Positions 1 through 64,000 are shown, counted from the stretch's first letter. The stretch: DNA of 64,000 nt from an uncultured Lachnospiraceae bacterium (GCA_964545675.1 CAZJGM010000001.1:2575-66574), one strand, 5' to 3'. A program made the numbers and translations. Notes: generated by a model not told the origin, from the sequence alone.

Positions 1-1
1 C

Positions 2-805
2 AATGATCAATTGGGACTTGAGTCGATTAACCTAAACATTTACCAAGGCGAGAAAATAGCTGTCCTTGGTGCAAATGGGGCAGGCAAATCGACGCTTTTT
101 TTAAATCTCAATGGTGTTTTAAAGGCTGAGAAAGGGGAAATTTATTACCGCGACCAATTGATTGATAAAAAAAATTTAAAGCAATTGCGAAAAAATATTG
201 GCATTGTTTTTCAGGATGCCGATAGTCAGATTATTGCTTCAACGGTTCGGGCGGAAGTGGCCTTTGGGCCGATGAACTTAAAACTGCCTAAGGAAGAAGT
301 AATTGCTCGTGTTGATCAAGCCCTAAGCTATATGAATATGCTCGATTTTAAGGACCGACCACCCCATTATCTCAGCGGGGGAGAAAAAAAACGGATCAGT
401 ATCGCCGATATTATTGCCATGAAATCAGAGCTTGTTATTTTTGATGAGCCAACTGCTTCCCTTGATCCTCTTAATGCAGAGATATTAGAAGAAGTCTTGG
501 AAAAACTCAGTAAAGAAGGAAAAACCCTGCTTATTTCAACCCATGATGTCGACTTTGCCTATCGTTGGGCCGAGCGGGTCCTTGTCTTTGATAAGGGTAG
601 AATTATTGCTGATGGCAGTCCTTTAGAAATTTTTCAAGATAACGCCTTGCTTAAAAAAAGCAATCTGCTAAAGCCCCATCTGCTTAAAATCTATGAGCTC
701 CTGATTGCCAATAAAATCATCGCCGACGATGGTTATTATCCCAAAAGTATCCAAGCCTTTGAAGAGATGATTGAAGAAAAGGAACTAAAGGAAAGTGTAA
801 AATGA
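2..805 (+). CDS. cbiO: Cobalt ECF transporter ATPase CbiO (5' partial, frame open to window edge)
   Basis: Walker A GANGAGKST, Q-loop VFQDAD, signature LSGGEKKR, Walker B VIFDEPT, H-loop STHD; next to cbiQ and cobalamin genes; no stop upstream in frame. Confidence 0.9.
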   Translation, partial: NDQLGLESINLNIYQGEKIAVLGANGAGKSTLFLNLNGVLKAEKGEIYYRDQLIDKKNLKQLRKNIGIVFQDADSQIIASTVRAEVAFGPMNLKLPKEEVIARVDQALSYMNMLDFKDRPPHYLSGGEKKRISIADIIAMKSELVIFDEPTASLDPLNAEILEEVLEKLSKEGKTLLISTHDVDFAYRWAERVLVFDKGRIIADGSPLEIFQDNALLKKSNLLKPHLLKIYELLIANKIIADDGYYPKSIQAFEEMIEEKELKESVK

Positions 806-1695
806 AAGAGCTTATGGCGATGATCCTAGTGGGCGTATATATGACGGTTCTCTTGAGTGCTTACCTAAAAGAGAAAAAAGCCCAGGCTCAAGGTAAAAAA
901 CAGGCAAGAGGCCACCGCCATGGTGGGGGGATTGAGATAGATGTCTATGCCCACCAGTCGCAATTAAGAAATATTAACCCCACTGTAAAAGTAGCTTTTT
1001 CAGTGATCGTCCTGCTACTAGCCATTATTCTTGATAACCCCTTGGTATCTTTAGCAATTCTTGCGGCAATGGCCTATTTAACCATGATTAAAGGGGGGCT
1101 TTCTTTCCATAAATATTTTAGGGTGTTAACAATTCCGATAGGCTTTATTATCTTAGGAACGGTTACCATAGGCATTGAATTTTCACAAACACCGCTTTTA
1201 GACTATAGCATTCCTTTAGGGTTTTTTTATATTAATAGTTCAAAGGCCAAAATAATCGAAATGTTTTTAATGATGGTAAAGGTCTTCGCAGCTGTTTCGG
1301 CACTGCAGATGATGACCCTTACGACACCTTCAGCGGAAATTATAGGGGTGATGCGAAAAGCCCGGATGCCTAAATTAATCATTGAATTAATGAATATGAT
1401 TTATCGCTATATTTTTATTCTCTTGGAAGTTTATGGAAAAATGAAAAATTCAGCCGAATCACGACTTGGCTACATTGATTTAAAAAGGGCTTATTTTAGC
1501 TTTGCTAGTATTGCTGCAAACCTACTGGTGGTCTCGATGAAAAAAGCGACGGCTTATTATAATGCCATGGAAGCAAGGTGTTATGATGGCGATCTTGTTT
1601 TTCTGGAGGATGAGAAAAAAATTAGGCCAATAGATATTTTAGGGCCGGGAATTTTTATCCTTGCCATTATTGGGATTGCAATAATAAGCGAATAA
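802..1695 (+). CDS. cbiQ: Cobalt ECF transporter T component CbiQ with N-terminal extension
   Basis: IDVYAHQSQLR N-terminal motif, LTLTTP-like MTLTTP, IYRYIF, conserved ESRLG and AMEARCYDG Arg motifs of ECF T components; ATGA-type overlap with cbiO. Confidence 0.88.
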   Translation: MKELMAMILVGVYMTVLLSAYLKEKKAQAQGKKQARGHRHGGGIEIDVYAHQSQLRNINPTVKVAFSVIVLLLAIILDNPLVSLAILAAMAYLTMIKGGLSFHKYFRVLTIPIGFIILGTVTIGIEFSQTPLLDYSIPLGFFYINSSKAKIIEMFLMMVKVFAAVSALQMMTLTTPSAEIIGVMRKARMPKLIIELMNMIYRYIFILLEVYGKMKNSAESRLGYIDLKRAYFSFASIAANLLVVSMKKATAYYNAMEARCYDGDLVFLEDEKKIRPIDILGPGIFILAIIGIAIISE

Positions 1696-1701
1696 AAAGC
1701 A

Positions 1702-1730
1702 TGGAATGTTAAGGATTTTATGGTTATAAT
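1702..1730 (+). promoter_or_regulatory. Putative sigma-A promoter upstream of hemA
   Basis: TGGAAT-N17-TATAAT; perfect -10, weak -35. Confidence 0.35.
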
Positions 1731-1823
1731 AAAATGATTTGTTTTTCGATTGACACCCTTATATAGTCAAATGGTGTGAATGGGAAAGCAGATCAATGAT
1801 TGATGGAAAGGACGGGTGATAAG

Positions 1824-3107
1824 ATGAAATTAGTAGTTGTCGGTGTCAACCATAAAGATACACCACTTGAAATCAGAGAAAAAGGTGCCTTTATTCACCG
1901 GACTGTTAATGAGGGCATTAGTCAATTATTAGAAGAACCACCAATAAAAGAAGTTGTGATCTTATCGACTTGCAATCGTAGTGAAATATATGTAGCAACA
2001 CCATCTTGCGATCAAGCGATAGAAAGCATAAAAAATTTCTATCTCCAGGAAAAATCGCAAGAACTAAAGCCCTATCTTTTTGAAAAACAGGAGTGCCAGG
2101 CCCTTGATCATCTCTATAATGTCGTTTCCGGTTTAAACTCGATGATTTTAGGGGAAGATCAGATCCTTGGTCAAGCGAAAGAAGCCTTAGAATGGGCCCA
2201 AGCGGTTAATGGTTGTGGCAAATACCTAACAAAGATGTTTCGTGAAGCAATTACCTTTACAAAAAAAATTAAAACAAAGTATAAGATCTCAGAAACCCCC
2301 TTATCCTTAAGTTCAACAGCTGTTAAGCAGATTAAAAGGCAATTTCCCAATGATTACGACCAGAAAAAAATTCTGATTATTGGTTCAGGGAAAATGGGGA
2401 CCCTAGCCCTTCGCTATATGAAGGCGGAAGGTTTTCAAAATCCTTACATGACCAATCGGAGCTATCATCAGATGGATAACTGTCAAACAATCCATGAAAA
2501 TGTTAAACGAATCCATTATGAAGACCGTTATGCCTACTTAGAAAAAATGGATGTGGTGATTTCAGCAACTGCCTCACCCCATATTATTTTAAGGGCCGAT
2601 AAAATAAAAAAACGGCAAAAACCCTTAACCATTATTGACTTAGCCTTGCCCCGAGATATCGACCAAGAGGTTGGGACCCTTCCAATGATTGAACTTTTGA
2701 CGATTGATCATTTTAAGGATATTATGGATGAGAGCATGAATTATCGGCTGGAAGTTGCTAAAAAAATTGCCTGTGAAATTAAGGTTGAAATCGATGGCCT
2801 CTTATCTTGGATTACTCATGCTAAAGTTGATAATATGGTCAAAGAATTGCACCAAACCTCGTCACATCTGGCTGAGGAAACGATTGAGAATCTGATTGAT
2901 TATTTAAATCTTAGTGAAAAAGAAGAAAAATATTTGGCGAAAATTATCCGCTCTAAGTTTCGGAAAATGGTCATGCCACCGATTAAACAATTAAAACGAC
3001 TGGATAATGAGGAGGCCATTTGTGGGATGGAAAAAACCGTCACCTATCTTTTCCCACCCCAGCTAGAAAATTTAAGGAGGCACTGTCAGCAAGGTGATCA
3101 GTCATGA
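1824..3107 (+). CDS. hemA: Glutamyl-tRNA reductase
   Basis: VGVNHK, catalytic LSTCNRSEIY, GLNSMILGEDQILGQ, NADPH motif IIGSGKMG, IDLALPRDI; start moved to ATG at 1824. Confidence 0.93.
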   Translation: MKLVVVGVNHKDTPLEIREKGAFIHRTVNEGISQLLEEPPIKEVVILSTCNRSEIYVATPSCDQAIESIKNFYLQEKSQELKPYLFEKQECQALDHLYNVVSGLNSMILGEDQILGQAKEALEWAQAVNGCGKYLTKMFREAITFTKKIKTKYKISETPLSLSSTAVKQIKRQFPNDYDQKKILIIGSGKMGTLALRYMKAEGFQNPYMTNRSYHQMDNCQTIHENVKRIHYEDRYAYLEKMDVVISATASPHIILRADKIKKRQKPLTIIDLALPRDIDQEVGTLPMIELLTIDHFKDIMDESMNYRLEVAKKIACEIKVEIDGLLSWITHAKVDNMVKELHQTSSHLAEETIENLIDYLNLSEKEEKYLAKIIRSKFRKMVMPPIKQLKRLDNEEAICGMEKTVTYLFPPQLENLRRHCQQGDQS

Positions 3108-3733
3108 TCCCCTTGCTCCTTAATTTAAAAGATAAGGCCGTTTTAGTGGTTGGGGCAGGCTTCATTGCCACAAAAAGGGTGGTGACACTCTTAGAAGAAG
3201 GGGCGGTGGTAAGCTGTGTTGGCTTAGACATTAGTGACGAATTAAAAAAAATAGGCAGTGAGTCCTTGACCATCAGGCAAAGGAAATATCGGTCTTCGGA
3301 TCTTAAAAAAATGGACCTAGTGGTTGCGGCAACCAATGACCAGGCCCTTAATGATCAGATCAAGAAAGACTGTAAGAGGCGTTCGATTCTCTGTAGCCGG
3401 GCTGATTGCCACCAAGATTCTGATGTGATTTTTCCAGCCGTGATTCGACGAGGAAAATTAACCTTATCGGTATCGACCCAGGGAGCTAGCCCCTCATTGA
3501 CCAAAGAAATTGCCCAGTCTCTTTCAAAGCAGTATGATGAGACCTATGCTGAACGTTTGGACTTATTGAGTATCTTGCGCAGGGAGATCTTAAAGGAAAA
3601 AAAGCCTGACCAGCAAAAGATTTTAAAGGAATTAAGCAAAGAACCCTTAAGTGAATTAAGAAAAAAAGTTAAAGAAAGTGATCATTTACTAGCAGATAAC
3701 AATAAAAAAACAGGAGAGATAAATGATAATTAG
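3104..3733 (+). CDS. sirC: Precorrin-2 dehydrogenase (SirC/CysG N-terminal/Met8-like)
   Basis: VLVVGAGFIATKR Rossmann motif, VVAATND, FPAVIRRG, VSTQGASPSL. Confidence 0.85.
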   Translation: MIPLLLNLKDKAVLVVGAGFIATKRVVTLLEEGAVVSCVGLDISDELKKIGSESLTIRQRKYRSSDLKKMDLVVAATNDQALNDQIKKDCKRRSILCSRADCHQDSDVIFPAVIRRGKLTLSVSTQGASPSLTKEIAQSLSKQYDETYAERLDLLSILRREILKEKKPDQQKILKELSKEPLSELRKKVKESDHLLADNNKKTGEINDN

Positions 3734-6149
3734 AGTCGGAACACGGGGAAGCAAGCTTGCTAAAACCCAGAGTTTGTGGTTATTGGATACTTTAAAGAAA
3801 GCCCATCCCCAAATCGAATTTGAAATCGTGATCATTAAGACCAAGGGTGACTTAATTCAACATAAAGCCCTTGATAAGATTGGTGATAAGGGCTTGTTTA
3901 CCAAGGAGTTAGAAGAGGCTCTTTTATCTGGTGAAATCGATATGGCGGTTCACTCAATGAAGGATATGCCCTCTAAACTCCCTGAGGGCTTAAGTTTAAC
4001 AGTTCCACCCTTGCGAGAAGATCCCAGAGATGTTTTATTAACACCCCACCCAATCAAAAGCCTTAGTGACTTACCCCAAGGGGCCATTATTGCCACTGGT
4101 AGTAAGCGGCGTATTTATCAATTAAAGGCTGAGCGACCTGATCTTGAGCTAGTCGGGATACGAGGGAACATTGATACCCGGATCCGAAAAATGCATGAGC
4201 AAAAATTAGATGGGATTATCTTGGCGGCAGCTGGACTAAAACGGATTGATCGTTTTGAATCTGACGATTATTATAGTATTCCCCTTGAGGAAAGTGCCTT
4301 TATTCCAGCACCGGCCCAAGGGATCTTGGCGGTTGAAATTAAAGATGATAATCAGTTGGTTAGAAATTTAATGGAAGGGATAAAAGATGAAAAAGCCCTC
4401 ATTCAGATGAAAGGCGAGCGAAGTTTTTTAAAAGCCCTTAATGGCAGTTGCCATATCCCAGTCGGTGCTTATTGTGAAATAAAAGACCAATCGCTGATTA
4501 CTATTTATGGTCTTTATGGAAAAGAAGATGGGTCTGCCCTTGTCCGCCAATCAATCACAGGACCGATTGAGGAAGCCGAAAATTTAGGCATCGCCTTAGC
4601 CAAAGCCTGTTACGGGCAAGTCCACCAAAAGAAGGGGCGAGTCTACCTAGCCGGTGGTGGCTGTGGCGACCCGGGACTAATTACCGTAAAAGCGATGGAA
4701 ATTTTAAAAAAAGCCGATCTTATCGTCTATGATGCCTTGGTTAATCCAGTTTTTCTCGATTACGCCCGCCAAGATGCACAAATTATTTATGTCGGTAAGC
4801 GTGCCGCAAACCATGCCATGCCTCAAGAAAAGATTAATCAGTTGCTGATTAAAGAAGCCATAGCAGGAAAATTAGTGATTCGCCTTAAGGGAGGGGACCC
4901 CTATGTTTTTGGGCGCGGCGGGGAAGAAGGTGAAGATCTTTATGATGCTGGTATTCCTTTTGAAGTAATTCCCGGTATCACCTCAGCCATTGGGGGCCTA
5001 GCCTATGCCGGGATTCCCATTACCCACCGGGATGCGACCTCATCCTTTCATGTGATCACCGGTCATTTAAAAGCCGATGCTGACGATCTGGATTGGCCAG
5101 TCCTGGCAAAACTAAAAGGGACCCTTGTTTTTTTAATGGGGGTCAAAAATTTAAAGAAAATTTGCCATGAATTAATTAAAAACGGCATGGACCCCCAAAT
5201 GCCAGTTGCCCTAGTCCACCAGGCCTCAACGCCTAAGCAGCGAACGGTGACGGGAAAGCTAGAGACTATTTATGGGCTTGCGACAAAAGCAAAAATTACC
5301 GCTCCCAGCTTGATTGTTGTCGGTGAGGTGGTAGGAAAACGTCAAAAACTTAATTTTTTTGAAAGCAAACCATTGTTTGGGAAAAACATTATTGTTACCC
5401 GGTCAAGGGTCCAAAGTTCAGAGATGTCCGAGCAGATTAGAGCCTTAGGGGGGAATCCGATTGAATACCCAACCATTAAAATTGTGCCCATCAACCAAGC
5501 AGCTTGTGATGAGAGAGTCCGAAAAATAGGCGATTATAGCCATATTATCTTTACCAGTATCAATGGGGTTGAGGTTTTTTTTGATAGCATTAAACGGTGT
5601 GGCAAGGATGCCCGGATCTTTGGCCACTTGCATATCACTGTTATTGGCGAAGGGACCAGAAAAGCCCTTAAAGAGAGAGGCTTAGAGGCTGATTTTGTCC
5701 CCCAAAAGTATATTGGCGAAGAATTAGTTGAGGGCTTGATCCCGCTTTTAGACAAGGATTCAAAGATTTTATTAGCCCGGTCAAAAAATGCCCGGACCTA
5801 TGTGGCCGAGGAATTATCAAAAATCTGCGATGTCGATGAAATCCATAGTTACCAAACAATCCGTGAAGACCATCAGGATATTGATCTACCAGCACTCCTT
5901 GACCAAAATGAAATTGACTATATTAGCTTTACCAGTTCGACAACGGTTGAGTATTTTTTAGAAAAAGTTGGTCCGTCCTACTTAGAGGCAATTAATCGGG
6001 CTAAAAGTATTTCAATTGGCCCGCAGACCTCACAAAAAGCCCTTGATTTGGGGATTAAAGTTGATGTCCAAGCCCAAGAATACACGATTCCAGGCATTAT
6101 TGAGGCACTCCTTCAAGATGTAAAAAAGAGTGCAGAAAGAGAGAAATAA
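3723..6149 (+). CDS. hemC: Trifunctional hydroxymethylbilane synthase / uroporphyrinogen-III C-methyltransferase / uroporphyrinogen-III synthase (HemC-CobA-HemD fusion)
   Basis: HemC motifs GTRGSKLA, KGLFTKELE, VHSMKDMP, GSCHIPVG; SUMT motifs GDPGLIT, RLKGGDPYVFGRGGEE, IPGITSA; HemD motifs IIVTRS, FTSINGV, FTSSTTV, SIGPQTS; single uninterrupted 808-aa ORF. Confidence 0.92.
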   Translation: MIIRVGTRGSKLAKTQSLWLLDTLKKAHPQIEFEIVIIKTKGDLIQHKALDKIGDKGLFTKELEEALLSGEIDMAVHSMKDMPSKLPEGLSLTVPPLREDPRDVLLTPHPIKSLSDLPQGAIIATGSKRRIYQLKAERPDLELVGIRGNIDTRIRKMHEQKLDGIILAAAGLKRIDRFESDDYYSIPLEESAFIPAPAQGILAVEIKDDNQLVRNLMEGIKDEKALIQMKGERSFLKALNGSCHIPVGAYCEIKDQSLITIYGLYGKEDGSALVRQSITGPIEEAENLGIALAKACYGQVHQKKGRVYLAGGGCGDPGLITVKAMEILKKADLIVYDALVNPVFLDYARQDAQIIYVGKRAANHAMPQEKINQLLIKEAIAGKLVIRLKGGDPYVFGRGGEEGEDLYDAGIPFEVIPGITSAIGGLAYAGIPITHRDATSSFHVITGHLKADADDLDWPVLAKLKGTLVFLMGVKNLKKICHELIKNGMDPQMPVALVHQASTPKQRTVTGKLETIYGLATKAKITAPSLIVVGEVVGKRQKLNFFESKPLFGKNIIVTRSRVQSSEMSEQIRALGGNPIEYPTIKIVPINQAACDERVRKIGDYSHIIFTSINGVEVFFDSIKRCGKDARIFGHLHITVIGEGTRKALKERGLEADFVPQKYIGEELVEGLIPLLDKDSKILLARSKNARTYVAEELSKICDVDEIHSYQTIREDHQDIDLPALLDQNEIDYISFTSSTTVEYFLEKVGPSYLEAINRAKSISIGPQTSQKALDLGIKVDVQAQEYTIPGIIEALLQDVKKSAEREK

Positions 6150-6150
6150 A

Positions 6151-7116
6151 ATGTTACCAACACGCTTACGTAAAAATGCCGGCATTAGAAATTTAATTAG
6201 AGAAACGAATTTATCGATGGAGGATGTCATTTACCCCTTATTTATTGTTGATGGATCGGGAATCCGCCGGGAAATTTCATCCATGCGGGGACAATACCAC
6301 CTGTCTCTCGATGTTTTAGAAAAGGAAATTATCGCCTTAAAGGAATTAGGGATTCGTTACCTGATCTTGTTTGGTGTTCCCGATGAAAAAGATGAAATGG
6401 CTATGCCAGCATTTTCTGAACATGGCTTGGTCCAATCGGCCATTCGGTTGATTAAAAAAGTCGATCCAGCTATGTATGTAATCACCGATGTTTGCTTATG
6501 TGAATATAAAAGTGATGGCCATTGTTGTTTTTTTGAAGAAAATGGCGAGATCCAACGGGGGAAGACCTTAGAGATCCTCAGTAAGGCGGCCCTTAGCCAT
6601 GTAATCGCCGGGGCTGATATGGTGGCCCCATCGGATATGATGGATGGTCGGATTGGCCATATGCGAAAGACCTTGGATAACAGTGGCTTTGAATCAATCC
6701 CAATTATGTCTTATGCAGCCAAGTATGCCTCAAGTTTTTATGGGCCTTTTAGAGAAGCGGCCCATTCGGCTCCAAGCTTTGGTGATCGCAAGGCTTATCA
6801 AATGGATCCGGCCAATTCCCGAGAAGCCCTAAAAGAGGTAGCTTTGGATATTGAAGAAGGGGCTGATATTGTGATGGTCAAACCGGCCATGCCTTATTTG
6901 GATATACTGGTTAAAGCTAAGGAACTGTCTTATTTGCCAATGGCGGCCTATCAGGTCAGTGGTGAGTACGCCATGATTCGAAATGCCGTCGATCAAGGCT
7001 TAATGGATGAGCGAGCAATTTTTGAGAGCTTAATTAGTATTAAGCGGGCAGGTGCGGATATGATTATCACTTATTTCGCCAAAGACCTTAAAGAAATGAT
7101 TAAGACCTATCAATAG
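6151..7116 (+). CDS. hemB: Porphobilinogen synthase (delta-aminolevulinate dehydratase)
   Basis: Zn-binding DVCLCEYKSDGHC, APSDMMDGRI, AKYASSFYGPFREA, Schiff-base VMVKPA. Confidence 0.95.
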   Translation: MLPTRLRKNAGIRNLIRETNLSMEDVIYPLFIVDGSGIRREISSMRGQYHLSLDVLEKEIIALKELGIRYLILFGVPDEKDEMAMPAFSEHGLVQSAIRLIKKVDPAMYVITDVCLCEYKSDGHCCFFEENGEIQRGKTLEILSKAALSHVIAGADMVAPSDMMDGRIGHMRKTLDNSGFESIPIMSYAAKYASSFYGPFREAAHSAPSFGDRKAYQMDPANSREALKEVALDIEEGADIVMVKPAMPYLDILVKAKELSYLPMAAYQVSGEYAMIRNAVDQGLMDERAIFESLISIKRAGADMIITYFAKDLKEMIKTYQ

Positions 7117-7134
7117 GTGTGAAGGCTTAGAGAA

Positions 7135-8436
7135 ATGGAGAAGAAAGTGAGTCGAAAAAAATCAGAACGATTGTTTAATGAAGCTGAAAAAATTATTCCT
7201 GGTGGGGTTAATAGTCCGGTCCGAGCCTTTAAAGCCGTTAATATGCCACCGGTTTTTATCGATCGGGGGGAAGGCTCTAAGATTATTGATATCGATGGCA
7301 ATGCCTATATTGACTACATTTGCTCATGGGGACCACTTATTTTAGGTCATGCCTCACCGATTTATTTTCAGGGGATTAAAGAAGCCCTTGAAAAAGGAAC
7401 AAGCTATGGGGCTCCGACAGAAATTGAAGTGACCATGGCCAAGACGATCACCCAGGCTTACCCATCGATGGAGATGGTTCGGATGGTCAATTCAGGAACA
7501 GAGGCGACCATGAGTGCCTTGCGACTGGCCCGAGGCTATACTGGCCGTGATAAGATTATTAAGTTTGAAGGCTGTTATCATGGCCATGGTGATGCTCTCT
7601 TGGTAAAATCAGGATCAGGAACCTTAACCTATGGGGTCCCCACTAGTGCAGGGGTGCCCATTGGCACGGCCAAGGATACCCTAGTGGCTGTCTACAATGA
7701 TTTAGAGTCGGTAAAAACTCTGTTTAATGAAAATAAAGGTGAAATTGCCGGGGTGATTATTGAACCGGTTGCTGGAAATATGGGCGTTGTCCCCCCCAAC
7801 TTAGAATTCCTAAAAGGCCTTCGAGACCTTACTAAAGCAGAGGATGCCCTGCTTATCTTTGACGAGGTGATCAGCGGATTTCGCCTAGCTTATGGTGGGG
7901 CCCAGGCTTATTTTGGCATTAGACCAGACATTACCACCCTGGGTAAAATTATTGGCGGTGGCATGCCAGTAGGAGCCTATGGGGGGCGGCGGGATATTAT
8001 GGAAGAGATTGCCCCCCTAGGTGGGGTCTACCAGGCCGGGACCTTATCGGGCAACCCGATTGCCATGACAATGGGCCTTAATACCCTCAATCATTTAAAG
8101 CAACATCCGGAAATTTATGATGATTTAGAAAATAAGGCCAAGATCTTAGAAGCGGGCTTTAATGAAAATGTCAAAAAAACAGGGGCCAAGGCCCAGATGG
8201 TCAGACTCGGTGGGATGACCTGTTTTTTCTTTACTGATGCCCCGATCACCGGTTATGCAGCCGTTATGGGGTCGGATACCAAGGCTTATGCTAAGTATTT
8301 TAGAGAGATGCTAAATTTAGGCAACCTCTTGCCACCGGCCCAATTTGAGGGGCTCTTCCTCTCGACGGCCCATACCGAGGCTGATCTTGAAAAAACAATT
8401 GGTAACCATTATCAGGCCCTAAAAAATATCATTTAA
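7135..8436 (+). CDS. hemL: Glutamate-1-semialdehyde 2,1-aminomutase
   Basis: PGGVNSPVRAF, SWGPLILGH, NSGTEATM, FEGCYHGH, PLP Lys in LGKIIGGGMP, YQAGTLSGNP. Confidence 0.96.
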   Translation: MEKKVSRKKSERLFNEAEKIIPGGVNSPVRAFKAVNMPPVFIDRGEGSKIIDIDGNAYIDYICSWGPLILGHASPIYFQGIKEALEKGTSYGAPTEIEVTMAKTITQAYPSMEMVRMVNSGTEATMSALRLARGYTGRDKIIKFEGCYHGHGDALLVKSGSGTLTYGVPTSAGVPIGTAKDTLVAVYNDLESVKTLFNENKGEIAGVIIEPVAGNMGVVPPNLEFLKGLRDLTKAEDALLIFDEVISGFRLAYGGAQAYFGIRPDITTLGKIIGGGMPVGAYGGRRDIMEEIAPLGGVYQAGTLSGNPIAMTMGLNTLNHLKQHPEIYDDLENKAKILEAGFNENVKKTGAKAQMVRLGGMTCFFFTDAPITGYAAVMGSDTKAYAKYFREMLNLGNLLPPAQFEGLFLSTAHTEADLEKTIGNHYQALKNII

Positions 8437-8450
8437 TTGAGGAGATTGAC

Positions 8451-9236
8451 ATGACTAAGAAAGCATTATTGGTTATTAGTTTTGGGACATCCTATCCTGA
8501 GACTCGAAAAAAAACGATTGAGGCAACCGAGCAGCTGTTAAAAGAAGCTTATCCCGACCATGATTTTTACCGGGCCTTTACCTCCAGAATAATCGTTAGA
8601 AAATTAAAAAAAAGAGATGGGCTCTTAATTGATTTACCTAAAGAGGCCCTTGAAAAATTAAAAGAGGCTGGCTACAAGCAAGTTATTTGCCAGACCACCC
8701 ATATTATTAATGGCTATGAATATGATATCACCCTTAACGAGTTAAAAGCCTTTGAAGAAGACTTTGATTGTTTAAAACTTGGCAAACCATTGTTAACAAG
8801 TAGTGAGGATTATAAAAAAACGATGGATATCTTAGTTAAGGCCATGCCCAGCCTTAAGGCGGATGAGGCCTTAGTCTATATGGGACACGGTAGTGACCAC
8901 CATGCCAATTCCACCTATCCGTGCATGGATTATATCTTTAAACACCATGGCTATAAGAATATTTATATGGCAACGGTGGAAGGTTTTCCCGAACTTGGCG
9001 ATATTATCCCCCAATTAAAACAGTATCGAAAAATTATTTTAGCACCCTTTATGCTAGTAGCTGGCGACCATGCCATTAACGATATGGCCAGTGATGATGA
9101 GGATTCATGGAAAAGTCAATTGCTCAAGGAGGGATTTGAAGTAGAGCTGATCCTAAAAGGATTAGGCGAATATAGGGAAATCCAAGAATTATTTCTAGAA
9201 CATTTAAAAGAAGCAAAATCAGTTACCAGACTATAA
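8451..9236 (+). CDS. cbiK: Sirohydrochlorin cobaltochelatase CbiK
   Basis: LLVISFGTS, RAFTS, MGHGS, TVEGFP, PFMLVAGDHAINDMA. Confidence 0.93.
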   Translation: MTKKALLVISFGTSYPETRKKTIEATEQLLKEAYPDHDFYRAFTSRIIVRKLKKRDGLLIDLPKEALEKLKEAGYKQVICQTTHIINGYEYDITLNELKAFEEDFDCLKLGKPLLTSSEDYKKTMDILVKAMPSLKADEALVYMGHGSDHHANSTYPCMDYIFKHHGYKNIYMATVEGFPELGDIIPQLKQYRKIILAPFMLVAGDHAINDMASDDEDSWKSQLLKEGFEVELILKGLGEYREIQELFLEHLKEAKSVTRL

Positions 9237-9252
9237 GCATAGAGGAGAAAAG

Positions 9253-10011
9253 ATGAATAGCGTTTATTTAGTAGGAGCGGGTCCGGGGGATCCGGAATTA
9301 ATCACGGTCAAAGGCCAGCGGATTGTCAATCAGGCCGACATCATTATTTATGCCGGTTCCTTGGTTAATAAGGCCATTATTGGCGGCCATAAGAAGGATG
9401 CCGAGATTTTTAATTCTGCGTCGATGACCTTAGATGAGGTTATTGCCGTGATTGAAAGAGGAACAAAAGAAGGTAAAAAAATTGCCCGGGTCCATACTGG
9501 CGATCCCTCGATTTATGGGGCCATCAGAGAACAGATGGACCGCCTTGATAAGCTGGGAATCCCCTTTGAAGTGGTGCCTGGGGTAAGCTCTTTCGTTGCA
9601 TCGGCAGCGGCCCTAAAAAAAGAGTTTACCCTGCCCGATGTCTCACAGACGGTCATTTGTACTCGCCTAGAGGGACGAACACCGGTTCCAGAGAAAGAAA
9701 AATTGGAAGATTTAGCAATCCACCAGGCCTCAATGGCGATCTTTTTATCGGTTCAAATGATCGATGATGTGGTTAGCCGCTTGCTCAGCCATTATTCACC
9801 CAAAACCCCGGTGGCTGTTGTTCAACGAGCGACCTGGGAAGACCAAAAAATTGTTTTAGGAACCCTCGAGACGATCGCTGAAAAAGTAAAAAATGAAAAA
9901 ATCACTAAAACAGCTCAGATCCTAGTTGGTGATTTTTTGGGAGACGATTATAGTTTATCCAAACTTTATGACCCCCACTTTAGCCATGAATACCGAAAAG
10001 GGATCAAGTGA
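9253..10011 (+). CDS. cbiF: Cobalt-precorrin-4 C11-methyltransferase
   Basis: VGAGPGDPELITVKG, YAGSLV, RVHTGDPSIYGA, SQTVICTR, SKLYD. Confidence 0.93.
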   Translation: MNSVYLVGAGPGDPELITVKGQRIVNQADIIIYAGSLVNKAIIGGHKKDAEIFNSASMTLDEVIAVIERGTKEGKKIARVHTGDPSIYGAIREQMDRLDKLGIPFEVVPGVSSFVASAAALKKEFTLPDVSQTVICTRLEGRTPVPEKEKLEDLAIHQASMAIFLSVQMIDDVVSRLLSHYSPKTPVAVVQRATWEDQKIVLGTLETIAEKVKNEKITKTAQILVGDFLGDDYSLSKLYDPHFSHEYRKGIK

Positions 10012-11084
10012 AGGCTGAAAAATGGGCGATTATCACCCTGTCGGCCGACGGGGTGACCACTGCGTCACGTCTGGCTAAGTACCTTGATGACCGAACGGTG
10101 CTTGTTTTTACCAAAGAAAAGTATGCAAAAAACAAGGAGCAGATTATTGATACCGATATTTCTTCGTTTTTTGCCAAGCTTATGAGTGACTATACAGTTA
10201 TTTGTGCCATTATGGCAAGCGGGATTGTCGTTCGGGCCATCGCCCCCTTTTTAAAACATAAGGCCGAAGACCCAGCCATTTTAGTGATGGATACCAAGGG
10301 GGACTTTGTTATCAGTCTTTTGTCCGGCCATTTAGGCGGGGCCAATGATGCGGCTCGTTTAGTCGAGGAACGCTTGGGGGCTAAAGCCATTATTACCACC
10401 GGTACCGATGTTAAGGGAACCATGGCAGTTGATCTATTAGCTGAGAAAATCGATTGCCTGATTGCTGACTTTAAAGCCGCCAAGGATATTACGGCAAGGA
10501 TTCTTCACGGTGAAAAAATTGGGATTTTAAATCAGGATGCTTGGCCCATTGATAAGGTTGACTTGCCGACAAATATTCAAGTGCTTTCCTTAGAAGATGA
10601 CCTTAGTGCTTATCAGGGTCTGATTGTTATCAGTTCTCAAAAGAAATGGTCGGGGGCGAATAAGAATATTCCCTTTGTCCACTTGGTCCCCAAGAAAATG
10701 GTCTTGGGCATTGGCTGTCGAAAAAATATGTCAGCTGATAAAATTATTGCTAAAATTAGCCAAATCTTTGACCAATTAGGCCTCCATGAAAAGACAATTA
10801 AAGCCCTTTCAACGATTGAGCTAAAAAAAGATGAAGCAGGAATTGAAGAGGCTTGCCAGCATTTTAAGGCTAGAAAAATAATTATTCCAGATGCCATGGT
10901 TAAAATGGTTGAGAGTCAATTTGAAGGGTCTGATTTTGTTTATCAGACAACCGGTTTATATGCTGTATCGGAACCCTGTGGTTATATTGGCTCGGGCTTT
11001 GGATCATGTATACTTGAAAAGAAAAAACTTGATGGGATTACTCTTTCCCTTTGGCAAGAAAAAAGAGACGGTGAAAAACCCTAA
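10008..11084 (+). CDS. cbiG: Cobalt-precorrin-5A hydrolase
   Basis: MASGIVVRAIAP, DPAILVMD, SLLSGHLGGAN, ITTGTD, LGIGCRK, AVSEP. Confidence 0.92.
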   Translation: MKAEKWAIITLSADGVTTASRLAKYLDDRTVLVFTKEKYAKNKEQIIDTDISSFFAKLMSDYTVICAIMASGIVVRAIAPFLKHKAEDPAILVMDTKGDFVISLLSGHLGGANDAARLVEERLGAKAIITTGTDVKGTMAVDLLAEKIDCLIADFKAAKDITARILHGEKIGILNQDAWPIDKVDLPTNIQVLSLEDDLSAYQGLIVISSQKKWSGANKNIPFVHLVPKKMVLGIGCRKNMSADKIIAKISQIFDQLGLHEKTIKALSTIELKKDEAGIEEACQHFKARKIIIPDAMVKMVESQFEGSDFVYQTTGLYAVSEPCGYIGSGFGSCILEKKKLDGITLSLWQEKRDGEKP

Positions 11085-11102
11085 ATGGATGAGGAGAAAA
11101 GA

Positions 11103-11840
11103 ATGAAGAAAATTTTTGTGACCGGAATTGGTCCCGGCCTTTATGAGCACATGACTGAGGCGGCCCGAATGAGTTTAGAGGAAGCTGATGTTATTCTAGG
11201 TTATAAGACCTATATTGAGATAATTAAAGATTTAATCGCTGATAAGGAGGTCTTGTCCTCAGGGATGCGCAGTGAAATTGATCGCTGTAAAAAAGCCCTG
11301 GAACTGGCCGACCAGGGAAAGACGGTCTGTTTAGTGAGCAGTGGGGATGCCGGTGTTTATGGCATGGCTGGAATTATGCTAGAAATTGTCGAAAATGCGA
11401 AAAGCTCGGTCGAAGTTGAGCTTATCCCTGGTGTTTCAGCTGCTAATGCTGCCGCGGCAACCCTGGGGGCACCCCTTATGCATGATTATGCAGTCATTAG
11501 TTTAAGTGATTTATTAACTGATTGGCAGGTGATTGAAAAAAGGCTTCACGCTGCCGGACAAGGTGATTTTATTATCAGTCTCTACAACCCTAAAAGTAAG
11601 GGGCGGCCTTATAATATCCAAAAAGCCCAAGAAATCCTTTTAAAGTATAAGGATAGTCAAACACCGGTGGGGATTGTCAGAAACGCCAAAAGAAAGAATG
11701 AATCCTGTCTGATTACCAGACTTGGGATCATGGACCAAGCGGAGATTGATATGTTTTCAATGGTGATTATTGGAAATTCAAAAACCTATGTGACCGAAGA
11801 CTTTAAAAAAATGATCACCCCCAGAGGCTACCAGCTGTGA
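11103..11840 (+). CDS. cbiH: Cobalt-precorrin-3B C17-methyltransferase
   Basis: GIGPG, GYKTY, VSSGDAGVYGMAG, GAPLMHD, ISLSDLLT, LYNPKS, MITPRGY; GAGGAG SD before ATG 11103. Confidence 0.93.
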   Translation: MKKIFVTGIGPGLYEHMTEAARMSLEEADVILGYKTYIEIIKDLIADKEVLSSGMRSEIDRCKKALELADQGKTVCLVSSGDAGVYGMAGIMLEIVENAKSSVEVELIPGVSAANAAAATLGAPLMHDYAVISLSDLLTDWQVIEKRLHAAGQGDFIISLYNPKSKGRPYNIQKAQEILLKYKDSQTPVGIVRNAKRKNESCLITRLGIMDQAEIDMFSMVIIGNSKTYVTEDFKKMITPRGYQL

Positions 11841-12601
11841 TTCTTCTTCTCGGCGGGACCCTTGATAGCCGCCAACTTACTAAAAAATTATTAGACCAAG
11901 CTTATTCGGTCTGTTATTCGTCGCTAACGACGATTGCTAGCGATCAAATGGCGGAGACAAAAAACTTGATTAAACTTTGTGGTCAATTGGATATGGAGGC
12001 CCTAGGTCATACCCTTAGAGCTTATAAAATCACGGCCTGTGTCGACGCAAGCCACCCTTATGCCGGGCAGATATCAGAAAATGCCATTGCGGCCTGCAAG
12101 GCTAATAAAGTACCTTATCTTCGTTTAGAGCGACCCTCCCAAGTCGATGAGAATGAGGACGTGATTGTCTGTGATGATTACCAGGCCGCTAAGGACTATT
12201 TGGGCAAAGCCCTTGAAAAAAGCCAGGCTAATATTTTGTTAACAACGGGCAGTCGTCAATTAGAAGCCTTTCAAGGCCTGCCTAAAAATCGCATCTATGC
12301 CCGTGTCCTGCCGACTTCAGGGGTCTTAAAAAAATGTGAAGACCTAGGCTATAAGCCCAGGCAAATTATTGCCTTGCAAGGCCCTTTTTCAACGGAAATG
12401 AATCAATTAATGATCAAAGACTATCAGATTGGTTTTGTGGTGACCAAGGATAGTGGCGATATCGGTGGCGTTAAGCAAAAAATTGAGGCGGCCCGGCGAA
12501 GCAAAGCCAAGATTATTTTTATTCGCCGACCTTTGATTGTTTACCCCAATGTGGTCGATCATCCCGACCAGGTCCTAAGATGGCTAGAAATATCAATTTA
12601 A
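11837..12601 (+). CDS. cbiJ: Cobalt-precorrin-6A reductase
   Basis: LLGGT, VDASHPYA, YLRLERP, LLTTGS, ARVLP, QGPFS, VTKDSG. Confidence 0.92.
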   Translation: MILLLGGTLDSRQLTKKLLDQAYSVCYSSLTTIASDQMAETKNLIKLCGQLDMEALGHTLRAYKITACVDASHPYAGQISENAIAACKANKVPYLRLERPSQVDENEDVIVCDDYQAAKDYLGKALEKSQANILLTTGSRQLEAFQGLPKNRIYARVLPTSGVLKKCEDLGYKPRQIIALQGPFSTEMNQLMIKDYQIGFVVTKDSGDIGGVKQKIEAARRSKAKIIFIRRPLIVYPNVVDHPDQVLRWLEISI

Positions 12602-12617
12602 GAATAGAGGAAAAATA

Positions 12618-14123
12618 ATGGCAAAAAATATTATGTTTATGGGCACCGGTTCATCAGTCGGAAAGAGCCTTCTTACGGCCGCCATCTGTCGGATTTTAAA
12701 TAACCGAGGTTATGCGGTGGCCCCCTATAAAAGTCAAAATATGGCACTTAATTCGTTTATTACCAGAGATGGAAAAGAAATGGGCCGAGCCCAGGTGGTT
12801 CAGGCTGAATGTGCTAGAATTGAGCCACGGGTTGACATGCAGCCAGTTTTATTAAAGCCTAATTCGGATGTCGGCAGCCAAGTTATTTTAATGGGAAAAG
12901 CGGCCTTTAACATGGATGCTAAAGATTACCACGCCTATAAACCCAAGCTAGTCGAAATCGTTCTTCAGGCCTATCAGTCCTTAGCCAAGGACTATCAGAT
13001 TATTGCCATCGAAGGGGCCGGTAGCCCGGCAGAAATTAATCTGCGAGACAACGATATCGTCAATATGGGTTTGGCTGAACTTGTCGATGCCCCAGTTATT
13101 CTAATTGGTGACATTGACAAGGGCGGGGTGTTTGCATCGATTTATGGGACGATCATGCTCCTTGAGGAGGATGAACGGGCCCGGATCAAAGGCTTTATTA
13201 TTAATAAATTCAGGGGTGATGTGGCCTTATTAAAGCCTGGTATCGAGATGATTCAAGCAAAAATCAACATTCCCTGCCTGGGGGTTATTCCTTATAAACG
13301 TTTTGCTATTGACGATGAAGACAGCGTTTCAGAACGCTTTGATAATCAGGGCCAAGGGCTGATTACCATTGGGGTTGTCTACTTGCCCCACCTGTCTAAT
13401 TTTACTGATTGTACGGCGTTTGAAATGCACCCAGATGTCAAGGTAGAGTATTATCGCAACCAGCGTCAGCTTCAACTGGCCAGTCCCGATCTACTGGTGA
13501 TACCGGGCAGTAAAAATACCATTGATGATACCAATTATTTAATTGAAAGTAAGCTGGGCCAAGAAATCAAAGATCGTCACCAGTCAGGTCTTCCCATTAT
13601 CGGAATTTGTGGTGGTTATCAGATATTGGGAAAAGAGATTTTAGATCCCTTGCAGGTAGAATCTAAAAAAGGTCGGATTAAAGGCCTGGGCCTCCTTAAT
13701 ACAGTAACAACAATTGGCCAAGAAAAGCGGACCGTCCGAGTTAAAGGACAGCTGATCGGGGACTTTATGGGAATCGATTTAGAGGGCCTAGCAGTGGAAG
13801 GCTATGAAATTCACATGGGCCAGACAAAGGCTTTAGATGAGTCAAAAGCCTTTGCCCTCCTTGACGACAATAGCCTTGATGGCACAATAAATAAAGAAGA
13901 AACAGTTATGGGGACCTACCTCCATGGGATTTTTGATAATGATGCCTTCCGGGAAAAGATAATTAATCAATTAAAAAAACGCAAAAATCTTGAACTAGGA
14001 CTAGAAGTCTTTGATTTCAAAGCCTTTAAGGAAGACCAGTACGATGATTTAGCCCAAGTCGTTGAAGCAAATATCGAGATGGACAAGATCATGGAAATTA
14101 TTGGAGCTGTGAATTGTCTTTAA
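12618..14123 (+). CDS. cbiP: Cobyric acid synthase CbiP/CobQ
   Basis: GTGSSVGKS, KSQNMALNS, GRAQVVQA, EGAGSPAEINL, INKFRGD, GATase GICGGYQ, GYEIHMG, GTYLHG. Confidence 0.95.
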   Translation: MAKNIMFMGTGSSVGKSLLTAAICRILNNRGYAVAPYKSQNMALNSFITRDGKEMGRAQVVQAECARIEPRVDMQPVLLKPNSDVGSQVILMGKAAFNMDAKDYHAYKPKLVEIVLQAYQSLAKDYQIIAIEGAGSPAEINLRDNDIVNMGLAELVDAPVILIGDIDKGGVFASIYGTIMLLEEDERARIKGFIINKFRGDVALLKPGIEMIQAKINIPCLGVIPYKRFAIDDEDSVSERFDNQGQGLITIGVVYLPHLSNFTDCTAFEMHPDVKVEYYRNQRQLQLASPDLLVIPGSKNTIDDTNYLIESKLGQEIKDRHQSGLPIIGICGGYQILGKEILDPLQVESKKGRIKGLGLLNTVTTIGQEKRTVRVKGQLIGDFMGIDLEGLAVEGYEIHMGQTKALDESKAFALLDDNSLDGTINKEETVMGTYLHGIFDNDAFREKIINQLKKRKNLELGLEVFDFKAFKEDQYDDLAQVVEANIEMDKIMEIIGAVNCL

Positions 14124-15130
14124 TAGGAGCGATCCCCTTTGGTTTGGGAGGCGGTTATTGGTTTTTGCTGATCCTCCTAGCAACAGTAATTGATTGGATT
14201 ATTGGCGATCCGGCCTGGCTACCCCATCCAATTATTTTAATCGGTAAAACAATTGATTTTTTAACGAAGAAGATGAATCGTGGAAATTATCGAAAAGCCA
14301 AAGGAACCATCCTCTTAATCGTGGTCTTAGGCTTAAGTGCCAGTATGGTGCTGGGAATTCAGTTTTTATTGTATGGCTTTAGTTTTTTGGCCTATAGCCT
14401 CTTTAATCTTTATTTAATGACCTTGTCATTAGCTGCTAAAACCCTTGGACAGGAAGTTACAAAGGTGATGGCAGCATTATTATCGGGTGATCTTGACCAA
14501 GCCCGAATCCAGGTTGGCTATTTAGTTGGCCGAGACACTAGTTCTTTAGATAAAAAAGAAATCATCCGAGCGACCATCGAGACGACCGCTGAAAACACCA
14601 TCGATGGGGTTTTAGCACCGCTTTTTTATTTATTGTTGGGGGCTTTTTTGGGAATTCCCTGGTTAAATCCGGTCGTTTTGGTAATCCTTTATAAGGCTAC
14701 AAATACCCTTGATTCGATGGTTGGTTACATTCAGGAACCCTACCGTGAGTTTGGCTTTGCATCGGCTAAGTTTGATGATGTCATTAACTTTTTACCAGCC
14801 CGGTTGGGAAGTTTCTTTATGCTAGTTGCTGGTTTTTTTATGGGTTATTCGATTCGGCAGGGCTATGATATTTTTAAAAGAGATCGGCTGAATCATAAGA
14901 GTCCTAATTCGGCAAATCCAGAATCAGTGGTTGCTGGGCTTTTGGGCATCCAACTTGGTGGAAGCAACTATTATTTTGGCCAAGAATTGAAAAAACCGAC
15001 CATTGGTGATAATAAATATGAGCTCGATCCACTGGATATCCGCCAGACCGTTGCCATTATGTATGGGAGTCAAATCGTGGTCATGTTTTTGGCAATCCTA
15101 GTGGTTTTTATGATCTATACGATTTACTAA
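14114..15130 (+). CDS. cbiB: Adenosylcobinamide-phosphate synthase CbiB
   Basis: GDPAWLPHP, LVGRDT, AENTIDG, YKATNTLDSMVGY, DDVINFLPARL, HKSPNS; multiple TM segments. Confidence 0.93.
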   Translation: MSLIGAIPFGLGGGYWFLLILLATVIDWIIGDPAWLPHPIILIGKTIDFLTKKMNRGNYRKAKGTILLIVVLGLSASMVLGIQFLLYGFSFLAYSLFNLYLMTLSLAAKTLGQEVTKVMAALLSGDLDQARIQVGYLVGRDTSSLDKKEIIRATIETTAENTIDGVLAPLFYLLLGAFLGIPWLNPVVLVILYKATNTLDSMVGYIQEPYREFGFASAKFDDVINFLPARLGSFFMLVAGFFMGYSIRQGYDIFKRDRLNHKSPNSANPESVVAGLLGIQLGGSNYYFGQELKKPTIGDNKYELDPLDIRQTVAIMYGSQIVVMFLAILVVFMIYTIY

Positions 15131-15140
15131 GGAGAAAAAG

Positions 15141-16175
15141 ATGAATAAGCATGGCGGTTATTGGGGCGATAGGGAAAAAATGGTTGATTTTTCGGTAAAT
15201 ATTAACCCCTTGGGCATCCCCAAAAATCTTGAAAAAAAATTAATTGCCGGCATTAGTGACCTGGTTTCCTATCCAGAAATTAGCGGCGAATCAGCCCGGC
15301 TTAAATTAGCCAAAGACCTTAATAAAAAAAGAGACCACTTAATCCTCGGTAATGGGGCCATTGAGTTAATTTATCTTTTTGCAAGAAGTATAAAAGCGGG
15401 AAAGGCCTTAATTATCCAGCCGACCTTTAATGAATACGAACGAGCCTTATCCATGTACGGTTGGCAAGTCAACCACCTTATCCTAGAAAAGGAAGATCGT
15501 TTTTTGATCCAAAGTCAAAGCTTTAAAGACCAATTAAGCAAGCTTAAGCCTGATCTTATCGTTCTTTGTAATCCCAATAATCCGACCGGGGCTTTTTACT
15601 CACGTCAGCAAATCAAAAGTTGGATGGCATTTGCCAATTGGGATCCGATTTGGTTTTTTGATGAATCCTTTATTGATTTTACCAATCAAATAGGAATGAT
15701 CGATGAGGATGATAAAAATATTTTTATTCTTAAGTCCTTGACAAAATTTTACGCCCTCCCCGGCTTACGAATTGGCTACGGGATTGGCCATCCTGAAATT
15801 ATAAAAAAAATGATCTATTATAAGGAGCCATGGACCATTAATAGTTTGGCCCTGATTGCCCTTAAGGACGTTTACGACCAAAAAGATTTTGCCAGACAAA
15901 CGCAGGCCTTTATAAAAGAACAGCGAGAAAGGGTCTACGGTAAATTATTAGAAATTCCTTACCTAGAGGTTTTTAAGAGCCAGACCGATTTTCACTTATG
16001 CCGCTTATTAAAAGGAAAGAGCCTTGATTTAAAAGAGGATTTAGAAGAGCAGGGAATGAGCCTGAGAACCTGTGAGGATTTTTTAGGCCTAGATGGGTCG
16101 TATTTTCGCATAGCCATAAAAAATGAAGAAGAGAATGATTGCTTATTAAAATTTTTAGGGAAATGGAAGGGATAA
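15141..16175 (+). CDS. cobD: L-threonine-O-3-phosphate decarboxylase
   Basis: HGG, DFSVNINPLG, GNGAIELI, CNPNNPTG, DESFIDF, PLP Lys in SLTKFYALPGLRIGY. Confidence 0.88.
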   Translation: MNKHGGYWGDREKMVDFSVNINPLGIPKNLEKKLIAGISDLVSYPEISGESARLKLAKDLNKKRDHLILGNGAIELIYLFARSIKAGKALIIQPTFNEYERALSMYGWQVNHLILEKEDRFLIQSQSFKDQLSKLKPDLIVLCNPNNPTGAFYSRQQIKSWMAFANWDPIWFFDESFIDFTNQIGMIDEDDKNIFILKSLTKFYALPGLRIGYGIGHPEIIKKMIYYKEPWTINSLALIALKDVYDQKDFARQTQAFIKEQRERVYGKLLEIPYLEVFKSQTDFHLCRLLKGKSLDLKEDLEEQGMSLRTCEDFLGLDGSYFRIAIKNEEENDCLLKFLGKWKG

Positions 16176-16176
16176 G

Positions 16177-16731
16177 ATGGGGAGATTATTGTTTATAACT
16201 GGCGGGGCAAGAAGTGGTAAAAGCACCTATGCTGAAAAAACAGCGGCTGATCTTAAGAAGAAAGTCCTTTATCTGGCCACGGCCATTGCCTTTGATGAGG
16301 GGATGAAGGACCGGATTAAACGACACCAGGCCCAGCGGCCAGCTGATTGGAAAACCATTGAAGCCTATCGTGATTTTGATAAAATCACCGAAAACAAGGA
16401 TTTTAAGGAAGCCGAAGTAATCCTCTTTGATTGTCTGACCGTGATGGTTACCAATAATATGCTCGACTACGAGATCGACTATGACACCTGTTCCATGCAA
16501 GCCCTTTCGCAAGTAGAAGAAGAAATTACCTTAGAAGTAGAAAAACTCTTAAAGGTCTGCCAGGATAAGGTCTTGCTTGTGGTTTCAAACGAAGTTGGCA
16601 TGGGGCTTGTACCCTCCTATAAATTAGGCAGTTATTTTCGTGATATAGCCGGTCGAATGAATCAGCTTGTTGCTGCTTGTGCCAATGAGGCCTATTTAAT
16701 GGTTTCGGGCATTCCCTTAAAAATCAAATAA
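16177..16731 (+). CDS. cobU: Adenosylcobinamide kinase / adenosylcobinamide-phosphate guanylyltransferase
   Basis: TGGARSGKS, YLATA, RIKRH, DCLT, VSNEVGMG, FRDIAGRMNQ. Confidence 0.94.
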   Translation: MGRLLFITGGARSGKSTYAEKTAADLKKKVLYLATAIAFDEGMKDRIKRHQAQRPADWKTIEAYRDFDKITENKDFKEAEVILFDCLTVMVTNNMLDYEIDYDTCSMQALSQVEEEITLEVEKLLKVCQDKVLLVVSNEVGMGLVPSYKLGSYFRDIAGRMNQLVAACANEAYLMVSGIPLKIK

Positions 16732-16732
16732 A

Positions 16733-16752
16733 AACGCCCATTAATGGGCGTT
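16733..16752. terminator. Hairpin between convergent cobU and kinase-like gene (probable bidirectional terminator)
   Basis: Perfect palindrome AACGCCCATTAATGGGCGTT. Confidence 0.65.
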
Positions 16753-16759
16753 ACAACTC

Positions 16760-17803
16760 TTAAGTGGACGAATGAATGGGGAGGACGACCTCCACCTTAA
16801 ACATTTGGTTGAGCTGGTAGTAGTCGATCCGTCCTTGGTGCCTATGAATGACTTTCTTGCAAAAATCAAGGGTTGGCGATTGGGGATTTATTTCACCTTG
16901 CAGGGCATTAACGGTTTTATTGCGGAGGATGAAAAAAAGCTCGTTTTTATTAAGAATCAGCCCTAGATGAATTGGTTTTTCGGGATCCGAAAATTTGATC
17001 ATATTCGAGGTTAATTCGTCAAAAACATGTTGGAGCTGTTGGAAATCAACCCATAGGGAAAAATCCTGATCGAGACAATCTTCTAAAACGACTTTAAATT
17101 CGGCTTCTTCTAGGATCGGCGTGATTTTTTCGATCAAATGACGAATCAGCTCCTTGCCCTTGTAGATCTTGAATTCATAAAAGCTGTCACCTTTTCCGGA
17201 AAAAGCGTAGTTTAAGGTTTTTTCAATAAAGGCCTTGATCTGATAGGATTTTTTAATGGCCGTGCTTAGGTAATTATACCGTTTTTCTGGATCGGGATGG
17301 TTGATTTTCTCCATCCGTTCCAGATAACCAATCAGGGTCGAATTGGTCGGATAAAGCTCGTTGGAAATGGCGGTGATCAATTGCTGGTTTTCCAGCTTTG
17401 CTTGGTTAAGCGATTGAATCTCAGTTTTTAGGTCTTCGTGAATGGTATTAATATCGGCAGCCAATTGCCCAAGGTCATTTTGCCCGTCAAGCGGCAGGGT
17501 GGTCTTGTGGTTGCCAGCTGCTAGCTCCTTGGTTTTAGCGGTAATGGTTTTTAAATAGGTCATTTCCTTGCGGATTGATAAAAAAAACAAGGGGATGCTT
17601 AGGCCATAGCAAATAAGGGCCGACACTAAAAACAAAAAGGGGTCATTGGATAATAAAGAGGGAATGACAAATAACGATAAAAAAAGATTTAAAAATGTTG
17701 AGAGTAAAAAAAATAGGGCATAATTTTGAAACAGTTTATCATAAAGCCTTTTTGTTTTAGCTTTGGATTTATTAGGGGTTTGGTTGGGATCCTGTAAGTT
17801 CAT
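16760..17803 (-). CDS. Sensor histidine kinase-like membrane protein, degenerate (no phosphoacceptor His)
   Basis: Two TM helices, HAMP-like segment (LAAGNHK...NDLGQLAADIN), DHp-like AISNELYPTNSTLIGYLE, N-box-like VFDELTSNMIKFS; AAAGGAAG SD before ATG 17803. Confidence 0.75.
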   Translation of the reverse strand: MNLQDPNQTPNKSKAKTKRLYDKLFQNYALFFLLSTFLNLFLSLFVIPSLLSNDPFLFLVSALICYGLSIPLFFLSIRKEMTYLKTITAKTKELAAGNHKTTLPLDGQNDLGQLAADINTIHEDLKTEIQSLNQAKLENQQLITAISNELYPTNSTLIGYLERMEKINHPDPEKRYNYLSTAIKKSYQIKAFIEKTLNYAFSGKGDSFYEFKIYKGKELIRHLIEKITPILEEAEFKVVLEDCLDQDFSLWVDFQQLQHVFDELTSNMIKFSDPEKPIHLGLILNKNELFFILRNKTVNALQGEINPQSPTLDFCKKVIHRHQGRIDYYQLNQMFKVEVVLPIHSST

Positions 17804-17969
17804 AGTTCTTCCTTTCAAATAGCTTAAGTCTATTTTAATCGTTAACGGCTACTAAAGCAAGATAAGCTTAAAAAATCCAGAATTATTCAAGGAAATTAGT
17901 TTGCTTAAGTGGTTTATCTTAAAAGCTATTTAGGGTATAATGTTTTACAAATAGATGAGGAGAAAATAA

Positions 17970-18467
17970 ATGAGCCTGTACGAAGATTGGAAATCTTATA
18001 TTTTAGAAAATTCAAAAACACAAGAGGAACAGGATGCTTTCTGGAAACAATATTGTTTAGAGGAACAGCTTTTATACCAAGAGATTCTTAAGAATAAAGC
18101 GAATCGAATTGAAGGGAAGGTCAGTGACCTAGCGGCTGAAAATAAGATGCTTTTGCCCCAATATATGGGCTTTTTAGATGGTGTTAATGAAAGTCTTAAA
18201 AACCCCATGGATTTAGACCAAATTACCCCTGATTCCCAGCTTGCTTTAGAGATTGATTTTGCCAGCCTCTATAAAAACATGTTGGCGGTTCCAGCGGAAT
18301 GGCTCTATAATTTAGAAGAGTGGGAAACTATTTTTTCAAAAGACCAAAGAGAGTCGCTAGTAAAAGAGTATAAACGCTCAAAAACGGTTGTAAAAGGCGA
18401 AAAAGTTGGTCGTAATGATCCTTGTCCTTGTGGGTCAGGTAAAAAATACAAGAAATGTTGTGGATGA
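17970..18467 (+). CDS. SEC-C metal-binding motif protein
   Basis: C-terminal [29 protein letters not shown]. Confidence 0.88.
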
Positions 18468-18468
18468 T

Positions 18469-18505
18469 AAAAAGACACCTAGCTTAAAAACTAGGTGTCT
18501 TTTTT
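18469..18505. terminator. Bidirectional rho-independent terminator
   Basis: AAAAAGACACCTAG-cttaaaaa-CTAGGTGTCTTTTT between convergent genes, overlapping the patatin stop codon. Confidence 0.8.
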
Positions 18506-19804
18506 CTGAAGACTATCGTGAATATAGACCAGGGTAATTAAGGATAAGACCATATCAGCGGTAAAGTGCTGGATAAAGTGGGGAATTTTTTCAATTAAAA
18601 GGTCTTGTTTTAAGGCCAGAAAAATTAGATAAAAAAGGGTAAAGTGATAACGCTTATAATTGGCCGTAATTAGTTCACTAATGAGGTCGGGTGTTTTGAT
18701 TAAAAGGGCATTCTCTTCAAGTAATTGCTTAAGCCGCTTTAAGATGGCTAAGATAAAAGAATCCATCTGATAATCCTTTAAGACTGGGACCCCTAAATTT
18801 TTAGCGGTCATTTCAAGCATGGCCAGGCTTAGGTCGGAATTTTTAAAGTCGGTTTTTGCCTTAAGGTCTTCTAGGGCCTTTAAAATCATATCTTTTGATG
18901 CATCTTGAGGAAGAAAAAGAAAGGATAACATTTTTTGATCTTGCTTGTGATTAGAAAGTGTCTCGCCTAGTCGGTTTTTAAAGCGAGTAAAAAACTGCTT
19001 ATTTTTTGAAAGATCAAGATAATATTTGATCCCAACAAATTGCTTAAGAGCTTTCATCCCGTCGAGATAGCCTAGGTTAATATTGGTTTGAGTTGTCTCT
19101 TGGCAAAAATCGAGCAGGCCACCGACAATTTGGGAGTTTGAAATGTTTAAGATCTCGACCTCTTTGTTTCGGATTGGCCGCCTGACCCCAAAAGAGGGAA
19201 GATCGACGGCAATAATGTTGTCATAGCCTTGACGGATCATAAAATTAACGGGGAGGATATCAAAGAAAGCACCATCTAAAAACCTATTGCCATCAATTTC
19301 ATGTTTTTGAAAAATGGGTAGGGCCGAACTGGCTAAAAGATAATCGATTAATTGTCCCTCGGGAATATCCTCAATCATTAATTCGCGGGGCCGCAGGCTA
19401 GTTAAATCAACTGTAACCAGTCCCAAACGAATGGGAGATGCACGAATTTTTTCCTCGCTGATTAAGGCATGAAGATTTTTACGAAGGGGGCTGATATCTA
19501 ATCCATTTGAAAAAAGAATATCTAAAAAATTCAGCCGAAAAAGATCAAAGCCTTGGTGGGCAATCTTTTCATAGGAATCATTCATTTTTTTATTGAGGGC
19601 AAGGACTTGATCAATCGAAAGATTCGTCCAAAATTGATAGGCCAGCTGATAATCATTTTGGGCAATGACGGCAGCATTTAAGGCTCCCACCGAAGTGCCA
19701 ATTACGGCCGTGATGGGAGTCGAGCAGGTTTTTAATGCCTTCCAGACCCCAATTTCAAAAGCTCCTTTAGCACCACCCCCACCTAAAACAAGTCCATATT
19801 CCAT
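18491..19804 (-). CDS. Patatin-like phospholipase
   Basis: Oxyanion GGGAKG, nucleophile GTSVG, ASSALP, catalytic Asp in DGA; extra C-terminal region. Confidence 0.88.
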   Translation of the reverse strand: MEYGLVLGGGGAKGAFEIGVWKALKTCSTPITAVIGTSVGALNAAVIAQNDYQLAYQFWTNLSIDQVLALNKKMNDSYEKIAHQGFDLFRLNFLDILFSNGLDISPLRKNLHALISEEKIRASPIRLGLVTVDLTSLRPRELMIEDIPEGQLIDYLLASSALPIFQKHEIDGNRFLDGAFFDILPVNFMIRQGYDNIIAVDLPSFGVRRPIRNKEVEILNISNSQIVGGLLDFCQETTQTNINLGYLDGMKALKQFVGIKYYLDLSKNKQFFTRFKNRLGETLSNHKQDQKMLSFLFLPQDASKDMILKALEDLKAKTDFKNSDLSLAMLEMTAKNLGVPVLKDYQMDSFILAILKRLKQLLEENALLIKTPDLISELITANYKRYHFTLFYLIFLALKQDLLIEKIPHFIQHFTADMVLSLITLVYIHDSLQKKDT

Positions 19805-19829
19805 TTTTCTACTCCTTTTTACGGCTTAT

Positions 19830-20687
19830 TTAGATCATTTGGCTAAAGATTCCAAGGCCACCTAATCCAATACAGGCTACACAGGCAAATAAGAAGATAA
19901 GGGTTAAGACAAGGCCAGCGATCGAACAAATTAAACCGGCCAAGGCTATACCGTGGGCTTTGTCCTCTAATTCCTTAAGGGCGAGGATTGAAAAAATCAG
20001 GCCTAATGATCCGACAAAGAGACTGCTTCCCAGTAGGGGGATAGCACCAATAATAGAAATAACCCCTAAGCTAAGGCCAATAATTGATTTAGAGCTGACA
20101 GGAGGGACTTCTTTAAGACCACTACGGCTATCAACAGCTTCTTTATTACGAATGGTAAAAATAAAAATGGCCTTTAAAAAAGGGAAGAAAATACTTAACA
20201 CCAGAAAAGCAAGGCTGTGCTTTTGATCGTATAAGGTAAAAAGTCTAAAGAGGGCGGCATAGTAATAAAAAGCAATGGCCAGAGAGATTAGAATGATAAG
20301 GACAGACCCAAGGTAAGGAATCATGCCAAGGGTGGTCATGATAATGGCCGAAGCAAAAGAAAGAAGGGTCAAAAATATCTTGGCATAAGGTATATTAAAA
20401 GACCCAATCGATACTTGGTCATTGATGAGACCACCCATAAGATAATTATTGGCGGTTGGAATGAAGGCTAGCCAAGGGTAGTCGAACTGGCGGTTTTTGG
20501 CCATGGTGTAAAGACCAATGGCATTAAAAATATAGGTGATCAGTCCCAGAATTAAAGAAACCGTAAGAATAATCACAAAAACCGATAGGAAAACAGAAAG
20601 AAATGGCAGTAATTCACCATATTGGTGCCCGTAAGGAATGGTATCAAGTGCTTCATTGAGATTGTAGTGAAAACTATAAATGTCCAT
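19830..20687 (-). CDS. Multi-pass membrane protein with C-terminal DUF4190-like module ending in ACVAC
   Basis: GLYTMAK...PWLAFIP motif, several hydrophobic helices, C-terminal SIIGLSLGVISI...AGLICSIAG...FACVACIG; AGGAGG SD. Confidence 0.7.
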   Translation of the reverse strand: MDIYSFHYNLNEALDTIPYGHQYGELLPFLSVFLSVFVIILTVSLILGLITYIFNAIGLYTMAKNRQFDYPWLAFIPTANNYLMGGLINDQVSIGSFNIPYAKIFLTLLSFASAIIMTTLGMIPYLGSVLIILISLAIAFYYYAALFRLFTLYDQKHSLAFLVLSIFFPFLKAIFIFTIRNKEAVDSRSGLKEVPPVSSKSIIGLSLGVISIIGAIPLLGSSLFVGSLGLIFSILALKELEDKAHGIALAGLICSIAGLVLTLIFLFACVACIGLGGLGIFSQMI

Positions 20688-20746
20688 ATAGACCTCCTAG
20701 AATGTATTATTATTTATTATACCCCAGTCGCTAGTAATTATTAAAT

Positions 20747-21502
20747 TTATTTAAATAATTTCTGGGGCAGTTTGCAAAGAAAGAAAATACCAAAGAGAAT
20801 AATAAAGAGACTAAGGAATTGGGACGTGGAAAAAATAAATATCGATCCCCGCGGATCCCCTCTTAGGTATTCGATCCCAAAGCGAAAAAGACCGTAGGAT
20901 AAGAGGTAGAAACCAGTGGTATAGCCCTCGATCTTGCTTTTTTTAAGAACAAGAAGAAGGAGGCCGCTTAAAAGAAATAAAAAAAACGATTCGACCAACT
21001 GGGTCGGGAAAAGGCCGATGCCCGATGGTGGATAAGCCCCCGGGGGATAAATAACCGCACCAGGCCCATGGTAGGCAATCCCATAGCAGCAACCATTAAA
21101 AAAACAGCCAATCCGTCCAAAGGCTTGGCCAAGGGCTAGAGAGGGGACGGCCAGATCAAAAAAGATGATCGGATTGAGCTGATAAATGCGGGTATAAGCA
21201 TAACCCCCTAAGATACCACCGATTAAACCGCCATAAAAAACTGCCCCACCACTAAAGAGGGCGGTTAGGCTAGTTAGGGGATCATTAAAAAAATCAGGCA
21301 ATTTAATAATAAAAAAAAGCCCTTTAGCCCCAATAATGCCCCCCATAATGGCAAATAAGCCAAAAAACATCATGTCCATAGTGGTGACAGGATGTTTTTT
21401 CCCGGTAAAAAAAGCAAGTAAAAAAGCCATGGCCATGCCCACTAATAAAAAAAGGCCAAAAGTGGGGATGGGGATGGTAAAAAGATGAATGACTGGATGC
21501 AT
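20747..21502 (-). CDS. lgt: Prolipoprotein diacylglyceryl transferase family protein (Cys-rich Lgt variant)
   Basis: IIGAK, VFYGGLIGG, LALGQAFGRIGCFFNGCCYG, FPTQLVES, RFGIEYLRGD, STSQFLS. Confidence 0.8.
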   Translation of the reverse strand: MHPVIHLFTIPIPTFGLFLLVGMAMAFLLAFFTGKKHPVTTMDMMFFGLFAIMGGIIGAKGLFFIIKLPDFFNDPLTSLTALFSGGAVFYGGLIGGILGGYAYTRIYQLNPIIFFDLAVPSLALGQAFGRIGCFFNGCCYGIAYHGPGAVIYPPGAYPPSGIGLFPTQLVESFFLFLLSGLLLLVLKKSKIEGYTTGFYLLSYGLFRFGIEYLRGDPRGSIFIFSTSQFLSLFIILFGIFFLCKLPQKLFK

Positions 21503-21526
21503 TAAAACACCTTACTAAAAGAACAT

Positions 21527-21811
21527 TTAAACATAGGAAAGGGTTCCGAGAATGCCGACACAAGCCACACAGGCTAAGAAGCCTAAAAGACTGAGGGCCA
21601 GTCCAATAATCGACAAAATAAAACCGGCGTTAGCCGTGCCATCAGGTTTAAAGCCCTCAGCCTCGCCAGCCTTTTTAATTTGAATGGCAAAAATAAGACC
21701 GATGGTGGCACAGATCATGCCAACGATTGAAAAATAACCAAGCCAGAAAGTTAAAACAGAAACAATCCCCAGAATCAGGGATGCGATTGATTTACCCATA
21801 TACTTTTCCAT
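21527..21811 (-). CDS. Small DUF4190-like membrane protein ending in ACVAC
   Basis: KSIASLILGIVS...AGFILSIIG...LACVACVG; AGGAGGAG SD; resembles C-terminal module of 19830..20687. Confidence 0.7.
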   Translation of the reverse strand: MEKYMGKSIASLILGIVSVLTFWLGYFSIVGMICATIGLIFAIQIKKAGEAEGFKPDGTANAGFILSIIGLALSLLGFLACVACVGILGTLSYV

Positions 21812-21856
21812 AAAATCTCCTCCTATTTTTACGTATGCTTATCGTGATCGTTAAGC

Positions 21857-23275
21857 TTAAAATGTCGAGCGGGCCTTTAGTTTATCAACCAGATCAAAGG
21901 CAACCCGGTTAATGGTTTGAGAGCCAGCAACGAGAACCAGATCACCGGCCTGTAAATGCGTGATTAAGTGATTGACGATATCGTCAAAGGCGGAAATGGT
22001 TTTTGTGGGGATGGCGTATTTTTTTTGGATGGCCGCATCCAAGTCTTCGGAATAGATATTCCAATCATTGTCTTCACGGTCGGAATAAATATCGTTAAGG
22101 ATAACATAATCGGCCTTGGCAAAAGCATCGACAAATTCATCAAAGAAAAAATAAGTCCGAGAATAGGTATGGGGCTGAAAGATCACCCAAAGCTTGCGGT
22201 GGTCATAATTAAGACAGGCATCGATAACAACTTTTAGTTCGGTGGGATGATGGGCATAATCCTCATAAACGGTAATGCCAGCGACTTCGCCACGAAATTC
22301 AAAGCGTCGTTTGGCCCCCGTAAAGGTCTTAAAGGTTTCAATTGAGACCTGGGCGGGAATCTCTAGAAAATCACCACAGATAATCGCCGATAGGGCATTG
22401 AGGACATTGTGTTCGCCGGGAATGTTAAGGTAAAAATGCCCGTAAAAATCCTCGCCTTTATAGACATCAAATTCTGGTTTGCCAAGGGGGTCATAGATAA
22501 TATTTGTGGCATACCAATCATTTGATTTTTGGGTCCCATAGGTAAGAACCGGGCACTTAAGATCCTTTAGTACATCACGAACGCTTTGCGAATCCCCATA
22601 GGCAATTAATAAACCATCAGCAGGGAGGATTTTAGCAAAATTATGGAAGGACTCTTTAATTTGGGCCAGACCGTCCCTAAAATAGTCCAGATGGTCCTCT
22701 TCAATATTGGTGATAATGCCAATGGAATGCCTGGTTTTAAGAAAACTATCGACGTATTCACAGGCTTCGACAACAAAGTATTTTTTGTCATCAATAAGGG
22801 CATTACCCCCAAACTCATCGAGTTTGCCACCAATACTTAGACTGGGTTTTAAGCCCGCATGGTGAAGTAGCGAGGCAACCATGGAGGAAGTAGTCGTTTT
22901 GCCATGGGTTCCAGAAACGGCGATTGTTTTTTCAAAAATATGCGAAAAAAGGCCCAAGAAGTCCGACCGCTCAATCTTGGGAAGGCCTAGATCATTGGCT
23001 TTTTTCATATCGGGATTATCCTCATGGATGGCCGCTGAATAGACAACGCAATCGGTATCCGCTGGAATATTGTCATAATTGTGGCTAATGTGGATTTTAA
23101 CGCCAAGACCTTCTAGTTTTTCAGTATAGGAAGAGGCTACCATATCCGAGCCTTCGATTAATAAGCCTTCTGCTAGGGACATGGTGGCAAGGCCACTCAT
23201 GCTGCTGCCGCCAATGCCGATAAAGAATAGTTTATGGATGGGTCGATTGAATGTTTTTTTTAGTTCTGCTTTCAA
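21857..23275 (-). CDS. murC: UDP-N-acetylmuramate--L-alanine ligase
   Basis: FIGIGGSSMSGLA, GTHGKTTTS, VEACEY, TNIEEDHLD, GEHNVLNA, DYAHHPTE, FQPHTYSRT; AAGGAG SD with TTG start. Confidence 0.95.
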   Translation of the reverse strand: MKAELKKTFNRPIHKLFFIGIGGSSMSGLATMSLAEGLLIEGSDMVASSYTEKLEGLGVKIHISHNYDNIPADTDCVVYSAAIHEDNPDMKKANDLGLPKIERSDFLGLFSHIFEKTIAVSGTHGKTTTSSMVASLLHHAGLKPSLSIGGKLDEFGGNALIDDKKYFVVEACEYVDSFLKTRHSIGIITNIEEDHLDYFRDGLAQIKESFHNFAKILPADGLLIAYGDSQSVRDVLKDLKCPVLTYGTQKSNDWYATNIIYDPLGKPEFDVYKGEDFYGHFYLNIPGEHNVLNALSAIICGDFLEIPAQVSIETFKTFTGAKRRFEFRGEVAGITVYEDYAHHPTELKVVIDACLNYDHRKLWVIFQPHTYSRTYFFFDEFVDAFAKADYVILNDIYSDREDNDWNIYSEDLDAAIQKKYAIPTKTISAFDDIVNHLITHLQAGDLVLVAGSQTINRVAFDLVDKLKARSTF

Positions 23276-23434
23276 ATCGATAATTCTCCTTAGATTTTAT
23301 TTTTAAAAAACCTTTTTAAAAAAGAATCGATACATAAAAAAAGGATCGATACGTGGAAATGAGATTATTTAATAAAAAAGTTCTACCTTGAATTATAACA
23401 CAGGGTTTTATCAGGCGTAAAGTCTAAAAAAAAC

Positions 23435-23463
23435 TTGCTTTTTTTTGAAAACACGAATAAAAT
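23435..23463 (+). promoter_or_regulatory. Sigma-A promoter of purR
   Basis: TTGCTT-N17-TAAAAT. Confidence 0.6.
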
Positions 23464-23492
23464 GATAATAAATAAAAAAAATGTTCGGATTT
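23449..23492. promoter_or_regulatory. Inverted pair of PurBoxes (PurR autoregulatory operator)
   Basis: 23480-23492 reverse complement AAATCCGAACATT matches AWWWCCGAACWWT; upstream AAACACGAATAAA; GAA(T)-N24-GTTC spacing as in the Bacillus PurR operator; overlaps the -10. Confidence 0.7.
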
Positions 23493-23510
23493 TTCCGACA
23501 AGGGTGAATC

Positions 23511-24308
23511 ATGAAAAAAAATGAGCGAATTAGTATAATTACAAAAATATTTGCTGACCATCCCAACCAGACCTTTGCCTATAATTATTTTTCAGACCTT
23601 TTTGAAGTCGGGAAATCGACTGTCTGTGAAGATATTATGATCGTAAAAAAGGCCTTTGAAAACTTAGGAGAGGGACGAATTCATACTTTTTCCGGAGCTT
23701 CTGGGGGAGTGGTTTATTATCCCGGTGTCTCGCTTGAAAAAAAAAATGCCATTCTAAATGATATAGCCAAGCTTTTGATGGAGCCAGACCGCCAGATCCA
23801 AGGAGGCTTTCTTTATTATAGCGATATCTTATCAAACCCTAAATACTCAAAAAATATTGGCCGCATTATCGCTTCCCAGTTTGGTGAGCAAGGGATTGAC
23901 TATGTCATAACCACGGAAACCAAAGGGATTCCTAGTGCCATGGAATCGGCCCGTTATTTAAATGTGCCGATGGGTTTAATTAGGCGAAGCAATCGGGTTA
24001 CCGAAGGGGCGACGACCAGTGTCAATTATATCTCCGGATCCTCCAATAAAATTAATACCATGTACCTAAGTCGGCGGATTAATTTGGCGGGGAAAAATGT
24101 TTTAATTATTGATGACTTTATGAAAGGTGGCGGTACGGCCAAGGGTATGTTAAACTTAATGGAAGAAGTGGGTGCCAATGTGCTTGGCATTTGTGTAATC
24201 TTTGTTACTAAAAGCCCGAGTGAAAAGCTCGTCGACCATTATACCCCGCTACTGCTGATGGATGATGATGAGATTAAAAAAGGAAAGCTAAGGGTTGAAA
24301 TCTATTAA
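23511..24308 (+). CDS. purR: Pur operon repressor (Bacillus-type, PRT family)
   Basis: N-terminal wHTH (KSTVCED, GASGGV), GGFLYYSD, TETKGIP, TEGATTSVNYISGS, PRPP-loop IIDDFMKGGGT. Confidence 0.93.
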   Translation: MKKNERISIITKIFADHPNQTFAYNYFSDLFEVGKSTVCEDIMIVKKAFENLGEGRIHTFSGASGGVVYYPGVSLEKKNAILNDIAKLLMEPDRQIQGGFLYYSDILSNPKYSKNIGRIIASQFGEQGIDYVITTETKGIPSAMESARYLNVPMGLIRRSNRVTEGATTSVNYISGSSNKINTMYLSRRINLAGKNVLIIDDFMKGGGTAKGMLNLMEEVGANVLGICVIFVTKSPSEKLVDHYTPLLLMDDDEIKKGKLRVEIY

Positions 24309-24504
24309 AGCATTTTAAATTGTGGCATATTTAAGGAATAAGTGGCAGAAATTTTGCGCCAGTTTATTTTTATAGGCGTTTACCACATCAGCCAAGGAAA
24401 AGCAATAAAAAAGATAAGGTTTTTGTTTCAATCAGCTTGAAATTGTGGTAGGATAGAGATGGAAATAACCATGTGACTTTATTTAAAAGGGGAGGCTTAC
24501 GCAG

Positions 24505-24867
24505 ATGGAAATAACAGACGTAAGAGTACGTAAAACGTATCCAGAAGGAAAAATGAGAGCAATTGTTTCAGTAACATTTGATGATCAATTTGTTGTCCAC
24601 GATATCAAGGTTATTGAAGGACAAAGTGGGTTTTTTATTGCAATGCCTAGTCGTAAAACACCAGATGGTGAGTTTAAGGATATTGCTCATCCCATTAATA
24701 TGGGAACACGTCGAAAAATGCAAGAAAGCGTACTCCGAGCCTATGAAGAGGCTGTTGAACAAGAACGGATTAGTGCTGAAGAAAGAGGAACCTTAGAAGT
24801 TGACTTAGAGACCGATTTAGAAGTTGATTTTGAAACAGATTCGCAAGCAGCTTTAGAAACAGAATAA
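24505..24867 (+). CDS. spoVG: Septation regulator SpoVG with acidic C-terminal tail
   Basis: [44 protein letters not shown]. Confidence 0.95.
24793..24864 (+). repeat. 24-bp coding tandem repeat (about 3 units) in spoVG tail
   Basis: TTAGAAGTTGACTTAGAGACCGAT / TTAGAAGTTGATTTTGAAACAGAT / TCGCAAGCAGCTTTAGAAACAGAA = LEVDLETD / LEVDFETD / SQAALETE. Confidence 0.7.
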
Positions 24868-24890
24868 AAAAGGATATAAAATACTAACAG

Positions 24891-24915
24891 AGGGGGAAGT
24901 GTTTCCCCCTTTTTT
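24891..24915 (+). terminator. Rho-independent terminator after spoVG
   Basis: AGGGGGAA-gtgt-TTCCCCCT followed by T-tract. Confidence 0.8.
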
Positions 24916-24945
24916 GTTGTGATTATTCTGAAATGGAGATAATGA

Positions 24946-26325
24946 ATGAAAAAATCAAAGACCCTTATTCTGGCAGCGGGTCAAGGGACCCGGATGCATT
25001 CAAAAAAACCCAAAGTATTGCATCAGGTGTGTGGGAAAAATATCTTAAATTACGTCATTCAGGCCAGTCAAGGAGCAGGGATTGAAGAAACGGCGGTGAT
25101 CGTTGGTTACCAAGCTGATCTGGTAAAAGCCAGTTTAGAAAAAAGGATTGAAACGATTCTTCAAAGAGAACAAAAGGGGACCGGTCATGCGGTGATGACG
25201 GCCTTGCCTTTTTTTGAAGCGTTAGAAGGAAATCTGATTGTCTTAGTCGGCGATGCTCCCTTTATTCGGTCAGAAACAATTGCTGGCCTAATTAAAAAGC
25301 ATGAAGAAAAAAATTATGCAGCAACTGTTTTAACGGCGGAATTTGAAAACCCGTCAGGCTATGGGCGGATGGTAAAGAACAAAGCCGGAGAATTACTTGG
25401 GATTGTTGAAGAAAAAGATGCTAGCACCTTTGAAAAAACCATTAAGGAAATTAATTCCGGCATGTATTGTTTTAATGCTCAAATTTTAAAGAAAGCCCTT
25501 AAAAAAATTGGAACCGATAATGCTCAAGCAGAGTATTACCTAACCGATGTAATTGAAATTATGGGCCAAATGGCTTATCAAACAGGGACCTATCAAGTTG
25601 AGGATTTAGATGATATTCGGGCCATTAATACCAAGCTTCAATTAGCCGAGGCTGAAGAGGTCATGCGAAAACGGATTAATAGTCGCTTAATGGAAAAAGG
25701 AGCGATTTTAATTGACCCCAAGACGACCTATATTGGCGATGAGGTGGTGATCGGTGAAGATAGTATAATTTTGCCAGGCTGTATATTAGAGGGGCAAACC
25801 ATTATTGGGGAAGACGCCTTGATCGGTCCTAATTCTAAACTTAAGAATGCCATTATCGGAGACCGGGTTCAGCTTGAAAACGCCACAGTTTTGGATAGCA
25901 GTATTGATAACGATAGTAAGATCGGTCCTTATGCCTATATTAGACCGGGTTGTCAAATTGGTAAACATTGCAAGGTCGGTGATTTTGTCGAAGTAAAAAA
26001 TTCCAAGATGGCGGATTATTCAAAAGCTGCTCACCTTACCTACGTTGGCGATGGTGATGTTGGTGAGCGGGTTAATCTCGGATGTGGGACCGTTTTTGTT
26101 AATTACGATGGGAAAAAAAAGCATCGAACAATTGTTGAAGAAGGGGCTTTTATTGGTTGTAATACCAATTTAATTGCCCCAGTCACGGTTAAACAAGGGG
26201 CCTATATTGCGGCTGGTTCAACCATTACCGAAGAAGTGCCAGAAGATAGTTTAGCCATTGCCAGGTCAAGGCAGATTAATAAGGTGGGTTATTTAGTGAA
26301 AAAAAGAAATAAAGAAGGGAAATAA
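24946..26325 (+). CDS. glmU: Bifunctional UDP-GlcNAc pyrophosphorylase / glucosamine-1-P acetyltransferase
   Basis: [32 protein letters not shown], hexapeptide repeats, [11 protein letters not shown]. Confidence 0.96.
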
Positions 26326-26327
26326 TA

Positions 26328-27287
26328 ATGGACGGAAAATTTAGTGGGATAAAAGTAATTGCTGGTAATTCAAACTTAGAATTGGCTGAGGAAATTGCCG
26401 AATACTTGGAGATTCAACTTTGCAAGGCCGAGGTCGTTCGCTTTAGTGATGGTGAAATTGGCCTAAATGTTTATGAGTCGGTTCGTGGAGCCGATGTCTT
26501 TGTGATTCAGTCAACGGGCACCCCTGTTAATGAAAATTTAATGGAACTACTCATTTTAATCGATTCAATGAGACGGGCATCAGCCGGTCGAATCAATGCA
26601 GTGATTCCTTATTATGGCTATGCTAGGCAAGACCGTAAGGCCAAGTCAAGGGATCCGATTACAGCTAAATTAGTGGCCAACTTGTTAACCACGGCCGGAG
26701 CGGACCGGGTTATTACCATGGATCTTCACTCCAATCAGATTCAGGGTTTCTTTGATATTCCCTTGGATCACTTATCCGGTGGCGGACTAATTGCCGATTA
26801 TTACAAGGAAAAAAAGATGGACAACATGGTTGTGGTCTCACCAGATGCTGGTAGTGTTAAGCGGTCCAGAAAGCTAGCCAGAAGTTTAAATTGCTCCTTT
26901 GCCATTATCGATAAGGAAAGACCCAAACCAAATGTAACAACGGTGATGAATGTAATTGGCGAGGTCAAAGGGAAAAACTGTATTTTGGTCGATGATATGA
27001 TCGATACCGCCGGGACCATTACCGCCGGGGCCAATGCCTTAATGGATATGGGGGCTAACTCCGTTTATGCAGCCTGTAGCCACGGTGTTTTTTCAGGGCC
27101 AGCCATTGAACGGATTGAACAATCAGCCATTAAAGAATTGGTAACCCTAAATACCATTTCCATTCCAAAAGAAAAACAGATTGATAAAATGAAAATATTA
27201 TCGACTGGCAATTTATTTGGACGGGCTATCGATTACGTTCATTTTGGCCGCTCCTTAAGTAAGCTATTTGTCGGGCGTTATGTCTAA
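26328..27287 (+). CDS. prs: Ribose-phosphate pyrophosphokinase
   Basis: [43 protein letters not shown]. Confidence 0.96.
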
Positions 27288-27290
27288 AGG

Positions 27291-27866
27291 ATGAAAATTA
27301 TTGTAGGACTAGGAAATATTGGCAAAGACTACCAACAGACACGGCATAATATCGGCTTTGAGGTCATTGATGCCTATGCCAAATTAAAGTCTTTGGAAAT
27401 AAGTAAAAAAGAACAAAATGGCTTAAGTGGCAGCTTTTTTTACAAGGGTGAAAAAATCCTACTGGTTAAACCAACCACCTTTATGAATAATAGTGGCCTT
27501 TGTGTCAGCAAGTTTGTTAAGTATTATGATCTGTCATTAGATCAGTTATTGGTTATTACCGATGACATTGACTTACCCCTAGGGGATGTGCGGATTCGCA
27601 AAAAAGGTGGGCCGGGAACCCACAATGGTATGCGTTCGATTATTCAAGGATTAGCTAGTGGTAATTTTCCCAGAATACGAATGGGGATCGGAAGCCCAGG
27701 GTCTTCTAATAAGTTGGTTCATTTTGTGCTCGGGAAATTTTCCAAAAAAGAGTGGCTGATCATGGAAGAGGCGATCAAGCAAGCGGTAACCGGCATCGAT
27801 GTATTTCTTGATCAAGGGATCGATAAAGCCATGAATTGTATTAATGGACAGAAAAAAAGTGAGTGA
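27291..27866 (+). CDS. pth: Peptidyl-tRNA hydrolase
   Basis: IVGLGNIG, TRHNIGF, KPTTFMNNSG, DDIDL, THNGMRSI, RIRMGIG. Confidence 0.95.
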   Translation: MKIIVGLGNIGKDYQQTRHNIGFEVIDAYAKLKSLEISKKEQNGLSGSFFYKGEKILLVKPTTFMNNSGLCVSKFVKYYDLSLDQLLVITDDIDLPLGDVRIRKKGGPGTHNGMRSIIQGLASGNFPRIRMGIGSPGSSNKLVHFVLGKFSKKEWLIMEEAIKQAVTGIDVFLDQGIDKAMNCINGQKKSE

Positions 27867-27924
27867 TTAAATAATGTCTGCCTAGACCAAGGCTTAGGAC
27901 CTTAGTCTTTAGGAGAAAGAAGTA

Positions 27925-30900
27925 TTGATGAAACAAGTGTATAGTAATTTAAGAGAGACAAAAAGTCTTCAGAATCTCTTAAAGGCGATGGAATCATATC
28001 AATTAATTAATGTGACAAATTTAAATAAAGGCTTTAAAGAGGCTCTGACAGCCGTTCTTTTCGAGCAAAAAAAAGGGCCTTTTTTATACCTTAGTAAAAA
28101 TGATCGGGAAGCCCTAGGGGCCGCTCAGGCCTTTGAAAAAATCTTCGGGGACCGGGTCTTATATTTCCCCCTTGAGCCACTTCATGATTATTTCGCTGAT
28201 GTTCATAGTCGTGAAATCAGTAACCAACGATTGATGGTTTTAAAAAAACTTTTATCAGAAGAAAATTATTTACTTGTTCTTGGGGCTGAGACCTTATTAA
28301 AAAAATTGCTGCCAGTGTCAGCCTTTAAAGAGCTTGAAATTAAATGTCAAGTGGATGAAAATCTTGATCCCATGGCTTTGATTGAAAAATTAATTGATCT
28401 AGGTTATGAGCGTAATTATCAGGCTGAAGCCAAGGGCCAATTTGCCCACCGGGGGGGCATTATTGATGTCTTCACGCCGGTTGAGGAGCTAGCCTACCGA
28501 CTTGAGTTTTTTGGTGATACGATCGAGTCAATTCGCCTTTTTGATCCCCATAGCCAATTATCAATGGAAGCTGTAGAGACTATTAGTATTAGCCCGGCAG
28601 CAGAAATACTATTAAGCAAGGAAGAAGAAAAGAAAAACCTGGAAAAATTGAAAAAAAAATATCAAAATGATAGTCTCTACCAGCCCTTACTTGAACAAGT
28701 GACAGAAGAAAGAGGACGCTTTCTGACGGCTAAGGGGGCTTCCCTGATCGATTATTTAAAGCAACCGACAATTATTTGGGATGAACCAACTGAAATAAAA
28801 CGGTCAATTGGGGCCTATCTTGAAAAGATCAATCAGGATCTGGATCTTTTAATTAAAGATGGAAAAATTTTACCAGACCAGAAAAAACAATTTTTTAATT
28901 TTTCAACGATTGACAAACAGGCCAATGACTTGCTTGAGCTGAGGTACACGACATTTGGCTCGCGTAGTAAAAAAGGAGAAACGGTTGATTTTGCAGTAAA
29001 AGATGTCGAACCCTTTTTGGGTGAGATCCCCCGCTTTTTAGATCTGATGGCAAATCGGATCCTTGACGATTATAAGATTATGATTTTGACCTTGGACCAA
29101 GAGGGTCAGAAAAAAATAAAAGATAGCCTTGTTCAAGCCGATATTCATCGCTTTACATCGGGTCTAGAGCCAGGTGTTCAATTTATAAGGGGGGAATTAG
29201 CAACTGGCTTTGACTGGGCAAAAGAAAAATTGCTTTGCTTAAATGAAAAAGATATTTTCATCCAGCCAGGCAGACGCCGTAAAAAAAGACAAAAAAAAGG
29301 CAAAAAAATTGATAGCTTTACCCAGTTAAATATCGGTGATTACGTCGTTCATGATGTTCACGGGATTGGTATTTACCGGGGGATTGAGCAATTAAAAATT
29401 GCAGAAACGATAAAGGATCTAATCGTTATTGAATACGCCAAGGAGGCAAAATTTTATTGCCCCGTCGATCAGATGGAAGCGATTTCTGTTTATGTTGGAA
29501 CCGGTGAGAAAAAACCCCGGATCAATCAATTAGGGACGGCCGAATGGGATCGATCAAAGGCTCGGGTCAAACAAGCCATTGAAGAAATGGCCGACGAGTT
29601 GATTGATCTTTATGCCAAGCGTAAGCAGTTAAGGGGCTACGCCTTTGCCTTAGATTCTAGCTGGCAAAAAGAATTTGAAGAAGCCTTTCCCCACGAAGAA
29701 ACAAAAGATCAGCTTCAAGCTGTAGAAGAAATAAAAAGGGATATGGAATCGACCCAGCCCATGGATCGGCTTTTATGTGGGGATGTCGGCTATGGAAAAA
29801 CAGAGGTGGCCCTAAGGGCGGTCTTTAAAGCGGTGATGGACAGTAAACAGGTGGCGTTCCTAGTTCCGACGACTATCCTAGCCCAGCAGCATTATCAAAC
29901 CATGTTAGACCGCTTTAAAGATTATCCAATAAAGGTCGGTCTTTTAAGTCGTTTTAGAAGTCGGAGTGACCAAGAAAAAATCCTCGCCAGCCTAGCGATT
30001 GGCGAAATTGATTGTGTAGTGGGAACCCATCGAATTTTCTCGTCCGATGTTTCATTTAAAGATCTGGGTCTTTTAATCATCGATGAAGAACAACGCTTTG
30101 GCGTGACCCATAAAGAGAAGATCAAGCAGATGAAAAAGAATATTGATGTCTTAACCCTCTCGGCCACCCCGATACCCAGGACCCTACACATGTCGATGAT
30201 TGGGGTTCGGGATATGAGCTTAATCGATGAACCGCCTGAAGGCAGACGACCGGTGCTCACCTATGTACTGGAATACAATGAAATTATTATTCGCGATGCC
30301 ATTGAACGGGAAATGAACCGGCGTGGACAGGTTTATTATGTCCACAATCGGATTAATGATATTTATGAAATTACGGCAAAGATTAGACAACTTGTGCCAA
30401 AGGCCCGAATTGGGGTGGCCCATGGGCGGATGTCAGGCCCAGAATTAGAAGACGTGATGATTGCTTTTCTAAATTATCAGTATGATGTATTGGTGACGAC
30501 GACGATCATTGAGTCGGGCCTGGATATTAAAAATGCCAATACCTTAATTGTTAATAATGGCGATCAGATGGGCTTGTCCCAGCTTTACCAGCTGCGTGGC
30601 CGAGTTGGCCGTTCTGACGCTCAAGCCTATGCCTATATCACCCATAAGGCCAAGATCTTGTCGGATGTTTCTAAAAAACGCCTAAAGGCAATTAAGGACT
30701 TTACCGCCTTTGGTTCCGGCTTTAAAATTGCCATGCGGGATTTAGAAATCCGTGGGGCCGGAAATATTCTGGGAGCCGCCCAATCGGGCAATTTAGCCAG
30801 CATTGGTTATGAACTCTATTGCCGGATTCTCGATGGGGCAGTCAATGAGCGTCTGGGCAAGGGCCAGGTAGATCAGGCTAAAGAAATAATGATTCACTTG

Positions 30901-31341
30901 AATGTTAGTAGTTATATACCTGAGCATTATATTCAAGATGAAGAACTTAAGTATGATTTATATAAAAAATTATCCTATATCCATACAAAGGCCGACTACG
31001 ATGACTTAGAAGATGAATTGATCGATCGATTCGGCGAAATTCCCGATGGGGTTTATAATTTAATGGCACTGGCAATGATTAAACATCTGGGCCAAGGGCT
31101 AGGGATGACAGAGATCAAACAGCGTGGTAACAGCGTTAGCTTCACCTTTGATGAGCAAGCAGATATCCCCTTGCCGGGGCCAGAAGGAATTGATCTGCTT
31201 TTTAAAAAGTATAATATTAAATTTAAAGCGGGAAAAAATGACCAGATCAAGTGGCGGATTTATCTTAAAAAAGAAAATGATCAAAGCTACTTAAGAGAGT
31301 TAGCTGATTTGTTAAATTTTTTAAAAGTAAAGAGAACTTAA
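27925..31341 (+). CDS. mfd: Transcription-repair coupling factor
   Basis: RGGIIDVF, GDYVVH..HGIG, MDRLLCGDVGYGKTEVA, DEEQRFGV, SATPIPRT, QLRGRVGRS, DLEIRGAGN. Confidence 0.97.
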   Translation: MMKQVYSNLRETKSLQNLLKAMESYQLINVTNLNKGFKEALTAVLFEQKKGPFLYLSKNDREALGAAQAFEKIFGDRVLYFPLEPLHDYFADVHSREISNQRLMVLKKLLSEENYLLVLGAETLLKKLLPVSAFKELEIKCQVDENLDPMALIEKLIDLGYERNYQAEAKGQFAHRGGIIDVFTPVEELAYRLEFFGDTIESIRLFDPHSQLSMEAVETISISPAAEILLSKEEEKKNLEKLKKKYQNDSLYQPLLEQVTEERGRFLTAKGASLIDYLKQPTIIWDEPTEIKRSIGAYLEKINQDLDLLIKDGKILPDQKKQFFNFSTIDKQANDLLELRYTTFGSRSKKGETVDFAVKDVEPFLGEIPRFLDLMANRILDDYKIMILTLDQEGQKKIKDSLVQADIHRFTSGLEPGVQFIRGELATGFDWAKEKLLCLNEKDIFIQPGRRRKKRQKKGKKIDSFTQLNIGDYVVHDVHGIGIYRGIEQLKIAETIKDLIVIEYAKEAKFYCPVDQMEAISVYVGTGEKKPRINQLGTAEWDRSKARVKQAIEEMADELIDLYAKRKQLRGYAFALDSSWQKEFEEAFPHEETKDQLQAVEEIKRDMESTQPMDRLLCGDVGYGKTEVALRAVFKAVMDSKQVAFLVPTTILAQQHYQTMLDRFKDYPIKVGLLSRFRSRSDQEKILASLAIGEIDCVVGTHRIFSSDVSFKDLGLLIIDEEQRFGVTHKEKIKQMKKNIDVLTLSATPIPRTLHMSMIGVRDMSLIDEPPEGRRPVLTYVLEYNEIIIRDAIEREMNRRGQVYYVHNRINDIYEITAKIRQLVPKARIGVAHGRMSGPELEDVMIAFLNYQYDVLVTTTIIESGLDIKNANTLIVNNGDQMGLSQLYQLRGRVGRSDAQAYAYITHKAKILSDVSKKRLKAIKDFTAFGSGFKIAMRDLEIRGAGNILGAAQSGNLASIGYELYCRILDGAVNERLGKGQVDQAKEIMIHLNVSSYIPEHYIQDEELKYDLYKKLSYIHTKADYDDLEDELIDRFGEIPDGVYNLMALAMIKHLGQGLGMTEIKQRGNSVSFTFDEQADIPLPGPEGIDLLFKKYNIKFKAGKNDQIKWRIYLKKENDQSYLRELADLLNFLKVKRT

Positions 31342-31404
31342 GGAAAATTTGGGAGCTATTGTGTTAAGCTAGCTCAGAAATTATTTAATAAAGAGGAGAT
31401 ATGC

Positions 31405-32895
31405 ATGAAGAAAAAGCAATTATTAACAGGACTAGTAATGGGGATGATTGTCATTGGCTTACTTAGCAGTGCTTGTTCCTTAGTAGGGGTCAACCCTGAA
31501 AAAGAAGGGGCCCAAGTGGTTGCTGAAATTGGTGAGGATACCATTTTAAAAAGTGATTTTAATAATTATATGGCTTATTATAATATGTATTATAAGTCAA
31601 GTGGGATGACCTTTCCGACCGGGGATGAGTTAAAACAGATGAAAACAAATATTTTAGATGACTTGGTCCGAGTTGAGGTCTTGAGTAAAAAAGCCAAAGA
31701 AGATAATTTAAGCCCTGATGAAACAATGACATCTGTCGATGTTGAAACAATGATCAGTAGTTTAAAAACAGCCCTAGGTGATTCGGACTATCAAAAAATT
31801 CTAAATGATTACAATACTAATGACGAATCCTATGCGGGATTTCTGGCCGATTTAACCGATAAAATGGCTTATGCCAGTGTTGTCGAGAAAAACTTTAGGG
31901 CGGCTATAAAAGAAAATCCGCAAGCTGAACTGGATAAGGTTGTCGGCAGCATTGGTGGTGAAGAGGTCACCCGGGACCTTTATAATTTTCAATTGGCAAA
32001 TCAGGAATTGGTTTATTTTTACTCCAATCAACAAGCCATGCCAATCGATGAAGAAAGCATGGAGCCAGTCAATGAAGCAATTTTTAATAAGTTAGCAGAG
32101 AATAAGGTCTTAATGGCCTATGGCCAAGAAAATGATATTACCATTGATGAGGCGGAAGTAAGTGATTATCAATCAGCTCAAGAAGCCTTTATCGCTAATT
32201 TATTTCCCGAAGACGAAAGCTTCCAACAATACCTTGATTCTAAATTTTTAACGGTTGACCAATTTAATACCTTTGTAAAAGAAGAAGCCCGTGTTTCGGC
32301 AACAGCATTAGCAATTCAAAATCAGCTTAAAGAAGACATTGACATTAAAGACAGCGAAATTAAAAGTTATTACGACAAAAATAAAGAAGCCTACGATGAA
32401 AGTAGCGTATCGGCCCAACATATTTTAGCAAATGACCAAGAATTAAGCGATCAGATCTATGAAGAAGCAAAGGATATTAAGACCAAAGAAGCCTTTACGG
32501 CCTTAATTGAAAAGTATAAGGATGTTGAGGGAATCCAAGAGGCGACTGATCTAGGAACCTTTGGTCCTGAGAAAATGGTGGCCGAATTTTCCGATCAAGC
32601 CTTTAGCATGGATGTCAATACCGCTAGTGAGCCAGTTAAAACCGAGTATGGCTACCATATTATTTTTGTCTATGATAAAAATGAAGGGGCGATTCCAAGC
32701 CTAGACGAAAAAGAAGATGAGATTAGAGAATTACTAATCGAACAAAAAACAGCTGAAGCCTTTACTAAACTAGAGGAAAAATTAATGAAAAAAGAAAAGA
32801 TCGACATTGGTGATGTCAACGATCCCTTTGTTAGTTATATTGAAGAATTAAAAACAGAAATGAATGTTAAAATATACACTAATCGGATCAAATAG
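31405..32895 (+). CDS. prsA: PrsA-like foldase lipoprotein (parvulin PPIase) with duplicated SurA-N-like region
   Basis: Signal with SSAC lipobox-like Cys; SAQHIL, DLGTF, MVAEF, PVKTEYGYHII; conserved position after mfd. Confidence 0.8.
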   Translation: MKKKQLLTGLVMGMIVIGLLSSACSLVGVNPEKEGAQVVAEIGEDTILKSDFNNYMAYYNMYYKSSGMTFPTGDELKQMKTNILDDLVRVEVLSKKAKEDNLSPDETMTSVDVETMISSLKTALGDSDYQKILNDYNTNDESYAGFLADLTDKMAYASVVEKNFRAAIKENPQAELDKVVGSIGGEEVTRDLYNFQLANQELVYFYSNQQAMPIDEESMEPVNEAIFNKLAENKVLMAYGQENDITIDEAEVSDYQSAQEAFIANLFPEDESFQQYLDSKFLTVDQFNTFVKEEARVSATALAIQNQLKEDIDIKDSEIKSYYDKNKEAYDESSVSAQHILANDQELSDQIYEEAKDIKTKEAFTALIEKYKDVEGIQEATDLGTFGPEKMVAEFSDQAFSMDVNTASEPVKTEYGYHIIFVYDKNEGAIPSLDEKEDEIRELLIEQKTAEAFTKLEEKLMKKEKIDIGDVNDPFVSYIEELKTEMNVKIYTNRIK

Positions 32896-32922
32896 TTAGT
32901 TTCTAATAGCTTTTTTAAACCA

Positions 32923-32959
32923 GTCTGGCTTAGGAGAGGGCTCCTAAGCCAGACATTTT
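32923..32959 (+). terminator. Strong hairpin between prsA and yabM (terminator or mRNA stabiliser)
   Basis: Perfect 14-bp stem GTCTGGCTTAGGAG-aggg-CTCCTAAGCCAGAC followed by ATTTT. Confidence 0.65.
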
Positions 32960-32997
32960 GAGTGGGCATGACAAATTTAAGGCAAAAGAGGGTCATC

Positions 32998-34596
32998 ATG
33001 GCAGAAGAAAAATCGAATTTCTTAAAAGGTGCCACCATCCTGGCGGCAGCTGGTATTTTATCGAGACTGTTGGGACTTTTTTTCAAAATTCCCCTTTATC
33101 AGATGGTCGGGAGTTATGGCAATGGTATTTATGGCAATGTGACGGCCATTTATAACACCCTTCTAATGGTATCGACCGTCGGGGTTCCGGTGGCCATTTC
33201 AAAAATGGTTTCGGAAAATATCGCCCGGGGCGAATATGAGACAGCCCATCGGGTTTTTAAAGTCTCAATGATAACCCTGATCGGCCTGGGAACAGGGTCG
33301 ACGCTTTTTTTGTTTTTTGGTGCCGGGTGGATTATCGAAACAGCCAATTGGACCTATGAAAGCCTTCCGGCCATGATTGCCATTGCCCCGGCCCCCTTAA
33401 TTATTTCGATTGTCTCGGCCTATCGGGGTTTTTTTCAAGGCTTTCAAATGATGGCCCCAACAGCTTTTTCGCAGATCATTGAACAGGTCGTTCGGGTCTT
33501 ATTAGGGGTTCTCTTGGCTTGGATTTTAAGCAATAGTTTTGGTGTCGGCATGGGAGTCGGAGGTGCTGTCTTTGGGGCAACGGCTGGTGGTTTAGTAGCA
33601 GGAATCCTGCTTTTTACCTTATATCGGCATTTTGTCGGAGCCAATAAAAAGATGCTTAGGCAAAAAAGCAAAAGACGGCAAAAGACCAATCGTCAGCTCT
33701 TTAAACGGTTGATTATTATTGCCATACCGGTAACCCTGACATCAGCCCTAGTGTCGATGTTCTCAACCATTGATTCCTTTATCTATGTCGGCCGATTGGC
33801 TCTGGCCGGAGTCGATGAAGTGACAGCGACAATGATGTTTGGCGACTTTACCAATGCGGAAATTTTAATTAATATTCCCCTAGTTCTCAGTGGGACTTTG
33901 GCGGTCGCCATGATCCCGACAATTTCTGAATCCTTTGCCAAAAGAGACCGGGTCGCTATGAGTCAAAAAATACAGCTATCGATTCGGGTGATTTTACTAA
34001 TCGCCTTTCCCTCTTGTATCGGTTTATCGATTCTTTCAGAGGGGATATTTGATTTATTGTTTCCCGGTTCGCCCTATGGGGCAGCGATCTTACAAACCTT
34101 TGCCTTTACGACGATCTTTATGATGCTTTCCAATATTTTTCAAAGCATGCTTCAAGCCATTGATCGCTTTCGAATCCCTCTTTTTAATCTAGGGATCGCC
34201 ATGGTTCTTCGCTTTATTAGTGGTTGGATCTTTTTAGCCATTCCTTTCTTTAATATTCAAGGGATTGTTCTGAGTACTTTAGTCACCTTTATTTATTTAA
34301 CCATTGCCAATTATGTTGCTGTAAAACGCCATGCAAAGGTTCGAATTCATTGGCTTCATGACTTATTTAAACCGCTCTTATCAGCTCTAGTGATGGGTGT
34401 GGTTACGCACCTAGTCTACCAAAGTGCTGGCTCGGTTTTTGGGGTTTTTTGGGCCTTGATTTTAGCCATTGCCATAGCTGTAATTGTCTATAGTTTTATG
34501 ATGATTATGATAAAGGGAATCAGCGAGGAAGAATTGCGTTATTTCCCAGGAAGTGACAAACTTATTAAAATTTATCAGCGAGTTACTGGCCGTTGA
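32998..34596 (+). CDS. MOP-superfamily flippase (YabM/SpoVB/MurJ-like polysaccharide biosynthesis protein)
   Basis: FLKGATIL, SRLLG, GVPVAISK, YRGFFQG, SQIIEQ, many TM helices; yabM position. Confidence 0.85.
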   Translation: MAEEKSNFLKGATILAAAGILSRLLGLFFKIPLYQMVGSYGNGIYGNVTAIYNTLLMVSTVGVPVAISKMVSENIARGEYETAHRVFKVSMITLIGLGTGSTLFLFFGAGWIIETANWTYESLPAMIAIAPAPLIISIVSAYRGFFQGFQMMAPTAFSQIIEQVVRVLLGVLLAWILSNSFGVGMGVGGAVFGATAGGLVAGILLFTLYRHFVGANKKMLRQKSKRRQKTNRQLFKRLIIIAIPVTLTSALVSMFSTIDSFIYVGRLALAGVDEVTATMMFGDFTNAEILINIPLVLSGTLAVAMIPTISESFAKRDRVAMSQKIQLSIRVILLIAFPSCIGLSILSEGIFDLLFPGSPYGAAILQTFAFTTIFMMLSNIFQSMLQAIDRFRIPLFNLGIAMVLRFISGWIFLAIPFFNIQGIVLSTLVTFIYLTIANYVAVKRHAKVRIHWLHDLFKPLLSALVMGVVTHLVYQSAGSVFGVFWALILAIAIAVIVYSFMMIMIKGISEEELRYFPGSDKLIKIYQRVTGR

Positions 34597-34621
34597 TTTG
34601 TAAAAAAGGAGTAAGTGAGAA

Positions 34622-36115
34622 ATGGTACATATCGATATTGTTGGCCTCGGACCAGGGGACCCTGGCCAGATAACCTTAAAGACCTTGGAATTATTGGAAA
34701 ATCAAAGCTTTAATTATTTTCGGACAGAGATTCACCCGACCCTAGAATTTATTAATACACGCAAGATTCCCTATTGCAGTTTTGATCACTTTTATGAAAG
34801 TGAAGAAAATTTTAAGGCGGTTTATCAAAAAATTGTGGCAACTTTAATTAAGGCATCCTTAAAAAAAGGGGAGATTCTCTACGCCGTCCCGGGAAATCCA
34901 TTATTTGGCGAAGAAACGGTCGTTCTTTTGATCGAAGAGGCTAAAAAAAGAGGGATATCCTATAAAATTCATCCGGGCTTAAGCTTTGTTGATGTTAGCA
35001 TGAATGCCCTTGAGAAAGACCCAATCGATGGCCTTAATCTGTACGATGCCTTTTCATTTACGGCCCATTTATTAGATAATCAACAAGCAAGCCTGATTAC
35101 CCAGGTCTATAATCAGTTTCGGGCGTCTGAACTTAAACTTGAGCTAATGAAGGTGCTAGCACCAGAAACCCAAGTTGTTTTAGTGATTAACGCCGGTATT
35201 CCCGAAAAAGAAATAATCAAGCCAGTCCCCTTATTTGAACTCGACCGAGTGGCCCAGATTAATCATTTAACAAGTCTTTATATTCCCCCACAAAAAAACG
35301 CCTATACCGGTCTGAATGGGACCTTGGCGATTATGGAAAAGTTAAGAGGGGAAAATGGCTGTCCCTGGGACCGAGCCCAGGACCATAAAAGTCTTAAAAG
35401 TTATTTGATCGAAGAAAGTTACGAAGTAGTAGAAGCCATCGACCAAGAGGATGATCAAAATCTATGTGAGGAATTGGGTGATCTTTTTTTTCAGATCGTC
35501 TTTCATGCGGCATTGGCTGAAGAAGCTGGGACCTTTACGATCGATGATGTTTTAACGGGGATTAATGAAAAAATGGTTCGTCGCCATCCCCATGTCTTTG
35601 CAAAAGAAGTAAAAATCGATGCCGGGCAGGTTGATATCAATTGGCAAGCCATTAAGCGGCAAGAAAAGGGCCTTGGGCCGGAAGAAAACGATCAGTTTTA
35701 TCAGATTTCAAAGCAGATGAAAAAAATCCCTAAATTTTTACCGGCTCTTATCGAAGCTCAAAAGGTTCAGATCAAAGCCCAGAAAGTCGGTTTTGATTGG
35801 GAAAACCCCCGGCAGGCATCCTTTAAACTTAAGGAAGAAATAGAGGAAGTGATTGAAGCCATTGACAAAGGAGATTGGCAAAATAGCCAAGAAGAGCTAG
35901 GGGACCTTCTCTTTTCAGTCGTCAATGTGGCTAGGCTTTATGGTTTTTCCTCGGAAACCCTACTTCGCCGGGCGACCCAAAAATTTATTAATCGTTTTGA
36001 AAAAATGGAAGAGCTTGCAAAAGAAGATCAAAAAACAATCGGTCAAGGCAATTTTGAGGAACTAGAGGGCCTCTGGCAGCGTTCAAAAGAGCTAATTTAC
36101 CAAGAAAAGTCCTAA
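34622..36115 (+). CDS. mazG: Tetrapyrrole methylase-MazG nucleoside triphosphate pyrophosphohydrolase (YabN)
   Basis: IVGLGPG, YAVPGNP, LRGENGCPWD, EESYEV, EELGDL, RRHPHVF, KVGFDW. Confidence 0.92.
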   Translation: MVHIDIVGLGPGDPGQITLKTLELLENQSFNYFRTEIHPTLEFINTRKIPYCSFDHFYESEENFKAVYQKIVATLIKASLKKGEILYAVPGNPLFGEETVVLLIEEAKKRGISYKIHPGLSFVDVSMNALEKDPIDGLNLYDAFSFTAHLLDNQQASLITQVYNQFRASELKLELMKVLAPETQVVLVINAGIPEKEIIKPVPLFELDRVAQINHLTSLYIPPQKNAYTGLNGTLAIMEKLRGENGCPWDRAQDHKSLKSYLIEESYEVVEAIDQEDDQNLCEELGDLFFQIVFHAALAEEAGTFTIDDVLTGINEKMVRRHPHVFAKEVKIDAGQVDINWQAIKRQEKGLGPEENDQFYQISKQMKKIPKFLPALIEAQKVQIKAQKVGFDWENPRQASFKLKEEIEEVIEAIDKGDWQNSQEELGDLLFSVVNVARLYGFSSETLLRRATQKFINRFEKMEELAKEDQKTIGQGNFEELEGLWQRSKELIYQEKS

Positions 36116-36130
36116 AAAGATAAAAAATGC

Positions 36131-36160
36131 TTGTAATTATGGGCCTAACATGCTTATAAT
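36131..36160 (+). promoter_or_regulatory. Putative sigma-A promoter of hup
   Basis: TTGTAA-N18-TATAAT. Confidence 0.5.
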
Positions 36161-36202
36161 ATTAAGCATAGAATACTGGAATTATAATGATGGAGGAAAA
36201 AA

Positions 36203-36478
36203 ATGAACAAATCAGAATTAATTGCCCAAATGGCAGAAAAATCAGGTTTATCGAAAAAAGATTCAGAAAAGGCTTTGGCCTCGTTTTTGGATACGGTTGT
36301 TGAAACCTTGAAAAATGGAGACAAGGTGTCTTTAGTCGGATTTGGAACCTTTGAAGTAAGAGACAGAGCTGCTCGAGTTGGTCTTAACCCAAGAACAAAA
36401 GAACCGATCAATATCGCTGCTTCCAAAGCACCTGGCTTTAAAGCAGGTAAAAGCTTTAAAGAAGAAGTTAATGTTTAA
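36203..36478 (+). CDS. hup: DNA-binding protein HU
   Basis: MNKSELI, VSLVGFGTFEV, NPRTKE, FKAGK; GGAGG SD. Confidence 0.96.
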   Translation: MNKSELIAQMAEKSGLSKKDSEKALASFLDTVVETLKNGDKVSLVGFGTFEVRDRAARVGLNPRTKEPINIAASKAPGFKAGKSFKEEVNV

Positions 36479-36487
36479 GGAATAATT

Positions 36488-36516
36488 AAAAAGCCAGGGC
36501 TAAGCTCTGGTTTTTT
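36488..36516 (+). terminator. Rho-independent terminator after hup
   Basis: AAAAAGCCAGGGC-taa-GCTCTGGTTTTTT. Confidence 0.75.
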
Positions 36517-36558
36517 ATTATTTGTAAATTAAGAAGCATGAAATCAAGGTGGAAATAA

Positions 36559-36798
36559 ATGAGAATTGATAAATTTTTAAAAAATGCTCGGCTTATTAAA
36601 AGACGAACCGTTGCCAAAGAAGCCTGTGATGGTAAGCGAATAACCATTAATGGGAAAACGGCCAAGGCGGGAGACCAAGTCCAAGAAAAAGATATTGTCA
36701 GCATTCGCTTTGGTGATAAAGAACAAAAAATTGAAGTCCTTGAATTATTAGACCACGCCCCTAAAGACCGAGCCTTTGATATGTATCGTGAATTATAA
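36559..36798 (+). CDS. yabO: S4-domain RNA-binding protein YabO/RqcP
   Basis: MRIDKFLK..RLIKRRTVAKEACD.KRITING; syntenic position. Confidence 0.9.
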   Translation: MRIDKFLKNARLIKRRTVAKEACDGKRITINGKTAKAGDQVQEKDIVSIRFGDKEQKIEVLELLDHAPKDRAFDMYREL

Positions 36799-36799
36799 A

Positions 36800-36834
36800 T
36801 AAGGGAAGAAAAAATGTAAGGGAAGAAGAAAATG
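36800..36834 (+). repeat. Tandem duplication of SD+ATG upstream of divIC-like gene
   Basis: TAAGGGAAGAAAAAATG followed directly by TAAGGGAAGAAGAAAATG. Confidence 0.7.
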
Positions 36835-37137
36835 AATCCTAAACAAAAAAGAATTCTTCAAAAAAGAATTGCCATTACGCTTTTAATCCTATTGATGGTC
36901 GGGGTGATACTAACCATGTTTGCTAGCAACGGCCTAACCCTTTATAAATTAGAGAAGCAAAAAGCTGAAATCATTCAGGCGATTGAAGATGAAAAGATCA
37001 GAAGCAAGCAATTAGACCAGCAAGTAGAACAGATTGGGACAAAAACTTATGTTGAGTATATTGCCCGTAAATATTTAGGTCTTTATTATCCCGATGAAAC
37101 AATTGTTATCCCAGTGATCGAAGAAGATGGAGGTTAA
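36832..37137 (+). CDS. Septum formation initiator (DivIC/FtsB family)
   Basis: Basic N-terminus, one TM helix, coiled coil, YVEYIARKYLGLYYPDE motif; divIC position. Confidence 0.85.
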   Translation: MNPKQKRILQKRIAITLLILLMVGVILTMFASNGLTLYKLEKQKAEIIQAIEDEKIRSKQLDQQVEQIGTKTYVEYIARKYLGLYYPDETIVIPVIEEDGG

Positions 37138-37138
37138 A

Positions 37139-38098
37139 ATGGATCAACCACAAAACTGTGATCAAGAGCAGATAAAAAAAGTGCCCAATACCTATGCTGT
37201 CATGGACGTTGGGACCAATTCAACCCGTTTGCTTGTTTTTAAAGACGAAAAAGGGAAGCTGGTGCGGATTAATAAATCAGTTCGTTATACGAGAATGGGC
37301 CAAGGCGTTGATCAAACGAAGATGCTTAATCCCGATGCCCAGAAAAGAAATACCGAAGTGCTTGAGGAATTCATGAAAATAGCAAGTGATTATGATGTTA
37401 AGGCCTTTTACCTTTATGGAACCAGTGCCATGAGAGAAGCTGGAAATAGTCGGCAATACCAAGAAGCGGTAAAAGATAGACTGGGCCTTGAGATTAATAT
37501 TATCTCGGGTGAAGAAGAAGCAAGACTGGGTTTTATGGGCGTATCCCAAAGTTTTCATGGGAAGATCTTAATTTTTGATATTGGCGGTGGTAGTACCGAG
37601 TTTATTTTAGGCGAAAATGATAGGATTAGTCAAATGATCAGCCTAAAGATCGGTTGTGTGAAAGCAAGTGAAAAATACTTAGTGACCGACCCACCCACAA
37701 AATCAGAGATTGAGGCTTTAAATAAAGACCTTATTAAAAGCTTACAAGACCAATTAAAAAACATTATCCCGACTGATAACTATGAACTCATTGGCATTGG
37801 TGGAACGGCTACAAGTCTGGCAACCATTAAACAAAAATTAGCGATCTATGACAGTCAAAAGATCCATAATAGTCAGATTACTGGTGATGAGCTTAAAGAA
37901 ATCATCAGCCTCTTAGCTGAGAAGACCATTGCCCAGCGCCAGGAAATTATTGGCCTTGAGGCAAAAAGAGCCGATATTATTTTAGGTGGGGCCCTTATTT
38001 TACTTAATATTTTGCAAGTAACAGGTGATAAGATCTTTACGATATGTGATTACGACAATCTAGAAGGGGCTGGCTACAAGGAATTTATTGCAAAATAA
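37139..38098 (+). CDS. Ppx/GppA family phosphatase
   Basis: DVGTNSTRL, TSAMREA, ISGEEEA, DIGGGSTE, GIGGT, RADII; GGAGG SD before ATG 37139. Confidence 0.9.
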   Translation: MDQPQNCDQEQIKKVPNTYAVMDVGTNSTRLLVFKDEKGKLVRINKSVRYTRMGQGVDQTKMLNPDAQKRNTEVLEEFMKIASDYDVKAFYLYGTSAMREAGNSRQYQEAVKDRLGLEINIISGEEEARLGFMGVSQSFHGKILIFDIGGGSTEFILGENDRISQMISLKIGCVKASEKYLVTDPPTKSEIEALNKDLIKSLQDQLKNIIPTDNYELIGIGGTATSLATIKQKLAIYDSQKIHNSQITGDELKEIISLLAEKTIAQRQEIIGLEAKRADIILGGALILLNILQVTGDKIFTICDYDNLEGAGYKEFIAK

Positions 38099-38113
38099 AA
38101 ATTAAAAAAGGTC

Positions 38114-38142
38114 TTGACTTTACTTGGCTAAACCCCTATAAT
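38114..38142 (+). promoter_or_regulatory. Sigma-A promoter of tRNA operon
   Basis: TTGACT-N17-TATAAT with A-rich UP-like tract upstream. Confidence 0.85.
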
Positions 38143-38180
38143 AATAGTTGTCCCTCGAACGAGAGAGACATCGGGAAAAT

Positions 38181-38269
38181 GCCGGAGTGGCGGAAATGGT
38201 AGACGCACAGGACTTAAAATCCTGCGATCCTTAACGATCGTATCGGTTCAATTCCGATCTTCGGCACCA
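38181..38269 (+). tRNA. tRNA-Leu(TAA)
   Basis: GCCGGAG/CTTCGGC acceptor stem, CAGGA-CTTAAAA-TCCTG anticodon arm, long variable arm, encoded CCA. Confidence 0.95.
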
Positions 38270-38279
38270 ATTTTAATAA

Positions 38280-38356
<77 letters not shown>

Positions 38357-38375
38357 ATACAAAACTTTTTTTTTT

Positions 38376-38452
38376 GGCGGCGTAGCTCAGTTGGCTAGAG
38401 CATACGGTTCATACCCGTAGTGTCAGCGGTTCGACTCCGTTCGCCGCTACCA
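38376..38452 (+). tRNA. tRNA-Met(CAT), elongator
   Basis: GGCGGCG acceptor stem, TACGG-TTCATAC-CCGTA arm typical of Firmicute elongator Met, CCA end. Confidence 0.9.
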
Positions 38453-38467
38453 TAACAGCTTTTCATT

Positions 38468-38542
38468 GGCCCCTTGGTCAAGCGGTTAAGACACCGCCCT
38501 TTCACGGCGGGATCAGGAGTTCGATTCTCCTAGGGGTCACCA
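38468..38542 (+). tRNA. tRNA-Glu(TTC)
   Basis: GGCCCCT acceptor, CCGCC-CTTTCAC-GGCGG arm, CCA end. Confidence 0.95.
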
Positions 38543-38561
38543 TTACCTATAAACTTTTTGT

Positions 38562-38637
38562 GGTCGCATAGCTCAGCTGGGAGAGCACCTGCCTTACAAG
38601 CAGGGGGTCACAGGTTCGAGCCCTGTTGCGACCACCA
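38562..38637 (+). tRNA. tRNA-Val(TAC)
   Basis: GGTCGCA/TGCGACC acceptor, CCTGC-CTTACAA-GCAGG arm, CCA end. Confidence 0.95.
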
Positions 38638-38668
38638 TTTTTTTTTAAATTCATAAAGTGGTGTTACC

Positions 38669-40066
38669 ATGGAGAAAAGGCTACTAAAGTATATAATTGA
38701 GCATCAGATGATAATAGCTGGCGATCGCGTGCTTATCGGAGTATCCGGTGGGGCTGATTCGCTGGCTTTGTTGTATTTTTTGGATAAATTTAAAGGTCAA
38801 TTGGGCATTGAAATTGGGGCCGCTCATTTGCATCATCAGCTTCGTGGCCTTGAGGCCGATGCTGATCAAGCCTTTGTCAGGGAATTTTGCCGTGAGCGGC
38901 AGATTCCATTTTTTTCAATTAAAAAGAATATTAGGGCCATTGCCAAAGAGCAAAAAATTTCAATTGAAGTAGCCGGCCGTTATCAGCGGCATTCTTTTTT
39001 TAAGGCCTTGGCCAGAGAAAAAGACTTTAATCGCATAGCCCTTGGCCACCATCTCAATGATCAAGCGGAAACCGTCTTGATGCGTTTGATTCGCGGAAGT
39101 GGCATTAAAGGGCTTGTAGGCATGGCAGCCAAGCGAGATTCTTTATTAATTCGGCCACTTTTAATGGTAGAAAAAAAAGACTTGATTGCCTATTGCAAAG
39201 AAAACAAGGTCTCCTTTCGGACCGATGCCAGTAATTTTGAGAGGGCTTATACCCGTAATAAAATAAGGCTTGAAATTATGCCAGCGATTCTTAAAATAAA
39301 TCCTCAGGCAGACCGACATTTTGTTGAATTTGCCCAAATTGCTGGCGATTACCAAGCCTTTTTAGACGATTATGTTGATAAGATTGAAGATAAACTCCTG
39401 CACAAGGAAGATGGGGTTATTTATTTAGACCGATTAAGGTGGCTAAAGGAAAAATCAATCGTCCAGGCAGAGCTGCTTAGACGCGGAATTCGTCGATTTA
39501 AGGGTAGTTTAAAGGAAATTGAGTACAATCATATCGTTGCCCTTCAAGACTTATTAACAAGTGAAAAAACATGTGGTGAAATCCACTTGCCACAAGCTAT
39601 TAAGGTGGTTAGGCGTTATGATCGGGTAAAAATAGGACAGCAAGTTAAGCCTTCTTCAGCTTTCTATTCGCCTCATTTGATTATTCCCGGTAAAACCTAT
39701 ATAATAGCATTCTTCAGACTCATTTTAGAAGTAGAACGACTAGAGGGTCAGTATTTAGAAAAAAAGAATTCTTTAAATCATAAAAATGATAGTGAAAAAT
39801 ATTTTGATTATGATAAAATGAGTGGAGATCTTTATTTAAGGAATCGACAAACAGGTGATTTTTTTTACCCACCGGGCTTATCAGGAAAAAAGACCATTAA
39901 AAAATTTCTGATTGACCAAAAAGTTGAACGGGAGAAAAGAGACTTAATCCCCTTATTGGCGGTTGGAAATGAACTTTTATGGCTGATTGGTTATGGGATT
40001 AATGAACGATTGCTGATTGATGAAACGAGCAAAAATATACTAAGAATAAAAATTAGATTGTGTTAG
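38669..40066 (+). CDS. tilS: tRNA(Ile)-lysidine synthase
   Basis: PP-loop VSGGADS, HHQLRG, GHHLNDQAET, IRPLL, DASN, RNKIR. Confidence 0.94.
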   Translation: MEKRLLKYIIEHQMIIAGDRVLIGVSGGADSLALLYFLDKFKGQLGIEIGAAHLHHQLRGLEADADQAFVREFCRERQIPFFSIKKNIRAIAKEQKISIEVAGRYQRHSFFKALAREKDFNRIALGHHLNDQAETVLMRLIRGSGIKGLVGMAAKRDSLLIRPLLMVEKKDLIAYCKENKVSFRTDASNFERAYTRNKIRLEIMPAILKINPQADRHFVEFAQIAGDYQAFLDDYVDKIEDKLLHKEDGVIYLDRLRWLKEKSIVQAELLRRGIRRFKGSLKEIEYNHIVALQDLLTSEKTCGEIHLPQAIKVVRRYDRVKIGQQVKPSSAFYSPHLIIPGKTYIIAFFRLILEVERLEGQYLEKKNSLNHKNDSEKYFDYDKMSGDLYLRNRQTGDFFYPPGLSGKKTIKKFLIDQKVEREKRDLIPLLAVGNELLWLIGYGINERLLIDETSKNILRIKIRLC

Positions 40067-40075
40067 GAGAAAAGA

Positions 40076-40612
40076 GTGAGAGCCGACATTCAGGAAGTTT
40101 TGGTAGACGAAGCTGCTTTGAAAAAACGAATCAGTGAATTAGGGGAACAATTAGCAAATGAGTACCGGGATAAAAATCCGATTTTAATTGGGATATTGAA
40201 AGGCAGTTCAATCTTTATATCCGACTTAATTAGAGAAATGGATATTTATCTGGAAATTGATTTTTTAAAAGCATCGAGTTATGGGTGTGAAGTAAAAAGT
40301 AGTGGGGTCGTCAAGTTAGAACAAGATCTTTCAATGGATGTTAAGGATCGTTATATTCTTTTAATTGAAGATATTGTCGATACTGGCAATACCTTGAAAT
40401 ATCTACTCGATTGTTTTAAAAGTATGGGTGCAAAAGGAGTTGAAGTATGTTCGCTTCTCAATAAGGTGGCCCGTCGCGAACAAAAGGTTGTCGCCGATTA
40501 TATTGGCTTTGAAATTCCCGATGCTTTTGTGGTTGGCTATGGACTGGATTATGCACAGAGATATCGCAATTTACCATTTATTGGGATCCTTAAAAAAGAA
40601 ATCTATGCGTGA
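40076..40612 (+). CDS. hpt: Hypoxanthine phosphoribosyltransferase
   Basis: ILKGS, SSYG, IEDIVDTGNT, FVVGYGLDY..YRNLP. Confidence 0.95.
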   Translation: MRADIQEVLVDEAALKKRISELGEQLANEYRDKNPILIGILKGSSIFISDLIREMDIYLEIDFLKASSYGCEVKSSGVVKLEQDLSMDVKDRYILLIEDIVDTGNTLKYLLDCFKSMGAKGVEVCSLLNKVARREQKVVADYIGFEIPDAFVVGYGLDYAQRYRNLPFIGILKKEIYA

Positions 40613-40639
40613 TTAAATTTGAGGAAGGAGAGATGATTT

Positions 40640-42472
40640 TTGAATAAATATCTTAGAATGATCGGATTTTACATGGTGATTTTACTTATCATTGTTGTGG
40701 CAGTAACGTTTTTAAACCCGGCAAAAGATGAAGTAAAAACCATTATCTATAGTGAGTTATTAGCTGAACTTGAAAATAATCAGGTAGAAGAAATTGAGAT
40801 TAATAATGCCAATGTGACTGGGGTACTCAGAAATGGTGAATCCTTTGAGGCCATCGTTCCTCAATTTATCATTGACCAGCAGATTGCGCCATATATTTTA
40901 GAAAATGATGTCAGAGTAACCATTGCCAAGCAACAAGATTCTTGGTGGATCTCCTTGATTCCCTCGGTGGTTATTATTGTTTTGATGGTTGTCTTCTTTA
41001 TGGTCTTTAGCCAACAAGCCGGTGGCGGTGGTGGCAAAGTAATGTCCTTTGGTAAAAGCAAGGCCAAGCTCCACGTCGAAGGCGAAACCAAGGTCAGCTT
41101 TAAAGATGTGGCCGGAGCTGATGAAGAAAAAGAAGAACTTGAAGAAATTGTCGACTTTTTAAAGGCCCCAGACCGTTACCGCAAACTAGGGGCGCGGATT
41201 CCTAAGGGTGTTTTATTAACCGGACCGCCGGGAACCGGGAAAACCCTACTAGCCAGAGCCGTGGCCGGTGAAGCAGGGGTTCCTTTTTTCACCATCAGTG
41301 GGTCGGATTTCGTGGAAATGTTTGTTGGAGTCGGTGCCTCACGGGTGCGAGACTTGTTTGAAAATGCTAAAAAGAATGCCCCCTGTATTCTTTTTATTGA
41401 TGAAATTGATGCGGTTGGGCGCCATCGTGGGGCTGGCTTAGGCGGTGGCCACGATGAGCGAGAACAAACCCTTAACCAATTGCTGGTTGAAATGGATGGC
41501 TTTGGGGTCAATGAAGGAATTATCATTATTGCCGCAACCAATCGGCCAGATATTCTTGATCCAGCTCTTTTAAGACCGGGGCGTTTTGACCGGTTAATTA
41601 CCGTCGGTGTTCCGGATTTAAAGGGACGAGAAGAGATCCTTGAAATTTATAAAAAGGACAAACCCCTTGATTCTTCGGTTGATTTAAAGACCATTGCCAA
41701 AGGGACACCAGGCTTTACTGGTGCTGACTTAGAAAACTTAATGAATGAAGCAGCTCTTTTGGCGGCTCGGGAAAAAGCCAGAATCATTACCATGAAAGAA
41801 CTGGAAGAAGCGATTAAGCGAGTTATTGCTGGTCCTGAGAAAAAGAGTAAAGTTATCAATGAAGAGGATCTGGTTATTACGGCCTACCATGAAGCAGGTC
41901 ATGCCATTGTTTTGCACCTCCTACCACTTTGTGATTCTGTTCACGAGGTATCAATTATCCCTAGGGGGATGGCAGCTGGTTATACCCTTTCCTTGCCCGA
42001 TGATGATCGACAACATGTCAGTAAAACAAAGCTTTTAGAGAATATTTGTGGGCTTTTAGGTGGCCGAGCCGCTGAGAAAATTGCCCTTGATGATATTTGT
42101 ACGGGGGCTAGTAACGATATTGAACGTGCTACTAAAATGGCCCGGAGTATGGTTACCGAGTGGGGCATGAGTGAGCACCTTGGTCCAATGACCTTTGGTC
42201 AGGCTGATAGTGGCGAGGTTTTTCTCGGTCGTGATTTAGGACGCTCTCGTAACTATAGCGAAGAAGTAGCGGCTGTTATCGATGGTGAAATTAGAGATAT
42301 TGTCGAAAATGCCTTTCAACGGGCCTGTCATATTTTAGAAGAACAACGTGATAAATTAGAAGAGATAGCCCAGCGGCTACTCAAAGATAGAACAGTGACC
42401 GGTGAAGAATTTAGGGCTTTATTTGAAAGCGATAGTGAAAATTTCATTGAAGCTGAAGCGATAATTGAATAA
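40640..42472 (+). CDS. ftsH: ATP-dependent zinc metalloprotease FtsH
   Basis: Two TMs, [42 protein letters not shown] zinc motif. Confidence 0.97.
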
Positions 42473-42477
42473 AAAAT

Positions 42478-42511
42478 TAATAAAAGCCGTTAGTGATAAC
42501 GGCTTTTATTA
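42478..42511 (+). terminator. Rho-independent terminator after ftsH
   Basis: TAATAAAAGCCGTTA-gtga-TAACGGCTTTTATTA. Confidence 0.8.
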
Positions 42512-42573
42512 ATTAGAATCGGAGTTGAAAAAATGAAAAGTACCGATAGAAAAAAGGAGAGTGAGGTGGGATC

Positions 42574-43350
42574 ATGATATTAGTTATCGATGTCGGCAAT
42601 ACCAATACAGAGTTAGCAGTGATGGCGGACGATAGGATTCTCAATTCATGGCGTTTTGTTAGCAAAACCCCCCGGACCTCAGATGAATATGGGATATTGC
42701 TGCGAAGCTTATTTGACCATGATGGGGTTTCTTTAAAAGAAATAAAAGACGTGGTTATTTCGTCAGTTGTTCCCAATATGATGTATTCTTTAAATAATGG
42801 CATAAAAAAATACATTGGTCTTGAACCGATGATTATCGGGCCAGGAATTAAAACAGGCATGCCCATTCACACCTCGGACCCTAGTGAAGTCGGTGCTGAC
42901 CGGATTGTCGATGGGGTGGCTGCTTATCAGATCTATGGGGGACCGGTCATTATCATCGATTTTGGAACGGCAACGACTTTTGATTATGTGACAAAAGAAG
43001 GGGCTTTTTCAGCAGCCGTTACGACCCCGGGCATTCAAATTGCCATTGATGCCCTATGGCGAAATGCGGCCAAGCTTCCCAACATTGAGATTAAGAAACC
43101 GGCCTCGATTTTAGCAAAGGATACGGTAACCAGTATGCAAGCCGGTCTTGTCTACGGCTATATCGGTCAGGTTGAATACATTATCAAACAGATGATTAAA
43201 GAAACCGCTGTTGATACCATGAAAGTTGTGGCCACTGGTGGTTATGGGCGGATGTTTTACCAAGAAACGGACTTAATTGATGTCTATGATCCCAAGCTCT
43301 CCATTAAGGGCTTAAAGATTATCTATGATAAAAATAAGAAGAAAGGCTAA
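42574..43350 (+). CDS. coaX: Type III pantothenate kinase
   Basis: IDVGNTN, SSVVP, VGADR, DFGTATT, VVATGG. Confidence 0.94.
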   Translation: MILVIDVGNTNTELAVMADDRILNSWRFVSKTPRTSDEYGILLRSLFDHDGVSLKEIKDVVISSVVPNMMYSLNNGIKKYIGLEPMIIGPGIKTGMPIHTSDPSEVGADRIVDGVAAYQIYGGPVIIIDFGTATTFDYVTKEGAFSAAVTTPGIQIAIDALWRNAAKLPNIEIKKPASILAKDTVTSMQAGLVYGYIGQVEYIIKQMIKETAVDTMKVVATGGYGRMFYQETDLIDVYDPKLSIKGLKIIYDKNKKKG

Positions 43351-43365
43351 TAGACGGGTTAGAAG

Positions 43366-44355
43366 ATGGGATTACTTGAATTATTTAATCAAAAAACCCC
43401 CTTATTTCTAGGACCGATGGCCGGTTATACCAACTTAGCTTATCGCTTAATAGCAAAGAGATTTGCTGCCGATGCGGTCGTCACTGAGATGATCTCGGCC
43501 AAGGGACTTTACTATAAAGACCCTAAAACCATTGATTTAATGCGGACCCTTCCTGAGGAAGGGCCAGTTGGGGTCCAGATTTTTGGGTCGGATAAAGAAA
43601 TAGTGGCCGAGGTGATTAAAACGAGACTTAATCAGACAAATTTTGATTTTATCGATTTTAATGCCGGATGCCCAGCCCCTAAAATAACTAAAAATGGCGA
43701 GGGATCGGCACTTTTAAAAACCCCCGATCACTTGTATGAGATTATCGCCAAAATGGTTGCAGTTTCAGCCAAGCCAATAACGGTTAAAACACGATTAGGT
43801 TGGGATAATCAATCGATTAATATCGAAGAGGTTGCCAAGGGGATTGAGGCTGCTGGGGCTGCAGCCTTATTTATTCACGGGCGGACACGGGCAGCCTATT
43901 ATTCTGGCCAGGCCAATTGGCAGCCAATTGCCAGAGTTAAGAAAATGCTGACCATTCCACTTGTCCTTAATGGTGACATTAATAGTGGTCAGGCGGCTAA
44001 GAAAGCCCTTGATCAAACAGGGGTTGATGGCTTAATGATTGGGCGAGCAGCAATTGGCAATCCCTTTATCTTTAAAGAAGTTGATCATTATTTAAAGACT
44101 GGCCAAAGCCTGGAAAAAGCGACCACCATTCAACGCTTGGAGATGGCTTTACTGCACCTTAAGACCTTGTCCTGCTTGGATAACCAAGAAAGGGCAGCCC
44201 GAGAAATCCGCAAGCACTTGGCTATGTATATCCGGGGCATGGACCATGCGAGCGTTTTAAGGGATAAAATTGTTAGAAGCCCCAATAAAGAAGCCCTTAT
44301 GGACCTTCTTGAGGAAAGTTTGTTAAGTGAAAGAAAAAGAGTTGAGATATCCTAG
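43366..44355 (+). CDS. dusB: tRNA-dihydrouridine synthase B
   Basis: PMAGYT, QIFGS, NAGCP, IHGRT, NGDI, MIGRAAIGNP. Confidence 0.92.
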   Translation: MGLLELFNQKTPLFLGPMAGYTNLAYRLIAKRFAADAVVTEMISAKGLYYKDPKTIDLMRTLPEEGPVGVQIFGSDKEIVAEVIKTRLNQTNFDFIDFNAGCPAPKITKNGEGSALLKTPDHLYEIIAKMVAVSAKPITVKTRLGWDNQSINIEEVAKGIEAAGAAALFIHGRTRAAYYSGQANWQPIARVKKMLTIPLVLNGDINSGQAAKKALDQTGVDGLMIGRAAIGNPFIFKEVDHYLKTGQSLEKATTIQRLEMALLHLKTLSCLDNQERAAREIRKHLAMYIRGMDHASVLRDKIVRSPNKEALMDLLEESLLSERKRVEIS

Positions 44356-44393
44356 AAGTTCTTTCCTAGCAATGGCAAATTTTGGTAAATTTA

Positions 44394-44402
44394 TGATATA
44401 AT
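44394..44402 (+). promoter_or_regulatory. Extended -10 promoter upstream of split yeeE pair
   Basis: TGaTATAAT. Confidence 0.5.
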
Positions 44403-44454
44403 TTAAAGGATAAGGCAAAAATGATCAGGTAAATAAGAGAGAAGTGAGTAGTTA

Positions 44455-45108
44455 ATGAGGCAATTAGATCAGGACAATTTAAAAAAAGACGAAAAACAAA
44501 GTTTTTATGGGACCGGCCTAATAATAGCCTTATTTTTGATTGGTTTTTTTTTGTTTTTATCATCACCATTGACAGCCTTTTACTGGCTAACGGGAATTAT
44601 TTTGGGCTATATTCTTCAACGATCACGCTTTTGTTTTACAGCTTCCTTAAGAGATCCTTACCTTACTGGGGGAACGGCCCTTAGTCAAGCGGTATTAATG
44701 GCCTTATTGCTGACAAGTAGTGGCTTTGCCTTGATAAAATATCTTTTTTTAATCAGTGGCCAAGCACTTCCGGGCCAAGACTATGTCCAAGCCATCGGCC
44801 TTAACACCCTTGTTGGTGGCCTTATGTTTGGGATTGGCATGGTGATAGCCAGTGGCTGTGCATCGGGCTTATTGATGCGCATTGGTGAAGGCTTTCAAAT
44901 TCAAATGCTGACCCTAGTCTTTTTTTTCTTTGGTTATTTGTTGGCGAGCCTAAAGCTTAAATGGTGGCAGGAAAACTTTATCATCCTTCCTGAGGGTCTT
45001 TTTCTCCCCGACCTGTTGACTTGGCCGGGGGCAATTTTTGTCCAGCTGGCGGTGATCGGAGCCCTCTATCGTTTGGCCATAAAGTGGGAGAAAAGCCATG
45101 AAGATTGA
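44455..45108 (+). CDS. YeeE/YedE sulfur transporter family protein, N-terminal half
   Basis: LQRSRFCFTASLRD and GGLMFGIGMVIASGCASG motifs, RIGEG. Confidence 0.88.
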   Translation: MRQLDQDNLKKDEKQSFYGTGLIIALFLIGFFLFLSSPLTAFYWLTGIILGYILQRSRFCFTASLRDPYLTGGTALSQAVLMALLLTSSGFALIKYLFLISGQALPGQDYVQAIGLNTLVGGLMFGIGMVIASGCASGLLMRIGEGFQIQMLTLVFFFFGYLLASLKLKWWQENFIILPEGLFLPDLLTWPGAIFVQLAVIGALYRLAIKWEKSHED

Positions 45109-45595
45109 TTTAAAAAAAATTAATCAAAAATACTTTAAGAAGGCTTGGACCTATATGACGGGGGCTGTTTTATTGTCGCTTGTGCAGATCATAACTCTGG
45201 TCGTAACCGGCCAGCCTTGGGGAATCACAGGGGCCTTCACCTATTGGAGTGAGCGAGTGCTTGACACCCTAGTAGGCATCTCTTACACTGGCAGGGTCTG
45301 GTTTTTAGAAAACCCCATATCAGTCCGAAATATCGGCATCATTATGGGAGCTTTGGTATCAACACTCCTAGCCGCTCAATTTCGCTTTAAAAAGATCAAG
45401 TCAGGCAAGCAGCTTGGGGGCGCAATTATCGGCGGCTTTTTAATGGGTTATGGATCACGGATTGCATCAGGTTGCAATATCGGGGCCTTCTATAGTAGCA
45501 TCTCATCGCTGTCCCTATCAGGTTGGGTCTTTGGCTTGGCTCTTTTGGGCGGCTCAATTATTGGGGGAAAATTATTGATAAAGTATTTTATCTGA
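45098..45595 (+). CDS. YeeE/YedE sulfur transporter family protein, C-terminal half
   Basis: PWGITG, GGFLMGYGSRIASGCNIG, SLSGW; own GGAG SD 7 nt before ATG. Confidence 0.88.
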   Translation: MKIDLKKINQKYFKKAWTYMTGAVLLSLVQIITLVVTGQPWGITGAFTYWSERVLDTLVGISYTGRVWFLENPISVRNIGIIMGALVSTLLAAQFRFKKIKSGKQLGGAIIGGFLMGYGSRIASGCNIGAFYSSISSLSLSGWVFGLALLGGSIIGGKLLIKYFI

Positions 45596-45671
45596 TAAAA
45601 ATTTAGGACGATCACTTGGGAATTATGTTAAGATAAAGTGACAATTAGAAATGGTAAGGAAGTGATAATTC

Positions 45672-46565
45672 TTGCATATCGAATATTTGGAAAATTTTTA
45701 TAAAGTCGCCACCGCTAAGAGTATCTCTAAGGTGGCAAAAGAGATTCATGTGTCTCAATCGGCTTTAAGTCAACAAATTTCAAAATTGGAAAATGATTTT
45801 AATGCAGTCTTGCTTGAGCGCAGCAATAAAGGGGTTGAGTTGACGGAAAAAGGAAAAATTGTCGTTCAATATGCTGAAAACATAGTTAGAACCTATAATA
45901 TGATGGTCGAAAAATTAGAGCAAAGTGATAATAATATCAGAGATATTAAAATTGAAGCTTTTTGGACCATTGCCAATTATTCCCTGCCGTGTGTGATGTA
46001 TAAGGTCAAAAAACGATTTCCACAAAATAATTATGAAATTAAATCCAATAAAGCACTGGAAATTGAAGATAATATCTTAAATAATATTTGTGATTTAGGG
46101 GTAATTTATGGAAAACCCAAAAGTCCTAAATTATCCTATTATAAAATTGGCATTGATAAACTGGTCTTAATTGCCATCGATGACTATCCGATCCCCGATC
46201 AGATCAAGCTGGAAGATTTAGCCCTTTACCCCTTGATTATGCTTAACGATAATATGGATTTAACGAAGATGATTTCTAAACGAATGCAGAAAATGGGAAA
46301 AGACCCCAAAGAACTTAATCTGATGTTTAAAAGTGATTCGGTTGAATCGGTAAAAGCTTCGGTATTGAATGAATTTGGGATTGGTTTTTTGCCCTATATC
46401 TCAATTAAGAAAGAATTATATAAAAAGCAACTTAAGATTATTGAAATTACCGATATGATTATCGAGTACGAGATGTATCTGATTTATGAAGAGACCATTA
46501 AAAACAAGGTTCTTAATGATTTTACCCGTTATTTTAAGGATATTGCCAGGAAAAGTTTGTGCTAA
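45672..46565 (+). CDS. LysR-family transcriptional regulator
   Basis: HTH SISKVAKEIHVSQSALSQQISKLE, LLERSNKGVELTEKG, C-terminal GIGFLP. Confidence 0.92.
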   Translation: MHIEYLENFYKVATAKSISKVAKEIHVSQSALSQQISKLENDFNAVLLERSNKGVELTEKGKIVVQYAENIVRTYNMMVEKLEQSDNNIRDIKIEAFWTIANYSLPCVMYKVKKRFPQNNYEIKSNKALEIEDNILNNICDLGVIYGKPKSPKLSYYKIGIDKLVLIAIDDYPIPDQIKLEDLALYPLIMLNDNMDLTKMISKRMQKMGKDPKELNLMFKSDSVESVKASVLNEFGIGFLPYISIKKELYKKQLKIIEITDMIIEYEMYLIYEETIKNKVLNDFTRYFKDIARKSLC

Positions 46566-46774
46566 GACTTGGTTAAAACGATTTCCCAAACACCGTTGAT
46601 CACTTCCTCTGAGCTGATCTGGTGGTTTTTAAATTTACTTGATAAAGACTCGAGAACACAGCTATGGTCGGTGATGATTTTAAGGCTTTGGCCTGTTTGA
46701 ATTTTTTTTAGTTCTTTTTGAGTTTTAAGAATTGGAATGGGACAGATATCCCCAAGACAATCGATTACTTTCAT
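46562..46774 (-). CDS. TusA/YeeD-family sulfur carrier protein
   Basis: IDCLGDICPIP (CPxP motif), 70 aa, KIITDHSC, GVWEI; AAGGAGG SD. Confidence 0.9.
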   Translation of the reverse strand: MKVIDCLGDICPIPILKTQKELKKIQTGQSLKIITDHSCVLESLSSKFKNHQISSEEVINGVWEIVLTKS

Positions 46775-46876
46775 AAGCGACCTCCTTAATTTTTTAATTA
46801 AAAGTATATCATAAATAATAAGGAAAAGATAAAGATATAATAGACAATATGAAATGGCATAGAAAAAGGGTGAAAA

Positions 46877-47551
46877 ATGGAAATAAGCATTGTTGTCCCT
46901 GTATATAATAGTAGTCGGTCGATTGAAGAACTGGTTAAGCGAATTATTAGGGTACTGGAAGAAAAAAAAATAAAGTTTGAAATCATCCTTGTCGATGATT
47001 GCTCAAAGGATGATTCGCTAAGGGTCCTTGAGAAAATAAAAGAAGAGGATTCGCGGGTCCTTGTTTTGCCACTTGAAAAAAACCAAGGACAGCAAGCCGC
47101 TACAAAGCAAGGAATGGCCCTAGCTAAGGGTCAGGCGATTGTAACCATTGATGACGATTTAGAGCAGCAACCCGAAGATATTCCCAAACTAATTGATGAA
47201 TTAAACAAGGGCTATGATGTCGTTTATGGGGTGATTAACCGTGAAAACTATCCCTTTTACCGTAAATGGGGCAGTCAGCTGGTCGATTTATTTTTCACCT
47301 ATTTTTTAGATAAACCGGCAGAAATACGGGTTGGCTGTTTTCGTATTTTAAAGCGAAAAATTAGTGACCAGATTATTAAGGACCAGACCCCCTTTGTTTA
47401 TATCACGGCCATTAGCTTAATCGTTACTAAGAATATTGGAAACGTCGGGGTGAGCCACCAAGACCGGCAATATGGGCGGTCAAATTATAATTTTAAAAAG
47501 CTAATAAAGCTTTTTTTTAACTTGTTTTATTATTATCGAAAGGCAATTTAA
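46877..47551 (+). CDS. Glycosyltransferase family 2, polyprenyl-phosphate glycosyltransferase (GtrB/ArnC-like, short form)
   Basis: SIVVPVYN, ILVDDCSKD, NQGQQAA, TIDDDL, GYDVVYG, RQYGRSNY; ends before the usual C-terminal TMs. Confidence 0.85.
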   Translation: MEISIVVPVYNSSRSIEELVKRIIRVLEEKKIKFEIILVDDCSKDDSLRVLEKIKEEDSRVLVLPLEKNQGQQAATKQGMALAKGQAIVTIDDDLEQQPEDIPKLIDELNKGYDVVYGVINRENYPFYRKWGSQLVDLFFTYFLDKPAEIRVGCFRILKRKISDQIIKDQTPFVYITAISLIVTKNIGNVGVSHQDRQYGRSNYNFKKLIKLFFNLFYYYRKAI

Positions 47552-47552
47552 G

Positions 47553-48764
47553 ATGCGAATACAAATTTTAGGTGGCGGAAACAACCAATTAAATGCCATT
47601 ATCCGAGCAAAAGAAAAAGGCCATCAAGTGCTTTTATGCGATTATTATCAAGACCCACCAGGCCGAACCTATGCTGATTTCAACGAGCAGGTCAGCACCT
47701 TTGATGTCGAGGCCAATATAGCGGTGGCAAAAGCCTATCAAGTCGATGGCATTATGACCATTGGGACTGATCAGCCAGTTTATACAGTTGCTTGTGTAGC
47801 AGACAAACAAAAGCTAGCTCGGTTTTTAGATGTTGACACAGCCGCAGCAGTGACCAATAAAGAAAAGATGAAGATGGTTTTTGCAAAAGGGGGAATCCCG
47901 TCGCCTCGGCATCTTTTTATTGGTAAAGAGGCAGTGGAAGCCGATTTACAAGGCCTTCGTTTTCCAGTCGTGTTAAAACCAGTCGATAGCCAAGGACAAA
48001 GAGGGGTCTTTAAATTAAAGTCAGCCAAAGACGTGATTAGCCACCTTGACCAAAGCCTAAGTTTTTCCAGAGAGGCGATTGCCTTAGTGGAAGAGTACTA
48101 TCAAAGTGATGAATTAACGGTATCGGCTTGGCTTAAGGATGGACGAGCCAGAATTTTGACCATTACCGACCGCCTAAGTATTAATATGGACAAGCATATC
48201 GGGATTTGCTATGCCCATGAATTTCCTTCAAAACATAGGGATTCCTATGACCAAATAAAAGATCTAATTGATGCCATTAGTCGGGCCTTTGCCATTAAAA
48301 ATGGTCCCTTGTATGTGCAATTGTTGGTCGGTCAAGCGGGGATCTTAGTCAATGAAGTGGCCTGTCGCATCGGTGGGGCCTATGAAGATATTTTTATCCC
48401 TTATTTGACCGGTTTTGATATTTTAGATGCGGTCATTGATTATTCCTTAGGGCTTGTTCCATCGCTAGAAATGCATGATCCTTTAGATAAATGGGTATCG
48501 GTTCAATTATTTTTTGCTCGCCCCGGAAGGGTCAAGGACTTAAGCCCAATTGAGAGCCTTAAAAAGTGTCCCGGTGTTATCGGTGGCGGTTATAATATTA
48601 GCAAAGATCAAACGATTGAAAGCATTAATAATGCCACGGCCAGGGCTGGTTATTTGGTAATTACCGGAGACAGCCAAGAAGAGTTAAAAATAAATCGCAA
48701 GCGGGTCTTTAGCCAATTGAAAATTATGAATGAAAAGGGTGAAAATCTTTTGCTTAACTTTTAA
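47553..48764 (+). CDS. ATP-grasp domain protein (amide ligase of unknown substrate)
   Basis: ILGGGNNQ, TNKEKMK, FPVVLKPVDSQGQRGV, LVEEY, NEVACRIGG. Confidence 0.85.
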   Translation: MRIQILGGGNNQLNAIIRAKEKGHQVLLCDYYQDPPGRTYADFNEQVSTFDVEANIAVAKAYQVDGIMTIGTDQPVYTVACVADKQKLARFLDVDTAAAVTNKEKMKMVFAKGGIPSPRHLFIGKEAVEADLQGLRFPVVLKPVDSQGQRGVFKLKSAKDVISHLDQSLSFSREAIALVEEYYQSDELTVSAWLKDGRARILTITDRLSINMDKHIGICYAHEFPSKHRDSYDQIKDLIDAISRAFAIKNGPLYVQLLVGQAGILVNEVACRIGGAYEDIFIPYLTGFDILDAVIDYSLGLVPSLEMHDPLDKWVSVQLFFARPGRVKDLSPIESLKKCPGVIGGGYNISKDQTIESINNATARAGYLVITGDSQEELKINRKRVFSQLKIMNEKGENLLLNF

Positions 48765-48843
48765 TAGAAATAAAAAGGGCAAAAATCTTTTGCTTAATTA
48801 TTAATAGAAATAAAAAGGTCAAAATTTTTTGCTTAACCTTTAA
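48731..48843. repeat. 40-bp tandem repeat, about 2.8 copies, spanning the ATP-grasp stop codon
   Basis: Units at 48731, 48771, 48811 with consensus TAAAAAGGGCAAAAATCTTTTGCTTAAYTWTTAATAGAAA. Confidence 0.85.
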
Positions 48844-48876
48844 GGACACGATTAAAAAATAAAAGAGGACTGAAAA

Positions 48877-49824
48877 ATGAAAAAATTAGGAATTATCATT
48901 ATTTGTTTATTTATGTTAACGGGCTGTGCGAGCGAAAAAAGCCAAACGGAGATTCGGATAGCCGAACAATATGGCATTGCCTATGCACCGGTTCAAATTA
49001 TGCGTGATCAGAAATTTTTAGAAAAAAATGCCCCTGATGCCCAGGTCACTTGGGAGCAGATGGCAAACACGGCAGCCATCCGAGAAGCCATGATATCGGA
49101 TCATCTGGATATCGGCTTTATGGCCATACCCCCTTTTTTAATTGGTTGGGATAATGGCATGGATTGGAAAATTGCCACTGGCCTTTCATCGGTCCCAGTC
49201 GGCTTAGTTGGCAACAAGGAAATCGGCTCATTAGCCGATATTGGCAGTGATGATCGGATCGCCCTTCCCCAACCGGGGAGTGTCCAGCATATTCTCCTAG
49301 CCATGGCCTGCCAAAAAGAATTTAATGATCCCCAGAAAATGGATAATCAACTGGTGACCTTGTCGCATCCTGATGGAATGAATGTCTTATTGGCGGGAAA
49401 TGAAATAGCGGCCCACTTTACTTCGACTCCTTACTTGGAGTTGGAATTGGAAGATGAGAAAATGCACAAAATCCTCGATGGCAAAGAGGCTTTTGGCGGT
49501 GATTTTAGTTTTATCGTTGGCGTTAGCACTAGAACATTCCATGATGACTATCCCTTGCTCTATGAAAAATTTAATCAATCCTTAGCCCAAGCCATTGCCT
49601 TTATAGAGGAATCCCCCGAAGAGGCGGCTAGCATCTTGACAAATTATTACGATCTGCCCAAGGAAGAGATACTTGCTTATTTAAGTTCGCCAGGAGTCGT
49701 CTATGATACTGGGGTAAGGGGGACCCGGCAGTTTTCTGATTTTATGACCGAGACCAATTATTTAAATAAATCCTATGGCCAGGCGAGTGACATTTTCTGG
49801 GAAAACACCAAGCATGAAGACTAG
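48877..49824 (+). CDS. NitT/TauT-family ABC transporter substrate-binding lipoprotein
   Basis: Lipobox LTGC; IRIAEQYGIAYAP, RIALPQPGSVQH, LSHPDG, AHFTSTPY; adjacent NitT-type permease and ATPase. Confidence 0.85.
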   Translation: MKKLGIIIICLFMLTGCASEKSQTEIRIAEQYGIAYAPVQIMRDQKFLEKNAPDAQVTWEQMANTAAIREAMISDHLDIGFMAIPPFLIGWDNGMDWKIATGLSSVPVGLVGNKEIGSLADIGSDDRIALPQPGSVQHILLAMACQKEFNDPQKMDNQLVTLSHPDGMNVLLAGNEIAAHFTSTPYLELELEDEKMHKILDGKEAFGGDFSFIVGVSTRTFHDDYPLLYEKFNQSLAQAIAFIEESPEEAASILTNYYDLPKEEILAYLSSPGVVYDTGVRGTRQFSDFMTETNYLNKSYGQASDIFWENTKHED

Positions 49825-50596
49825 GTCTTTGCTTAAAAAACCACGTTCAAAATACTTTTGGATTTTGATTATGCTAGTTGGCTGGGAACTAATTGCCCGC
49901 TTTTCAAGGGTGAGTCCCTTAGCCTTTCCCTCCTTAGAAGCCATTGGGGGCTCGCTTTTACAAGCGATAATGACTGGGGAAATTATTAATCAAATGTTAT
50001 TTTCCTTAGGCTTAATTCTTTTAGGAATTGCTATTGGCTTAGTCCTAGCAGTCTTACTGGCGTCGCTTTCGGTGGTCAGTCCCTTGGTTGAGAGTTTTGT
50101 TGATACCTGTGTCTCGATTTTTCATCCCCTACCGGGAATTGCCCTCCTGCCCTTGATCATTCTTTGGATTGGGACTGGCAGTAAAGCGATTTTATTTGTC
50201 ATCGTTCATTCGGTCTTATGGCCAATGATTTTAAATATGATTGCTGGTTTTAAAGCCATCCCCCTAATCTATAAAAAAGTTGCCCGTAATTATGAATTTA
50301 ACTTAATTGAAATTATTTTTAAAATTTATATACCAGCAGCCCTGCCCTATTTGCTTGCCGGTCTTAAAATTGGCTGGGCCAGAGCGTGGCGGGCGACAAT
50401 TAGTGCCGAAATGATCTTTGGGGCAACAGGCGGGATCGGGGGGATTGGTTGGTATATCTTTAATAAGCGAGTCTTTATGGATACGCCAGGAATTTTCGCC
50501 GGATTGGTAATGATTATTATCGTGGGAATTTTGGTTGAAGATTATATCTTTGCCAAGATTGAAAAGAATACCGTTAAAAAGTGGGGCCTATCATGA
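49814..50596 (+). CDS. NitT/TauT-family ABC transporter permease
   Basis: HPLPGIALLPL, IPAALPY, GWARAWRATISAEM. Confidence 0.88.
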   Translation: MKTRSLLKKPRSKYFWILIMLVGWELIARFSRVSPLAFPSLEAIGGSLLQAIMTGEIINQMLFSLGLILLGIAIGLVLAVLLASLSVVSPLVESFVDTCVSIFHPLPGIALLPLIILWIGTGSKAILFVIVHSVLWPMILNMIAGFKAIPLIYKKVARNYEFNLIEIIFKIYIPAALPYLLAGLKIGWARAWRATISAEMIFGATGGIGGIGWYIFNKRVFMDTPGIFAGLVMIIIVGILVEDYIFAKIEKNTVKKWGLS

Positions 50597-51309
50597 GTGA
50601 AATAATTACTATTTCTAATCTTTCAAAAGTCTATGAAAAGCGATCAATCCTTAAAAACATTGATCTCCAGATTGAAAAAGGCGAATTTATTTGCATCATT
50701 GGCCCATCAGGCTGTGGGAAAAGCACCTTGCTTAATTTAATTGGTGGTTTTTTAGAAAATGATGGGGGGTCAGTTAAGATTAAAGGCCAGGTCGTTGAAA
50801 AACCAAACCGCCAGTGTATTATGGTCTTTCAAGAATTTGATCAACTTTTCCCTTGGAAAACAGTTAAAAAAAATGTCGCTTTTCCCCTGCAAAAAAGTCA
50901 TCATGCCAATAATAAGAAAGACATTGAAGCCTTAGCCAGACATTATTTAAAAATGGTTAAGCTAGAGGAGTTTTTGGATTTTTATCCCCACCAGCTATCC
51001 GGGGGAATGAAGCAACGCTGTGCTATTGCTCGGGCTTTGGTGACAACGCCGGAGGTTTTATTAATGGATGAACCCTTTGGAAGCCTCGATATTCAGACAA
51101 AAAAGGAACAGCAAGACATCTTATTGGCCATTTGGAAAAAAACCCAGACGACGATTTTATTTGTGACTCACGATGTCAGAGAAGCCCTTAATCTGGCTGA
51201 CCGGATTATTATTCTCGGTGACGGTCAGCTTAAAAGCATTATTGATAACAAGGACAAAGACAAGTACGATCAAAAAATGACCCAGATTATTGGTTTTATG
51301 GCAAATTAG
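50593..51309 (+). CDS. NitT/TauT-family ABC transporter ATP-binding protein
   Basis: [43 protein letters not shown]. Confidence 0.9.
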
Positions 51310-51310
51310 G

Positions 51311-52870
51311 CTATTTTACCTGATAAACAATAACCTGCCAGGGTTTTTGATCGATTAGGTCAGCCAGATTGGTCCCATAAGTTGAATTATTAAAGCGATC
51401 AACTTCCTGACATTCAGCCTTAAGAAAGGCCTTGATTTCTGGCAGGAGGTCATTTAAGTTGCCGTACATAACATTGTAGGAGGGACTATTAGCAACGATA
51501 TAATCGAATTCATCGTAGTAGAAGATATAATCAATTTCCCTAGAATGGATATAGTCAGCAAAAGTTAGCTCTTGGTATTGGAGATAGTCGAGGTTACGAT
51601 AAGCTAAAAGATTGCCATTTTCAAAGAAATACTCACTATTAAGATTAGCCAATACCCGGTCGTCCTTAGTGACCGACTTGGCGATGGCACCAAGATAGTC
51701 CTCGTAGCTATAGGCATAAGAGGGAATAAAAAAGATAGTGTTAAGGACAAGCATGAGAATTAAAAGGCTCAAGGCTTGTCTTTTTTTATTTAAATTTTGA
51801 AGCCATGAAACACTGAGTAAGTACATAAAGGGAAAAATAAAGATGATACTGGTGACATTAAAGCGACCAATAAGAAAGATGCCCAAATTAATCCCAAGAA
51901 CCAAGACCAGCAGGGCGTTTACCTTAGAAAACCCTGCTTTAGGTGTTTTTTTAAAGAAAGAAAGAAGGCTGACTAAAAAGACCAAGGCGAATAAGAGCAA
52001 TTGGAATTTAATTTGTGGTAGATAGTATTCAGAGCTGCGGCCCAGAAAAATATTTTTATAGAAATTTAAAAAGTCAGAGACTTTACTTAAGAATCCATTA
52101 AAGACTCCAAAATTTTTCCCATGCTCAAAATAATGAGAAAGATAAAATGGGTCCATAAATAGGCTAATTCCGACAAAAATAAGGGCAAAAAGAAAAATAA
52201 TAGCGATTAAAATAAAAAGATTTTTTGAATGAATGCTGTTTTTATGGATATAAAAGAGATAGACCAGTCCAATTGCTATGGCAATGATAAAACTGTTCGG
52301 ATGAACCCCGATAGAAAGGCCGATAATAAGACCAATTTTGATATCTTGGTAGTAATCATGATGATCAATCCCTTGGATTAACAAATAGCTTGAAAAAACA
52401 AGGGCAAATAAGATGATAATTTCCTGACGGGCCAAATGGCTGGCATAAAGGAATTGAAGATCGATTGAGACTAAAATCGTTGCAAACAAAGAAAGTTTAT
52501 CACTTTTCAAGATGATTTTAGACAAGCGATAGAAAAGGAATAAGGTGGCAAGGGAAAAAAATAAGGATAATAAACGAAAAGAAAAAATACGGTAACCAAA
52601 AATTTTAATAAAAACGACTTGAAGAAGATGGAATAATAATTTAATGGCATGGGGGTTGCGGCCATAGACATCAAAAAAAGGTTCGGTCACGCTAATATCG
52701 CCAGACATTAAGATGTTTCGTGATAAGCCACTCAGCCAGGATTCATCAGAGTGGATATAGGGGAAAGCAGTAAGAAAAATAAGGTTGATTAAAAAGTAAA
52801 AACTAAGATAAAGAATAATCTGATTTTGGGGGTGGGTGATTTTTTTTATAAAGGTCATAAAAGGCTCCAT
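51311..52870 (-). CDS. GT-C fold membrane glycosyltransferase (ArnT/PMT-like, GT83/GT39 type)
   Basis: HSDE motif after first TM, FRLLSL, SHLARQE, VHPN, many TM helices and a C-terminal soluble domain. Confidence 0.75.
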   Translation of the reverse strand: MEPFMTFIKKITHPQNQIILYLSFYFLINLIFLTAFPYIHSDESWLSGLSRNILMSGDISVTEPFFDVYGRNPHAIKLLFHLLQVVFIKIFGYRIFSFRLLSLFFSLATLFLFYRLSKIILKSDKLSLFATILVSIDLQFLYASHLARQEIIILFALVFSSYLLIQGIDHHDYYQDIKIGLIIGLSIGVHPNSFIIAIAIGLVYLFYIHKNSIHSKNLFILIAIIFLFALIFVGISLFMDPFYLSHYFEHGKNFGVFNGFLSKVSDFLNFYKNIFLGRSSEYYLPQIKFQLLLFALVFLVSLLSFFKKTPKAGFSKVNALLVLVLGINLGIFLIGRFNVTSIIFIFPFMYLLSVSWLQNLNKKRQALSLLILMLVLNTIFFIPSYAYSYEDYLGAIAKSVTKDDRVLANLNSEYFFENGNLLAYRNLDYLQYQELTFADYIHSREIDYIFYYDEFDYIVANSPSYNVMYGNLNDLLPEIKAFLKAECQEVDRFNNSTYGTNLADLIDQKPWQVIVYQVK

Positions 52871-52930
52871 TAGATAATTATTATAATCGAGTATACCATA
52901 AGCAAGAGCGACTTTATTAAAAATTTGGCT

Positions 52931-52993
52931 ATTAGAATTTATAATACAGGATAATAAAGTTTAAGAACAAGCTTTAGAATTGTCTGTTATAAT
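52931..52993 (+). promoter_or_regulatory. Putative LysR-activated promoter of rhodanese-yeeE-cdr operon
   Basis: Dyad ATTA-N7-TAAT (T-N11-A) at 52931-52945, related ATAA-N7-TAAG at 52951-52965, extended -10 TGtTATAAT at 52985-52993, no consensus -35. Confidence 0.5.
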
Positions 52994-53031
52994 GTTGTTA
53001 AATAAATAATTAACAAACGGAGGAAAAGAAA

Positions 53032-53991
53032 ATGTTAAAGAAAACACGTCTATTGGTATTGTTGGCTGTTTTATTATCGGTAGTGACCCTAAGTGCCTGC
53101 AACACAGGGACGACAGAGCCTACTGATGGGGCAGAAGAAGTACCAGAAACAGAACAAGGCACAGAAAGCTCAGCAGTAGAAGATGCAGCTAATGATTATT
53201 TTGCAAATATGAACGAAGATATTTACAAAATTAATCAAAAAGATTTTATCGATAAGGTAAAGGCTGGCGAAGAAATGACAATTCTTGATATCAGAAGTGC
53301 TGATTCCTACGCCGAAGGACATATTAAAGGAGCAGTTAGTCTACCATGGGGACCCGATCTTGGCAAAAGCCTAAGCAGTATCCCCGACGATAAGCCAGTA
53401 ATGCTTTATTGTGTGACTGGACAAACAGCCGGTCAAACGGTTGCCCTTTTAAGTATGGCAGGCTTTGATGCAAAATCAGTTAACCTCGGTTGGGACCTTG
53501 GTATTAAAAAAGTTGAAGGTGTCGAAGAAGTCATTACGACTGAAGTTACTGAATTTGATCCAGCGACAATGACAGAAATCGATCCTGACCTTGAAGCAGC
53601 AATTATTGACTACTATGCTGGTCTTAAAGATGTCGCTGATACCGTTTATAAAAATTATAAAATTAGCGAAGAAGATGCTAAAGCAGCCCTCGATGCTAAG
53701 GATGAGTCAGTGGTCTTCTTAGATGTTAGAAAACCAGATGACTTTGCCGCCGGTCATATTGAAGGAGCTGTTAATATTCCCTTTGGAAAAGGTATGCAAG
53801 AAGAGTTTTCTAGCTTGCCAATGGATAAAACGATTATCGTTTACTGCTACACCGGTCAAACGGCTGGTCAAACAGTAGCAGGCCTAAGAATGCTTGGCTA
53901 TGATGCCGTTTCTCTTAACTCAGGAACTGGCATGGATGCAACTGGAACAGCGGGTTGGGTTAATTTAGGCTACCCCTTAGTAACCGAATAA
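53032..53991 (+). CDS. Tandem rhodanese-domain lipoprotein
   Basis: Lipobox LSAC; two repeats with LDIR..GHIKGA..YCVTGQTAGQ and LDVR..GHIEGA..YCYTGQTAGQ; GGAGG SD. Confidence 0.9.
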   Translation: MLKKTRLLVLLAVLLSVVTLSACNTGTTEPTDGAEEVPETEQGTESSAVEDAANDYFANMNEDIYKINQKDFIDKVKAGEEMTILDIRSADSYAEGHIKGAVSLPWGPDLGKSLSSIPDDKPVMLYCVTGQTAGQTVALLSMAGFDAKSVNLGWDLGIKKVEGVEEVITTEVTEFDPATMTEIDPDLEAAIIDYYAGLKDVADTVYKNYKISEEDAKAALDAKDESVVFLDVRKPDDFAAGHIEGAVNIPFGKGMQEEFSSLPMDKTIIVYCYTGQTAGQTVAGLRMLGYDAVSLNSGTGMDATGTAGWVNLGYPLVTE

Positions 53992-54023
53992 TTATTAGGC
54001 ATGCAGAAGTAATTGGATGATTA

Positions 54024-54057
54024 AAGAAAGTGACATTTTATAAAATGTCACTTTCTT
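54024..54057. terminator. Perfect 34-bp palindrome between rhodanese and yeeE (terminator, stabiliser or operator)
   Basis: AAGAAAGTGACATTTTA|TAAAATGTCACTTTCTT. Confidence 0.6.
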
Positions 54058-54092
54058 GTGAGTTTAAATTAAACTTTTAAAAGGAGAAAAGG

Positions 54093-55349
54093 ATGGATTT
54101 GACAAAAAGCCAAAAGATTCAACCACTTATCGGCTTAGGTCTTTTAGTTGCCATTGCGGTATTTGCAGCCTATAAAAGTATGCTTGACCAAGAATTGGCC
54201 TTATTTTTAATAACTGGTTTGGCACTGGGCTATATTCTAACCCGGGCACGATTTGGCTTTGCCGGTGGTGTCAAGCGGATTTATATAACCGGTGAAGGAA
54301 GCCTGAGTACAGCACTTCTGGTTATGTTTGCGATTTCAATGGTTATGGCAGCCGGGATTCAATGGGCGGCGGCTAGAAATGGAATGGATTTACCGGGGCT
54401 TAGCTCCGTCAAGTTTTTAAATATTACGGTGATGATTGGCGGTTTTATCTTTGGTATCGGGATGATGCTTGCGGGTGGTTGTGCCTCGGGAACCTTAAGT
54501 GACTTAGGCGAAGGAGAAGGCCATGCCTTAATTGGCATTACGACCTTTATCCTCGGATCCCTCCCTGGTATTGTCGTTCAGGATGCCCTTAATCAAACAG
54601 CGATTGGGAAAATTGGTATTCAATTATATTTACCCGATGTCTTTGGTTATGTCGGATCATTGGCTATTTCATTTCTGCTTCTTTTTATTTTATATATTAT
54701 CGTTCGCAAGTATGAAGATTTCCGGAGAAAAGAAGGCTTTTATCAAGAAGTCGTCTATGAAGACCACGAATTACCAAGAGGCAAAAATAAAGATTTTAAA
54801 TTGTTTTCTTATGACACCTTTCACCGCTTATTTGTCCAACGATGGAGTTTTATGGTCGGTGGGATTCTCCTAGCCATTGCCTTTGCCTTTATTTTGATTA
54901 CAACTGGCCATAGCTGGGGTGTAACCGGACCCTTTGCCAGCTGGGGGATTGCCTTCTTACAAATGTTTGGCTTTGACTTTACGGCACCGGTTTTTGAACC
55001 CTATGTATGGACAGCTAACAATGGTATTCTGAATGATGCTGGGTCATTACGAAACTTTGGTATTGTTTTTGGGGCGATGATTGCTTTTCTTTTTGCCGGA
55101 CGCTTATCAACCAAGTTTAATTTTACACTCCGAAATGTGTCATACTATCTTATTGGTGGATTTCTAATGGGTTTTGGGGCACGTCTAGGTGGTGGTTGTA
55201 ATATTGGGGCATTGTTCTCAGGTATCGGTAACTTTTCAATATCAGGTTGGGGTTTCTTTATCGCCATAACCCTTGGCGGGATTGTCGGCTTGAAGTTATT
55301 TGCCGGTAAGGTGGATATTATCCCTCCCGATCGTCATTCAAAAGGGTAA
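54093..55349 (+). CDS. YeeE/YedE family sulfur transporter, full length
   Basis: TRARFGFAGG, GGFIFGIGMMLAGGCASG, SWGVTG, GGFLMGFGARLGGGCNIG. Confidence 0.9.
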   Translation: MDLTKSQKIQPLIGLGLLVAIAVFAAYKSMLDQELALFLITGLALGYILTRARFGFAGGVKRIYITGEGSLSTALLVMFAISMVMAAGIQWAAARNGMDLPGLSSVKFLNITVMIGGFIFGIGMMLAGGCASGTLSDLGEGEGHALIGITTFILGSLPGIVVQDALNQTAIGKIGIQLYLPDVFGYVGSLAISFLLLFILYIIVRKYEDFRRKEGFYQEVVYEDHELPRGKNKDFKLFSYDTFHRLFVQRWSFMVGGILLAIAFAFILITTGHSWGVTGPFASWGIAFLQMFGFDFTAPVFEPYVWTANNGILNDAGSLRNFGIVFGAMIAFLFAGRLSTKFNFTLRNVSYYLIGGFLMGFGARLGGGCNIGALFSGIGNFSISGWGFFIAITLGGIVGLKLFAGKVDIIPPDRHSKG

Positions 55350-55402
55350 AGGATTTTTAAAACGTTAATAAAATGATAGAAAATAAATCAAAGGAGAGAA
55401 TA

Positions 55403-57100
55403 ATGGGAAGAAAAGTATTAATAATTGGTGGTGTTGCAGGTGGTGCGTCTGTTGCGGCTAGGCTTCGACGCTTAGACGAATCAGCTCGGATTATCATGTT
55501 TGAAAAAGGGCCGGATGTTTCTTTTTCAAACTGCTGCTTACCCAATCATTTAAGCGGCATGATTGCCGAGAGTGAAGACCTGATCTTAATGGGACCACCG
55601 AGTTTTAAAGACCAATATAATATTGAAGCACGGGTCAATAATGAGGTTTTAGCCATTAATTCCGACGAGAAAACAATTGAAGTCCGCAATTTAATAACGG
55701 GCGAAGAATATATCGAATCTTATGATATCTTAGTCCTTTCACCAGGGGCAACACCAATTGTGCCACAAATAGAAGGCTATGACCGACCCAATGTCTTTAC
55801 CATTAAAAATGTTGTTGATATCGATCGGTTAAATCGTTTTATTCAAAACGGGGTGAAGGACATTGTTGTCGTAGGCGGTGGCTTTATCGGGGTTGAAGTG
55901 GCTGAAAACCTAGTCCTGGCCAATAAAGGCTTTAAAGTAACCTTGATCGAAATGAGTGATCAAATTATGCGGACCTTTGACTATGATATGGCTCAAATTC
56001 TCCATAAGGAAATGATGGACAAGGGTGTTGATGTTATAGTAGGTGACGGCATTGCCAAGGTTGGCGATGGTTACGTCGAAGTGGCTTCTGGCAAACGAAT
56101 CAATGCTCAAGCTGTCGTTATGGCCATTGGTGTCCGCCCAGGAACCCAACTCGCAAAAAAAGCCGATTTAAAAATTGGCGAAACGGGTGGAATTTTAGTT
56201 AATCATAATTATGAGACCAGTAAAAAAGATATTTACGCCGTTGGTGATGCTATTGAAGTCTTTAATCAATTAACCCGGTCTAAAATTCGTTTGGCCTTAG
56301 CTGGCCCGGCCCAAAGACAAGCCAGAGCAGCAGCTGGTCATATGTGTGGGATCCCCCATCGCAATACCGGCGTTATCGGGTCATCAGCCATAAAAGTCTT
56401 TGATATGAATGCAGCCTCAACCGGTTTAACCGAAAGGGAGGCCGAGAAAGATGGGATCCCTCACGATTCTGTTTACATTATCCCCGGTGATTATGTCGGG
56501 ATTATGCCGGGAAGTAGTCCGATCTTCTTAAAACTCGTTTTTGAAGAACCAACCGGACGAATCCTTGGAGCCCAAGCTATTAGTAAGGGAGATTCTGTTA
56601 AACGAATCGATGTCTTAGCAACCATGGTTATGTTAGGTGGAACCCTTGAGGATTTAAAAGAATTAGAACTTTGCTATGCACCAGCCTTTTCTACTGCCAA
56701 AGACCCGGTTAACTTTGCCGCTCTTGTTGGTTTAAATATTCTTAACCGAGAATATAAACAGGTTCCGGTGACCATGGTCCGTGAATTGGTGGAAAATGAT
56801 GCCTTTATCATCGATGCCCGTGAACCCCATGAGTATGAAAAATCGCACCTGCTCAATTCTGTTAATATTCCACTTAGCGAATTTAGGGACCGTCTTGATG
56901 AAATTCCCAAAGACCAACCGGTTTATATCCATTGCCGAAGCGGCCAGCGCAGTTACAATATGGTCCGGGCACTGGGCCAATTAGGTTTTGATAATATTTA
57001 TAATATTTCTGGATCATTCCTAGGGGTGTGTTATTATGAGTATTTCAATGATCAAACGACGGATCGAAAAGCAATTGTTACCGATTATAATTTTGAATAA
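55403..57100 (+). CDS. CoA-disulfide/persulfide reductase with C-terminal rhodanese domain (CoADR-RHD / Npsr-like)
   Basis: IIGGVAGGAS, redox motif SFSNCCLP, VVGGGFIGVE, YAVGD, LELCYAP, rhodanese loop HCRSGQRS; AAGGAG SD before ATG 55403. Confidence 0.88.
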   Translation: MGRKVLIIGGVAGGASVAARLRRLDESARIIMFEKGPDVSFSNCCLPNHLSGMIAESEDLILMGPPSFKDQYNIEARVNNEVLAINSDEKTIEVRNLITGEEYIESYDILVLSPGATPIVPQIEGYDRPNVFTIKNVVDIDRLNRFIQNGVKDIVVVGGGFIGVEVAENLVLANKGFKVTLIEMSDQIMRTFDYDMAQILHKEMMDKGVDVIVGDGIAKVGDGYVEVASGKRINAQAVVMAIGVRPGTQLAKKADLKIGETGGILVNHNYETSKKDIYAVGDAIEVFNQLTRSKIRLALAGPAQRQARAAAGHMCGIPHRNTGVIGSSAIKVFDMNAASTGLTEREAEKDGIPHDSVYIIPGDYVGIMPGSSPIFLKLVFEEPTGRILGAQAISKGDSVKRIDVLATMVMLGGTLEDLKELELCYAPAFSTAKDPVNFAALVGLNILNREYKQVPVTMVRELVENDAFIIDAREPHEYEKSHLLNSVNIPLSEFRDRLDEIPKDQPVYIHCRSGQRSYNMVRALGQLGFDNIYNISGSFLGVCYYEYFNDQTTDRKAIVTDYNFE

Positions 57101-57121
57101 AGAAAAAGTATAAGTAGTAAT

Positions 57122-57187
57122 AGAGAGGGGGGCGCAGATAAAGAGAATCGATAATGATCGATGTCCTTTTTATCTAGCCTCTCTTTT
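57122..57187 (+). terminator. Long imperfect hairpin after CoADR-RHD gene
   Basis: AGAGAGG/CCTCTCT outer stem, AGATAAA/TTTATCT middle stem, ATCGAT-aatg-ATCGAT apex, followed by T-tract. Confidence 0.55.
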
Positions 57188-57207
57188 GACCGTTAATAAA
57201 CATTTAA

Positions 57208-57236
57208 TTGAAGAGTGATCTTCTCCATGATAAGAT
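57208..57236 (+). promoter_or_regulatory. Putative sigma-A promoter of tau-like ABC operon
   Basis: TTGAAG-N17-TAAGAT with TGn extension. Confidence 0.5.
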
Positions 57237-57251
57237 AGAGAAAAAGGAGCA

Positions 57252-58043
57252 TTGATGCTAGCAGATAAGAAAAAAAATAGTTTAAATAATCGAATATTGA
57301 CCATTGGCACATGGAGTGGGATTATTTTACTATGGTTTATTATTACTAAGTTTGAGATTGTCTCACCATTGATTGTTCCCTCGCCTTTAATGGTTTATCA
57401 AACCTTTGTAAGTATTCTTCAAAATGGCTACAATGGGCTAAGCCTATGGTCACATCTTGGCATTAGTTTTTACCGCTTGATCGTGGCTTCACTATTGGCG
57501 ATTATTACGGCAATTCCCCTTGGCTTATTAAGTGGCTACTTTGAAAAAGTACGAGCCATCGTTGATTCAATTGTCCAATTTTACCGGCCCCTACCCCCAC
57601 TTGCTTATTACGTTGTCCTTATTTTATGGCTAGGCATTGATGAATCCTCTAAAATTACCCTCCTTTATTTAGCAGCCTTTGCCCCGATTTATGTTTCTTG
57701 CGTATCGGCGGTCAATAATATTAACCAGGATTATATCCTTAGTGCAAAATCATTGGGGGCTGACCAACGGGAGGTTTTTTTAAACATTGTTATGCCAGCC
57801 TGTCTGCCGGATATTTTTACCAGCATCCGAACGGCTATTGGGATTGCCTATACAACCTTGGTGTCAGCTGAAATGGTCGCAGCCTCATCGGGCATTGGCT
57901 GGATGGTCATTGACGCATCGCGCTATTTAAAAAGTAGCGTGATCTTTGTCGGTATTATTGTGATGGGCATTACCGGTGTATTGATTGACTTAAGTTTACG
58001 AATGATGGAAAATAAAATTGTATTTTGGAAAGGATACCAATAG
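57252..58043 (+). CDS. tauC: Taurine/sulfonate-type ABC transporter permease (TauC-like)
   Basis: FYRPLPPLAYY..LILWLGIDESSKI.LLYLAAFAP, TTLVSAEMVAASSGIGWM. Confidence 0.8.
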   Translation: MMLADKKKNSLNNRILTIGTWSGIILLWFIITKFEIVSPLIVPSPLMVYQTFVSILQNGYNGLSLWSHLGISFYRLIVASLLAIITAIPLGLLSGYFEKVRAIVDSIVQFYRPLPPLAYYVVLILWLGIDESSKITLLYLAAFAPIYVSCVSAVNNINQDYILSAKSLGADQREVFLNIVMPACLPDIFTSIRTAIGIAYTTLVSAEMVAASSGIGWMVIDASRYLKSSVIFVGIIVMGITGVLIDLSLRMMENKIVFWKGYQ

Positions 58044-58051
58044 GTGACAAG

Positions 58052-59098
58052 ATGAATAAAATAATCAAGAAAATAATTCTGGCAGTGGTCATGGTCTTAC
58101 TGCTAAGCCCCTTAGTCGGCTGTCAAAGCGAAAAAGCAGATGGTGATTTTGATGGTGATTTACCCCAAGTAATAAATATTGGCTATTTACGGGTCCCCAA
58201 TGATGAAATGGTCGCTAAGACAATGGGAATATTTGATGATTACTTTAGCAAAAAAGGAATAGAATGTAATTTTGTTGTTTTTGATTCTGGAGTTGATGCC
58301 AATAAGGCCTTGGCCTCAAATTCTATCGACTTTGCCACCATGGGTAATACTAACGGAATTATAGCCTTTTCCCGTGGCTTAGATGTTGAGCTGATCTGGA
58401 TTCACGAGGTCCTTGGTCAGATTGAGGGCCTAGCCGTTAAAAACGGTTCAAACATTAATAGTGCCGAGGATTTAAGGGGAAAAAGAATAGCCACGCCCTT
58501 TGCCAGCACTTCTCATTATAGCCTTCTTAATTATTTAAAAAATGCGGGGATTGAAGAGGATGTCGAGCTTCTCGATATGCTTACAGCCGATATTGTCGCA
58601 GCTTGGGAGCGAGGCGATATTGAAGCAGCCTATACCTGGCAGCCAACCCTCGGCCAATTGTTAGAAAATGGCAGAACCCTTGTCAATTCCGAGGAGATGG
58701 CTAAAAAAGGCAACCTAACGGCCAATGTATGTTTGGTTCGTAAAGGCTTTTCAAAGGACTATCCAGAAGTGGTTGCCGATTTTATAAGGGTCTTAAGTGA
58801 AGGTGGCGATGCCTACCGAAATAATCCTCAGGAAAGTGCCCAAGCCGTTGCCAAAGAACTGGAGATTACTAAAGAAGAGGCCTTGATCCAGATGGAAGGG
58901 TCAAGATGGCTGACACCTAAAGAGATGGTCTCAAGTGACTTTATGGGAAGCTCAACTCAGGCCGGGGCCTTTTCCAATGTGATGAAAGACACCGCTGATT
59001 TTTTAGCAGGCGAAAAGTCAATTGATTTTGTTCCGACCCAAGAAGAGTTTGATGCCTTTATTAATCCCACCTACATTGAAATGACACTGGAAAATTGA
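58052..59098 (+). CDS. tauA: Taurine/sulfonate-type ABC transporter substrate-binding lipoprotein (TauA-like)
   Basis: Lipobox LVGC; FDSGVD, GKRIATPFASTSHYSL, IVAAWERGDIEAAYTWQP resemble TauA motifs. Confidence 0.78.
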   Translation: MNKIIKKIILAVVMVLLLSPLVGCQSEKADGDFDGDLPQVINIGYLRVPNDEMVAKTMGIFDDYFSKKGIECNFVVFDSGVDANKALASNSIDFATMGNTNGIIAFSRGLDVELIWIHEVLGQIEGLAVKNGSNINSAEDLRGKRIATPFASTSHYSLLNYLKNAGIEEDVELLDMLTADIVAAWERGDIEAAYTWQPTLGQLLENGRTLVNSEEMAKKGNLTANVCLVRKGFSKDYPEVVADFIRVLSEGGDAYRNNPQESAQAVAKELEITKEEALIQMEGSRWLTPKEMVSSDFMGSSTQAGAFSNVMKDTADFLAGEKSIDFVPTQEEFDAFINPTYIEMTLEN

Positions 59099-59883
59099 GT
59101 GAAAAGCAGATGAATGATCAATGTTTAATTGAAATTAAAGATTTAAGTGTCACTTATTCGTCAAACAATGAACCATTAAAGGCCATCCATGATATTGACT
59201 TAAACATCTACAAGGGCGATTTTATCTGTGTCCTTGGCCCATCAGGTTGTGGGAAATCGACCTTGTTAAAGGTGCTAGCCGGATTTTTAAAGCAAACAGA
59301 AGGAACACTTTTAATGAAGGGAAAAGAAATTGAAGGGCCAGACTGGAATCGCGGGGTGGTTTTTCAATCGGCATCCTTGTATCCATGGATGAATGTCCGT
59401 AAGAATGTCGAGTTTGGTCCTAAAATGAAGGGCTTGGCCAAGGCCGAAATTACTCAAATTGCCAGTCATTACTTGGAAGAAGTCCACCTGTTAAAATTTG
59501 AAGACCAGGCCACCTTTGAGTTATCCGGAGGGATGAAACAGCGAGTAGCCCTAGCCCGAGTCTTAGCCAATGAACCAGAAGTGATGCTGATGGATGAGCC
59601 CTTTGGGGCCCTAGATGCCTTAACCCGGATTCACATGCAAAAATTAGTCCGAGACATCTGGCAACGAAACCACAACACTATTTTTATGATCACCCACGAT
59701 GTTGACGAGGCCCTATCGCTAGGGACCCGAGCCATTGTCATGTCAAAAAGCCCCGGCACCATTATTAAAGAATTAAAGTTGGATTTTTATGAAAAGGCCA
59801 TTGATGCCAGGACCGGTCGTGTCCATATCGATGACGAATACATTAAGATGAAAGAAGAGATTTTGGATCTTATTGACATTTAA
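59095..59883 (+). CDS. tauB: Taurine/sulfonate-type ABC transporter ATP-binding protein (TauB-like)
   Basis: [44 protein letters not shown]. Confidence 0.8.
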   Translation: MSEKQMNDQCLIEIKDLSVTYSSNNEPLKAIHDIDLNIYKGDFICVLGPSGCGKSTLLKVLAGFLKQTEGTLLMKGKEIEGPDWNRGVVFQSASLYPWMNVRKNVEFGPKMKGLAKAEITQIASHYLEEVHLLKFEDQATFELSGGMKQRVALARVLANEPEVMLMDEPFGALDALTRIHMQKLVRDIWQRNHNTIFMITHDVDEALSLGTRAIVMSKSPGTIIKELKLDFYEKAIDARTGRVHIDDEYIKMKEEILDLIDI

Positions 59884-59929
59884 GTAAATAAAATGAAGAT
59901 GACAAAATTAAGTCTTGTGAGGATTGTTT

Positions 59930-61063
59930 ATGATACCTTTTAATAAGCCCCTTTTTTTAGGCAAAGAAATGGACTATATCCACCAGGCCGCAGCCATTAA
60001 TCATCGCATTAGTGGCGACGGCCTTTATACAAAAGCCTGTGCTGATTGGCTTAAAGCAAAGGGTGGGGTAGAAAAGGCCCTCCTGACCACTTCCGGAACC
60101 CATGCCTTAGAGATGGCCGCCCTACTTTGCAATATTAAAGCGGGCGATGAAGTAATTATGCCTTCTTACACCTTTGTATCAACGGCCAATGCCTTTGTTT
60201 TAAGGGGGGCAAAAATTATCTTTGTTGATATCAGACCAGATACCATGAATATTGATGAAAATTTAATTGAAGCGGCCATTACACCGAAAAGCCGGGTTCT
60301 TGTCCCGGTTCACTATGGGGGTGTAAGCTGTGAGATGGATAAAATCATGGCCATTGCCCAAAAACACCACTTAATCGTGGTTGAAGATGCGGCCCAAGGC
60401 CTGATGGCCACCTATAAAAATAAGCCCCTGGGTGGGATTGGCCACTTGGGGGCCTATAGCTTTCATGAATCGAAGAACTATTCAATGGGAGAGGGCGGGG
60501 CTCTTTTAATGAGAGACTCGCAATTTATTGAACGAGCCGAGATTATTAGAGAAAAGGGGACCGATCGGAGTCAGTTTTTATCGGGAAAACGCGATAAATA
60601 TTCTTGGGTTGATTTGGGATCGTCTTATTTACCCAGTGAACTCAACGCCGCCTATCTTTATGCCCACCTTGAAGAGGCCGATACGATAACAACAAAACGC
60701 CAGGCTTTGTGGGATGATTATTTTAATTTGCTTAAGCCTTTAGAAGACCAAGGGAAAATAAGCCGACCATCGATTCCCAAGGAGTGCCAGCACAATGGCC
60801 ATCTTTTTTATATTAAGGTCAAGGATTTTTTTGAGCGTGACCAATTAATTGCTCATTTAAAAGCCCATAACATTTTAGCGGTTTTTCATTATATTCCCCT
60901 TCACAGCTCAAAGGCTGGCTTAAAATTTGGCCAATTTAAGGGAGCCGATCGGTATACGACCAAAGAAAGCCAGCGACTTTTAAGGCTGCCCTTATTTTAT
61001 GATTTAAGCCATGATGAAGTGTTAAAAATCGTCGAAAAAATTTATGATTTTTATAAAAAATAA
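59930..61063 (+). CDS. wecE: dTDP-4-amino-4,6-dideoxygalactose transaminase (WecE/RffA)
   Basis: MIPFNKP, SGDG, THALEMAA, MPSYTFVSTANAFVLRGA, VEDAAQG, SFHESKN, REKGT, GSSYLPSE, FHYIPLH. Confidence 0.88.
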   Translation: MIPFNKPLFLGKEMDYIHQAAAINHRISGDGLYTKACADWLKAKGGVEKALLTTSGTHALEMAALLCNIKAGDEVIMPSYTFVSTANAFVLRGAKIIFVDIRPDTMNIDENLIEAAITPKSRVLVPVHYGGVSCEMDKIMAIAQKHHLIVVEDAAQGLMATYKNKPLGGIGHLGAYSFHESKNYSMGEGGALLMRDSQFIERAEIIREKGTDRSQFLSGKRDKYSWVDLGSSYLPSELNAAYLYAHLEEADTITTKRQALWDDYFNLLKPLEDQGKISRPSIPKECQHNGHLFYIKVKDFFERDQLIAHLKAHNILAVFHYIPLHSSKAGLKFGQFKGADRYTTKESQRLLRLPLFYDLSHDEVLKIVEKIYDFYKK

Positions 61064-61109
61064 GAAGCCTTGTCTTCTTATTTTTTCGTGTGGCAATTAC
61101 AGCTATAGG

Positions 61110-62414
61110 CTAGTTAAGCCCCAAACGTTTGCGAATATGGGTCCTTGCTTCACCAATTAGATAAAGGGAACCAACAAAGACATTGACCTCATCGGATGCT
61201 GATAAATCAATGGCATCGACGGCTTCTTTTATGGACGCATGGAAGGTGACGGTTTTTTGATAATCTTTTTTAATCAGTTGGGCCATTTTAGCAGCTGACA
61301 TAGCCCGGTCGCTATTGGGGCTTAAGGTGTGGATGGTCCTTGCTATCGGCAGGAGATAAGACAAAGAAGCCTTAATATCCTTATCAGCCAACATACCAAA
61401 ATAAAGATTAATTGCCTGCTGGCCAAAATAATCTTTAATATTATCGACAAAAGCTTCAATTCCGTCACGGTTATGGGCCCCATCAATTAAGATAATCGGC
61501 GATTCAGAAAGAATTTCAAAACGCCCGGCAAAGGTCGTGTTAGCAAGGGCCCGTGTGATCTGGTCAGTGCTGATTAAAAAGCCCTTTTGCTTAAGGATAT
61601 AAATTACTTCAAGGGCAGTTAGGCAATTAAGACTTTGGTGGCGGCCTAAAAGCTTAAGGTCAAAGGCTTTTAGGGATAAACGATCGCCTTGGTATTTAAG
61701 GCGTTGAAAATGATGGTTTTGTGAGATAATTTTAATATCAAGCGGGTTAACCAAGGTGGTTGGAGCATTTTTTAACTGGGCGTAATCCTTGATCACCTTT
61801 AGGGCCTCAGCTTTTTGGGGATAGATAACAACCGGTCGGCCTTCTTTAATAATGGCTGCTTTTTCAAAGGCGATGGCCGCTAAGGTATTACCTAAATAAT
61901 CAGTATGATCAAGGCCAATTCCCATAATTACAACGGCTAAGGGATTGGTAATAATATTGGTCGCATCAAGGCGGCCACCCATGCCCACTTCGAGGACAAC
62001 ACAGTCAACTTTTTGTTCAAAAAAATAACGGAAGCCCACGGCTGTGACCAGTTCAAATTCTGTCGGATGGGGATAGCCTTGGTCAAGCAAATGATCAACG
62101 TGTTTTTTAACAAAGGTCGTCGCCGAGACCAAGCCGGCATCATCAATCGGCTGATTATCAATTTGAATGCGTTCATTAAAGTTTTCTAAAAAAGGCGAGG
62201 TAAAGAGCCCTGTTTTATAAGCAGCTTCTGTTAAAATTGTGGCGATCATCGTCGAAGTTGACCCCTTGCCATTGGTACCAGCAAGGTGGATAAATTTCAA
62301 GTGGTCTTGGGGATTAGCCATGGCCTCAAGAAGACGGGTCATGCTCTCTAGGCCGAGGCGGGTTCCAAATTTATGGCTTGATTCGATATAATTAATGGCA
62401 GCAGCGGCGTTCAT
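61110..62414 (-). CDS. folC: Folylpolyglutamate synthase / dihydrofolate synthase
   Basis: HLAGTNGKGS, FTSP, LEVGMGGRLDATN, DHTDYLG, EKAAIIK, GRFE, DGAHN, GSLYLIG. Confidence 0.95.
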   Translation of the reverse strand: MNAAAAINYIESSHKFGTRLGLESMTRLLEAMANPQDHLKFIHLAGTNGKGSTSTMIATILTEAAYKTGLFTSPFLENFNERIQIDNQPIDDAGLVSATTFVKKHVDHLLDQGYPHPTEFELVTAVGFRYFFEQKVDCVVLEVGMGGRLDATNIITNPLAVVIMGIGLDHTDYLGNTLAAIAFEKAAIIKEGRPVVIYPQKAEALKVIKDYAQLKNAPTTLVNPLDIKIISQNHHFQRLKYQGDRLSLKAFDLKLLGRHQSLNCLTALEVIYILKQKGFLISTDQITRALANTTFAGRFEILSESPIILIDGAHNRDGIEAFVDNIKDYFGQQAINLYFGMLADKDIKASLSYLLPIARTIHTLSPNSDRAMSAAKMAQLIKKDYQKTVTFHASIKEAVDAIDLSASDEVNVFVGSLYLIGEARTHIRKRLGLN

Positions 62415-62986
62415 TTAAGCCTCCTTAAGGGGAGAATAGTCCGTGATTCAGTGATGATATAATCGACCGGTTGATCATGGGCTTGGATGGGAATTTTAGC
62501 AAAGATAAAGTCCTCCCGAGCTAGGGCAAGAGTCGGACAGTCCTTAGGGATTGTTTGCAAAAAGCGATCGTAATAGCCGCCACCAAAACCGAGCCGGTGG
62601 CCTTTTTCAGTAAAGGCACAACCGGGAACGATAATCAAATCAAGGATCTTTGGGTCAACGATGTTAAGGCGGTCTTGACGGACTTCTAAAAGACCAAAAT
62701 GACTAGCTTCTAAATCATCGGGGAAATTTTTAATGGTTGAGAGTATCAGGCTATGGTCCTTGCGATTACAAATAGGAACAATAACATCTTTGCCGTCGCT
62801 AAGGGCTTTTTGAATGAGGCCGTAGCTATTGATTTCCCGATCAAAACTGACGTAGACCATTAAATGCTGGGCTTGTTGATAGAAGTCACTTGCCAAAAAG
62901 TGCTTAACGATGATAGCATCGATAGGGGCCGAATAAATATCCCGACGGCGTTTAAGGATCTGTTGACGAAATAATTTTTTGTCCAT
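62411..62986 (-). CDS. 5-formyltetrahydrofolate cyclo-ligase
   Basis: MDKKLFRQ, DLIIVPG, RLGFGGGYYDRFL, HDQPVDYIITE. Confidence 0.92.
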   Translation of the reverse strand: MDKKLFRQQILKRRRDIYSAPIDAIIVKHFLASDFYQQAQHLMVYVSFDREINSYGLIQKALSDGKDVIVPICNRKDHSLILSTIKNFPDDLEASHFGLLEVRQDRLNIVDPKILDLIIVPGCAFTEKGHRLGFGGGYYDRFLQTIPKDCPTLALAREDFIFAKIPIQAHDQPVDYIITESRTILPLRRLK

Positions 62987-63181
62987 TTTATCTTCTCCAT
63001 TATTAATTGATAGTCTAAATAAATTAAGTTTGCTATAATAAAGTTATTATATCATAAAGGTGTCGTTTCTTTAGCAATCAATTTAGCAGCTAATTAAGAG
63101 AAGGTTTTTGGCAAAATTAAACTTGAAAAATTTATAAAGAGGGTTATACTAAAGAAGAATCTAAAAAAGTAGGAGAAAAAA

Positions 63182-63862
63182 ATGAAGCGATTATTAATTG
63201 CCTGTGAGACCTTGCGCAATGAGCTTGAATTAGCATTAGAAAATACAAATGAAAAAATTGAGGTCGCTTGGATGCCTAATCGTCTTCATGAAAGACCCGA
63301 ACGCTTGAATAGGGCCCTTCAAGAGAAAATTAATGAGGTCGAAGCTGACTATGACACCTTGCTGTTTGCCTATGGCAAGTGTGGTAATGGCTTAGTTGGC
63401 CTTAAGAGTGACAAAGCAACAATGGTGATTCCACAATTTGAAGATTGCATAGCCATCTTATTGGCCCATAAATGCCAGCTTGGCCAGATTCGCACAAACA
63501 CTTATTTTTTAACACCGGGTTGGCTTAAAGGGGAAAAATCATTGGAAGTTGAATATCAAGCGATCATGGCCAAATATGGTGAGAAAAAAACGAAAAAAAT
63601 TTATGAAATTATGTTTAAAAGTTATCAAAAATTAATGCTGATTGATACCAAAGCCTATCAAATAGAGCCTTGGTTAGACCGGGTTAATCAAATTGGCCAA
63701 ATTCTGGGACTTGATGTGGTTATCGATGATGGCAATATCACAATCCTTGAAAAGTTACTTAAGGGTGATTGGGACCACGGTTTTTGCCTTATTCCGCCGG
63801 GGAAAATGACCACCCATGATGATTTTTATCAGCTAGCCAGCAAAGAGGGTGTGATGGCTTGA
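63182..63862 (+). CDS. DUF1638 domain protein
   Basis: LIAC, LHERPERL, YGKCGNG, DCIAILL, YFLTPGWL motif pattern; AGGAG SD. Confidence 0.8.
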   Translation: MKRLLIACETLRNELELALENTNEKIEVAWMPNRLHERPERLNRALQEKINEVEADYDTLLFAYGKCGNGLVGLKSDKATMVIPQFEDCIAILLAHKCQLGQIRTNTYFLTPGWLKGEKSLEVEYQAIMAKYGEKKTKKIYEIMFKSYQKLMLIDTKAYQIEPWLDRVNQIGQILGLDVVIDDGNITILEKLLKGDWDHGFCLIPPGKMTTHDDFYQLASKEGVMA

Positions 63863-64000
63863 AGACTTTAAGAGAACCAATAAATGCCCTAACGCATTTG
63901 CTTGCCTTGGCCTTATCATTGGTGGGGATTATCTTAATGTTTGCCAAGCTGGTCATAACAAATAACCTTAATATCCTGACCATTAGCTCAATTATCGCCT
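63859..64000 (+). CDS. Hemolysin III / PAQR family membrane protein (3' partial; not in ORF track)
   Basis: TTG start overlapping DUF1638 stop (TTGA); translates MKTLREPINALTHLLALALSLVGIILMF..., the E-x-x-N-x-x-T-H N-terminal motif of HlyIII proteins; runs off window. Confidence 0.75.
   Translation, partial: MKTLREPINALTHLLALALSLVGIILMFAKLVITNNLNILTISSIIA

Follow-up and report, generated by a model that had tools for sequence, protein, structure and literature searches.

A gene island of Lachnospiraceae and distant relatives pairs predicted amino sugar glycosylation genes with a secreted rhodanese

Introduction

Six adjacent genes (46877..52870) in a 64,000-nucleotide stretch of DNA from an uncultured Lachnospiraceae bacterium (the window) encode a GT2 glycosyltransferase, an ATP-grasp ligase, a NitT/TauT-type importer, and a GT-C glycosyltransferase. 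They raise the question of what these proteins make together, and what the product is for. The initial annotation read them, along with wecE, as a generic envelope modification in which Arn-like chemistry yields an amino sugar that is acylated with an imported acid. This framing omits the steadier partner, a secreted rhodanese accompanied by YeeE, TusA, and a persulfide reductase. The six genes and wecE are part of a larger, 17-gene island (44455-61063; Table 1). Its sugar arm comprises wecE, an ArnC-like GT2, the ATP-grasp ligase, the NitT/TauT importer, and GT-C. Its sulfur arm comprises a two-site rhodanese lipoprotein, two YeeE transporters, tusA, a CoA-disulfide/persulfide reductase, a taurine-type ABC importer, and a LysR regulator.

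Structure of the island

Re-examination confirmed the coordinates of the GT2, ATP-grasp, importer, and GT-C genes, the 1 nt gap between GT2 and ATP-grasp, and the convergence of GT-C with the importer, where the GT-C stop lies 1 nt from the ATPase stop. The gap between ATP-grasp and the substrate-binding protein (SBP) gene is 112 nt. The sulfur genes on either side are part of this island, and tusA had been overlooked. As had been claimed, no flippase, WecD, or rmlAB is encoded nearby, at least among the 19 ORFs scanned for families from 44455 to 63862. For rmlAB, tblastn agrees for the window as a whole, and a search of the genome places rmlA and rmlB on another contig (C16). That contig also carries a weak ArnE/F-like flippase pair (22.7-26.7 bits vs a cut-off of 92); the GtrA, SMR, and DedA families had no match in the genome.

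Table 1. Features of the island, in window coordinates
Position	Strand	Feature	Basis
44455..45108	+	YeeE/TsuA-type sulfur transporter, N-terminal half; RFCF and GCAS cysteines	PF04143, conserved cysteine motifs, synteny
45098..45595	+	YeeE/TsuA-type transporter, C-terminal half; GCNI cysteine	PF04143, cysteine motif
45672..46565	+	LysR regulator of the island, putative activator	Family search; 33/38 loci
46562..46774	-	TusA/YeeD-like sulfur carrier, 70 aa	TusA/YedF/TsuB models, all below cut-off
46877..47551	+	ArnC-like GT2, predicted polyprenol-phosphate glycosyltransferase, no transmembrane helix	Families, structure-profile match
47553..48764	+	ATP-grasp ligase with LAL_C2; E268/R272 kept; invariant Cys219	Families, alignment
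48877..49824	+	NitT/TauT-type substrate-binding lipoprotein SBP1, TauA/SsuA fold	Fold and family search
49775..50596	+	ABC permease	PF00528
50581..51309	+	ABC ATPase	PF00005
51311..52870	-	GT-C glycosyltransferase; invariant H40-S-D42-E43 and five invariant His	Family, alignment, model pLDDT 94
52930..53016	+	Divergent promoter region	Inverted repeat, -10, Rex-like box
53032..53991	+	Secreted two-domain rhodanese lipoprotein; CxTGQTA loops in both domains (Cys127, Cys272)	Family, alignment
54093..55349	+	Full-length YeeE, two of the three cysteines	Family, motif counts
55373..57100	+	CoA-disulfide reductase-rhodanese fusion, predicted NAD(P)H persulfide reductase	TIGR03385 426 bits, below 578.8
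57252..59883	+	Taurine-type ABC importer: permease 57252-58043, SBP 58025-59098, ATPase 59095-59883	TauA/TauC best models, below cut-off
59924..61063	+	WecE dTDP-4-amino-4,6-dideoxyhexose transaminase	Family score above cut-off

Distribution and linkage

The arrangement of these genes is not due to chance, as it is kept across the order and the phylum sample. Of 401 phylum genomes, 14 have GT-C, and exactly the same 14 have a close rhodanese orthologue (E <= 2e-119); the alignment behind the rhodanese query held rows from 9 of these genomes and none from the other 5. Within the order, the ATP-grasp orthologue and the rhodanese each occur in 25 of 102 genomes, with 23 genomes having both, and the 4 discordant genomes are fragmented drafts. 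Among 38 deduplicated GT-C loci with at least 7 kb on both sides, the rhodanese is the steadiest partner (36), followed by ATP-grasp (35), GT2 (34), LysR (33), YeeE (32), wecE (31), and the importer (31). In 19 control loci built around distant ATP-grasp homologues, wecE is present in 16, and GT-C, rhodanese, and YeeE in none. The linkage persists in distant lineages even where segments are inverted, genes reshuffled, or partners exchanged (CoADR vs TrxR, ABC vs DASS). GT-C is present without the island in two loci (L118, L111).

Island records come from both Eubacteriales and Spirochaetales. Since these Eubacteriales are presumably monoderms without LPS, lipid A is unlikely to be the common acceptor.

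Enzymes of the sugar arm

The assignment of WecE is clear at the family level (TIGR02379, 611 bits vs a cut-off of 434.85; also above the PRK11706 cut-off of 375), and the same protein misses the ArnB threshold (193 bits vs 631). Its gene lies directly upstream of GT2 in many relatives. The GT2 protein belongs to PF00535; its best NCBIfam model is ArnC (137 bits vs a cut-off of 529), and ArnC is also the nearest solved structure to its profile (E 2.6e-52), with GtrB behind (3e-40). In five relatives, GT2 and ATP-grasp form one fused protein. The sugar-arm genes are all under purifying selection (dN/dS 0.04-0.46, mostly < 0.3; seven pairs from the window's genus).

The ligase combines ATP-grasp_4 and LAL_C2 domains, and its catalytic E268 and R272 are invariant in 63 aligned sequences. 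Cys219 is likewise invariant, and capsule-type and distant homologues carry Glu at the same place. The corresponding residue of BacD, Glu273, reportedly binds the alpha-amino group of the donor in L-amino-acid ligation. The closest described enzymes, namely L-amino-acid ligases (RizA/RhiM, BacD, BL00235) and capsule-cluster ATP-grasp enzymes, share the domain pair and the E-x-x-x-R-x-G-G catalytic motif, for which PMC13579937 describes the roles of Arg and Glu. They differ in that the island's Cys219 replaces the Glu of FVEMGH, a motif that 7 of the 25 distant homologues compared retain, and in that the island enzyme is fused to GT2 in relatives and probably acts on a sugar amine. RhiC relies on Y208/E258 instead of the BacD-type Glu.

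Profile classification places GT-C in PMT_2. Its model has the OST/ArnT/DPY19 fold and matches ArnT, STT3, and DPY19, and D42/E43, which we take to be equivalent to the DE motif of known GT-C enzymes, are invariant in 84 sequences. The best E-values in the fold search belong to STT3 protein glycosyltransferases, with ArnT eighth, all at 10-15% identity. Compared with GT-C enzymes of protein O- and N-glycosylation (bacterial Pmt, STT3/AglB, TfpO), the island shares the fold, an extracytoplasmic C-terminal domain, and a predicted lipid-phosphate donor. It differs in this low identity, in having no recognised sequon, and in a donor predicted to be a single acylated amino sugar dedicated to a sulfur island.

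The earlier proposal of Arn-like chemistry is supported by the nearness of GT2 to ArnC, the GT-C fold, the fusions, and ArnE/F-like genes, which lie directly upstream of GT2 inside the island in three other loci (L005, L006, L154), though not in the window's own island. As in the Arn pathway (ArnB/ArnA/ArnC/ArnD/ArnEF/ArnT; L-Ara4N on lipid A), there are an aminotransferase, predicted N-acylation, an ArnC-like GT2 predicted to act on polyprenol phosphate, flippase-like genes in some loci, and a GT-C with a DE motif. In contrast, the island has WecE/dTDP rather than ArnB/UDP-Ara, an ATP-grasp ligase in place of the ArnA formyltransferase, and a GT2 without TM helices; it is found in monoderms, tied to rhodanese and YeeE, and includes an importer. 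Neither an ArnA formyltransferase/decarboxylase nor an ArnD deformylase was found among the 19 ORFs scanned or the conserved neighbours, and the lack of an ArnD-like gene suggests that the acyl group is probably kept.

The importer

SBP1 is NMT1_2/SsuA-like, below cut-off (73.6 vs 163.5 bits), and its top folds are TauA/SsuA (TM 0.73-0.75, 18-20% identity). The proposed role in precursor supply holds in part. Within the order, 24 of 25 island genomes carry the importer, as against none of the remaining 77 genomes. However, it is missing from six island genomes (G788, G572, G359, G309, G454, and G334; 77-99% complete); the initial annotation had named such an absence of the ABC genes as grounds for refutation, and its reading is to that extent refuted. 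Some of these six use a DASS carrier, and such a carrier lies in the loci L069, L139, L142, and L157.

The sulfur arm and its regulation

The window contains YeeE (PF04143) with conserved cysteines beside a TusA/YeeD-like protein, as described for TsuA-TsuB (YeeE-YeeD) thiosulfate uptake (PMC11073785). Both proteins miss the equivalog cut-offs (TsuA 51-71 vs 400 bits; TsuB 18.8 vs 147.5). Unlike that system, the island also has two YeeE transporters, one split and one full-length, and adds secreted rhodanese lipoproteins, a persulfide reductase, Rex-like boxes, and a glycosylation arm. It is probably an electron sink rather than serving assimilation alone. A search of this genome did not find asrC, which occurs in 12 of the 25 island genomes.

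A further 16, more distant CxTG-type rhodaneses occur in genomes without a GT-C match. Of 15 of them, six adjoin genes of ~730-770 aa (the two checked are both molybdopterin reductases), three adjoin YeeE, and several adjoin multiheme cytochromes. This type of enzyme can therefore work without the sugar arm.

The GT-C/rhodanese intergenic region contains a conserved inverted repeat (52930-52946), a putative LysR-type box, followed by a -10 TATAAT (52988-52993) and a Rex-like box (52995-53016). Rex control predicts a box of the TTGTTA-N6-TAAC type, a consensus checked against PMC5886521, downstream of the -10. Rex-like boxes occur in 41 of 83 such regions vs 1.6 expected in dinucleotide shuffles. 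None lies upstream of wecE (0/36) or GT2 (0/20). The window's box has three mismatches to the 14-base consensus in standard register, or can be read as perfect half-sites 8 bp apart. This genome has a rex gene, and one of the four best sites lies just upstream of it.

Expression in Halanaerobium

RdlA of H. congolense (Ravot 2005) reportedly belongs with rhodanese-dependent thiosulfate reduction by fermenters. For Halanaerobium WG8, two rhodaneses used as queries in PMC5497025, Ga0073283_11115 and _11116, are the TST and CxTGQTA lipoproteins of this island, and both increase when thiosulfate is supplied; the Results section and the other passages covered from that paper mention no neighbouring sugar genes, YeeE, or CoADR. 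Its Table S3 gives raw, un-normalised counts, in which tags other than 11115 and 11116 were assigned by gene order because the sequence column is misaligned. Without and with thiosulfate, respectively, these are 87,97,80 and 126,136,118 for the rhodanese, 171,171,157 and 220,234,217 for the reductase, 2,1,2 and 1,1,1 for ATP-grasp, and 3,3,5 and 4,5,3 for SBP1; GT-C has 1,1,2 without thiosulfate and none with it. The sulfur arm is thus abundant (80-230) and increases 1.3-1.6x, whereas the sugar enzymes (1-6) and the importer are scarce and flat. The importer's match to the sugar enzymes fits precursor supply, and a low level of modifying enzymes next to a plentiful lipoprotein inherited along with them is easier to reconcile with protein modification than with a bulk polymer.

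Proposed pathway and alternatives

Our favoured reading, held tentatively and with somewhat less than even confidence, is that the six genes build a lipid-carried N-acylated 4-amino-4,6-dideoxyhexose, which is moved onto a secreted rhodanese serving a predicted NADH-driven reduction of thiosulfate or sulfane sulfur. RmlA and RmlB would supply dTDP-4-keto-6-deoxyglucose for amination by WecE, as its family membership suggests. The ATP-grasp ligase would N-acylate the amine with a small organic anion, probably lacking an alpha-amino group and probably sulfur-bearing (a thiol- or sulfonate-carboxylate), which may be imported by the NitT/TauT transporter, or by the DASS carrier in other lineages. 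GT2 would then load the sugar on polyprenol phosphate, the ArnE/F-like pair would flip it, and GT-C, judged by its modelled fold, would transfer it to an acceptor outside the membrane. There, the rhodanese would take sulfane sulfur from thiosulfate or polysulfide, YeeE and TusA would pass it inward, and the CoA-disulfide reductase-rhodanese (TrxR-Trx in other loci) would reduce it to sulfide. Families, promoter boxes, and the published proteome suggest LysR and Rex control of the sulfur pathway.

The rhodanese lipoprotein is the favoured candidate acceptor. In the alignment, no clear sequon parts GT-C-linked rhodaneses from others; the sole S/T/N candidate, Thr204 (34/38 linked vs 3/15 others), may be structural. 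This would suit a membrane lipid or wall polymer as acceptor, which is possible but less probable. The membrane-tethered thiol- or sulfonate-bearing sugar would either take sulfur from the rhodanese outside the cell, in the way of a mycothiol or bacillithiol placed at the surface, or shield the surface from reactive sulfur. A rhodanese working outside the cell requires a thiophilic acceptor, and monoderms lack a periplasm that could retain a soluble one, which also favours this reading. The invariant Cys219, together with the sulfonate-type fold of the SBP, suggests that the acyl group may carry sulfur, and the GT-C fold, with ArnT among its matches, is common to lipid- and protein-modifying enzymes. 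However, the top matches are STT3 enzymes, and the low, uninduced sugar-enzyme counts are small for a bulk pool.

It is improbable that the ligase merely replaces ArnA, adding formate or acetate in the manner of PurT to an ordinary envelope amino sugar, with the ABC transporter as a separate importer of sulfur compounds and two arms that simply travel together. ArnC does accept an N-formylated sugar, PurT is among the ligase's structural relatives, and the sugar arm is uninduced and without Rex boxes. Nevertheless, PurT scores 33 bits vs 60-131 for LAL-type enzymes, the linkage outlives rearrangement and partner swaps, GT-C and close rhodanese agree in 14/14 genomes, SBP1 abundance tracks the sugar arm rather than the sulfur arm, and a related Cys-type ATP-grasp adjoins a TAXI-TRAP importer (L073).

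An acceptor in the C-terminal D-x-S tail of a second, TST/MST-type secreted rhodanese is similarly improbable, although pilin (TfpO/PilO) offers a precedent for glycosylation of a C-terminal Ser. The D/N-x-S ending is seen in 62 of 63 distinct TST lipoproteins, the exception being truncated at a contig end; three loci without TST (L089, L091, L123) have a CxTGQTA rhodanese with a G-D-x-S tail. However, TST was found in only 3 of the order's 102 genomes, and 22 of the 25 island genomes, among them the single-contig G002, G038, G048, G050, and G061, gave no match to it. In this genome, the rhodanese is tail-less, no other island protein ends in D/N-x-S, and GT-C is intact and under purifying selection, which rules out the tail as sole acceptor in this lineage.

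Selenium handling (YedE/YedF/LysR-Se type) with a selenosugar product is rejected as very remote: LysR, YeeE, and TusA have their best NCBIfam matches among selenium-associated models, though none reaches its cut-off, and selA/selB lie upstream in L089, but a search for selD found it in just 11 of the 25 island genomes and neither in this one nor in single-contig G027, G038, and G050, and the rhodanese active sites shown have Cys, not Sec.

Implications

If our favoured pathway is correct, it would tie glycosylation to bacterial sulfide production, a link of which no description was found in the literature. A more specific and rather unlikely version is that the acyl amino sugar, made with an imported mercapto-acid, is a thiol-bearing swinging arm that a dedicated GT-C attaches to secreted rhodaneses or the membrane, and which would accept sulfane sulfur from thiosulfate or polysulfide and hand it to YeeE. 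Were this swinging arm real, fermentative anaerobes would dispose of surplus NADH as sulfide, controlled by Rex, and the sugar would be the first cell-surface glycan with a cofactor role in redox or sulfur-transfer chemistry.

Composition of the island

The six open reading frames, strands and both 1-nt gaps described in the initial annotation hold, and they form part of a larger conserved island that joins a sugar arm to a sulfur arm. Pfam and NCBIfam confirm the GT2, the NitT/TauT-type ABC importer and the ATP-grasp enzyme, which carries a LAL_C2 domain, and class the GT-C as PMT_2-type. The sulfur arm includes a tusA of 70 aa that was at first overlooked. Rfam detected no riboswitch in the window, matching only five tRNAs, and a generic promoter and terminator scan yielded nothing informative. 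Downstream of the tRNA genes is a run that we take to be tilS-hpt-ftsH-like.

Coordinates of the island and of other features in the window and in homologous loci fetched for comparison (L-numbers)
Feature	Sequence	Position	Content
Island	Window	44455-61063	split YeeE, LysR, tusA, GT2, ATP-grasp, ABC, GT-C, rhodanese lipoprotein, full YeeE, CoA-disulfide reductase-rhodanese (CoADR), taurine-type ABC, wecE
wecE	Window	59924-61063	score above family cut-off
CxTGQTA rhodanese	Window	53032-53991	weak match to NCBIfam NF045521 'rhoda_near_glyco' (61 vs 145 bits)
40-bp repeat	Window	48729-48843	2.9 copies, 84% matches, probably a local duplication; begins in 3' end of ATP-grasp gene, covers most of spacer before SBP1
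tRNA genes	Window	38181-38634	five, consecutive, ordinary
ArnE/F-like pair	L101 (window's genome, G000, contig C16)	2-2269	follows unannotated 522-aa membrane protein resembling another GT-C; at end of rmlAB polysaccharide cluster
Separate sugar cluster	L073	1518-13602	rmlA, rmlC-like, rmlB, two wecE-like, GT2, PglD-like acetyltransferase, Cys-type ATP-grasp (35% identical), then TAXI-TRAP importer; GT-C and rhodanese absent from the 13.7-kb contig
Molybdopterin reductase	L091	1-4022	PsrABC/PhsABC-type, with NrfD subunit and chaperone, directly adjoins island
Molybdopterin reductase	L123	336-4672	as in L091
Extended CxTGQTA rhodanese	L089	10981-12042	no TST; Pro/Ala/Ser-rich extension ending G-D-x-S
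Extended CxTGQTA rhodanese	L091	7888-8934	as in L089
Extended CxTGQTA rhodanese	L123	8673-9683	as in L089
selA/selB	L089		upstream of island
ParE/Phd toxin-antitoxin pair	L069	5085-5652	inserted between island's DASS gene and tusA

Linkage and distribution

One conserved island was recovered across the order and class (49 ATP-grasp matches), the phylum (13 GT-C matches), three Spirochaetales records and 80 out of the 174 GT-C loci from metagenomes. Gene order and partners differ among lineages, yet the linkage persists. In the deduplicated set of 38 GT-C loci that have 7 kb or more of flank on each side, 36 contain the CxTGQTA rhodanese, 35 ATP-grasp, 34 GT2, 33 LysR, 32 YeeE, and 31 each wecE and the importer's binding lipoprotein (SBP1); TusA and a second, TST-type rhodanese (TST) each occur in 29, TrxR-Trx in 16 and CoADR in 9, part of the misses being edge or labelling effects. 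Control loci built on ATP-grasp homologues of 27-35% identity (n=19) have wecE in 16 and GT-C, rhodanese and YeeE in none. The GT-C also stands alone, outside the island, in L118 and L111.

Genome profiles agree with this linkage. Within the order, 25 of 102 genomes carry an ATP-grasp orthologue (E < 1e-100, 44-100% identity; six further matches at 28-30% identity fall outside this set) and 25 carry the rhodanese, 23 being common to both. The four discordant genomes are in 200-270 contigs, and in two of them a contig end falls inside the island. In a sample of 401 genomes of the phylum, the GT-C occurs in 14, exactly those with the rhodanese at E <= 2e-119; nine of these supplied rows of the query alignment and five none. 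As counter-evidence, a more distant rhodanese occurs without the GT-C in 16 genomes of this sample. At the 15 such loci fetched (G815, with a partial distant rhodanese, being left out), the neighbours are molybdopterin reductases, multiheme cytochromes or YeeE/TusA/LysR. Distant CxTG-type tandem rhodaneses adjoin c7-type multiheme cytochromes, with no sugar arm, in L191, L192, L194, L196 and L199 (neighbours checked in L191, L192, L196 and L199), and L191 also has Res/Ccs assembly genes nearby.

All sugar-arm genes have dN/dS well below 1 in seven pairs from the window's genus. Judging by the names of the organisms from which GT-C homologues come, Acetobacterium/Eubacteriaceae are close relatives, and the island is present in acetogens (Acetobacterium-named homologues), Desulfitobacterium and spirochaetes.

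Enzymes of the sugar arm

Profile comparison places the GT2 closest to ArnC (E 2.6e-52), followed by GtrB and DPM synthase; a C-terminal hydrophobic helix occurs in only 3 of 77 members. GT2 and ATP-grasp are fused in L007, L058, L060, L061 and P0242; a search for longer ATP-grasp fusions contributed one of these and no acyl-supplying domain. In P0242, an Alkalispirochaeta record, the GT2 domain is interrupted close to its end by about 300 residues of GGNHE-type repeats.

The ATP-grasp profile is nearest to 4DIM and the L-amino-acid ligases, with PurT distant. Its Cys219 is invariant, and the same position holds the Glu of FVEMGH in seven of the 25 displayed distant homologues. In BacD this Glu presumably binds the alpha-amine of the donor; judged from sequence, its replacement by Cys may mean that the donor is not an amino acid. 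E268 and R272 are also invariant, in line with what PMC13579937 and PMC9486568 lead one to expect of an active ligase.

The GT-C model (pLDDT 94) matches STT3, ArnT, DPY19 and ALG12 at 10-15% identity, and its H40-S-D42-E43 is invariant. Single-sequence PDB searches with the SBP and GT-C gave no match; relatives emerged only via profiles and folds.

Sugar supply and flippases

The genome search for rmlAB and a flippase proposed in the initial annotation succeeded for the sugar genes, with rmlB (over cut-off) and rmlA on contig C16, and only in part for the flippase. The genome is 100% complete by markers, in 192 contigs; no dedicated flippase of the GtrA, SMR or DedA families was found in it. 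C16 also bears a weakly matching ArnE/F-like pair, which together with its GT-C-like neighbour could possibly represent a second Arn-like system or a shared flippase. Elsewhere, ArnE/F-like genes directly precede the GT2 in L005, L006 and L154.

The importer

SBP1 has the fold of TauA/SsuA (TM about 0.75, 18-20% identity), which gives no ligand, and its ESM Atlas relatives fall only in NitT/TauT, sulfonate and taurine clusters, none with a ligand. Within the order, SBP1 occurs in 24 of the 25 genomes with the ATP-grasp orthologue and in none of the other 77. The initial annotation had made the importer part of the pathway, a reading that absence of the ABC genes from homologous clusters would undermine. 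SBP1 was not found in six genomes whose sugar arm is otherwise retained (G788, G572, G359, G309, G454 and G334; 77-99% complete), and the importer is rejected as an essential part. A DASS carrier occurs in L069, L139, L142 and L157. The initial reading is therefore refuted in part, but the ABC/DASS/TAXI-TRAP pattern looks like a set of replaceable anion importers.

The sulfur arm and its regulation

The rhodanese has two active loops with a Cys in each. The cysteines of YeeE and TusA are conserved, as in the YeeE-YeeD thiosulfate route described in PMC11073785. The arm would constitute a candidate route from thiosulfate to sulfide, in which an external rhodanese would pass sulfur to YeeE/TusA and on to a persulfide reductase. 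Of the 25 island genomes, 12 have asrC. A selenium reading is rejected, as selD is present in only 11 of the 25 and not in the window's genome. The name of NF045521 suggests that rhodanese and glycosyltransferase are linked in another lineage too.

In the intergenic region between GT-C and rhodanese, an 18-bp palindrome follows the -10 element at a distance of a few bases. Rex-like boxes with at most two mismatches occur in 41 of 83 distinct regions of this kind, against 1.6 in dinucleotide shuffles, the consensus used agreeing with that in PMC5886521. Such boxes also lie upstream of YeeE (14/52) and LysR (12/60), and none was found upstream of wecE (0/36) or GT2 (0/20). The box of the window itself takes a variant form, with three mismatches or, read differently, perfect half-sites 8 bp apart, and is the only site of the latter kind in its genome. 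That genome has rex, with a one-mismatch Rex-like box just upstream of it. The candidate sulfide route would be under Rex/LysR control.

Expression in Halanaerobium

Booker et al. (PMC5497025) report that thiosulfate serves Halanaerobium WG8 as an electron sink, and the rhodaneses blamed for thiosulfate-dependent souring by Halanaerobium in fractured shale are those of the island. Island proteins are present in the proteome table of that study (Table S3), which does not list the GT2. In this crosstab the row labels and the Sequence column are out of register, and reuse by sequence gives wrong counts.

Raw counts of island proteins in the WG8 proteome, three without and three with thiosulfate (PMC5497025; inferred tags follow the gene order of near-identical L178/L179)
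Protein	Without	With	Tag
Rhodanese (300 aa)	87,97,80	126,136,118	11116 (Table S2)
TST (306 aa)	41,47,39	68,74,64	11115 (Table S2)
Reductase	171,171,157	220,234,217	inferred
TauA	57,52,49	70,71,61	inferred
YeeE	18,16,11	21,26,22	inferred
WecE	5,6,4	4,5,5	inferred
ATP-grasp	2,1,2	1,1,1	inferred
SBP1	3,3,5	4,5,3	inferred
GT-C	1,1,2	none	inferred

In these data the sulfur arm is abundant and responsive and the sugar arm scarce and flat, in agreement with the promoter analysis. SBP1 falls on the sugar-arm side of this split.

The acceptor of the sugar

The CxTGQTA rhodanese is the likeliest acceptor of the GT-C, with a chance that we put at slightly under even; it ranks first because it is the one extracytoplasmic protein that tracks the GT-C almost everywhere. 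Neither a sequon nor a D-x-S motif was found in its linker, and Thr204 is a weak candidate site, proposed from the protein sequence. A lipid or polymer, placed below the rhodanese in this ranking, is a rather unlikely acceptor. The TST tail ends in D/N-x-S in 62 of 63 cases, and the D-x-S-type tail is a movable signal, of the same type on TST and the CxTGQTA rhodanese. As sole acceptor this tail is rejected for the window's lineage, since TST turned up in no more than 3 of the order's 102 genomes and the island of the window's genome has no such tail, though its GT-C is intact and under selection.

Relation to known systems and significance

The chemistry of the sugar arm would work like that of the Arn pathway. 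The island differs in having WecE for ArnB, in lacking ArnA and ArnD, and in containing no flippase, and is therefore not a member of that pathway. No description of the island was found in searches of an open-access library, and subscription papers, including the RdlA paper, may bear on this. Each half resembles something known, namely Arn-type sugar transfer and YeeE/rhodanese sulfur handling; no described system was found that unites them. Genomics demonstrates the coupling, and the analysis establishes the island's composition and linkage, the folds, the selection and the motif enrichment; we infer the mechanism, with each of its reactions, the acyl group, the acceptor and a possible electron-sink role in the window's organism.

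To our knowledge, the conversion of thiosulfate to sulfide in fermenters without Phs or Dsr is poorly explained, and the island would offer a full candidate route for it. With the route goes a putative sugar modification, kept under purifying selection and open to testing. Three further outcomes are a new family of GT-C enzymes, a subfamily of ATP-grasp enzymes marked by an invariant Cys, and a binding protein that is an orphan.
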